A DNA stretch of 35,677 nt from Gemmatimonadales bacterium (lineage in GTDB: Bacteria; Gemmatimonadota; Gemmatimonadetes; Gemmatimonadales; GWC2-71-9), in assembly GCA_035707305.1 (NCBI GenBank), contig DASSUE010000453.1, forward strand, positions 1 through 35,677, read 5' to 3'. The notes under the pieces were generated by a model. That model saw nothing but the letters and a program-made list of their open reading frames with translations. It ran no database searches and was not told where the DNA came from. Position 1 is the first letter of the stretch, and every line of letters begins with the position of its first letter. The position numbers and the translations under genes are program-made. Shown here in pieces: positions 1-35,677 of the stretch.

Positions 1-1
1 C

Positions 2-271
2 GCCGCCGCGTTCGGCGGCAGCGACGGCCACCCGTACTCGGTGGGGGTGTTCGTCGAGGAGGAGCCCGATGCCCGCGGCCTCTACGGTGCATCGCTCCTC
101 TTTGTCCGGTGGTCGCCGGCGGGTGACCGGCCCGTGGGGCACGTCGAGAGCGGAATCCTCGCGCGCGGCCGGACGCCGGAGGAAGCCCGCGAGCGGATCG
201 GCGCCCTGTCCCTCTACGATGTGAAGGCCGCGCTCGACGAGGCGATCGCCCAGGCACCCGGCGAGTGGTGA
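2..271 (+). CDS. hypothetical protein, 3' part (frame open to left window edge)
   Basis: Frame has no stop from nt 2 to TGA 269-271. Third positions are strongly GC-biased. The stop overlaps the rsgA start region. No family motif recognised. Confidence 0.4.
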   Translation, partial: AAAFGGSDGHPYSVGVFVEEEPDARGLYGASLLFVRWSPAGDRPVGHVESGILARGRTPEEARERIGALSLYDVKAALDEAIAQAPGEW

Positions 272-1173
272 CCGCGCTGGTCGGGACGGTGCTGCAGCGG
301 GACGGCGGCGCGTACCGCGTCGCCACGGCCGCGGGCGAAGTGCGGGCCGTGCTCCGCGGCCGCACCAAGCGGTACGATCCGAAGGTCGTGGTGGGCGACG
401 TGGTTCGGCTCGAGCCCGAGCCCGGCGGTGAGCTCTATGGCGTGGCGGGCGTCGAGCCGCGCCGCTCGCTGCTCGCGCGCCGGGTGCCCGAAGGGCGTGG
501 CAGCCGTGCCGTGGCCGCCAACGTCGACCGGGTCATGGTCGTCACCGCCGCGCGAAATCCCGATCCCATTCCCCAGCTCATCGACCGCCTGCTCGTGCTT
601 GCGGAGGCCAACTCCCTTCCCGCCGCGGTGGTGATCAACAAGATCGATCTGGACCCCGCGACGCCCCTCGGCGAGCGCATGCGCGCGGCCGGCTACCCGG
701 TGTACCGCACCAGCGCCAAGTCGCAGGAAGGCATCGCCGAGCTGGCCGACGCCATCACCGGCCGCATCTCGGTGGTGACCGGGCCATCGGGGGCGGGGAA
801 GTCGAGCCTGCTGAACGCGGTCGAGCCCGGGTTGAAGCTCCGGACCCGGGAGGTGAGCGCCCGCGTCGGGCGGGGACGGCACACCACCGTGTCCGCAGTG
901 ATGATCCCGTTGAGCGGCGGCGGCTTCCTGATGGATACGCCCGGGTTCAGCGAGGTGGGACTTTGGGGGATCGGTGCCCGCGATCTGGCGCAGTGCTTTC
1001 CCGAGATGCGTCCGCTGGCCGACGAGTGCCGCTATGGCGATTGCCGCCATCTCGCGGAGCCGGGGTGCGGCGTCAGGGCGGGCGTGGCCGACGGCCTGGT
1101 GGCGGAGGATCGCTACCAGAGCTACCGCGCGCTGCTGGCCGAGATCGAAGCTCTGCCGAAGGAGTGGGAGTAG
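265..1173 (+). CDS. rsgA: ribosome small-subunit-dependent GTPase A (circularly permuted GTPase)
   Basis: 302 aa with G motifs in the permuted RsgA order: NKIDL (G4), GPSGAGKSSLLN (Walker A), DTPGF (G3). C-terminal zinc knuckle CRYGDCRHLAEPGC. GTG start. Confidence 0.93.
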   Translation: MVTALVGTVLQRDGGAYRVATAAGEVRAVLRGRTKRYDPKVVVGDVVRLEPEPGGELYGVAGVEPRRSLLARRVPEGRGSRAVAANVDRVMVVTAARNPDPIPQLIDRLLVLAEANSLPAAVVINKIDLDPATPLGERMRAAGYPVYRTSAKSQEGIAELADAITGRISVVTGPSGAGKSSLLNAVEPGLKLRTREVSARVGRGRHTTVSAVMIPLSGGGFLMDTPGFSEVGLWGIGARDLAQCFPEMRPLADECRYGDCRHLAEPGCGVRAGVADGLVAEDRYQSYRALLAEIEALPKEWE

Positions 1174-1177
1174 ACGA

Positions 1178-1495
1178 TCACTTCTTCTTGGTCCATCGCG
1201 CGTCGTCGCGGTGCTCGACCTTGGCCATCATGCGGTCGAACGCCGCCTCCAGATCGATCCCCTCCCGATTCGCCATGCAGATCACCACGAACAGGATGTC
1301 CGCCATCTCCATGGCGACGTCACCATCGGGCTCCTCGGCCTTCTTGGTCTTCTGCCCGTAGCGGTGGTTGATCTCGCGGGCCAGCTCGCCCACCTCCTCG
1401 GTGAGGCGCGCGATGTTGGTGAGCGGGTGGAAATAACCCTCCTCGAATTGGGAGACCCAGGCATCCACCCGGCGCTGCGCTTCGCTGAGAGACAT
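1178..1495 (-). CDS. MazG-type nucleotide pyrophosphohydrolase domain protein
   Basis: 105 aa, all-helical. EEVGELAREI and AMEMADILFVV acidic metal-binding helices are typical of small MazG-family proteins. Convergent with rsgA, 4-nt gap. Confidence 0.85.
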   Translation of the reverse strand: MSLSEAQRRVDAWVSQFEEGYFHPLTNIARLTEEVGELAREINHRYGQKTKKAEEPDGDVAMEMADILFVVICMANREGIDLEAAFDRMMAKVEHRDDARWTKKK

Positions 1496-1505
1496 GGTTC
1501 AGTCC

Positions 1506-2255
1506 TTATCGATCCCAGATGGCGATGACGCACTGGCCGTCGCGGTTGCGGCTCGCGTCCCGGAATTCGAGCGGGGCGTGATTCTGCTCGTAGATCTCGA
1601 TGCCGTCAATGTCCTCGGGGCGCGTGAGGCGCAGGAAGAACGCTTTGTCGCTGTCCGGCACGAACCAGCCGTTCAGCCAGAGGACGAAGCCTCCACGGCA
1701 GGACCTGCTGACCAGCTCGGGGTCGAGCGATGCGGGGTTGATGAATCGGAACCCGGGCAATTGACTGAGTCCGCGCACGAGATTCAGGGAGTCAAGCCGC
1801 AGGAGGGTATCCCGCTCGAGAAACCGGGCCCGGATGCTGGCACGGCGCCGATAGAAGCCGACACTCTCCAGCCGCGGTCTCCGGCCGGTGACCGAGAGCT
1901 CCGGCAGAGTTTGGGCCGACCGCGTGAGCCTGATCGCCGCGTCGGCCCGGCCGCCGAACAGCTGGACCGTAGCCTTCAGCGGGTAAAACCCGATGGCGCT
2001 CACCTCGATCCGATGAGACCCGGCTGACAGGGAGTCGAAGCGAAACACCCCGTTCCGGTCGGTTTGGGTGCGGCGCAAGCTGTCGAGGAGGACGACTGCA
2101 TGCTCAACCGGTCCACCTTCGGCCGTCACCCGACCCATGAGGGTAGCCGACGCATCAGGTTGCTGGCTGTAGCCCAGCTCCGCGCCGGCGAGGATGGCGA
2201 AGCCGGCCAGCCAGGCGAGCCGGCTAACTGGCAGGAAACAGCGACCCAGACCCAC
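1506..2255 (-). CDS. secreted CarboxypepD_reg-like beta-sandwich protein with plug-like C-terminal region
   Basis: GTG start with GGAGG 7 nt upstream. N-terminal signal peptide. GRVTAEGGPVEHAVVLLDS...TDRNGVFRFDSLSAGSHRIEVSAIGF matches the carboxypeptidase-regulatory-like fold. Lies 10 nt upstream of the mazG-like gene. Confidence 0.65.
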   Translation of the reverse strand: MGLGRCFLPVSRLAWLAGFAILAGAELGYSQQPDASATLMGRVTAEGGPVEHAVVLLDSLRRTQTDRNGVFRFDSLSAGSHRIEVSAIGFYPLKATVQLFGGRADAAIRLTRSAQTLPELSVTGRRPRLESVGFYRRRASIRARFLERDTLLRLDSLNLVRGLSQLPGFRFINPASLDPELVSRSCRGGFVLWLNGWFVPDSDKAFFLRLTRPEDIDGIEIYEQNHAPLEFRDASRNRDGQCVIAIWDR

Positions 2256-2469
2256 GCATTCACCTCCGGCAACCGCGGGCGAGTCCCGGCCCCTCCAGCC
2301 GGTCTCTTGTGTCCTGATTGCACGTTGTCCGGTTTGACGGAGATTTGGAAGATTCGCCTTGACCGACTCGCTATCGGCCGGTCCAGGCTAACGCCAGTAA
2401 GTTGCCGCCGCGCGGATGATTCCCACACGGGCACCGCGCTCCCACCCTGCCGCTCAACGGCCGAGATCT

Positions 2470-2600
2470 CACTACCGCCTTGCGTGAACAGGATAACGCG
2501 CCGTCGGCGGACCAGGTCAGGGCAGTACCAGGCAGCGTGGTAACCCGCTGAGTATCGGAGCCATCCGGCCTGAGCACCCCGATGCCTGATAGGCTGGCGT
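2470..2600 (-). pseudogene. possible PD40/TolB-repeat gene fragment (no start, isolated)
   Basis: Minus-strand translation GIGVLRPDGSDTQRVTTLPGTALTWSADGALS resembles one PD40 blade (PDG...T...WSxDG) like those in the kinase C-termini of this window. No plausible start and no continuation. Confidence 0.3.
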
Positions 2601-2657
2601 CGTCCGTGGCGATCCCAGGAACTCGCCGGAGGGGGATAATCGTGGAGCTTGGTGTGA

Positions 2658-2816
2658 CTATGCTGCTGGCCTTAGTTGCATGGGCGGACCCACGCCCGGC
2701 TTCACGACGTTTCCTCCTTCCAGACGGTCGCCGGTGCTGCCCCACACCTTGCGTGAAAAGGTGAGCTGCTCGCCCGCGCCATTCTCGATGGTGTGGGGGT
2801 AGGTGTAGCGAGTCAT
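2658..2816 (-). pseudogene. cupin-domain protein, N-terminal 52-codon remnant
   Basis: MTRYTYPHTIENGAGEQLTFSRKVWGSTGDRLEGGNVVKPGVGPPM matches the usual N-terminus of small cupins, which continue PPMHxH. Here the frame stops 6 codons after GPPM and no other frame continues the fold. Confidence 0.5.
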
Positions 2817-3244
2817 AGTCGGGGGTTGCTGAGCACGCGCTCGCTGAAGTAGCCGGGGCCGTAGGACGTGAGCGCGAGGAGGGCCGCGACGCTGACGACC
2901 AACGGCGGCATCGCCCCGGTGAGCGCAAAGCCGACGGCCGCGATGCCGCCGCCGCTCTCGCAGAGGGCCCACACCAGCAGCGCCCGCGCGATGACGTCGT
3001 CGCGGTCGAGATAGATCTGCTCCGTTTGCCCGACGGGCCGTCGGGGAACCCGGGGGCTCATTATCAGCAAGCCGACCAACACGGAGGCCAGCCCCGCACC
3101 AGCGAGAACGAAAGCGATCAGGGTGCGCCCGGCCTCGAGCGTGAGGAACGGAACCAGACCCCGATACTTGAGGAGGACGAAAACGACGAGGAGAAGCGCA
3201 ACGCCGGCGACGAGCGATCGGTGCAGCACGCGGGCCCGGCTCAT
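2813..3244 (-). CDS. small integral membrane protein (about 4 TM), unknown function
   Basis: 143 aa. Its ATG (3244-3242) overlaps the TGA (3243-3241) of the upstream gene as ATGA, indicating translational coupling. Four hydrophobic segments. The 407-aa ORF-track version is an upstream extension through the neighbouring gene. Confidence 0.6.
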   Translation of the reverse strand: MSRARVLHRSLVAGVALLLVVFVLLKYRGLVPFLTLEAGRTLIAFVLAGAGLASVLVGLLIMSPRVPRRPVGQTEQIYLDRDDVIARALLVWALCESGGGIAAVGFALTGAMPPLVVSVAALLALTSYGPGYFSERVLSNPRL

Positions 3245-4776
3245 CCCCACACCCGCGCGATCCGGCGGGGCAGCGCCACCAGCAGAGCGTCCAGCAGCCA
3301 GCCCAAACCGTACAGCACCCCTGCTGCGGCGAATGCACTCGCCGCCAGCACTACGGCCAGAAGCAGCGCGGCCACGGTGAGCCATCCGGCCGCCCCGGCG
3401 AACTCGCGCGCGACCTCGCCCAGCGATGGAGGCTGGGCAGGGCGATCGGTGACCCCGCCGAGTCGCTCGAGCCGCCGGAGCCGCCCCTCGAGCGGGAGCT
3501 GCATCCGGAGCAGCACGCTGGTCACATCGGTCCTCGTTTGATCGCGGTCGACCTCGGGGTCCCAGACTGGAAAGAGGAAGTGCACGGGCACGCCGCCCGG
3601 CACCTTCATGTCCAGCCCGGCAAGGGTTCGAAGCGCGGTTGCCAGCGCCTCGGGGTGGCGCGTGAGCTGCACCGCCGTGGCGTCCGCCAGGCGCCGCTGC
3701 GTTCGCCACAGAAAGGCGACCAGCGGACCCATGAGCAGCGCCGTGAGCCAGATGACCGTCTTGGCGAAGATCGCGACCACCGCCACGCTGAGGAGCAGCG
3801 GCAGATAGACGAACATGAGCGCCAGCGGATGCCAGTCCGGGAGCATCTCCAGTTCCTCGGAATCCATGTCGAGCTCGTGCCCTGCGCCCTCGAGCAGGTG
3901 GTCGAGCGCGAGCTCGCGACTTGGCGCGTCCGCCGTTCCTTGCACCGTGCGCCAGCCGATGCGCCCGACGAGCACGAGACTCGCCCGGGCGGCGCTCAGG
4001 AACGGCGCCTCCAGTAGCAGCGTGATGAGGCCCCACGTCTGCAGCAGGGTCAGGATCTCAGCCGCGAGGGTGAGGTCGCCGTTGCCGACGGAGCTCATCA
4101 CGTGCGCGATGACTGCCTGCTGGGCGTCCCGCGGAAGCCGATCCACGAACCCGCGAGTCACGATGACCGACGCGTTATCCATCGTGAGCCCGGCGGCGCC
4201 GACGTTCGCCGCGGGCGTGTCGATCAACAGCACGTGGGGCGGCGGGACGCCTGCGGCGACGGCCACCTCTTCGACCAGATTCGCGAGGCGCTGCTCGGCC
4301 AGGTCGCCGGGCAGGGGCGGCCGAGTCTCCATCCGGCGGAGCGGCCCGCCGACTCCGGTACGCCGGAAGATCAGGCGCACGAGCGCCCAGAGCACCAGGG
4401 TGAGAAGGACGCCCGGGAGGACGAAGAGTCCGACCAGCCAGTCCCACGGCAGATCTACGTCGGATTGTCGGAGCCCGGTCCACATGGTCGGCAACAGATG
4501 AAACACGCGATCGAGCCACGCGGACAGGGCGGGGACGTCTACCACGAGGTCGGCCAATCGCACCAGCACGGCGAAGAACCCCACGACCAGCGGCGAGATC
4601 ATGATGGAGAGGGGGATGCCCGACACGGCGAGCACCACGACCACCAACGCGGCCGACACCGCGCCGGTCCGGCGGTGGCGACGCTGCTCGTCCAGGAAAT
4701 GGATCCGCGGGGTGGCGAACGGGGGGATCCGCTCAGGTCGGGAGGCGGCGCCGGGACCGGTGATGGAAGGCTTCAT
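3241..4776 (-). CDS. M48/HtpX-like membrane protein with degenerate zinc motif (predicted inactive peptidase homologue)
   Basis: 511 aa, multi-TM. VIVTRGFVDRLPRDAQQAVIAHVMSSVGNGDL aligns to the M48 block ...GLL..L..dEl.aVlaHElgHi.ngD, and RRLADATAVQLTRHPEALATALRTL aligns to the distal E..AD..a..lT..P..L..AL.KL block. HEXXH is replaced by HVMSS (nt 4090-4104). Confidence 0.7.
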   Translation of the reverse strand: MKPSITGPGAASRPERIPPFATPRIHFLDEQRRHRRTGAVSAALVVVVLAVSGIPLSIMISPLVVGFFAVLVRLADLVVDVPALSAWLDRVFHLLPTMWTGLRQSDVDLPWDWLVGLFVLPGVLLTLVLWALVRLIFRRTGVGGPLRRMETRPPLPGDLAEQRLANLVEEVAVAAGVPPPHVLLIDTPAANVGAAGLTMDNASVIVTRGFVDRLPRDAQQAVIAHVMSSVGNGDLTLAAEILTLLQTWGLITLLLEAPFLSAARASLVLVGRIGWRTVQGTADAPSRELALDHLLEGAGHELDMDSEELEMLPDWHPLALMFVYLPLLLSVAVVAIFAKTVIWLTALLMGPLVAFLWRTQRRLADATAVQLTRHPEALATALRTLAGLDMKVPGGVPVHFLFPVWDPEVDRDQTRTDVTSVLLRMQLPLEGRLRRLERLGGVTDRPAQPPSLGEVAREFAGAAGWLTVAALLLAVVLAASAFAAAGVLYGLGWLLDALLVALPRRIARVWG

Positions 4777-4847
4777 CTGGCGGGGATCCCGAAAGTCTGG
4801 CTGCCCTGATTTTGCACCGGAGATAGAACTCGCTCAAGCAGGCTCTC

Positions 4848-5243
4848 CTAGTCGAAGCACGGCCCGTCGCAGGAGCTCAGCCAGATCAGGAAAGCTGCCC
4901 CGACCGCGAGCGCGGCGCCGCCGGCCACGCCCAGGACCAGCCCCGCCGTCTTGCCAGCGCTGAAGCGCCGCACCTCGACTTCGCGGACATCTTGAAGCGC
5001 CAACCGGGCTTCGGCACTGTCCGGACCGATGCCGAACATCGAGTCGTTTCGAACCGTCGGGTGTCGAAGGATCAGGATCGAGCCATCCGACCGGGTGACA
5101 CGCACAACCTCGGGGTGCTCGGCCGGAACCAGCTGCGCGGGGGCGAGTGCCTCGGACCGCCAGCTGTGACAGCTGGCCATGTGAAGCACGAGCAGCGACG
5201 TCGCGATCGAGCGATGACATGGCCTCGGGCCGGGCATTCGCAT
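4848..5243 (-). CDS. hypothetical lipoprotein
   Basis: 131 aa with an N-terminal signal and a cysteine after LVLHMAS-C. C-terminal hydrophobic segment. No family motif. Confidence 0.5.
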   Translation of the reverse strand: MRMPGPRPCHRSIATSLLVLHMASCHSWRSEALAPAQLVPAEHPEVVRVTRSDGSILILRHPTVRNDSMFGIGPDSAEARLALQDVREVEVRRFSAGKTAGLVLGVAGGAALAVGAAFLIWLSSCDGPCFD

Positions 5244-5304
5244 CCCCCTTCCGGACCGGGACGTTCGCCGAGGCCCGGCAAGCCCGAGTCAAGCGCCCAG
5301 CCGG

Positions 5305-5794
5305 TCACCACTTCTCGTCTGCTGTGGGCCCGTAGATCTGCGGCAGCGGCACGTCGACCTGCCGCAGGTAGACCGTAAGCTGGCCCCGATGGTGGATCAG
5401 GTGGTTCAGATGGCTGGCGAACGACCTCCCCCCTCGGCGCGGTGAACAGGACTCGCTCCCCGAGCCTGAGCGACCACGGTTCGGCGAGTCGGGCACCCAC
5501 GACCGAGCCGAGCGCCTCCCGGGCCTGCTGCACGTTGCCATCGAACACTTGCAACAGCTTGTCGGTGGGCTCGAAGCTGTACCCGCCCGCGGCGCCGAGG
5601 TCGATGTGGGGCTCGTGCAGGGTGCTCGCGATCCATCCCGGCATCCAAGAGATCAGCTGCGCCAGGTGGCCCAGCGCGAACGACTTCTCGTGCGGCTTCC
5701 ACTGCCCCTTCTCGGTCGGCACGCGCTCGAGAAGCTTCCGGGTGGACGCCATTTCCAGGTCGAACTCCTTGAGGGGGATAGCGGGCTGGCTCAT
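5305..5794 (-). pseudogene. DinB-family (DinB_2-like) protein, interrupted by a +1 frameshift
   Basis: N-terminal 122 codons (MSQPAIPLKEFDLEMASTRKLLERVP...LFTAPRG) lie in one frame. The C-terminal part (RSFASHLNHLIHHRGQLTVYLRQVDVPLPQIYGPTADEKW, the DinB HHRGQ signature) lies in another. The switch maps to a C6 run at 5428-5433. Start ATG 5794 overlaps the stop of the upstream ABM gene (ATGA). Confidence 0.75.
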
Positions 5795-6111
5795 AGAGGT
5801 TTCCGTACCTCGTAATGGGCCGAGCGGGCGTCGAACCGATGCAGGAGCGCCCGCGCTGAGGGAGGGACCACAGCGATCTCGTAGTCTGCCCCGGCGAACG
5901 CTCGCACGGCGTCGAAAGAATCGAACCACATCATGGTGACGAACTCGACGAGGTCGTCGGCCGGTCGCCGGAGCAGCTCGATACCCCTGTAACCCGGAAT
6001 CTCGCGCTCGGCGATTCCCTGAAAGATCTCCGAGCGAAGCAGCCGCTCGTATGCATCGGCATTTTCCGGGGTGGTCCACCCGTGCCAGATCCGGCAGATC
6101 ACAGCAGCCAC
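5791..6111 (-). CDS. antibiotic-biosynthesis-monooxygenase (ABM/Dabb) domain protein
   Basis: 106 aa, ferredoxin-like. RIWHGWTTPENADAYERLL...MMWFDSFDAVRAFAG is typical of ABM-domain proteins. Confidence 0.75.
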   Translation of the reverse strand: MAAVICRIWHGWTTPENADAYERLLRSEIFQGIAEREIPGYRGIELLRRPADDLVEFVTMMWFDSFDAVRAFAGADYEIAVVPPSARALLHRFDARSAHYEVRKPL

Positions 6112-6344
6112 CAGTACAGCCAGACGAGCAGCGCCGTCATGAGAACCCCTCCACCGCAGTCTGATGCGACCGCACCCCGGCCATCAGGCGGCGGGCGCCG
6201 GCATCGCGCGACCAGTCGATCGCCGCCTGAACCTCCGGTGAGACGCTCGAACGTAATGAGCGCCCACACCTTGGCAGCGATCTGAATGCGCTCCGCCTCC
6301 CGCTGCTCTTCGTCGGCCTGCTCCTGGACCGCCTCCGGAACCAT
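6099..6344 (-). CDS. hypothetical acidic protein with C-terminal hydrophobic tail (weak call)
   Basis: 81-aa version of ORF 6099..6524, starting at ATG 6344. Third-position GC is only moderate (about 70-80% in stretches counted by hand). No SD and no family motif. Overlaps the ABM start by 13 nt. Confidence 0.2.
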   Translation of the reverse strand: MVPEAVQEQADEEQREAERIQIAAKVWALITFERLTGGSGGDRLVARCRRPPPDGRGAVASDCGGGVLMTALLVWLYWWLL

Positions 6345-6538
6345 CACGTACCCCGGCGTCGCCGGCGCCGGCAGCTGCTCGGAAGGCTGTTCGGCTATGA
6401 TCGGGTTCAGAGTGGCCCGGTGTCCTTCGGAATTCCGCCAAGTGTAGTGCTTAGCGGAGGACGATCCAAGGTGGCGGGTAGCAACCGTTACCGGTCCGGA
6501 CGTGTCAGAGTCGTGTCTCCCCACGCCCAGGTCGCACG

Positions 6539-8278
6539 ATGACCAAGCTGCGCACGGGAATCGCGCTCGTCGTAGTCACGGCGCTCGTTTTCGCATGGCG
6601 GCCCGCGGCCGCTCAGGAGGCCGTTCCCGACCTCACCGGCCTCTGGGCCGCGAAAGTCCGCTTCGGGCCCGACATCCGTGGCCCAGTCGCGCTGCTTCGA
6701 GCCGGGACCGGCTGGCGCGCCGACATCGCGGGTTACTCGGTCGCCGCCGGGGTCGATGACCAGCGGATATCGTTCGAGCTTCCGGACGGGAAGGGGAGAT
6801 TCCGTGGCAAACTGGGCGGGCGATCCATCGTGGGCCATTGGATTGGACGCCCGACCTACAACAGCGGCCTTGCGTACGCGACGCCGGTCGTGCTCCAGGC
6901 TGACGGCCCGAACCGGTGGCGTGGCGAGGTGATCCCGCTCGAGGACTCCTTCACCTTCTATATGCCGGTCACTCGGCGCGCGGATGGGACCTACGCGGCC
7001 TACCTGCGCAACCCCGAGCGCAATCAGGGGCGGTTCATTCCCGTTTCCCGCGTGGAGCGCAAGGGCAACGTGGTGAAGCTCCTCGGCGGCAGCGACGGCG
7101 AGGCCGATGCCGCGGTGGTCGAGGGACGCTACGACGAGGGCGTCATGCGGCTGCCGCTCCGCGGGGCGAGCTTCGATTTCACGAAGGCCGACAGCGATTT
7201 CTCCAGTCCCTTCTATCCGCGCGGAAAGCGAAGCGAACGGTACCGCTATTCCCAGCCGCTCCGGCTCGACGACGGTTGGCCGGTCGCGACCCTCGAAGAG
7301 GCGGGCATCTCCCGGAAGGGAATAGAAGCATTCGTGCAGATGCTGGTCGACATGCCGATGGATTCGCTGTCCACGTCGCAGATCCACAGCCTCCTCATCG
7401 CCCGGCACGGCAAGCTCGTGCTCGAGGAGTACTTCCACGGCTACCATCGCGACCGGCCTCACGACACCCGCTCGGCGGCGAAGAGTTGGGTGGCCGTGCT
7501 GCTCGGTGCGGCTATGCAGGCGGGCGTCCCGATCCGGCTCGACACGCCGGTGTATCGGACGATGCTGGCGTCAGTGCCCGGTGACCTGGACCCGCGCAAG
7601 CGGGCGATGACGCTCGAGCACCTGATCTCGATGACGGCAGGGTACGACTGTTCGGGCGAATCGGCGCCCGGCGACGAGGACGTGATGATGAGCCAGACCG
7701 AAGAGCCGAACTGGTACCGCTACACCCTGAACGTTCCGATGGTGACCGCGCCGGGCGACACCATCGTCTACTGCAGCATCGAGCCCAACCTCGCCGCCGG
7801 CATTTTGCAGAAGATCTCCGGCGAGCCGCTGCCGGAACTATTCTATCGCCTGGTGGCAGAGCCGCTCAGGATGCGGAACTACCATCTGCTCCTGTCGCCG
7901 ACCGGCGACGCCTACGGCGGGGGCGGCCATCACTTTCTCCCCCGGGACTTCCTGAAGCTGGCGCAGCTCATGGTCAATGACGGCCGCTGGAACGGCCGGC
8001 AGATCATGAGCCGGGAGTGGGCCCGGTCATCGGGGGCGGCGCTTCGCAACCTGAGCCCGAGCCAGCAATACGGCTGGCTGTGGAACTCGGTCGAGTACCC
8101 CTACAAAGGCCGCAACGTTCGCGCGTTCTTCGCAGCCGGGAACGGCGGGCAGATCTTCATGGGGATTCCCGATCTGGATCTCGCGATCGGCTTCACCGGC
8201 GGCAACTACGCCGATGCGGCGATGTTCATCCCGGGTGGGGTGTTCGTTCCCCGATACTTACTCCCTGCGGTCGATTAG
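6539..8278 (+). CDS. secreted serine hydrolase, beta-lactamase/PBP (class C-like) family with N-terminal extra domain
   Basis: 579 aa with a signal peptide (ALVFAWRPAAAQE). SxxK motif at DTRSAAKSW after IHSLLIARHGKLVLEEYFHGY. Long C-terminal part typical of beta-lactamase-related esterases. Confidence 0.88.
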   Translation: MTKLRTGIALVVVTALVFAWRPAAAQEAVPDLTGLWAAKVRFGPDIRGPVALLRAGTGWRADIAGYSVAAGVDDQRISFELPDGKGRFRGKLGGRSIVGHWIGRPTYNSGLAYATPVVLQADGPNRWRGEVIPLEDSFTFYMPVTRRADGTYAAYLRNPERNQGRFIPVSRVERKGNVVKLLGGSDGEADAAVVEGRYDEGVMRLPLRGASFDFTKADSDFSSPFYPRGKRSERYRYSQPLRLDDGWPVATLEEAGISRKGIEAFVQMLVDMPMDSLSTSQIHSLLIARHGKLVLEEYFHGYHRDRPHDTRSAAKSWVAVLLGAAMQAGVPIRLDTPVYRTMLASVPGDLDPRKRAMTLEHLISMTAGYDCSGESAPGDEDVMMSQTEEPNWYRYTLNVPMVTAPGDTIVYCSIEPNLAAGILQKISGEPLPELFYRLVAEPLRMRNYHLLLSPTGDAYGGGGHHFLPRDFLKLAQLMVNDGRWNGRQIMSREWARSSGAALRNLSPSQQYGWLWNSVEYPYKGRNVRAFFAAGNGGQIFMGIPDLDLAIGFTGGNYADAAMFIPGGVFVPRYLLPAVD

Positions 8279-8338
8279 CGAGTCTGCATCGCCGGCAGGT
8301 CGCAGAGCCCGTCCGGCCACGCTTGCCTTGGCCGCCTA

Positions 8339-8675
8339 CCCGGCCATATTCGACCCACCAGCACCCGAACCATCGTGAGCGAAATCCCTTCACGGCTCGT
8401 GGGGCCACTCCGCGACCGCTACCGCTTCGTGCGCGAGTTGGGGACCGGCGGCATGGGATCGGTCTACCTCGCCGAGGACCTGAAGCACCACCGCAAAGTC
8501 GCGGTGAAGGTCCTGCACCCGCACCTCGCCGCGTTGCTCGGCACCGAGCGCTTTCTTCGCGAGATCGAGGTCGCCGCCCAACTCCAGCACCCGGCGATCC
8601 TCCCGCTGCACGACAGCGGCGAGGCGGACGGTTACGTCTACTACATCATGCCCCACGCGGACGGCGAGTCGCTCG
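8339..8675 (+). repeat. copy 1 of duplicated kinase 5' region (leader plus first 100 codons)
   Basis: Aligns colinearly with 10393-10728. An identical 22-mer, CCCGGCCATATTCGACCCACCA, sits at 8339-8360 and 10393-10414. Hand alignment gives 31 mismatches in the first 300 coding nt. Confidence 0.9.
8375..8675 (+). pseudogene. Ser/Thr protein kinase, N-terminal fragment (subdomains I-IV only)
   Basis: GTG start. MSEIPSRLVGPLRDRYRFVRELGTGGMGSVYLAEDLKHHRKVAVKVLHP...YYIMP parallels residues 1-100 of the kinase at 10429. Homology stops at GESL (8675), before the HRD and DFG motifs. The open frame then runs on antisense to a protease remnant. Confidence 0.8.
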
Positions 8676-9100
8676 ATCCGGCCGCCGTGCCAGGTGCGCT
8701 ACTCCCCGTCAACCGCGCTCACCACGCCGAGACTTGCCGTCACGTTCGCCGCCGGGACGTCCGAGCGCGAGCACCAGCTTGCCCACCTGGAGCGCCGTCG
8801 CGTCGGCCCGGTCCGCGGCCGGAGGTCCGCGCCGGTGCGGAGCACCGCGATGTCGGTCGTCGGATCCCACCCGGCGAGCGTGGCGGACGCGGTGCCGCCC
8901 CCCGGGCAAGGTCAGCGTGATCTCCTCCTCCCGCGACACCGTGCCGTTCGAGGTCACGATCACCGCCGGAACGCCAGGCAACCCCGCTCGAGGGAATCCG
9001 CCGGCGCGCATGGATGGCGACGACGGATCGGGCCGCGTGCTCGACCGCCCCCGCGAGATCGTCGGAGAGCGCGGGATGCGCCCGCCGTTGAGTCGAAGGA
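8667..9100 (-). pseudogene. trypsin-like (S1C/HtrA-type) serine peptidase, decayed 5' fragment
   Basis: The reading must hop between three frames: LSDDLAGAVEHAARSVVAIHARRRIPSSGVAWRSGG / AVIVTSNGTVSREEEITLTLPGG / GTASATLAGWDPTTDIAVLRTGADLRP / AADRADATALQVGKLVLALGRPGGE / NVTASLGVVSAVDGE*RTWHGGRIERL. That implies at least 4 frameshifts and one in-frame TAG where this family has W. No start codon identified. The C-terminal half with the catalytic Ser is missing. Confidence 0.6.
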
Positions 9101-9122
9101 TGTGTCGCTGGAAGGGTGCTGC

Positions 9123-9959
9123 CTATCGCACGAATGCGGGAGACGCCGGGCGCATGCGGAGCTCCACCGGCTCGCCCGGGCCGCGGATCCGGATGTGAAA
9201 GCTGCTGTCGCTCTGCTCGACGATCTCGGTCGGGTAGTCGTGCCCCTCCTCGGTTAGGACCAGCTTCCCGTCCGCGCTCCGCCACTTCCCCAGCGCGGGT
9301 GTGCCGTTCGGCGAAGCCATGACCATCGTTCCCTCGGAGAGGAACACCCGCAGCTCCCCCGGCGAGACCGTGGACCCGGGGTCCACCTGCCAGACCCGGT
9401 TCACGAACGCCAGCCCCGATTGCCGGGCGGTGCGGAAGTCTCGAGCCCGCTCCAGCTCGAAGAACACACCGTCCCACGGGGCCAGCACGCGATTCGAGTC
9501 GATCGCGATGATGCGGCCGCCCATCGCGGCCCAGTCAGCGCCGCTGCACTGCACCTCGAGCAGCGTGAGGCGATCCACCGATGCCAGGGGGCGGAGGCTA
9601 CCCGGAGCGAGGTGGTACTCCGCGCCGAGCAGGCTGTCCCGACCGACAGTCCGGGCTCGATAGTCCGGGTTGTCGCAATGCTTGCCCTCGGAGACGGCGC
9701 GCTGTTCGCTCAGTCGAACCGTGCGCCGATGCCACTTTGCGGCGTCGGCAGCGCTCAGCGCGCTCGTGCCTGGGATATGATGGCCAGTCACGCTCCAGAC
9801 GCCGAGAAACGACTGAACCGGAGAGGGCGCCGCCGAAACGGCCGCGTCCGGCGGCGTCGGCGGTGGCTCCGGCGCCGCGGCGCGCTCCCGACGCTCGCAC
9901 GCGCCAGCAAGGAGCAGGAGCCCAGCCGCCGCCGCGAAAGCTCGGCCGCTCACGCTCAT
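9123..9959 (-). CDS. hypothetical lipoprotein
   Basis: 278 aa. Signal peptide plus lipobox, MSVSGRAFAAAAGLLLLAGAC. ATG 9959 overlaps the TGA of the upstream gene (ATGA). No family motif. Confidence 0.65.
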   Translation of the reverse strand: MSVSGRAFAAAAGLLLLAGACERRERAAAPEPPPTPPDAAVSAAPSPVQSFLGVWSVTGHHIPGTSALSAADAAKWHRRTVRLSEQRAVSEGKHCDNPDYRARTVGRDSLLGAEYHLAPGSLRPLASVDRLTLLEVQCSGADWAAMGGRIIAIDSNRVLAPWDGVFFELERARDFRTARQSGLAFVNRVWQVDPGSTVSPGELRVFLSEGTMVMASPNGTPALGKWRSADGKLVLTEEGHDYPTEIVEQSDSSFHIRIRGPGEPVELRMRPASPAFVR

Positions 9960-10321
9960 CGAGCAGCGGCGCCGGACCCGCGCTCGCGAATCCGGATCAG
10001 CTCGATCATTGGGCCCACCATCCCGATCGAGACGGCATCGTCCCGGCGCCGCGCCACGGCTTCGACCGCCTTGCCGTCCACCCGGAAGGCGTCGGGAAGG
10101 CTCATCGGGTTGTAGCGCGTGCCCTCGTCGGAATCGATCACGAAGAGACCTCCCTCGAGATCCAAGTGGCGAACCGTCCCGGTGATCGACAGCTCTGGGC
10201 CGCCTTTCGTGGAGATCGGCTCGACCTCGACCCATTGGCCCGTAGCCTTTGCGCAGGACATGATGACAAGAGCCGCCGCGGCGGCCGGCACGATGCGACG
10301 CAGTGCAGAGAGAGAAGTCAT
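9956..10321 (-). CDS. small hypothetical lipoprotein
   Basis: 121 aa from ATG 10321. MTSLSALRRIVPAAAAALVIMSC lipobox. Coupled to the downstream lipoprotein gene and divergent from the kinase gene. Confidence 0.6.
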   Translation of the reverse strand: MTSLSALRRIVPAAAAALVIMSCAKATGQWVEVEPISTKGGPELSITGTVRHLDLEGGLFVIDSDEGTRYNPMSLPDAFRVDGKAVEAVARRRDDAVSIGMVGPMIELIRIRERGSGAAAR

Positions 10322-10392
10322 GGGAACCGCCAGCCGTGTGATATCCCTAGTTTGACGCCGAACCGAGGTGCCTGCTAGCCCCTCGTCCGCTT

Positions 10393-10728
10393 CCCGGCCA
10401 TATTCGACCCACCATCGCCCGCGCCATCGTGAACGAAATCCCTGCACGGCTCGCCGACGCGCTCCGCGACCGCTATCGCTTCGTGCGCGAGCTGGGCAGC
10501 GGCGGCATGGGATCGGTCTACCTCGCCGAGGACCTGAAGCACCACCGGAAGGTCGCGGTGAAGGTCCTCCATCCGCACCTCGCCGCCTCGCTCGGCACCG
10601 AGCGCTTTCTCCGCGAGATCGAAGTCGCGGCGCAGCTCCAACACCCCGCGATCCTCCCGCTGCACGACAGCGGCGAGGCGGAGGGCTACGTCTACTACAT
10701 CATGCCCTTCGTGGAGGGCGAGTCGCTC
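10393..10728 (+). repeat. copy 2 of duplicated kinase 5' region
   Basis: See 8339-8675. Confidence 0.9.
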
Positions 10729-13107
10729 CGGGCCCGGCTCGCCCGCCAGCACGAGCTGTCGGTGGAGGACGCCGCCCGGATCCTCTACGACGTGCTCGAT
10801 GCGCTGGCCTACGCCCACGAGCGCGGCGTCATCCACCGGGACATCAAGCCCGATAATATCATGCTCTCGGGCCGCCACGCGCTCCTGGTGGACTTCGGCG
10901 TCGCCAAGGCGGTGAACGATTCAGCCGGCCCCTCGTTCGTGACCACCACCGGCCTGGCGCTCGGCACGCCGAGCTACATGGCGCCGGAGCAGGCGGTGGC
11001 CGACCGCGAGGTGGATCACCGGGCGGATCTCTACGCGGTGGGCGTCGTCGGATACGAGCTGCTTGCCGGACGACGGCCGTTTCCCGGCAACACCGCGCAG
11101 CAGATCGTCGCAGCGCAGCTGACCCAGTCGCCGGAGGATCTTCGCACCCACCGGCCCACAGTACCTCCGCCGCTCTCGTCAGCGATCATGCGGGCGCTGG
11201 AACGCCGGCCCGCCGACCGCTGGCAGACCGCGGGCGAGATGCACGCGAAGCTGGAGCCGTGGTTGGTGCCGAGCGGAGAGACCACGCCGGCCACGATTCC
11301 CGTCGGAACTCGAGTGCCGGCGCGCAGGAACCGCATGATTCTCGCAATCGCCGCACTGGTGCTGGCGGCGGTGGTCGCCGGCCTGCTGCTCGTCCGCACG
11401 CGTGGCACGGCGGAGCTCTCGCTCGGCCGCAGGGTCCAGATCACGCTCGATCCCGGCATGGAGATCGAGCCGGCCGTATCGCCCGACGGCCGGCTCGTCG
11501 CCTTTGCCGCCGGACCGATGCAGTCGCTCGAGATCAAGGTGCGCCGGCTCGACGGCGGGACCGCGCTCACGGTCGCCGCAGAGAGCGAGCGGCCCCAGCG
11601 ATTCCCCTCGTGGTCGCCCGACGGCGGACGGATCATGTTCGGCTCCCCGCGCGGCGTCGAGATTGTCTCCGCGCTGGGCGGCCCGGCCAAGCTGGTGGTC
11701 CCGTACGTGCCCGATCCCAACACCGACCCCTGGCTCAGCGGCGGATTCATGATGCCGGCGGGGTGGTCGCCGGATGGGAAGTCGATCGCTTTCGTGCGGG
11801 GCGACACCCTCTATCTCCAGGATCTCTCCGGCGCCGCCCCGAAGCCGATCGCGAACGGCGGCGAGATGCACTCATTCGCCTGGTCGCCCGATGGTCGCTG
11901 GATCGCGTGCGTGCGCGGCAACCGGCAGTCCCGCAACCCCGGATTTCTGTTCGCGAACCTCGGCGCATCCGGGATCTGGCTCGTACCGGTGGCGGGCGGC
12001 AAGGCGATCGCGGTCACCGGCGATGAGCATTACAACGCGAGCCCGAGCTGGTCGCCGGATAGCCGCGGACTGCTCTTCGTCTCAAACCGGGGCGGCGGCG
12101 TAGACCTGTACCAGGCGAGTCTCCGCGCAAACGGCTCGCCATATGGCGAGCCGCTCCGGCTCACGAACGGCCTCCGCGCGGAGGGGATCAGCCTGGCCGC
12201 GAACGGGCGGTGGATCGTCTGGTCGAGTCTCGCCGAGACCTCGAACGTGTGGTCGCTCGCGCTGCCGAAGAACCCGCCGGCCTCCATCCGGGATGCCCAG
12301 CCGGTTACGAGCGGCAACCAGGTCATCGAGAGCTTCGACGTATCGGCGGACGGCCGCTGGATCGCCTTCGACACCGACCGGACCGGCAATCAGGACATTT
12401 TCCGCCAGACGGTGACGGGCGGTGAGCCGGAGCGGCTGACCGAGGATGCGGCCGTCGAGTTTTGGCCCCGCTATTCGCCCAAGACCGGCGAGATCGCGTG
12501 GCACGGATTCCTCGGCGCACGTCGGCATCTGTTCGTCATGGCGGCCGACGGCCGCGACCGGCAACAGATCACCGACGGCCCGGACGACGAGCGGTGCCCG
12601 ACCTGGAGCCCTGATGGCCGCACGATCTACTACTTGCACAACTTCAACGCGCCCGACACGGAGCTGAGGGCGATCACGCGCGGCGACGACGGCAGCTGGT
12701 CAGCGCCGCGCACGCTCTACCGCGGGTCCACCTATCCCCCGATGGCCTCGCCGGACGGCCGGTGGGTGGCGATCGCCGCCGCGGGTTCGGTCGTGATCGT
12801 CAGTCCGGCAGGGGATTCCACTCGAGTGCTCGTGCCGCGGGGCGACGGGCCGGAGCCGCGCGCGATCTACGTGGACTGGTCGGATGACAGCAAGACGATC
12901 TACTACCTGGCGGTCGATCCCGCCGAGCGGGCCAGCATCTGGGGAGTGTCGGTGAGCGGCGGGCCGCCGAGGCTCATGGTCCGGTTCGACGAGCCGACCC
13001 GCGAGTGGCACCGCTTCGGGTTCGTGGCGCGGCACGGCCGCCTGTGGATGACCGTGGGCGACCGACAGAGCGACCTCTGGGCGGCCGAAGTCGGCGCGGC
13101 GCCCTAG
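10429..13107 (+). CDS. Ser/Thr protein kinase with TM segment and C-terminal PD40/TolB-like beta-propeller
   Basis: 892 aa, GTG start. GSGGMGSVY loop, VAVK, HRDIKPDN, DFG and SYMAPE motifs. TM segment ILAIAALVLAAVVAGLLLV. Repeated SPDG/WSPDG blades. Confidence 0.93.
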   Translation: MNEIPARLADALRDRYRFVRELGSGGMGSVYLAEDLKHHRKVAVKVLHPHLAASLGTERFLREIEVAAQLQHPAILPLHDSGEAEGYVYYIMPFVEGESLRARLARQHELSVEDAARILYDVLDALAYAHERGVIHRDIKPDNIMLSGRHALLVDFGVAKAVNDSAGPSFVTTTGLALGTPSYMAPEQAVADREVDHRADLYAVGVVGYELLAGRRPFPGNTAQQIVAAQLTQSPEDLRTHRPTVPPPLSSAIMRALERRPADRWQTAGEMHAKLEPWLVPSGETTPATIPVGTRVPARRNRMILAIAALVLAAVVAGLLLVRTRGTAELSLGRRVQITLDPGMEIEPAVSPDGRLVAFAAGPMQSLEIKVRRLDGGTALTVAAESERPQRFPSWSPDGGRIMFGSPRGVEIVSALGGPAKLVVPYVPDPNTDPWLSGGFMMPAGWSPDGKSIAFVRGDTLYLQDLSGAAPKPIANGGEMHSFAWSPDGRWIACVRGNRQSRNPGFLFANLGASGIWLVPVAGGKAIAVTGDEHYNASPSWSPDSRGLLFVSNRGGGVDLYQASLRANGSPYGEPLRLTNGLRAEGISLAANGRWIVWSSLAETSNVWSLALPKNPPASIRDAQPVTSGNQVIESFDVSADGRWIAFDTDRTGNQDIFRQTVTGGEPERLTEDAAVEFWPRYSPKTGEIAWHGFLGARRHLFVMAADGRDRQQITDGPDDERCPTWSPDGRTIYYLHNFNAPDTELRAITRGDDGSWSAPRTLYRGSTYPPMASPDGRWVAIAAAGSVVIVSPAGDSTRVLVPRGDGPEPRAIYVDWSDDSKTIYYLAVDPAERASIWGVSVSGGPPRLMVRFDEPTREWHRFGFVARHGRLWMTVGDRQSDLWAAEVGAAP

Positions 13108-13166
13108 CCCCGGCCCACAGCTCGCTCGGCCCGGCTACGCTGCCGGTCGCCCAGCAAGGCTCCGGC

Positions 13167-13571
13167 TCAGCGAAGAGGCTGCCCGATGCCGATGAGGTTG
13201 CCCTCGCTGTCTTTGAACCAAGCCGCTTTCTCTCCGATCCCGCCTTTCGAGGGGTAGTTCCCTTCGACGTCCGCGATGCCGCCGACCGTCTTGAAACCAG
13301 GGAGGTCATACTCTTCGAAAACTACGCCGCGGCGGCGCAGCTCGGTGACCGTAGCCTCGAGGTCTTCGACCTCCCAGCCCATCTGGGTGTGCGTCCCCGA
13401 GGCGGCGCCTGACGATTCAAACAGCGCGAAGCGGCCGCTGGCGCACTGGTACAGCAGCCCCCCTGGTCGTTCTTCTATGGGATCCAAGCCGAGCATGCTC
13501 GAGTAGAACGCCCGGGCTCGTGCGAGGTCTCGAGCGGGGAGCCGCGTGGCGACGTGACCATCTCTGAGCAT
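13167..13571 (-). CDS. VOC (glyoxalase/bleomycin-resistance/dioxygenase) family protein
   Basis: 134 aa. HVATRLPARDLARARAFYSSMLGL and AWFKDSEGNLIGI are the paired beta-alpha-beta-beta-beta module signatures. Confidence 0.85.
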   Translation of the reverse strand: MLRDGHVATRLPARDLARARAFYSSMLGLDPIEERPGGLLYQCASGRFALFESSGAASGTHTQMGWEVEDLEATVTELRRRGVVFEEYDLPGFKTVGGIADVEGNYPSKGGIGEKAAWFKDSEGNLIGIGQPLR

Positions 13572-13640
13572 AGGGATCTCGATCGTGCGAGCGGATCAAA
13601 CCGCTGTGGTGCGTAAAGGACTGTCCATCGCCGCAGGCCC

Positions 13641-14078
13641 TCACCCGGGTTGTGCGATATGCCAGGCAAGCACGCCGAAGGCCACCACACTCATGAGACT
13701 GCGCACCGCATGCAGCCGACCCCACCGGCCCAGGAGCCTGGCGGTTTCCGGAGAGCTTCGGTCGAGTGCGGGGTCGAGCAGCCGCTTGTTGGTTGGCAGG
13801 ATGACCAGCAGGGTGAACGGGATCACGAGCCCGAGGAGCACCCCGGCGACCAGCACCGTAAGCCCCCGACCTTGGATCCAGGCCCCGAGCGCGGCGAGGA
13901 GGCCCAGCCCCGCCAACGAGACCTGCATGACGGTCGCACGGCGGTAGCTCGGGACGAACTCAGTCGCGGCCAAGGCGGTGCCGCACTCCTGCCGGGCGGG
14001 ATGCTCGACGAAGGTGATGTAGATGGCTGCGCCGGCGAACAATCCAGCGCACAGGGTGGCGATCAACTCAAGGAGCAT
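13641..14078 (-). CDS. DUF1772 (anthrone-oxygenase-like) membrane protein
   Basis: 145 aa, 4 TM. LFAGAAIYITFVEHPAR...ILPTNKRLL pattern typical of DUF1772. Confidence 0.75.
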   Translation of the reverse strand: MLLELIATLCAGLFAGAAIYITFVEHPARQECGTALAATEFVPSYRRATVMQVSLAGLGLLAALGAWIQGRGLTVLVAGVLLGLVIPFTLLVILPTNKRLLDPALDRSSPETARLLGRWGRLHAVRSLMSVVAFGVLAWHIAQPG

Positions 14079-14117
14079 CGGTCGAAGCCCCCATACTAAT
14101 CGCAGCTGCTCGCGCCC

Positions 14118-14378
14118 TCACCGCTGACGGCCGACCAGGTGACCCAGTGCAATCAACGCCAGAGCGACTACGGCAAAGGCAGCGTAGGCCCGCAAGGCGT
14201 GGCGGCGGAACGCTCGACCTTGCTCGGTGAGCTGGGCGGCCGACCACCCCACGCGGAACGGGTTCACGCCGGGGCGCCGGTGCCGCACCATCTGGACGTA
14301 GCAGTACGCTCCGTACATCCAAAGCGCCACTGCGAGGGCGAGCAGCACCGCGAGGATCGCCAGCCCGTACTGCTCCAC
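14118..14378 (-). CDS. small membrane protein (2 TM), unknown function
   Basis: 86 aa with two hydrophobic helices. Starts 24 nt after the GTTAGGC box of the attC-like site at 14403. Confidence 0.5.
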   Translation of the reverse strand: MEQYGLAILAVLLALAVALWMYGAYCYVQMVRHRRPGVNPFRVGWSAAQLTEQGRAFRRHALRAYAAFAVVALALIALGHLVGRQR

Positions 14379-14402
14379 GGTGCCACCTCACGGCGCGAGA
14401 CT

Positions 14403-14499
14403 GCCTAACGCTCCCGCTGAGCCGCGGCCCACGGGCGAAAACGCCAGGAATAACAAGAACCCGCCTCCATGGGCCGTCAGCTCCAGTGGGTTGTTAGGC
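14403..14499 (-). repeat. attC-like site (97 bp) 3' of methyltransferase cassette
   Basis: GCCTAAC 14403-14409 and GTTAGGC 14493-14499. Arms GCTGA..GGCCCA (14416-14431) and TGGGCC..TCAGC (14470-14481) are complementary with a bulge. The methyltransferase TAA (14494-14496) is inside the box. Confidence 0.7.
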
Positions 14500-15327
14500 G
14501 GGGCTTGATGACTTCTTGGCGATCGCATAGATGACATTGGTTTCGACGCGATCAATCCCGGCGGCAGCAAGCCGGTCGAGGATCTCGCGCTTCACCGTGC
14601 GGGCCAGCTCAGTGCCCATCTGATCGATCGTCCACCGCAGGCCACTCCCCAGCGCCATGGTCCAGAAATCCTCGGGCGTGCGCAGTGCCTGGTGACCATC
14701 TTCAGCAGCAACATCGATACTTTGGGCGCCACCGTCATGGAGCAGCATGCGGACCGCCTCGGGCGTCGTGATGCGGTCCCAGGGGTTAAAGGCGGCACAT
14801 AGATCGGGGCGTACGCGGCGCACGGCCTCCAACCAGATCTCGTACGCCGGACTCCAAAACCGGGCGCCCCATGTGGTGATCGCCAGTTGCCCGCCGGGCC
14901 GCACCATGCGCCACAGTTCCCCCACCTCGGTCTCCATGTCCGGAACAAAGAAAATCCCAAACACACAGACCACCGCGTCAAAGTGACCATCAGGAAAGTT
15001 CAACCCCGTCATGTCCCCGCGGCGGAACTCCACGCACTGCAGTCCTGCGGTCTGGGCCTTGGCCTGTCCGAGCTTGAGGAGGTCACCCGCGAGATCGACC
15101 GCGATCACTTGGCCCTCGGGGCCGACGGCTTGCGCCGCAGGCAACGCAGAGGCGCCGCTACCACAGCACACATCCAGCACGTGCGCCCCGTGTCGCAGCC
15201 GCAGCCGTTCGACGGTCCGCCGGCCATACCGCGCCCAGAACCCCAAGGGCTCGGCGTCGTAGTAGTCTGAGGCGGCATTGTAGGCCGTCTCGGCCTTGAG
15301 CTTCGCCGCTGCTAATGGCCCACTCAT
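14494..15327 (-). CDS. class I SAM-dependent methyltransferase
   Basis: 277 aa. Motif I VLDVCCGSGASALPAA, then VIAVDLAGDLL and post-I/II motifs (FDAVVCVFGIFF). Confidence 0.88.
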   Translation of the reverse strand: MSGPLAAAKLKAETAYNAASDYYDAEPLGFWARYGRRTVERLRLRHGAHVLDVCCGSGASALPAAQAVGPEGQVIAVDLAGDLLKLGQAKAQTAGLQCVEFRRGDMTGLNFPDGHFDAVVCVFGIFFVPDMETEVGELWRMVRPGGQLAITTWGARFWSPAYEIWLEAVRRVRPDLCAAFNPWDRITTPEAVRMLLHDGGAQSIDVAAEDGHQALRTPEDFWTMALGSGLRWTIDQMGTELARTVKREILDRLAAAGIDRVETNVIYAIAKKSSSPA

Positions 15328-15421
15328 AAGACCTTCCTGGGTACTGTCATAGGCCGTATCAACGCTCTGTTGCCCGTGATTACTCTTGCTGATGTACCTC
15401 CTTCACTTCTGCGGAATTGGG

Positions 15422-15556
15422 GCCTAACGCAATTACGCATCGGCTGCGGGCGACTCGCCCGCAGATACGAATTCGATGGTCCACAGCGGGCCGCCGCTCT
15501 GGCCCGCACGGGCGCTCGGTACTGCGAGCGCCGCCAGCTGCATGCGCTGGTTAGGC
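15422..15556 (-). repeat. attC-like site (135 bp) 3' of GNAT cassette
   Basis: GCCTAAC 15422-15428 and GTTAGGC 15550-15556. Outer arms GCAT..GCTG.GG.CG (left) and CGCCGCCAGCTGCATGC (right) are imperfectly complementary. Internal perfect hairpin CTGCGGGCG-ACT-CGCCCGCAG at 15444-15464. The GNAT TAA (15551-15553) is inside the box. Confidence 0.75.
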
Positions 15557-16033
15557 CGCGGGGTCTCCCGGGTCGAGACGCAAGACCATGGAGACATCGG
15601 CAACTTCGTACCTCTTAGCTTCTGGCACCGGACAATACTGGAAGCCTAAAGACTCGTATAATCGAAGGGCAGGTTGCAGCCGCGAGTTTGACACCAGCAT
15701 CACGCGACGGGCACCCTGCTCGCGTGCGTAGGCGATGCACCGCTCCACTAGAAGGCGTGCGATGCCTTGACCGCGGAACTCTAGTGCAACTGTGAGCTTG
15801 GCAAGCTCAAGTTCTTCAATACCATGGGGCATAACGGCACAAGTGCCGATGACCTGGCCGTTATGAAGCGCGACAAAAATCTGGCCACCACGGTTGAGGA
15901 AGTACCCTTGAGGATCAGCAAGCTGTGCCTCTTCGGCCGGCTCCATCAGATCGTAGCTTTCCAGCCACTTGCGGTTGAGTTCGGCGAAATGCTCCGCATG
16001 CTCCAAGCGAAAGGTGTCGATCTCGACGCTCAT
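15551..16033 (-). CDS. GNAT-family N-acetyltransferase
   Basis: 160 aa from ATG 16033. Acetyl-CoA motif A LEFRGQGIARLLVERCIAYAREQG, then LVSNSRLQPALRLYESLGF. Confidence 0.88.
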   Translation of the reverse strand: MSVEIDTFRLEHAEHFAELNRKWLESYDLMEPAEEAQLADPQGYFLNRGGQIFVALHNGQVIGTCAVMPHGIEELELAKLTVALEFRGQGIARLLVERCIAYAREQGARRVMLVSNSRLQPALRLYESLGFQYCPVPEAKRYEVADVSMVLRLDPGDPAA

Positions 16034-16060
16034 TCGGGTCCCACACGAGCTGGTCGGTCG

Positions 16061-16148
16061 GCCTAACGGCCTGCGTTTCAGCGCCGTGCGCTCATGTCGG
16101 CGCCCGCACCAAACTACAGCGCAGCGATGCCGATCGGTCATGTTCGTG
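16061..16148 (-). repeat. degenerate attC-like site (88 bp) 3' of DUF418 cassette
   Basis: GCCTAAC 16061-16067 is exact. The partner box is GTTCGTG (16142-16148), keeping only the GTT/AAC core. Flanking GGTCGGTCGGCCTAAC and GTTCGTGGCGACGACC are imperfectly complementary. Lies 12 nt after the DUF418 stop. Confidence 0.45.
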
Positions 16149-16159
16149 GCGACGACCGA

Positions 16160-17443
16160 TCAAGCAAGCTGACCGGCGACGCCGAGCCGCATCGGCTGAC
16201 GAGTCCCATAGGTAAGAGAGCGCCAGAGCCATTCGGCCGGTCCAAACCGAAAACGTTGCAACCACCACGCACTGAAGAGGATCTGGGCCGCGAAGATGCC
16301 TACGCTGAGCACCAGACAGAACGCCGTGCCTACGCGCCCCAGCAGCGTCAGTCCGAACCCATAGAAGAGCGCCAGATAGATCAGCGAGTGCGCGAGATAG
16401 TTTGTCAGGGCCATTTGGCCCAGTGGTGCCAGGCGCGCCAGTCGGGAGCGCCAGGATGGGAGTTGCCAGAGCAGCACGATGCCCGACACATAAGCGGCTG
16501 CCATGGCGATCACCCCTAGATATATGGGCAATTGGGCGGCCAGGACCCAGACGGAAGAAGAGGCCAATCTGCCGGAGAGAGTGAGGGACGTGGTCGCTAC
16601 CCAAAGAGCGTTGCCAAGTACCCCAATAACTAGGCCCCAGGCAAGCAGCCGTCGGAACAGTGCGAGATGCGCCTCCGGTTTCTCAAGCAACTGCCGACGG
16701 CCGGCGTAGAAGCCCAAGAGGAATTTTCCGAGGATGGCGGGAAGGAAGTGGAGGGCAACACCGGTGGTCCAGTACCCCAACGCATACTTGGCGTTCTCCC
16801 GGAGCGAGTCTACGACGCTACCCGAGGTAAAAGCCCGAAAGCGGGTGCCGAGGACCTGCAATTCCGCTGGGGCTGGTCCTGCAGTGGGAATGGCTGGATC
16901 GAGAAGCGTTTTCCCTATCCGGACCACCGCCGGGAGCACGACACCGAGGCCGATTCCCATGCCAAGGAGCCATCGATCGGAGCGCTCTCGGAACAGGATG
17001 AGCAGGAAGCCAAGCAGCGCGTAATGATGCAGGATGTCACCATACCAGACCAGGTACGCATGGACCAGCCCGAAGCCGAAAAGGATGCCAAGACGCCGCT
17101 CATAGACTGGCAGGACGGCCACGCCACGCCGCTCGCCACGTATCAACTGTACGGAGAAACCGAGCCCAAACAGAAAGGAGAAGAGCGTGTAGAACTTCCA
17201 GTCGATGAAGAACTCCACCCCGTACTTGACGATCCGGTCGATCACCGCAGTGGGCAAGGCTGCCACCTGCGCTGGCACCACTGCGCCTTCTTGAGTGATC
17301 CAGATCAGGTTTCCCAGAAGCACCCCGTCGAGGGCAAACCCCCGCACGGCATCGATGAGCGCAATGCGCTCGCCTGCCCTCAGCGGCGTGAGACGTTGAG
17401 CGTTGATCCCTCCCTCTCCGGCCTGTGGCTGGGGTAACGCCAT
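16160..17443 (-). CDS. DUF418 (YeiB-like) polytopic membrane protein
   Basis: 427 aa. N-terminal RIALIDAVRGFALDGVLLGN and C-terminal FGPAEWLWRSLTYG are the family hallmarks. Confidence 0.8.
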   Translation of the reverse strand: MALPQPQAGEGGINAQRLTPLRAGERIALIDAVRGFALDGVLLGNLIWITQEGAVVPAQVAALPTAVIDRIVKYGVEFFIDWKFYTLFSFLFGLGFSVQLIRGERRGVAVLPVYERRLGILFGFGLVHAYLVWYGDILHHYALLGFLLILFRERSDRWLLGMGIGLGVVLPAVVRIGKTLLDPAIPTAGPAPAELQVLGTRFRAFTSGSVVDSLRENAKYALGYWTTGVALHFLPAILGKFLLGFYAGRRQLLEKPEAHLALFRRLLAWGLVIGVLGNALWVATTSLTLSGRLASSSVWVLAAQLPIYLGVIAMAAAYVSGIVLLWQLPSWRSRLARLAPLGQMALTNYLAHSLIYLALFYGFGLTLLGRVGTAFCLVLSVGIFAAQILFSAWWLQRFRFGPAEWLWRSLTYGTRQPMRLGVAGQLA

Positions 17444-17489
17444 TACGCTCTGCTTACCCTTGTAAGGGCCCGGATGCCGGCTCGCGTGC

Positions 17490-17650
17490 GCCTAACGCAA
17501 TCGGCGTGTCCACCTGACGCAATCGCGCACCAGCTGCGGGCGGCAAGCCCCGCCGATACGAACTCTATGGTCCTTAGCGCCGCGCCGGCGCTGTGGCTTC
17601 GCCAGGCGTTTCCCAGAGAAGCGCCCGTCAGCTGCATGCGCTGGCTAGGC
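17490..17650 (-). repeat. attC-like site (161 bp) 3' of hicBA cassette
   Basis: GCCTAAC 17490-17496 and GCTAGGC 17644-17650 (one mismatch). Homologous along its length to the 15422-15556 site, including GATACGAAYTCKATGGTCC and the CAGCTGCATGCGCTGG arm. Contains an internal 8-nt direct duplication, ACGCAAT. Confidence 0.7.
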
Positions 17651-17651
17651 G

Positions 17652-17832
17652 TCAGGGTTTAGGGATGTCCAGATCGCGACAGATGTTGCGTGCCAGCTGC
17701 TCTCTCTCGGTGCCGCGGTACCGATGCCGCCTTGCGCGCCGCCCGATTCACATAGATCGAATGGTTGCCACCTTCACGTAAGAGTACGCAGCCGTGCGCC
17801 TCCAAATGACGCACGAGGTCCAGCCGCTTCAC
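17652..17832 (-). pseudogene. hicA: HicA-family mRNA-interferase toxin, frameshifted near the C-terminus (not in ORF track)
   Basis: GTG 17832-17830 overlaps the hicB TGA (GTGA). VKRLDLVRHLEAHGCVLLREGGNHSIYVNRAARKAASVPRHRE matches the HicA subfamily. After the CTCTCTCTC run (17700-17708) the family ending EQLARNICRDLDIPKP* is in another frame (stop 17652-17654). The actual frame ends RAAGTQHLSRSGHP* at 17659-17661. Confidence 0.7.
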
Positions 17833-18053
17833 GCGGCGGAAATGTGCAGTGGCTCGCGAATCACAGTGCGGCCCCGAAGCTCTTCTTCCGCGAGCGCCCG
17901 ATTAGCCTCGAGCACCAGCTGCACGGCCTCGTGGAGATTGGCGCGCGCTTCCTCGAGTGTGGCGCCCTGCGTGTTGGCCCCAGGCAGCTCCTCGACAAAA
18001 CCGATATAGCCCTCGGGCACCTGCTGGAAGACGGCGGTGAAGTGAACCTGCAT
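17829..18053 (-). CDS. hicB: HicB-family antitoxin
   Basis: 74 aa from ATG 18053 with AAGGAG 6 nt upstream. FTAVFQQVPEGYIGFVEELPGANTQGATLEEARANLHEAVQLVLE is the HicB N-terminal (RNase H-like) fold signature. Confidence 0.85.
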   Translation of the reverse strand: MQVHFTAVFQQVPEGYIGFVEELPGANTQGATLEEARANLHEAVQLVLEANRALAEEELRGRTVIREPLHISAA

Positions 18054-18056
18054 GGG

Positions 18057-18073
18057 GATCTCCTTGGGAGATC
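18057..18073 (-). promoter_or_regulatory. 7-bp inverted repeat over the hicB ribosome-binding site (candidate operator or RBS hairpin)
   Basis: GATCTCC-TTG-GGAGATC, perfect and overlapping AAGGAG. A possible -10 (TACATT on the minus strand) lies just upstream. Confidence 0.3.
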
Positions 18074-18095
18074 TCAAAATGTACGTGAGGCCGAC

Positions 18096-18123
18096 CCCGG
18101 ACGCCTAACCCCTGACGCCTAAC
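18096..18123 (-). repeat. tandem 14-bp duplication carrying two GCCTAAC/GTTAGGC boxes (upstream boundary of the array)
   Basis: CCCGGACGCCTAAC (18096-18109) is directly followed by CCCTGACGCCTAAC (18110-18123). No palindromic attC body lies to the right. Confidence 0.6.
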
Positions 18124-18139
18124 ACTCACTCTCATAGAA

Positions 18140-18238
18140 CTAACCGGGGTACGCTCCGCGATCCGCCGACCTCTCGCAGAGGAGGTACTCCCCGGCACCG
18201 TTGGTGATGAGCGGGACGGCGATCACGCGATGCCGCAT
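18140..18238 (-). pseudogene. NUDIX hydrolase, N-terminal 32-codon remnant
   Basis: MRHRVIAVPLITNGAGEYLLCERSADRGAYPG* resembles the strand preceding the Nudix box (..R....fPG.W.lPGG). The frame stops exactly where the box should start, 17 nt from the GTTAGGC repeat. Confidence 0.4.
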
Positions 18239-18284
18239 GAACGAAATCTGCTCGCCGGCACGATGAGCGCCAGGAGCAGCAGCG

Positions 18285-18615
18285 TCAGTTCACAGCCGGA
18301 AGGATGTGCTGCGGAACGTAGACCCGCTGCGCAATGAACAGCGACGCCTGATTGTAGCTGCCGCCGGGATGTCCATGAAAATCTGGCCGCCGTTCCCGCC
18401 GGCAAAGAAGCCCCGTACCTTCCTGCCGTCGTAGGAATACTCGGGCGAGTTCCACAACCACCCGTACTGCTGAACGCGCGAAAGGTCGCGGAGCGCCGCC
18501 GTCGACTTCCGCGCCCAATCGGGACTCACGATTTGCCGGCCGGCCCATTTGCCCTCGTTGACCATGAGCTGGGCCAGCTTCATGAAGTCGCGCGGCATGA
18601 AGTGTTGGCCGAGGT
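18285..18615 (-). pseudogene. beta-lactamase-family serine hydrolase, C-terminal remnant (paralogue of 6539-8278)
   Basis: HFMPRDFMKLAQLMVNEGKWAGRQIVSPDWARKSTAALRDLSRVQQYGWLWNSPEYSYDGRKVRGFFAGGNGGQIFMDIP aligns with residues about 465-545 of the intact gene. A deletion of roughly 26 nt then shifts frame to GGSYNQASLFIAQRVYVPQHILPAVN*. The N-terminal roughly 460 residues, including SxxK, are absent. Confidence 0.75.
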
Positions 18616-18801
18616 CATCGAGCAGAGAACCTACGTGGGCCGCGGCCCGTCCTGCCACCGCCGTGGCGTGACTCGGCCTGCCCGCGGCGCGACTCGGCAT
18701 GGACGATCGCCCACCCGTTTGCGGTAGCTCGGCCGGGGCGTAGGTTATGGCCACGGCGGGTCGGGAGCCGACCTGCCGGCACCCAATCAGCCCGGGGGCG
18801 G

Positions 18802-19182
18802 ATGGTGGAGATCGAGACGCTGCATCACGTCAGCCTGACGGTCACCGACCTCGACCGCGCCCGGCGTTTCTACCGCGACATCCTCGGCCTTCCCGAGCTC
18901 GAGCGCCCGAACTTCGACTTTCCGGGGGCCTGGTACGCGCTGGGTGACCGGCAGCTGCACCTGATCGTTCACACCACCCCGAGAACGTTGCGCGGCACCA
19001 CCGAGATCGATTCGCGCGACGGTCACTTCGCAATTCGGATTCGGGACTTCCGGGGAACGGTCGAGCGGCTGCAGGCGCAGGGCGTGCCGCTTCGGGAGAG
19101 CCTGCTGAATCCGACACCCTGGGCGCAGATCTACGTGACCGACCCGGACGGGAACGTCATCGAGCTCAACGCTGAACGTTAG
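18802..19182 (+). CDS. VOC (glyoxalase) family protein
   Basis: 126 aa. LHHVSLTVTDLDRARRFYRDILGL and IYVTDPDGNVIEL signatures. Confidence 0.85.
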   Translation: MVEIETLHHVSLTVTDLDRARRFYRDILGLPELERPNFDFPGAWYALGDRQLHLIVHTTPRTLRGTTEIDSRDGHFAIRIRDFRGTVERLQAQGVPLRESLLNPTPWAQIYVTDPDGNVIELNAER

Positions 19183-19202
19183 GGCTGCTGACGTCCTTCA
19201 AA

Positions 19203-19499
19203 TCAAGTCTGCGGTCCCTCGATGATGTGCTCCCAGAAGATGGTCGTATCGGACTGCACCTTGACCTGGAACCGCACCCGCAGATAGGTCGTCACGCCGC
19301 CGACGCTGAGCGTTTTCGGATTTATGCCGTCGAGGGTCTGCTTTTGACGGTCCCTGCCGAACCAGCCCCAGCCGTAGCGAACCTTTATCTGCATTCCGGC
19401 AGGACGGGTGAACACACCCCGTCGCTTCACGCCTGATCCCCACATCGAAAAAACGGTTCGCCAATCGCCTGCCTTCACGTCATTCTGGACAGTAGCCAT
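19203..19499 (-). CDS. 98-aa hypothetical protein (predicted all-beta, no signal peptide)
   Basis: ATG 19499 is preceded by AAGGAGGAGG with 2-nt spacing. Lies 28 nt downstream of the 701-aa gene. The longer 181-aa ORF-track version lacks an RBS. Confidence 0.6.
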   Translation of the reverse strand: MATVQNDVKAGDWRTVFSMWGSGVKRRGVFTRPAGMQIKVRYGWGWFGRDRQKQTLDGINPKTLSVGGVTTYLRVRFQVKVQSDTTIFWEHIIEGPQT

Positions 19500-19527
19500 G
19501 GCCTCCTCCTTTGCTGACGGCGACGGT

Positions 19528-21633
19528 TCAACGCCGAGCCCTCCTCGACCAGACGACCAGGCTCCAACCGAGCAGCACCAACAGCGCGATGGCGAGCCAG
19601 GCTGCCGCCGCCGACTCCCTCTTCTCCGGCGCGAAGAATCCCGCATTCGTCCACCGCACTGGTTGCTGCCCCGGCTCGAATGGAAGGTCGTGGGGATGAG
19701 TCCAGGCTCGCTGCACCGGGTGTGGAAGCTTCCCGATCGCCGGTCCATTCCCCGGCGTGATCACGTAGGCGTCGTAGAGCTGCTGCGCGCCCGGTGACAA
19801 AGTGGCGGCGCCCACGGCTGAGCCCTCTACCACCTGGTAGTGCATGGTGTACTCCGTACCGCCATCGAAGCTGCCGACCCGAGTGTCGGTCGCCTCCTGC
19901 GGGAGCAGCTCGATGATCTTGCCCATGCTGTCCTCGTAGTACACATCGTTCTCGTAGCCGGCTGTCTGGAGGTAGATACGCTGGCCGGGGAACAGTAGCA
20001 GATCCGGGCCGAGACTACGGTTCTCGTTGGCGATTCCAGTCTCCCACGGGGTCCCACCAAACCGCTCCATGCCGTGCACGCACCCATTGCACTCGATGAG
20101 CTTGGTCCACTCCTGCGTACCGTTGTTGGTGATGATCCAGAATCGCCAGTCGCCGTCGCCACCCCAAAAATCGCCGTCGTCCTGAACGTCCAGAGAGCGA
20201 ACTCGCAGCTTCCAGCGCTTCAGGCCCCAGTTGTCGGGTGCAGCGTACGCCCATCCGGCGAGGATTCGCCGTGAGTAGGAGCTCATCGAACCGCGGCTGA
20301 GGTCCAGTGTGACGCGCAGAAGCGTGACTCCACCCTCGTTGACTTGCTGCACATCGGGCTCGGGGCCACCACTGTTTCGTGGATCTGCCACTTCGACGTA
20401 GAGTGGTACTGCAGGTCGAACCAGACCGGCTTCCGCCAGGATCGTCTGGGGACTCCGGGGCAAATAGACGTCGAACTGGTATACGCGATGGATGGGACTG
20501 GGGTCGAATCCTTCGGTCTGAGGCAGGCAGGCATGCGGGCCGAGGTCAGCGCCTCCCCCGCCTCCCTGCTGGTGAAGCCCGGTGCGGCTGCAATTACCTG
20601 TTATCTCGCCCGCGTGGGCGTTGATCCAAAGCTCGGTGACGATTCCCGGCACGTACACATTCGTGCCGTACCCGGCGGACTGGGGAATCGGCACAGCCCT
20701 CGGCCGGTGCGTCGCAAGCATCACCGGCGGATGGATTTCCGTCCTGCTGTCGTGGTCGCAGTCGTAGATCCAGTAGCCGAGCACTGACGCCTGATCGCCC
20801 CGAGTCGAGCGGACAGCGTCGGGAACGTGGGCCTCCTCCCATTCGACCTCAACCCGATCCTGGCCCTGCCCCCGGCCGAGGATGCGTCGAAACGCCGGAT
20901 CGGGGCGGACGAACACGTTCAGGTCCATGCTGTCGTGATTGAAATTGTTATCGGTCGAGCTGATGCGGCTTTCGGGCACCCCACCTTTGAGCAGCTCGTA
21001 GTCCGCCGGACCATGCCAGGGCTTGACCGTCAGCCACGCGGCATTGAGACGATCGGCGAATCGGGGACATTGGTCATCAACGGAGGTCGATGAGGTCGGT
21101 GGCCGCGCGGGAATCACCGGTTCGGTCTCGGGTGGGAACACCAGGCGGTCCGTGGCAGCGATGGTGTGCTGCCGGATGGCCTGCGGGGCAGTGGGTAAAA
21201 CCCCGGGCAAATCGCAACCGCCGGGACAAGCGGTGAAGCGCACCACGTACTCGCCGGCGACATCCGGCGTCAGCCGCGCCTCCAGTGTCGAGACTCCGCC
21301 GAGTATTGCGTTGCTTCCTGGAGGCCTCGCCGCCAGCGCCCAGCTCCATTCGCCTTGCGGCAGTGGATACGAGGTGGGGTCGCAGTTCTCGGCCTCCAAC
21401 ACTGTGATCGATGCGTTGGTAGCGCGGACCTTCACCTCGCTCCCCAGCAGGGGCAGCCCCTGCCGCACCAGGACGACGTGCACTTTCGCCCGGAACGGGC
21501 AGGCGCGGCCGTCGGGCTCTCCCCGTGGGGGTGCCTGAGCGTCGAGCGCCAGGGGCGACGCGGAGAGCAGCCAACCGAAAAGTAGGCCTGTTGGTGCTCT
21601 GTACCGGTGGGTGGACGACTTCAGTTCGCGCAT
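19528..21633 (-). CDS. 701-aa Cys-rich secreted protein with C-terminal TM anchor, unknown family
   Basis: ATG 21633 with AGGGGGG 8 nt upstream. Signal peptide LLFGWLLSASPLALDAQA. C-terminal AAAWLAIALLVLLGWSLVVW followed by RRARR. 14 Cys in the mature part. No catalytic motif recognised. Confidence 0.7.
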   Translation of the reverse strand: MRELKSSTHRYRAPTGLLFGWLLSASPLALDAQAPPRGEPDGRACPFRAKVHVVLVRQGLPLLGSEVKVRATNASITVLEAENCDPTSYPLPQGEWSWALAARPPGSNAILGGVSTLEARLTPDVAGEYVVRFTACPGGCDLPGVLPTAPQAIRQHTIAATDRLVFPPETEPVIPARPPTSSTSVDDQCPRFADRLNAAWLTVKPWHGPADYELLKGGVPESRISSTDNNFNHDSMDLNVFVRPDPAFRRILGRGQGQDRVEVEWEEAHVPDAVRSTRGDQASVLGYWIYDCDHDSRTEIHPPVMLATHRPRAVPIPQSAGYGTNVYVPGIVTELWINAHAGEITGNCSRTGLHQQGGGGGADLGPHACLPQTEGFDPSPIHRVYQFDVYLPRSPQTILAEAGLVRPAVPLYVEVADPRNSGGPEPDVQQVNEGGVTLLRVTLDLSRGSMSSYSRRILAGWAYAAPDNWGLKRWKLRVRSLDVQDDGDFWGGDGDWRFWIITNNGTQEWTKLIECNGCVHGMERFGGTPWETGIANENRSLGPDLLLFPGQRIYLQTAGYENDVYYEDSMGKIIELLPQEATDTRVGSFDGGTEYTMHYQVVEGSAVGAATLSPGAQQLYDAYVITPGNGPAIGKLPHPVQRAWTHPHDLPFEPGQQPVRWTNAGFFAPEKRESAAAAWLAIALLVLLGWSLVVWSRRARR

Positions 21634-21820
21634 TGCCAGACCCCCCTTCGAGACAGCCTCCAAAGGCGAGGAGTGAGCGTCTGACTATGGTTTTCAGGGA
21701 AGGCCTACAACGATGTGGCTCTTGAGGCCGGCCTGTTAGTGCGGAAACGCGACAGGAAGGGGCGATTTTGCGACCCGGAGCGGCGGTACTCCCCCTCCGT
21801 GCGAGACCGGCGATCCGCCC

Positions 21821-22180
21821 TCAGAAGAGCGTCGACTCCCACTCCGTCAGCTCGAAGAACTCGCGGGTGGCGTCGGTCGCAACGCTCTCGTCGAACTCCG
21901 CACAGGTGTAGAGGATCACCGACAGGAAGCGACGGACCGACCAGACGCAGAGGTAGATCCCTGAGTCGATCAATGGAACGAACGCATCGAAGCCCTCGTT
22001 CGTGGCCTTCCCCTGTCCGCTGGTCTGATGCACGATCGGCTCCCCATACGTGCGGAGGCCCAACCGGCTGGTAATGGCCGCGAAGTAATCACGAATGGTG
22101 TAGGCATCGAGCTGCTCGCGAGCGAAGTAGCCCTCGATCAGCAGCCGCTTTCGGAAGATTTCGGGGGCAAGCCTCGGCAA
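21821..22180 (-). CDS. S-adenosylmethionine-decarboxylase-like (PF02675-type) small protein
   Basis: 119 aa. The layout RLLIEGY...GFDAFVPLIDSGIYLCVW..RFLSVILYTCAEFD parallels the pyruvoyl AdoMetDC pattern (..vvlLaESHisiHTwPE..aiDvftC), but with DSG instead of ESH. Confidence 0.45.
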   Translation of the reverse strand: MPRLAPEIFRKRLLIEGYFAREQLDAYTIRDYFAAITSRLGLRTYGEPIVHQTSGQGKATNEGFDAFVPLIDSGIYLCVWSVRRFLSVILYTCAEFDESVATDATREFFELTEWESTLF

Positions 22181-22184
22181 CGAT

Positions 22185-22640
22185 TCAACTCCTCGCAGGT
22201 GGCCGGCGAGGCACTACCATCACGGACTCGAGGATTTGAACTACCTCGTCGCGCTGGTTACGTGTCTCACTCCGAACCTTGATGATGCCGCGATCGGGAC
22301 GCGACCGCGAAGGTCTGATCTCCAGCACCTCGCTCTCGACGTACAGCACATCGTCGGGGCGGGTGGGCCGGGGCCAGCTGATCTCCCCACCCGCCCCAAT
22401 CAGCCCTCCGGCGATCGGCACGCCGCCCTGGACCATGAGCCGCATGGTGATGGCCGCCGTGTGCCAGCCGCTCGCCACCAGCCCGTCGAAGAACGAGCCT
22501 TTGGCCGCCGCGCCGTCGAGGTGGAACGGCTGCGGATCGAACTGCGAGGCGAAGGCGATCACCTGGGCTTCATCGAGCGCGTGGGTGCCGCTGGTGAATC
22601 GCTGGCCCACTTGCAGGTCGTCGAGGTAGAGCTGGCGCAT
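22185..22640 (-). CDS. MaoC-like (R)-hydratase / hot-dog fold dehydratase
   Basis: 151 aa from ATG 22640. FASQFDPQPFHLDGAAAKGSFFDGLVASGWHTAA is the MaoC hydratase motif. Confidence 0.85.
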   Translation of the reverse strand: MRQLYLDDLQVGQRFTSGTHALDEAQVIAFASQFDPQPFHLDGAAAKGSFFDGLVASGWHTAAITMRLMVQGGVPIAGGLIGAGGEISWPRPTRPDDVLYVESEVLEIRPSRSRPDRGIIKVRSETRNQRDEVVQILESVMVVPRRPPARS

Positions 22641-22905
22641 GCGAACGTCCGTGCCCTGGATGCGCGGGAAGGTAACCCGACCCGTGGCAGTGCGAGGCCT
22701 GGTAGCTCGATGGTCAGGCCGCTTGCCCCTCCTGAGCGAACGACTGAATGAGCAAGAGAGAAAGGAGAAGGGCGCATAGGGCAACGAGATGCGTCGCCTC
22801 CAGGCCGGGCAAACGGCAGCACACGACGAGAACCTCGTCGAACACGACAAAGCCGGCGAAAAGCACGATGCCGGCGGATGAAGGGCGGGAGGATTCTGGA
22901 CTGGG

Positions 22906-23673
22906 CTAGAGAAGAGAGCGGGTTCGGCTCGAGGCTTCTCTCAATTTGTGCGGCCGGAACATCGCCGCCGGCGAGCCCTCCGCCACGAACGCCGAGATCG
23001 GCGGCTGGCGGAACGGCGTGGCGGATTGGGCGCCGAACGGTGGCAGGGCGTCACCGTCGAGCGCGGCACGCCGGACCGCCCAGACCCGCCACCGTGGGTG
23101 GCAGACGTGATACTCGAGGCAACTCCCATCTCGCTGAGACGTGTAACCCCAGGGGCGCTCGGTGATGAACTCCGCTTCAGAATCCGGGACGACCTGCGCG
23201 GGTAAGCCTTCGGTCTCGGCCTCGAGAGATTGCCAGCGACCGTGCCGGTGCCACTCGTAGCGGATCCGGCCCGGCGCTCCCGCCAAGGCGCGATCCATGT
23301 CGATCACGTGCCGGATCGGCGCGACGAGATACGGCTCGTTCAAGCCCCAGCGGGCGACCAGCGCGAGGATTCGCCGGGGAACCATCTCTCGAATGAAGAC
23401 GACACCTCGACGCAGAGCGCCACCTTCTTCGGGAACAACCCGGCGGACGTAGAACCGGAAATTGACCTGGTCGAAATCGCGATGGAACGGAACCGGAACG
23501 CCGAGCAATCGGGCATGGAGGAAGCGGAGCCCGACCACGCTCACGAGTGCGCGACCCTCCCAGAGATCGAGCTCGGTGCCGCGGGGCACCAGCGGCTCCA
23601 GCCGCGGCCGGTCCACCGCGTACTGCACCAGGGCGAGGCAGCGCCATTCCGCGGTGAGCAACGGCCCGGCCAT
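22906..23673 (-). CDS. DUF2071 (YqjF-like, acetoacetate-decarboxylase-fold) protein
   Basis: 255 aa. LLTAEWRCLALVQYAVDRPRLEPLVPRGTELDLWEGRALVSVVGLRF is the typical family N-terminus. Confidence 0.78.
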   Translation of the reverse strand: MAGPLLTAEWRCLALVQYAVDRPRLEPLVPRGTELDLWEGRALVSVVGLRFLHARLLGVPVPFHRDFDQVNFRFYVRRVVPEEGGALRRGVVFIREMVPRRILALVARWGLNEPYLVAPIRHVIDMDRALAGAPGRIRYEWHRHGRWQSLEAETEGLPAQVVPDSEAEFITERPWGYTSQRDGSCLEYHVCHPRWRVWAVRRAALDGDALPPFGAQSATPFRQPPISAFVAEGSPAAMFRPHKLREASSRTRSLL

Positions 23674-23685
23674 GGATCCGGATTC

Positions 23686-24159
23686 TCAGCGAGGTGCTAT
23701 CTGGACCGCCTCGGCCCGATACACGCCGCGCGCTCCCTTGAAGCAAATGAGCGTGAGCTCCTCGGTGCCGGACCGCCAGATGCGATCGGCCCGCGGTGAG
23801 GCCTCCTCCGAGAACCGTCGGATCGCATGGGGAGCGCCAAAGTCGCCGGTGAGCCTGGCTTCGATGTCGCGGCATCGGGGGTAGTCCGGAGGTCCGTTCG
23901 GGCGCTGAACCTCGAACATGATCCGCACCCGCCGAGCGGCTCCCGTCCCGGAGATCGCCACGGCCGAGATGTGATCCTGCATGTCCTCCGGTGCGAGGCG
24001 GAGGTAATCCCCCTGCAGGGTCGAATTGGGATGCCGCGCGGCCACTGCCATCAGATCGGAACGAAGGCTGATCCCGGTATAGGCGAACGGTTTCGCCTGC
24101 CCCGAAGCAGCGAGCAGCAAGAGAACCTGAAGCGTCCAACCCGCAGGACTCGCCATCAT
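23686..24159 (-). CDS. secreted hypothetical protein
   Basis: 157 aa. The ATG overlaps the upstream TGA (ATGA at 24156-24159). Signal peptide WTLQVLLLLAASGQA. Confidence 0.55.
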   Translation of the reverse strand: MMASPAGWTLQVLLLLAASGQAKPFAYTGISLRSDLMAVAARHPNSTLQGDYLRLAPEDMQDHISAVAISGTGAARRVRIMFEVQRPNGPPDYPRCRDIEARLTGDFGAPHAIRRFSEEASPRADRIWRSGTEELTLICFKGARGVYRAEAVQIAPR

Positions 24160-25127
24160 TGCACCTTGACGACGACCTTGCCCCGCGCCCGCCCGGTCCC
24201 CACGTGCGCGATCGCGTTGGCGGCCTCGGCGAGCGGATACTCTCGGTCGATCACGGAGCGGATCTGCCCTCGTCCCGCGAGCCCTCCCAGCTGCGCGAGC
24301 CCCTCGCGGTCGTTGTGGGAAATGAAGGGGACCAGCCGCTGGCTCACGAACGGGGACAGAGCGACCGCCTTGAGGAGCCGGCCGGCGGGCTCGAGCCATC
24401 GGCCGGCCGGGGCTCCTACCACCAGCAACATCCCGCTGCGAGCCAGGACGCGCCGGCAGTGCCCGAGCGGCTTGGTCCCGCCGATGTCGAAGATGACGTC
24501 GTAGCGCTCGCTCCGGCGGGTGAAGTCCTCGGCCGTGTGGTCGATCACCTCGTGGGCGCCGATGGAGCGGACCATCTCGATGCTCTCGGTGCGGGTCACC
24601 GCGGTGACGTGCGCGCCGAACACCTTGGCGAGCTGCACGGCGTACGTGCCGACGCCACCTCCCGCGCCGTTCACGAGGACTCGCTGGCCCGCCTGGAGGT
24701 TCGCCTTGTCGCGGAGCCCCTGCAATGCGGTCAGCCCGGCGACATGAAGCGCGGCGGCCTCCGCGTACGACAGTCCGACCGGCTTGACCGCGAGCCGATC
24801 CACCGTGGTCGCAGTGTACTCCGCGAAGCTCCCGTCGGTTCCGCCGAAGACGTCGTCGCCCGGCCTGAGCGCGGTGACGTTCGGACCCACGGCCTCGACC
24901 CGGCCGGCGAGATCCACTCCTCGGATGCGATTCCGGGGGCTGCGCAGGCCGTCGAGCGCGCGGATGAAGTAAGGCATGCCGCGGGTCGTGTGCCAGTCCA
25001 GCGCGTTCACCGACGCGGCGTGAATTCGCACCAGGACGCCGTCGTCGCCGATCGCGGGCACCTCGATGTCCGTCAGGTGCAACACGGCGGGGGAGCCGTA
25101 ACCCTCCTGCACGATCGCTTTCATCAT
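24156..25127 (-). CDS. NAD(P)H-dependent medium-chain dehydrogenase/reductase (quinone-oxidoreductase-like)
   Basis: 323 aa from ATG 25127 (ATGA overlap with the upstream gene). MKAIVQEGYGSPAVL, PGDDVFG, and Rossmann motif VLVNGAGGGVGTYAVQLAK. Confidence 0.9.
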   Translation of the reverse strand: MMKAIVQEGYGSPAVLHLTDIEVPAIGDDGVLVRIHAASVNALDWHTTRGMPYFIRALDGLRSPRNRIRGVDLAGRVEAVGPNVTALRPGDDVFGGTDGSFAEYTATTVDRLAVKPVGLSYAEAAALHVAGLTALQGLRDKANLQAGQRVLVNGAGGGVGTYAVQLAKVFGAHVTAVTRTESIEMVRSIGAHEVIDHTAEDFTRRSERYDVIFDIGGTKPLGHCRRVLARSGMLLVVGAPAGRWLEPAGRLLKAVALSPFVSQRLVPFISHNDREGLAQLGGLAGRGQIRSVIDREYPLAEAANAIAHVGTGRARGKVVVKVQ

Positions 25128-26350
25128 GATCGGCTCAGTCGGCGCCGAACGAACCGGTGGATGACAATCGAAAGCCACAATAGGAATAGGAGGAGAAAAG
25201 CCCGCTGCTGCAATCCTGGCATCCCTACATCGGCGACCATCGACAAGAAGGCGGCAAGCATTCCAAGAGCAATGACGAGAGTTGCTCGGTAGATCGTTTG
25301 CCACCCTGCAGCCCGCCGAAAACTCCATGACAAGATCAACACCGCCATGACCATGCTTGGAAAGGCGACAGCACCGGCCAAAAGGTGAGGGATGGAATCC
25401 TTGAAGACCCCTGACAGACTTACGAACAGCGCCCCGACCACCAGCAGGCCGACTCCGATGCGCGCGTCTCGAGACGGGTGGTGTGCGTCTCGCAGTACGC
25501 CTGCGACGACGAACATGGCCAAGCCCAGCACGAAAAACGTGGTGGTCATGAGCCACCCGTACGCTCCCAATGCATACCCGCTCATGAACCAGAATCGTGG
25601 ATCGAATTCCGGTTCAAGGATGTGAAGAGCGGTGACGACGATCACGTAGTACGCTGCGCAAACAAACACAACCCGTTGCAGAATTCTCCCAATCCGTGCG
25701 CTACCGTTTTCGCCCGTGGCACCTCCCAACCCGGTAACACGGGGAACTCGGCGGTTTCCCAAACCCCACGCAACGAGCACCCCCAAAAGGAGTCCCACTC
25801 CGCCTCCGGCCAGATGGGCGATCAAGACATCGTATGACCTCTTGCACTTTTCTCCGGAGAGTGCGGCGACATGATTGGCGAGCTCACCGCGATCGCGCTT
25901 CGCGAGCAGGTCATCCAGAAACGCCGATTTCGCGTCCGGCTTCGACTTCAGCAATGCCGCATACGCCCTCAAAGCTCCCTGGACACCCGCGTGATACTGG
26001 GCGTTTTCATCTCGGGCCTTGTCCTGATGCTGGATCGCGAACGCCGCGGCCGAGAACATCGCCTGGAGGTTGACTTCGCCTGAGTAGGGATAGTTGTAGC
26101 CCAGACCGTGGGCGAGTAGATCATCGCACACGTAGACCTTGATGTCGGGTACCTCGATGATCCATTGTCGCAACCACTGGCGAGTGGCGGGTGCATTTTC
26201 GACCAAGGGGTCCCGCTCAAGCGACCGCGTGAGAGCGATTACTTTTGCTCGTTCATCAGGTGTCGAAAGCCCCGGCCCCAGGGTGCATTGAATCTCAGTT
26301 GCACATATGAGAAGCAGGCCACTCACGACGAGCTGGCGACTCAGCGTCAT
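25124..26350 (-). CDS. fusion of a signal-anchored soluble domain with a DUF998-like 6-TM domain
   Basis: 408 aa. The C-terminal half, HILEPEFDPRFWFMSGYALGAYGWLMTTTFFVLGL, fits DUF998. The N-terminal roughly 190 aa is unassigned. Visibly lower GC than its neighbours. Confidence 0.6.
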   Translation of the reverse strand: MTLSRQLVVSGLLLICATEIQCTLGPGLSTPDERAKVIALTRSLERDPLVENAPATRQWLRQWIIEVPDIKVYVCDDLLAHGLGYNYPYSGEVNLQAMFSAAAFAIQHQDKARDENAQYHAGVQGALRAYAALLKSKPDAKSAFLDDLLAKRDRGELANHVAALSGEKCKRSYDVLIAHLAGGGVGLLLGVLVAWGLGNRRVPRVTGLGGATGENGSARIGRILQRVVFVCAAYYVIVVTALHILEPEFDPRFWFMSGYALGAYGWLMTTTFFVLGLAMFVVAGVLRDAHHPSRDARIGVGLLVVGALFVSLSGVFKDSIPHLLAGAVAFPSMVMAVLILSWSFRRAAGWQTIYRATLVIALGMLAAFLSMVADVGMPGLQQRAFLLLFLLWLSIVIHRFVRRRLSRS

Positions 26351-26408
26351 CGTTCACCTCTGAATTCTGCCCGCCTCACTGGAGGTCACCGGCCACGAAG
26401 GTGGTCGT

Positions 26409-26978
26409 TTACCTCAAACCGAGTTTCTTCCCCGCCGAGAGCAGTTCAATCGACTCGCGAATACGCCTTTCCCGCGTCCCAGCTCGCTTGGCGGTGTGGA
26501 TCCAGACTACGAAGTCACGCCGATATGTCGGGGCAAGCGCCTGAAAGTGTTGCCAGGCTCTGCGGTTCGTCTTCAATGCTTTGGCAACGTAAGCCGGCAG
26601 CTCCGGGATCGGCGGATGTGGGGCATAGCTGTTCCCCGTGGGGGCCGCGGCGAGGCCGGGCGCTGCGAGAAGGCCAGCTGCCTTGAGTTGCTTCCAGCGT
26701 CTGCGGTTGATGTCCGACCATTTGCTCGTCGGCTGGCGCGCCGTGACCTTGATCGCGTAGCGATTGTCGTCTACGCGTTTGATCAGGCTGTCGACCCACC
26801 CGAAGCAGAGCGCCTCGCGTATGAGGTCTTCGTAGGGCATCGATTTGACGCCGGTGTGCTGTTTGTGGCGGAGGAGCCAGATGCCGGGGGTCGACGCGTG
26901 GTGCTTCGCGAGCCACCGGCGCCAGTCTGCCCGTGTTCGCACGTCCAGCGTGATCAGATCCCCTGTCTTGGTGACCAC
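26409..26978 (-). CDS. YdeI/OmdA-family protein (COG4430)
   Basis: 189 aa, GTG start. WRRWLAKHH...IWLL..K......Y.DLIREALCFGWVDS and C-terminal FVVWIHTAKRAGTRERRIRESIELL. Confidence 0.8.
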   Translation of the reverse strand: MVTKTGDLITLDVRTRADWRRWLAKHHASTPGIWLLRHKQHTGVKSMPYEDLIREALCFGWVDSLIKRVDDNRYAIKVTARQPTSKWSDINRRRWKQLKAAGLLAAPGLAAAPTGNSYAPHPPIPELPAYVAKALKTNRRAWQHFQALAPTYRRDFVVWIHTAKRAGTRERRIRESIELLSAGKKLGLR

Positions 26979-27311
26979 CTGTTCCTGCCGAAGGAATCTG
27001 GTTCGTCTTTAGGCCGCCGCCCTGCTCGAATGCACGTGGTAGCGTCGTCCCGATTCTGCGTTTGGAGCTCCACCAACACCGTATCATCGAGCTCGACACC
27101 TGTGTAGGTCCGCGTCCTACATGAATCCGTCGCATCGGCAAAGCGCGACGCTCGCCGGCCGCGGCGACTAACCGCGCCCCTCCGTCTCACGATAAATCCG
27201 GCATTCGGGGCCGTTCGTAGATCTGACGTGTTTCGACAGTCGGGGCACGCCCCTTCGCGTGCTGGTCTCCGGCCCAGCACGCTGCGGCCCACTTCTTCAG
27301 TGGAAAGTATC

Positions 27312-28227
27312 ATGCACGGGATGAGTCACACGACCACATGCGGCGCGTTCCTCATGTCCATGCTGCTGTCCGCCTGCGCCGATTCATCGCCCACCGCGCC
27401 GACGGCCGCCACGGCACCGGGCCAAGCGTCGCCCTCGGGTTCGATGTCAGCCGGGCCGACCCTCTACGGCCTCACGGCAGCCAATACCCTGATCACCTTC
27501 GACGCCTATCAAGCCAATCAGGTCTGGAGCGAGGTGCCGATCACCGGGCTACAGCCCGGCGAGTCCATCGTCGGAATCGATTTCCGTCCCAGCGACCTCA
27601 ACAGCGATGCGATCAACGACGTGGGCAAGCTCTACGGCGTGGGGAGCTCGAGTCGGGTCTACCTCATCGATCCAGAGACAGGGCAGGCGACCTCGGGGGT
27701 CGCTCACGACCGCCACGGGGGCCCCGGTGACCCTCGCCGGCACCGCGTTTGGCGTCGGGTTCAACCCGGTGCCAGACCGACTGCGGGTGCACAGCGACGA
27801 CAACCAGAATCCCCGCATCAACGTCGATAACGGCGTGACCGCCGTCGATACCGCATTGAGCTACCCGGCCGACGGGGTCGATCCCAACATCGTGGCTACA
27901 GGGTACACCAACAAGGACAACGACCCCGCGACCGGCACGGTGTTGTACGCGATCGATTCCGACCGCGACGCATTGACGGTGTTCGACATTCCGTCCGGCC
28001 CGAACAGCGGGAAGATGTCGGTGGTCGGCTCCCTTGGCGTCGATACCGGCGACGCGGCGGGGTTCGACATCGCGGGGGCCGCCAACGTTGCTTACGCCGC
28101 GTTCTCCGACTCTCCGTCGGGCAAGTCCACCGTGTACACGGTCGACCTCGCCTCTGGCGCCGCGACGAAGCTCCGGTTGATCGCCCAGAGCGAAACTGCC
28201 CTCGTCGGAATCGCTGCTGCACCCTGA
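27312..28227 (+). pseudogene. DUF4394 lipoprotein, interrupted by a +1 frameshift
   Basis: Lipobox LLSAC. IVGIDFRPS...LYGVG..SRVYLIDPETGQATSG lies in frame 0. SLTTATGAPVTLAGTAFGVGFNPVPDRLRVHSDDNQNPRINVDNG (DUF4394 core) lies in frame +1. The switch is at the G5 run at 27694-27698. Confidence 0.75.
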
Positions 28228-28332
28228 TTGCCCGCCGCCGGCTCCCGCCGCGAGCACGACACACCAAGCGACCAGTCGAGCGCGATTCCCTGCCGGGGAG
28301 TCGCCTCGGCTCGAGGAGCTCAGGCGTCTCGC

Positions 28333-28353
28333 CGCCCGTCGGCTGCATGCGCT
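28333..28353 (-). repeat. relic of the attC-family arm (box lost)
   Basis: CGCCCGTCGGCTGCATGCGCT matches 17623-17643 at 20 of 21 positions. The position of GGYTAGGC is occupied by ATCCTCCA. Lies 39-67 nt 3' of the PKD lipoprotein gene. Confidence 0.4.
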
Positions 28354-28399
28354 ATCCTCCAACTTGCGAGACGGGCAGCGGCCCCCGGCGAGGGCCGAA

Positions 28400-29380
28400 C
28401 TACTTGGGCTCGGCCCGGTGTGTCTTCGTCTTGGCTGCTCCGAGATTGTCCGTCACGGTGAGGATGACATCGTAGTCGCCCGGCGCGGCGTAGGTGTGCA
28501 CAGGATTCCGCTCGGTCGAGGTGGCTCCATCGCCGAAGATCCAGCGCCAGCTCACTATGAAGCCGTCGTCGTCCTTGCTCTTGTCGGTAAAGCTGCAGGT
28601 GAGGCCGCTGCAGTGCACCTCAAAGTCGGCGTCGGGCGGCTTGTTGGACGTCGGCGGCGCCTGGACTTCCACCGTGCGCGTCCTGGTGTCGGTCGCCCCG
28701 TCGTCGTCCGTGACCCGGAGGCGCACCTCGTATCGTCCCGCGGCCCCGAACGTGTGCGAGGGATTCCGAGAGCTCGAGGTGGTCCCGTCGCCGAACTCCC
28801 ACAGCCAGCTCACGACGTTGCCGTCGTCGTCCCGGCTCCGGTCGCTGAACGTGCAGCTCAGCCCCAGGCAGGTGAACTCGAACTCGGCTTCGGGCGCCTC
28901 GTTGGACGGCGGTGGGGGCGGGGGCGTGTCAGCGGTGACCGCCATGGCCGAGAAGGTGGCCGTCGGCAGAGCCTCTCCGTCTCCCGTCACCCTCGCTTCC
29001 CCGGTCTGGACGCCGACCTTGTCGCCCAGAAGGACGAAGGCCTGCGCTCGGCCGTCGCCGTCCGTGCGCGCCGTGGACGGCGTGACCTCGCCTCCCTCGC
29101 CGGCCGCCGTCAGGGCGAACTGCACCGTCGCGTCCTCGACGGGCGCTCCCTCGCCGTCGGTCACCTCGACCACCACCGGGGCGGTGAGAGGCTCTCCCAC
29201 TGACCCCTGCTGGCCGTCTCCGTCCACCACTCGGATCGCGAGGACGGGTTCGTTGCCCGGAAGGACCAGGTCGCTCCCGCAGCCGGCCGTGAGGCAGCCG
29301 ACCGCCAGCCAGCGCGACAGGCGACGCGGGGACCAAAGACCAAACCCACGGAAGGCGGTGAGTTGGCGACGGAGGGACAC
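28400..29380 (-). CDS. lipoprotein with Ig-like (Big) domain and two tandem PKD domains
   Basis: 326 aa, GTG start. Lipobox CLTAGC. Two PKD repeats (about 28664-28891 and 28412-28633) share F..C.GL.C.F.D.S.DDDG.IVSW.W.FGDG..S..RNP.HT...G.Y.V.L.VTD. Confidence 0.85.
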   Translation of the reverse strand: MSLRRQLTAFRGFGLWSPRRLSRWLAVGCLTAGCGSDLVLPGNEPVLAIRVVDGDGQQGSVGEPLTAPVVVEVTDGEGAPVEDATVQFALTAAGEGGEVTPSTARTDGDGRAQAFVLLGDKVGVQTGEARVTGDGEALPTATFSAMAVTADTPPPPPPSNEAPEAEFEFTCLGLSCTFSDRSRDDDGNVVSWLWEFGDGTTSSSRNPSHTFGAAGRYEVRLRVTDDDGATDTRTRTVEVQAPPTSNKPPDADFEVHCSGLTCSFTDKSKDDDGFIVSWRWIFGDGATSTERNPVHTYAAPGDYDVILTVTDNLGAAKTKTHRAEPK

Positions 29381-29529
29381 GCTTCAGCTCTGCGAGTGGA
29401 CGGACTTGAATTCTACGACCCGGTGACGAAGGCGGAGGTGATGAATCACACACCCGGTCACGAGGCGGCATGCATTTTCTTGCAGTGGGGGGAACCGGCT
29501 TCGTGCACCCAAGCTAGCTCCGCGACTGA

Positions 29530-29648
29530 CGGCCTTCGATTCCGTTCACCAGCTCGCGGCTGTAGCACACCTCCGAAGCTTCGCCGAGCGCACGGTGCGG
29601 CTCCTGGACGGGCGGATCGTGGAGGAGCGCGTCGCGGTCCCGACTTAG
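29530..29648 (+). pseudogene. possible ABC-transporter ATPase C-terminal remnant
   Basis: The plus frame ending at TAG 29646-29648 reads ...LTAFDSVHQLAAVAHLRSFAERTVRLLDGRIVEERVAVPT*, resembling the ..THD..lA..adR.i.l.DG.iv.. tail of ABC ATPases. No upstream Walker motifs. Confidence 0.25.
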
Positions 29649-29704
29649 CGCTCGGCGAGCGCGCCGCTCAATCGGGCGAGGATGCCGGACATGATGGGAG
29701 TCGC

Positions 29705-32368
29705 CTACCTCTGGGTTTGTTTCTGGTCGTAGAGCAATCGGTCGAACACGCCCTGCAGGCCGATCAAAGTGGACTGCGCCGCGCCGCCGCTGATCATGAG
29801 GAGCCGGCTGTCATCCGGGGTCACGTCGTACTCGCGGAATACTCCTCCGCGGAGGAACGAACCAGCGAACAGGAAGCGGCGAGCGGTCAGCATGAACGCG
29901 GGCGACGCCGCGACCGACGCGACCCACACGCTGTCGCCCGAGCGATAGAACAGCTCCCGGCCGCTGCGTGCCCAGGCGGGCTCGGTCCCACCGCCGTGCG
30001 ACACCGGTACCCGGGCCCCACTCTCCTGGAGCGGGCGGACGTACACTTCCATCTGCCCGGTCTCGTCCGACTGGTACGCCAGCCAGCGCCCGTCGGGCGA
30101 GAGATCGGGCGCGGACTCGCCGAAGGCGGCCGCCATGATCGTTCGTGCCGCCGGCGCCGAGTCGAAGGCAAGCAGGCGGATGCCGTCGTTGCTGCTGCTC
30201 GCTTCCTGAAAGACGACAGCCCGGCCGTCCGGGGTGACGGTCCCGGCAAAGCGGCTTCCGTCGGTGACGAGCAGGCTCTCGGGACGGCCGCTCCCGTCGG
30301 CTGCGATCCACCACAGATCGGCATTGCTCGAGTACACCAGGCGGCGGCCGTCCGGCGTCCACACCGGTCGCCCGCTGATGCCGTCGGTGGTGAGACGCGA
30401 CCAGGTGCGTTGGGCGACGTCGAGCACCCAGACGTCGCGGCCGCCACCGGCAGGGTCGGCGATGTCCACCGCGACGCGCCGGCCGTCGGGGGAGAAGCGC
30501 GGGTTGGCGACCGCGCGAGGCGCGACGGCGAGCGGAGTTGTCTGGCCCGTGCGAGAGACGAGCATCAGCTGCCTGGGCGAGCTTTTGCCCAACTGCACGT
30601 AGACGATCGATCCGCTGGCGGACACCGCCGCCCGGGAGAGATAAGGATCCAGCTGTCCGACTTCGCGGGTGATGATCACCGGCGGCCCGGTGGGTCGCAC
30701 CCGGTCGGCATCGAAAGGCAGGGCGTTCAGCGTGCCGTCCGGATTACCGAGGACGACGAATCCGGTCTCGACCCATTGGGGCGAGAACCCGGGCTGATCG
30801 AACCGGGTGATCGCGCCGGTCCGCAGGTCCAGCGCCGCGAGGCGGCTGACCCGGCCGTTGAAGACGGCGAACAGGACCGTGCGGCGGCCGGGCAGCAGGA
30901 TGGGTGAACGGAACTGCTCCCCGGAGCCGGAATCCGGCCGGGCCAGCTCGTACGGCCGGCCGCCCCGGGCCGAAACGGCCATGAGCACTCGGGCCTGTGG
31001 CTCGCCCGGTGGCGCGGTGTAGTAGCGGACGGTGTCGTCGGTTCCCCAGTCGAACGTATAGCCCGTGCAGGAATCGCAGATCCGGATCGGCGTGCCGCCA
31101 GCCAGCGGCACCTTGACCAGGGCCGAGCCGGTCTGATAGCCGAGCCACTGGCCGTCGGGGGAGAAGAAGGGTACGACGGCGCGGCGTCCGCCCGCAACCG
31201 GCACGAACTCGAGCCGATCGGCGAACCGCAGCATCAGGCCGAGTCCCGATACGTAGGCGAAGGCAGACCCATCGCGGGCGATGGCCACCACCGTCCCGGT
31301 CGCGTCGGCGATCAATGCCGCGCTGTCGGGAAGGAGCATCGCGTGGCGGGAGACGATCGGTGGACGGGCGGGCGGCTTCGGGCGCCACAGCAGCCAGCCC
31401 GCGGCAAGGCCGAGCCCGGTGCACGCCAGGCCGACGGCGGCCGCGAGCGCGGCGGTGCGACGCGGCCGACCCGCGACCGCCGCGCCGCCGCGCACCTGGA
31501 CCGTGCGACGCCCCGAGTGCGTCGTGGCGGCGTAGGTCGTGTTCCCGAGGGCGGCGGAAAAATCGGACGCGCGGGCGAAGCGATCGGCGGGCAGCTTCTC
31601 CAGAGCCTTGGCCAGCGCGGCCGCTACGTGCGAAGGCACCGACTTCCTGAGCCGGGTGATGTCGGCCGCGTCCTCGGTCACGATCTTCATGATGATCTGC
31701 TGCGCCGAGGCGCCGGTGTGCGGCGGATTGCCCGACAGCATCTCGTAGAGCACGGCGGCGAGCGAATAGATGTCCGACCGGGCGGTGATCTCCTTCTCCG
31801 CGGTCGCCTGCTCGGGGCTCATGTAGTGCGGCGTGCCCAGCGACAGGCCGGTCTCGGTCATCCGCCCGCCGGCCGCCGCGCTCACCGCCAGGGCGATCCC
31901 GAAGTCGGCCACCATCGGGCGCCCGTCGTGCAGGAGAATGTTCTCAGGCTTGATGTCGCGGTGGATCACGCCGTGGCGGTGGGCGTAGTCCAGCGCGTCG
32001 GCCACCTCGGTGGTGATCCTGAGTGCCTCCTCGATGCCGAGCTGGGTCTCGCGGTTCAACTTGGTGCGGAGCGTCTCGCCCTCGATGTAGGGCATGACGT
32101 AGTAGAGAAGGCCGTCCGCGGTGCCGGAGTCGAAGAGGGGCAGGATGTGGGGGTGCTGCAGAGCCGCCGTGGTCGTGATCTCCTGCACGAACCGCTCGGC
32201 GCCCAGCACGGCGGCGAGTTCCGGCTTGAGCACCTTGAGCGCGACCCTGCGCTTGTGCCGGAGGTCCTCGGCCAGGTAGACCGTGGCCATTCCCCCCTGA
32301 CCCAGCTCCCCCTCGACGCGGTAGCGATCGGCGAGGGTGCCGGTGAGGCGCTCGAGTTGTTGGGGCAT
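29705..32368 (-). CDS. Ser/Thr protein kinase with TM segment and C-terminal PD40/TolB-like beta-propeller
   Basis: 887 aa. GQGGMATVY, VALK, HRDIKPEN, DFG and HYMSPE motifs. TM segment ALAAAVGLACTGLGLAAGWLLW. Repeated SPDG blades. Confidence 0.93.
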   Translation of the reverse strand: MPQQLERLTGTLADRYRVEGELGQGGMATVYLAEDLRHKRRVALKVLKPELAAVLGAERFVQEITTTAALQHPHILPLFDSGTADGLLYYVMPYIEGETLRTKLNRETQLGIEEALRITTEVADALDYAHRHGVIHRDIKPENILLHDGRPMVADFGIALAVSAAAGGRMTETGLSLGTPHYMSPEQATAEKEITARSDIYSLAAVLYEMLSGNPPHTGASAQQIIMKIVTEDAADITRLRKSVPSHVAAALAKALEKLPADRFARASDFSAALGNTTYAATTHSGRRTVQVRGGAAVAGRPRRTAALAAAVGLACTGLGLAAGWLLWRPKPPARPPIVSRHAMLLPDSAALIADATGTVVAIARDGSAFAYVSGLGLMLRFADRLEFVPVAGGRRAVVPFFSPDGQWLGYQTGSALVKVPLAGGTPIRICDSCTGYTFDWGTDDTVRYYTAPPGEPQARVLMAVSARGGRPYELARPDSGSGEQFRSPILLPGRRTVLFAVFNGRVSRLAALDLRTGAITRFDQPGFSPQWVETGFVVLGNPDGTLNALPFDADRVRPTGPPVIITREVGQLDPYLSRAAVSASGSIVYVQLGKSSPRQLMLVSRTGQTTPLAVAPRAVANPRFSPDGRRVAVDIADPAGGGRDVWVLDVAQRTWSRLTTDGISGRPVWTPDGRRLVYSSNADLWWIAADGSGRPESLLVTDGSRFAGTVTPDGRAVVFQEASSSNDGIRLLAFDSAPAARTIMAAAFGESAPDLSPDGRWLAYQSDETGQMEVYVRPLQESGARVPVSHGGGTEPAWARSGRELFYRSGDSVWVASVAASPAFMLTARRFLFAGSFLRGGVFREYDVTPDDSRLLMISGGAAQSTLIGLQGVFDRLLYDQKQTQR

Positions 32369-32426
32369 GTTGCAGGAAGATGCCGAGCGCTGGCGGCGGA
32401 TGCTAGGGGGCGCGGGCCGAAGACGG

Positions 32427-33746
32427 TCAGGGACGTCGCGCCAGGTCGTCTCGATATATCGTTCCGCCCTTCATGACGAAGCCGACGCGCTCCAGCACGT
32501 CGATGTCGCGCAGTGGATCACTGGGCACCGCGATGATGTCGGCCAGCTTGCCGGCGACCAGCGAGCCAACCCGGTCCTGCCACGCCACGATCTCCGCGTT
32601 CAGCGAGGTCGCGGCGACGATGGCCGCCATGGGTGATTCGCCCAGCTTCACGCGATCGGCGAACTCCTTGGCATTCTGGCCGTGCGGCAGGACGGAGGCG
32701 TCGGTGGCGAAGCCGATGGGCAGGCCGGCGGCGAGGGCGCGGCGGAAGCCCGCATAGCCGATGGACCGGACCTGTCGGGCCCGCTCGCGTTCGCTCTCCG
32801 GAAATGGGTTTCCCTCTCCCGCCCGATCGATCGCGGCGTAGGCGGCCAGGGTGGGCACGTAGAACACCTGTCGATTGGAGGCCTTGAGCAGGGCGACCGC
32901 CTCGTCGTCCAGGTACGAGCCGTGGTCCACCGTGCGGACGCCGGCGCGAATCGATGCCTTGATGCCGTCGGCGCCGTGCGCGTGCGACGCGACCCAGGTG
33001 CCCCAGCGACGTGCCTCCGTGACCGCGGCCCGGATTTCCTCGTCGGCATACTGCTGGGCGCCCGGCGTGATCCCCTTCGAGAGTATCGCCCCTGTGGCCA
33101 GGATCTTGATGAAATCCGCGCCGTTCTTGAGGTTGGTGCGCACGGCCTTGGTCACCTCGTCGGCGCCATCGGCCAGGTTCCGCACAACGGGCACATCCAC
33201 ATAGATCGAGAACTGCCGCGCGTCTCCGGCGCCGCCGGTGGACGAGACGTAGTTGCCCGCGACCAGCATCCGTGGGCCCGGCACCGCCCCATCGTCGATG
33301 GCTCGGCGCAGCTCGACATCGACGTAGGGCCAGGTGGGTCCCATGTCGCGCACGGCGGTGAAGCCGGCCAACAGCGTGATCCGGGCGTTGCGGGCGCCCC
33401 AGAGCGCGTCCGCCGGAGGGGTGGACTTCACCAGCGCGTCTTCCCAGTGCACCCGTTCGTCGCCGGTGAGGTGGGTGTGGAGGTCGATGAGCCCGGGGAG
33501 AAGCGTCGCGTCACCCAGGTCGATCAGCCGGGCTCCGGGTGGAATGCGCAGTTTCGTTCCGACTTCGGCGATGCGGTCGCCCTCGATCCGGATCATCGCC
33601 GGCATTGTGGGAGCCGCGCCGGTGCCGTCGATCATTCGGGCGGCGCGCAGGACGGTGACCTGCGAGGGCCGAGACTGGGCTTCGAGTGGCCCGGCGGCAA
33701 AGGCGACGGCCAGTGACACCAGCAACAGCTGCACCACATGTCGCAT
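32427..33746 (-). CDS. secreted amidohydrolase-superfamily metallo-hydrolase
   Basis: 439 aa with a signal peptide. PGLIDLHTHL (HxH metal site), ...SHAHG..., and C-terminal DASVLPHG and GKLADIIAV blocks. Confidence 0.88.
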   Translation of the reverse strand: MRHVVQLLLVSLAVAFAAGPLEAQSRPSQVTVLRAARMIDGTGAAPTMPAMIRIEGDRIAEVGTKLRIPPGARLIDLGDATLLPGLIDLHTHLTGDERVHWEDALVKSTPPADALWGARNARITLLAGFTAVRDMGPTWPYVDVELRRAIDDGAVPGPRMLVAGNYVSSTGGAGDARQFSIYVDVPVVRNLADGADEVTKAVRTNLKNGADFIKILATGAILSKGITPGAQQYADEEIRAAVTEARRWGTWVASHAHGADGIKASIRAGVRTVDHGSYLDDEAVALLKASNRQVFYVPTLAAYAAIDRAGEGNPFPESERERARQVRSIGYAGFRRALAAGLPIGFATDASVLPHGQNAKEFADRVKLGESPMAAIVAATSLNAEIVAWQDRVGSLVAGKLADIIAVPSDPLRDIDVLERVGFVMKGGTIYRDDLARRP

Positions 33747-33830
33747 TGTCCAGGTCCTCTGAGGCGAGGGATTGTCAGCTACTGGCTGGCGCTTCGTCGC
33801 GACGGTGACGCGGGTGCGGCGGCCTGGTCC

Positions 33831-34229
33831 TCAGCGACGCGTTGCCGACCGCAGCTCCGCGATCCGAGCCTTGACCAACCGCCTCACCAGTGGAGCGGGC
33901 GGCAGCTTCGTCAAGGGAAAACGCACCGTTCCCTTCGACGTTTCGTAGCCTCGCAACGCCACAGCATGCTCGCGCCGGATCCGATCCGTGATCGGATAGA
34001 GGCTGCAGTGATGCTTGAACGCCGCGTACCAGACCAGGGGTTGCCCTTCGAGCCGGAACCCAGGGATCCGGTAGCTGAAGTGCTCGACGGCGTCGGGGGC
34101 GGCGGTGCGGATGGCCTTGCGGAGCTGCCGGAGGGCACGACGCGCCGGCGGTGGCAGCGCGGCGAAGTATGCGCGCACTTGAGCGGCGGCGCCTCTTGAA
34201 TCGGCGGCAGAGGGTCGGGAACCCGGCAA
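33831..34229 (-). CDS. DUF1801 (YdhG-like) domain protein
   Basis: About 125-132 aa. Start uncertain: TTG 34229 or a downstream [45 protein letters not shown]...SKGTVRFPL. Confidence 0.75.
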
Positions 34230-34419
34230 GTGGCCTCGTGATGGCGGGACCTAGGGTGCGTTCAACACGCCGCCGACCGAAATGCAAGTCAGCTGCGAAC
34301 GAGGAGTGTAGCGGTCGCGGGCGATCGTGTCCAATTCCCTGAAAGTGCGCCGCGACTCTCTCGGCTGAGGAAGCCAAGCTGAAGAGTTCGGAGGGGTCGG
34401 ACCGGTCCCTGATCTGCGC

Positions 34420-34449
34420 TTGACGATTCATAAGTATATACTTATATAT
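34420..34449 (+). promoter_or_regulatory. candidate sigma70-type promoter with embedded 12-bp palindrome (ArsR-type operator)
   Basis: TTGACG (34420-34425), 17-nt spacer, TATATA (34443-34448). The perfect palindrome AAGTATATACTT (34432-34443) forms an AT island in GC-rich DNA. The arsR-like ATG is only 6 nt after the -10. Confidence 0.5.
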
Positions 34450-34454
34450 CGTCC

Positions 34455-34781
34455 ATGCGGAGTGCGGTCGTGGCCGAACATAGGATCTTCCAGGCGCTGG
34501 CGGATCCCAGCCGCCGGGCGATCTTCGAGTCGCTGACCCGTGGCGAAGCAGCGGTGAAGGACCTCACGGCGCGCTTCGACATCTCGCAGCCGGCGGTCTC
34601 GCAGCATCTGGCAACCTTGAAAGACGCCGGCCTGGTGAACGGCCGGCGCGAAGGGCGCTGTGTCTACTACCGGGTGGCGCCGCGGGGGATGAAGCCGCTC
34701 ATCGACTGGATCGCGCACTACCGCGCCTTCTGGCCGGAGCACGTCGATCGCCTTGAACGACTGCTGGAGAAAATGGACTGA
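34455..34781 (+). CDS. ArsR/SmtB-family winged-helix transcriptional regulator
   Basis: 108 aa. FQALADPSRRAIFESL and recognition helix ISQPAVSQHLATLKDAGLV. Confidence 0.9.
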   Translation: MRSAVVAEHRIFQALADPSRRAIFESLTRGEAAVKDLTARFDISQPAVSQHLATLKDAGLVNGRREGRCVYYRVAPRGMKPLIDWIAHYRAFWPEHVDRLERLLEKMD

Positions 34782-35221
34782 TGACTGCCGCCGACAAGAC
34801 AGCACAATCGCAAACTGAATCCATTTCGTTCGAGTTCGATCTGCATCACTCGCCGGAGAAGGTGTGGCGCGCGCTCACCGACCCCGCACTGCTCGCGGAG
34901 TGGCTCCTACCCGTCATCGATCTCAACCTCGAGCCGGGGGCGGCGTTCACCTTCAAGACGCAGCCGTATCCCGGTTGGGATGGCACCGTGAACTGCCGGT
35001 TCGTCGAGATCGAAGCCCATCGGAAGCTCAGCTACACGTGGACCGTCCCCTTCCTCGACACCGTCGTGACGTTCACGCTTACGCCCACGGCGTCGGGCAC
35101 GCGCTTGTCCATCGTGCAGGCGGGCTTCAAGCCGGAGCAGAAGCGCGAATTCGGCGGTGCGCGCTATGGCTGGAAGATGATGGGCGGGAAGCTGGTCGAT
35201 CTGCTCGCGAGGATCTCATGA
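34781..35221 (+). CDS. SRPBCC/AHSA1-like (START-fold) protein
   Basis: 146 aa. SPEKVWRALTDPALLAEWL signature. The ATG overlaps the arsR-like stop (TGATG). Confidence 0.85.
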   Translation: MTAADKTAQSQTESISFEFDLHHSPEKVWRALTDPALLAEWLLPVIDLNLEPGAAFTFKTQPYPGWDGTVNCRFVEIEAHRKLSYTWTVPFLDTVVTFTLTPTASGTRLSIVQAGFKPEQKREFGGARYGWKMMGGKLVDLLARIS

Positions 35222-35442
35222 ACTGGAACCACTGGATTCGGCAGACGCACCGCTGGCTGTCCATTGCCTTTACGGTGACAGTCATGGCCAACTTCGTCGC
35301 GTTGGCTGTGGGAACCGGTCAGCCGGCCCCCTGGGTGACCTACTCGCCGCTGTTTCCGCTTGCCTTGCTCCTGCTCAGCGGTCTGTACTTGTTCGCGCTG
35401 CCGTATGCCATCAAGTGGCGCAGCGGGCGGCGCACCGACTGA
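35218..35442 (+). CDS. small 2-TM membrane protein
   Basis: 74 aa. ATGA overlap with the upstream gene. Two hydrophobic helices. Confidence 0.55.
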   Translation: MNWNHWIRQTHRWLSIAFTVTVMANFVALAVGTGQPAPWVTYSPLFPLALLLLSGLYLFALPYAIKWRSGRRTD

Positions 35443-35521
35443 ACTGGCGGCCGCACGAATACCGTAGATACTCACGAAGTGAGCGCGAACATCGCCTCCT
35501 CCAGCAAGCAACCACCCGCGA

Positions 35522-35551
35522 GCGCCCGTCAGCTGTATGCGCTGGTTAGGC
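35522..35551 (-). repeat. solo attC-family arm with intact GTTAGGC/GCCTAAC box
   Basis: GCGCCCGTCAGCTGTATGCGCTGGTTAGGC is identical to 17621-17650 at 28 of 30 positions, in the same orientation. It begins 19 nt 3' of the minus-strand gene ending at 35570. A weak partner box, ACTGAAC, sits at 35438-35444. Confidence 0.5.
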
Positions 35552-35569
35552 GGCGTGCCACGCCGATGT

Positions 35570-35677
35570 TCAGGCCGCTACGGTGCCGAAGAGCGCGCCG
35601 ATGGCAGCGGTCAGCCCCATCGCCAGTGCACCCCAGAATACCACACGCCCCGCGCCGACCGCGGCGCGTGCGCCACC
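35570..35677 (-). CDS. C-terminal end of a membrane protein, possibly VIT1/CCC1 family (partial, runs off right edge)
   Basis: The open frame to the window edge reads ...GRVVFWGALAMGLTAAIGALFGTVAA*, resembling the last TM helix of VIT-family proteins. Confidence 0.4.
   Translation of the reverse strand, partial: GGARAAVGAGRVVFWGALAMGLTAAIGALFGTVAA

What the first reader, a model, noticed from the sequence alone, without database searches (positions are those of the whole stretch)
14403..18123. Array of attC-type sites delimiting four gene cassettes, with no integrase in the window (CALIN-like)
Four intergenic elements are bounded by GCCTAAC ... GTTAGGC: 14403-14499, 15422-15556, 16061-16148 and 17490-17650. 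Two are exact; the others have GTTCGTG and GCTAGGC variants. These boxes are the RYYYAAC/GTTRRRY inverse-core and core boxes of integron attC sites. Lengths are 97, 135, 88 and 161 bp, and each has an imperfect internal palindrome with bulges. Each element sits immediately 3' of one compact minus-strand unit: hicBA, DUF418, GNAT and SAM-methyltransferase. The TAA stops of the methyltransferase (14494-14496) and GNAT (15551-15553) are the TAA inside GCCTAAC read on the minus strand. The next ORF starts 24-95 nt after each GTTAGGC. Unit sizes of about 0.6-1.4 kb and a toxin-antitoxin cassette are both classic for chromosomal integrons. By cassette orientation the integrase and attI should lie to the right of 18123, but only gene remnants are found there. 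Cassettes of unknown role, such as DUF418 and the methyltransferase, could be adaptive or defence functions.
Basis: partly seen in the sequence, partly recalled or inferred. Interest (0 to 1): 0.8.

Follow-up and report, generated by a model that had tools for sequence, protein, structure and literature searches.

The report
Decaying integron cassette cluster without integrase
This is a small, partly eroded cluster of integron gene cassettes with no integrase on its contig, from an uncultured Gemmatimonadales-type bacterium; it is a real but ordinary example of a known kind of element.

Summary
The GCCTAAC/GTTAGGC boxes are real: 9 in the window against 1.55 expected, and 8 of them lie in 14403-18123.

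A 26-nt motif from the elements found 88 loci, nearly all in Gemmatimonadales MAGs. There the repeat forms same-strand arrays: 311 of 312 neighbouring pairs share a strand, with a median spacing of 682 bp. In five loci the array adjoins an integron integrase hit, full-length in two (TIGR02249, about 422 bits), and those two share a conserved attI.

A covariance model of 72 of these sites scores three window elements:
- 15422-15556 (105 bits)
- 17512-17650 (92 bits)
- 14403-14499 (41 bits)

The fourth element is not a foldable site.

Other signs of decay:
- hicA is frameshifted.
- The attC upstream of hicBA is gone.
- The attC at 17512-17650 has mutated R boxes.

The window is the whole contig and holds no intI or attI remnant, so it meets the CALIN definition. 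A further attC at 35418-35551, at the contig end, suggests a second array nearby.

hicBA and DUF418 recur as cassettes in other arrays. This is a new member of a known kind, of modest interest.

The parts
14403..14499 (-). attC of the methyltransferase cassette, the last site of the cluster. The window plus strand is the recombinogenic bottom strand. Both R boxes are perfect (GCCTAAC...GTTAGGC).
   Evidence: Model R1 gives 41.4 bits, E = 1.4e-9. The ssDNA hairpin has z = -3.9. Four of the six pairs of the first L stem are changed on both sides relative to the family consensus and still pair, and the two bulged bases are kept. A close homologue of this attC subtype is in L045.
14494..15327 (-). 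Cassette ORF for a class I SAM-dependent methyltransferase (277 aa). Its stop codon lies inside R''.
   Evidence: Pfam Ubie_methyltran and Methyltransf_25/11. All NCBIfam hits fall below their cut-offs. The only PADLOC hit is a generic methyltransferase-domain match.
15422..15556 (-). attC of the GNAT cassette. It is intact and of the long subtype.
   Evidence: R1 gives 104.9 bits, E = 1.3e-26. It is 78-86% identical to many attCs in Gemmatimonadales arrays.
15551..16033 (-). Cassette ORF for a GNAT N-acetyltransferase (160 aa from the ATG at 16033). Its stop codon lies inside R''.
   Evidence: Pfam Acetyltransf_1, 67.5 bits. GC is 0.57 and GC3 0.63, against about 0.70 and 0.89 in a flanking gene.
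16061..16117 (-). Truncated attC of the DUF418 cassette. Only the distal loop, L' and R' (GTTAGGC) remain; the R''-L'' half, about 85 nt, is deleted. It cannot form the hairpin.
   Evidence: Folding gives z = +0.2. R1 finds no hit. nhmmer matches model positions 1-57 only. The alignment with the intact DUF418 cassette in L096 supports the truncation.
16160..17443 (-). Cassette ORF for a DUF418 (YeiB-like) membrane protein of 427 aa. The 42 nt after its stop (16118-16159) are a conserved 3' UTR.
   Evidence: Pfam DUF418, 149.8 bits. Homologues 82-90% identical sit in different gene neighbourhoods. In L096 the homologue is flanked by two R1 attCs.
17490..17511 (-). An orphan, intact R' core (GTTAGGC on the minus strand, 17490-17496) plus a 15-nt scar. 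It is either a local duplication or the remains of a deleted cassette.
   Evidence: CGATTGC+GTYAGG is repeated 22 nt apart. The scar resembles the start of the next cassette in L015 and L043.
17512..17650 (-). attC of the hicBA cassette, long subtype, with both R boxes mutated (bottom strand ACCTGAC...GCTAGGC).
   Evidence: R1 gives 92.0 bits, E = 3.8e-23, with non-standard pairs flagged in the R box. The fold is weak, z = -1.2.
17659..17832 (-). hicA toxin gene with a 5-nt deletion. The conserved C-terminus (QLARNICRDLDIPKP) is out of frame.
   Evidence: Pfam HicA_toxin matches residues 5-45 only. Homology to the L015 and L043 HicA stops at residue 43. Alignment A2 and the three-frame translation show the frameshift.
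17829..18053 (-). hicB antitoxin gene (74 aa from the ATG at 18053, with an AAGGAG ribosome-binding site upstream).
   Evidence: The Pfam hits UPF0150 and HicB_lk_antitox are below cut-off. The protein is 76-95% identical to HicB in the arrays of L015, L043 and L068.
18096..18123 (-). Proximal end of the cluster. The first 14 nt of the hicBA cassette (GTTAGGCGTCNGGG) are tandemly duplicated, giving two orphan R' cores. The upstream attC found in relatives is absent here.
   Evidence: Alignment with L068, L043 and L015, where a complete attC precedes the cassette. The boxes are at 18103 and 18117.
18140..18650 (-). Flanking remnant of a gene that reads like the C-terminal part of a serine hydrolase (beta-lactamase-type). 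It is N-terminally truncated and frameshifted.
   Evidence: Six-frame translation. The family assignment rests on reading that translation; Pfam found nothing for the ORFs 18290-18754 and 18285-18548.
35418..35551 (-). A further attC at the contig end. Its R''-L'' arm is well conserved and its R' is degenerate (GCGCAGC). It follows a minus-strand ORF that runs off the contig (35572-35677), so it is probably the last site of a second array.
   Evidence: R1 gives 24.1 bits, E = 5.9e-5. nhmmer gives E = 1.4e-8 for the 3' arm. Sequence and translation were read directly.
28332..28353 (-). Possible relic of an L'' arm (CGCCCGTCGGCTGCATGCGCT, 20 of 21 matches to the consensus). It lies 47 nt downstream of the minus-strand PKD-domain gene at 28400-29380 and has no R box.
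   Evidence: nhmmer gives E = 0.044. The sequence was read directly. The evidence is weak.

Best explanation
The region is a cluster of integron gene cassettes lacking an integrase (a CALIN), of the integron type found across Gemmatimonadales.

Layout. The cassettes read on the minus strand in the order hicBA, DUF418, GNAT, methyltransferase. Each originally ended in an attC site.

Mechanism (inferred from established integron biology). The window's plus strand is the bottom strand. When single-stranded it folds into a hairpin with these parts:
- a 7-bp R box (GCCTAAC/GTTAGGC);
- a short unpaired spacer;
- two 6-bp stems;
- two bulged bases at positions 16 and 23 on the arm opposite the AAC triplet;
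- a variable loop.
An integron integrase would cut in the R' box and exchange cassettes between attC sites, or between an attC and attI.

State of this copy. The machinery is absent from the contig and the cluster is eroding.
- The attC upstream of hicBA is lost.
- The hicBA attC has mutated R boxes.
- The DUF418 attC has lost its R''-L'' half.
- hicA is frameshifted.

Consequence (inferred). Only the methyltransferase cassette is still flanked by two intact attCs. It could still be excised if an integrase is supplied in trans. DUF418+GNAT might move as a fused unit. hicBA is fixed.

Likely origin. The cluster was probably separated from an integron by deletion or rearrangement. Insertion at a secondary site is a less likely alternative.
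For: Shown:
- Box enrichment.
- Family-specific covariance-model hits at 105, 92 and 41 bits, on the plus strand only.
- The 26-nt motif recovers 88 loci; 71 of the 80 listed are labelled Gemmatimonad*.
- In those loci 311 of 312 adjacent sites share a strand, with median spacing 682 bp.
- Integron-integrase hits in five arrays (L018, L023, L039, L053, L084) lie next to and co-oriented with the arrays; the L018, L053 and L084 hits are partial. The two full-length genes score TIGR02249 at 421-423 bits against a cut-off of 265 and align end to end with VchIntIA.
- In L023 and L039 a conserved attI ends in TTAYTA|GTTAGGC.
- The stems are 98% paired over 72 sites. The bulged C and Y are separated by a 6-bp stem on the arm opposite AAC, which matches the published attC geometry (PMC5027507).
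- The site at 14403-14499 keeps the stem through changes on both sides.
- The hicBA cassette recurs in three other arrays behind a full attC.
- The DUF418 cassette recurs with different neighbours and with an intact attC in L096.
- The cassettes are absent next to the kinase orthologue in three relatives.
- The cassette genes have lower GC and GC3 than the flanks.
- There is no intI or attI remnant anywhere on the contig, and the window is the whole contig.

Inferred:
- Recombination activity.
- Which cassettes remain mobilisable.
- The origin of the cluster.
Against: - IntegronFinder's generic attC model could not be run. The model used here was built from sites found with a motif taken from the window itself, so the two best hits are partly circular. 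The 5' arm, the integrase adjacency and the 14403-14499 site are independent of that motif.
- MFE folds of 15422-15556 and 17490-17650 prefer local hairpins over the canonical R/L pairing.
- The bulged bases are C and C/T rather than the usual G and T. The spacer is asymmetric, 5 nt against 2 nt.
- No recombination has been shown for any site of this family.
- CALIN status holds only for this 35.7-kb contig. The rest of the genome is unseen, and an attC at the contig end suggests another array nearby.
Confidence: 0.9

Rival explanations
1. The cluster is not an orphan. It is a satellite or split-off part of a complete integron in the same genome, and an integrase encoded just beyond the contig end or elsewhere still services its intact cassettes in trans.
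For: - A fifth attC in the same orientation sits at 35418-35551. It follows a cassette-like ORF that runs off the contig end, which is where assemblies of cassette arrays tend to break.
- A possible L'' relic lies at 28332-28353.
- Half of published CALINs lie in replicons that encode IntI (PMC4889954).
- The methyltransferase cassette keeps two intact attCs.
Against: - The 17 kb between the two sites exceeds the 4-kb clustering rule and holds large ordinary genes.
- Multiple deletions, mutated R boxes and a frameshifted hicA suggest the cluster has not been maintained by recombination.
- No integrase can be seen.
Confidence: 0.35
2. The cassettes were inserted directly into the chromosome at a secondary (non-attI) site by an integrase acting in trans. 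On this view the cluster never had its own integrase.
For: - The proximal junction has only G|TTAGGC and no attC or attI, as expected for attC x secondary-site insertion.
- This route to CALINs is recognised in the literature (PMC4889954 and PMC8618304).
Against: - The distal R' at 14403-14409 is a perfect GTTAGGC, whereas a secondary-site product should carry TTnnnn from the target.
- The proximal junction carries a 14-nt tandem duplication next to a truncated, frameshifted gene. Together with the internal deletions, this looks like deletion damage rather than a clean insertion.
Confidence: 0.15
3. The elements are REP/MITE-like intergenic repeats or transcription-terminator hairpins unrelated to integrons.
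For: - They are intergenic imperfect palindromes that recur in many genomes.
- No Rfam family matches.
Against: - 311 of 312 neighbouring copies share a strand at cassette-like spacing.
- Each follows a co-oriented ORF.
- Arrays start at an integron integrase, with attI in the two loci read.
- The same gene with its repeat moves between arrays.
- There is no T-run after the hairpins.
Confidence: 0.02

Closest known systems
CALIN (cluster of attC sites lacking an integron-integrase), as defined by Cury et al. 2016 (PMC4889954)
   Same: - At least two attC sites lie less than 4 kb apart on one strand.
- There is no integrase and no recognisable intI pseudogene nearby.
- The cluster is small (three foldable sites).
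- The cassettes are of unknown or non-resistance function.
   Different: - The sites were identified with a lineage-specific model, not IntegronFinder's model.
- The cluster carries explicit decay scars: a half attC, orphan R' cores and a frameshifted toxin gene.
Sedentary chromosomal integron arrays with homogeneous attC sites, such as the Vibrio cholerae VCR array (PMC5027507, PMC5371416)
   Same: - The attC sites are long (97-141 nt), with conserved R and L arms and a large variable loop.
- Toxin-antitoxin cassettes sit inside the arrays.
- Arrays in relatives are long: up to 14 sites in an 8-kb locus in this data set.
   Different: - The bulged bases are C and C/T instead of G and T.
- The unpaired spacer is asymmetric (5 nt against 2 nt).
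- The host is Gemmatimonadales, not Gammaproteobacteria.
Integrons of the 'inverted integrase' group (PMC3575428); from my own memory, Treponema is an example
   Same: In five related loci the intI hit is on the same strand as the cassettes. In L023 and L039, where intI is full-length, its 3' end faces attI.
   Different: - The Gemmatimonadales IntI is 53-56% identical to an IntI1 sequence that I recalled from memory.
- Its phylogenetic position was not determined.
- This applies to the relatives; the window has no integrase.
HicAB type II toxin-antitoxin cassettes
   Same: - The gene order is hicB then hicA, with overlapping stop and start.
- There is a HicA_toxin domain.
- The pair occurs as a cassette in several arrays.
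   Different: - hicA is frameshifted here.
- The HicB matches to Pfam are below cut-off.

Membership tests
integron attC site | R' and R'' boxes: bottom strand 5'-RYYYAAC ... GTTRRRY-3', complementary to each other | tested here: met
   - 14403-14499 and 15422-15556 are perfect.
- 17512-17650 is degenerate (ACCTGAC/GCTAGGC).
- 16061-16148 has R' only, so it does not meet the feature.
integron attC site | The bottom strand folds into an imperfect hairpin pairing R'/R'' and L'/L'' | tested here: met
   - Family alignment: 22 pairs, 98% paired, against 25-35% when the partners are slid.
- 14403-14499 folds with z = -3.9 and keeps the first L stem through changes on both sides.
- The feature is not met for 16061-16148 (z = +0.2) and is weak for 17490-17650 (z = -1.2).
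integron attC site | Extrahelical bases on the arm opposite the AAC triplet, with the first and last separated by a 6-bp stem (PMC5027507) | tested here: met
   Bulged C at position 16 and C/T at position 23, counted from the R'' end, separated by the CAGCTG stem. These are conserved in 72 sites and in the three window sites. The base identities differ from the usual G and T.
integron attC site | Significant hit to the generic attC covariance model of IntegronFinder | not tested
   The model is not available here and Rfam holds no attC family. A lineage-specific model, R1, was used instead.
integron attC site | Recombined by an integron integrase | not testable with these tools
   The only evidence is by association: the same site family adjoins intI in L018, L023, L039, L053 and L084, with attI in L023 and L039.
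integron gene cassette | One compact, usually promoterless ORF followed by its own attC, found in different arrays with different neighbours | tested here: met
   - hicBA occurs in L015, L043 and L068.
- DUF418 occurs in L091-L096, with flanking attCs in L096.
- Recurrence was not shown for the GNAT or methyltransferase cassettes.
CALIN (Cury et al. 2016) | At least two attC sites on one strand, less than 4 kb apart | tested here: met
   Three sites on the same strand at 14403, 15422 and 17512, separated by 0.9 and 2.0 kb.
CALIN (Cury et al. 2016) | No integron-integrase gene in the element, and no intI pseudogene within 10 kb | tested here: met
   tblastn with a recalled IntI1 and with the L023 and L039 IntI sequences over the whole 35.7-kb contig gave a best E-value of 0.15. 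The rest of the genome was not seen.
complete integron | intI gene with the integron-specific domain, next to the array | tested here: not met
   None on the contig.
complete integron | attI site at the head of the array | tested here: not met
   The attI conserved in L023 and L039 has no match in the window.
REP/MITE-type dispersed repeat | Copies scattered in both orientations, independent of gene ends and of integrases | tested here: not met
   311 of 312 adjacent copies are on the same strand, in arrays. The loci were found through the repeat itself, so genome-wide scatter was not surveyed.

The most novel reading that the evidence does not exclude
The contig may record the slow domestication of a once much larger chromosomal cassette array. 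On this reading the whole stretch from about 13 to 35.5 kb was an integron array whose attC sites have mostly eroded. What remains would be:
- the 14.4-18.1 kb cluster;
- a relic L'' arm at 28.3 kb;
- a degenerate terminal attC at 35.4 kb;
- 'chromosomal' genes whose homologues are still cassettes in relatives, namely the ADH-like gene at 24156-25124 and the DUF1801 gene at 33831-34229.
If so, it would be a snapshot of how integron cassettes become fixed host genes in an order-wide Gemmatimonadales integron family. In that family the integrase points into the array and the attC arms are almost invariant across the 72 sites aligned.
Probability: 0.2. Interest if true: 0.45.

Novelty: new member of a known kind. 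Interest (0 to 1): 0.3.

Why it matters
Integrons and CALINs are well described, and Gemmatimonadota is already listed among the phyla that carry integrons (PMC8618304). The finding therefore adds an example, not a concept. It has three modest uses:
- It gives a lineage-specific attC model: near-invariant arms and bulged bases at the canonical positions 16 and 23, but with C and C/T. This could help assign soil cassette amplicons to Gemmatimonadales.
- It shows, base by base, how an orphan cassette cluster decays, through a half attC, orphan R' cores and a frameshifted toxin gene.
- It points to related integrons whose integrase is co-oriented with the cassettes.

No resistance or defence function is supported for the cassettes.

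Tried and rejected
- Exact-protein look-ups of four window proteins found no public contig. The homologue search later showed that the window is the entire 35,677-bp contig, so it could not be extended.
- Rfam gave no hits.
- A generic RYYYAAC...GTTRRRY palindrome scan found only the two perfect sites and one chance match inside an ORF.
- The metagenome scan with the flanking 711-aa protein gave only 42%-identical, non-syntenic relatives.
- Searches for an attI or intI remnant were negative.
- I looked for an attC relic downstream of the ADH-like gene, which is a cassette in L039. None was found.
- I asked whether the two PD40 Ser/Thr kinase genes in inverted orientation (10429-13107 and 29705-32368) could have mediated an inversion. 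They are only 38% identical, so there is no support.
- The defence hypothesis for the cassettes was rejected. PADLOC gave only a generic methyltransferase-domain hit to mad2.
- The methyltransferases next to the kinase orthologue in L097 and L098 are only 39-40% identical to the cassette methyltransferase. They are not orthologues, so they do not show conserved synteny.


Full report
**Observation**

The heptamer GCCTAAC, or its complement GTTAGGC, occurs 9 times in the 35.7-kb window. Dinucleotide-preserving shuffles give 1.55 on average, and none of 100 shuffles reached 9. Eight of the nine copies lie in 14403-18123.

- a class I SAM methyltransferase (14494-15327);
- a GNAT acetyltransferase (15551-16033);
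- a DUF418 membrane protein (16160-17443);
- HicA (17659-17832) and HicB (17829-18053).

The TAA stops of the methyltransferase and the GNAT lie inside the box, and each next ORF starts 24-94 nt after a box. GC falls from about 0.69 to about 0.62 across the region. The GNAT, DUF418 and hicA genes have lower GC3 than the flanking genes.

**What the repeats are**

I took a 26-nt degenerate motif shared by three of the elements and scanned one genome per prokaryotic species. It returned 88 loci. Of the 80 listed, 71 are labelled Gemmatimonadales, Gemmatimonadaceae or Gemmatimonadota, and many carry several copies on one strand.

A profile of the sites finds 397 copies in these loci. Of 312 neighbouring pairs closer than 4 kb, 311 share a strand. 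The median spacing is 682 bp, with an interquartile range of 554-919 bp. That is cassette-array behaviour, not REP/MITE behaviour.

tblastn with IntI1 (a sequence recalled from memory) found integrase hits beside five of the arrays; three of the hits are partial. The two full-length genes, in L023 and L039, have these properties:
- They score 421-423 bits on NCBIfam TIGR02249 'integron integrase', whose cut-off is 265.
- They align end to end with the crystallised Vibrio integrase VchIntIA.
- Each is followed by a conserved stretch of about 90 nt that ends TTAYTA|GTTAGGC. This is an attI site, and the first cassette follows it.

In all five loci the integrase hit is on the same strand as the cassettes. 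In L023 and L039 its 3' end points into the array.

**Structure of the sites**

I aligned 72 non-redundant sites. Their ends are nearly invariant and their centres vary, giving a short type of about 100 nt and a long type of about 135 nt.

The strand equivalent to the window's plus strand reads as follows. The 5' arm is GCCTAAC-GGACC-GCGCAT-CAGCTG-CGG, then the variable loop. The 3' arm is CCG-Y-CAGCTG-C-ATGCGC-TK-GTTAGGC.

The 22 proposed pairs are standard in 98% of cells. That falls to 25-35% when the partners are slid by one to three columns. Covariation within the family is small because the arms hardly vary: one pair changes from CG to GC in three sequences.

Two bases on the 3' arm have no partner, a C and a C/T. 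They are separated by exactly a 6-bp stem and sit at positions 16 and 23 counted from the R'' end. The published description of attC bottom strands matches this. Extrahelical bases lie on the arm opposite the AAC triplet, at positions 16 and 23/24, and a 6-bp stem between the first and last is needed for efficient recombination (PMC5027507). Two things differ from the classical sites: the base identities (usually G and T) and an asymmetric unpaired spacer of 5 nt against 2 nt.

**The window's elements one by one**

I built covariance model R1 from the 72 sites and ran it without filters over the window.

| Element | R1 result | Notes |
|---|---|---|
| 15422-15556 | 104.9 bits | intact, long subtype |
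| 17512-17650 | 92.0 bits | R boxes mutated |
| 14403-14499 | 41.4 bits, E = 1.4e-9 | perfect R boxes, rarer subtype |
| 35418-35551 | 24.1 bits, E = 5.9e-5 | new site at the contig end |
| 16061-16148 | no hit | not a foldable site |

All hits are on the plus strand.

The site at 14403-14499 belongs to a rarer subtype; its closest relative is in L045. In its first L stem, four of the six pairs differ from the consensus on both sides and still pair, and both bulges are kept. This is the best independent support for the structure. It folds as ssDNA with z = -3.9.

I aligned it with DUF418 homologues. Positions 16061-16117 correspond to the distal loop, L' and R' of the intact attC that follows the 85%-identical DUF418 gene in L096. 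About 85 nt carrying R'' and L'' have been deleted.

It is preceded by 15 nt of scar and an orphan, intact GCCTAAC at 17490.

In L068, L043 and L015 a complete attC precedes the hicBA cassette. In the window that attC is missing, and the first 14 nt of the cassette are tandemly duplicated (18096-18123). This explains the two boxes at 18103 and 18117. Next to them lies a truncated, frameshifted remnant that reads like the C-terminal part of a serine hydrolase; this rests on reading the translation only.

hicA has a 5-nt deletion that puts its conserved C-terminus out of frame.

**Cassette mobility**

- HicB is 76% identical to the HicB in L015 and L043 and 95% identical to the one in L068. In each case it lies inside an array behind a full attC.
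- DUF418 homologues 82-90% identical lie in five further contigs with different neighbours, mostly in runs of small co-oriented genes. In L096 the gene is bracketed by two R1 sites.
- Orthologues of the flanking PD40 Ser/Thr kinase (74-83% identical) in three contigs have none of the window's cassette genes and no attC beside them. The wider neighbourhood is not conserved either, so this is not a clean empty site.
- Named homologues of the kinase come from Gemmatimonadales. That fits the taxonomic distribution of the attC family.

**Integrase and status**

The window is the whole contig. tblastn with the recalled IntI1 and with the relatives' own IntI sequences finds nothing better than E = 0.15. 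The relatives' attI has no match either. No transposase was seen among the ORFs scanned, and the RsgA GTPase gene at 265-1173 marks the contig as chromosomal.

Three same-strand attC sites lie less than 4 kb apart, and there is no integrase or pseudogene within 10 kb. The cluster therefore meets the published CALIN definition (PMC4889954).

The extra attC at 35418-35551 follows a minus-strand ORF that runs off the contig end. A second array, possibly a complete integron, may therefore begin there, 17 kb away. A 20-of-21 match to the L'' arm at 28332-28353, just downstream of a minus-strand gene, may be another relic.

**How it most likely works**

By analogy with characterised integrons, the plus strand of each intact site would fold when single-stranded. 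An IntI dimer would bind it through the R and L boxes and the two bulged bases, cut in the AAC of R', and exchange strands with another attC or with attI. None of this is shown here.

On that basis the predictions are:
- The methyltransferase cassette, with intact sites on both sides, should still be excisable if an integrase is supplied in trans.
- DUF418+GNAT could at best move together.
- hicBA is fixed.

The internal deletions, the mutated boxes and the broken toxin gene suggest a cluster cut off from its integrase and decaying. I favour loss by deletion or rearrangement over insertion at a secondary site. The distal R' is a perfect GTTAGGC, and the proximal junction looks damaged rather than clean.

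**Functions**

The methyltransferase matches UbiE/MenG/ArsM-like models only below their cut-offs. The GNAT and DUF418 proteins are generic. PADLOC gives no defence assignment beyond a generic methyltransferase-domain match.

**Comparison and novelty**

Integrons have been reported in Gemmatimonadota, and CALINs are common (PMC8618304; PMC4889954). An 'inverted integrase' group is recognised (PMC3575428). I did not determine whether the Gemmatimonadales IntI belongs to it. This is a new member of a known kind. What it adds is a lineage-specific attC model and a clear picture of decay.

**Limits**

- IntegronFinder's generic attC model was not available.
- Model R1 derives from loci found with a motif taken from the window.
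- The loci were found through the repeat itself, so genome-wide scatter was not surveyed.
- No experiment supports recombination for any site of this family.

Noticed in passing
window 35418-35677: A fifth attC of the same family and orientation sits at 35418-35551 (R'' and L'' conserved, R' degenerate). It follows a partial minus-strand ORF that runs off the contig end. It is probably the distal end of a second cassette array, and it may explain why the assembly broke here.
   Followed up: partly
window 28332-28353: CGCCCGTCGGCTGCATGCGCT matches the conserved L'' arm of the attC family at 20 of 21 positions. It lies 47 nt downstream of the minus-strand PKD-domain gene (28400-29380) and has no R box. 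It may be an eroded attC (nhmmer E = 0.044).
   Followed up: partly
L023 3761-4820; L039 4405-5504 (minus strand); also L018, L053, L084: In the related Gemmatimonadales integrons the intI hit is on the same strand as the cassettes. In L023 and L039 its 3' end faces a conserved attI (…GGGATGTCGGTCCACTTAYTA|GTTAGGC). The protein is 53-56% identical to an IntI1 sequence recalled from memory.
   Followed up: partly
window 17651-17664 and 18110-18116; L043, L015, L068: The hicBA cassette carries GTCAGGG just after its 5' TTAGGC and CCCTGAC just before R''. In a circular cassette this would extend the R-box stem by 7 bp. The 3' copy is conserved in L043 and L015; at the 5' end L068 reads GTCAGGG while L043 and L015 read GTCAGCC. 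This explains the 18-nt, 94%-complementary inverted repeat that flanks hicBA in the window.
   Followed up: partly
window 24156-25124; 33831-34229; 6099-6524: Three apparently chromosomal genes have homologues inside cassette arrays of relatives: the ADH-like gene (64% to L039, where attCs lie on either side of it), the DUF1801 gene (67% to L010 and L042) and an unknown 141-aa ORF (46% to L006). No attC relic was found beside the ADH-like gene in the window.
   Followed up: partly
window 10429-13107 (+) and 29705-32368 (-): Two Ser/Thr kinases with PD40 beta-propeller repeats lie in inverted orientation on either side of the variable region. They are only 38% identical, so they are old paralogues and not a recent inverted duplication.
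   Followed up: yes
window 18140-18650: A truncated, frameshifted remnant that reads like the C-terminus of a serine hydrolase (beta-lactamase-type) abuts the proximal end of the cluster. The call rests on reading the translation; Pfam found nothing for the two ORFs tested there. It has no tblastn match (E <= 1e-4) to L097, which carries a DUF998+Beta-lactamase fusion gene.
   Followed up: partly
L031, L036, L045: A few loci with this attC family are labelled as non-Gemmatimonadota MAGs (Competibacteraceae, Pirellula, Chromatiaceae). This could reflect mis-binning of cassette arrays or transfer between phyla; it was not resolved. L045 holds the closest relative of the 14403-14499 attC subtype.
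   Followed up: no
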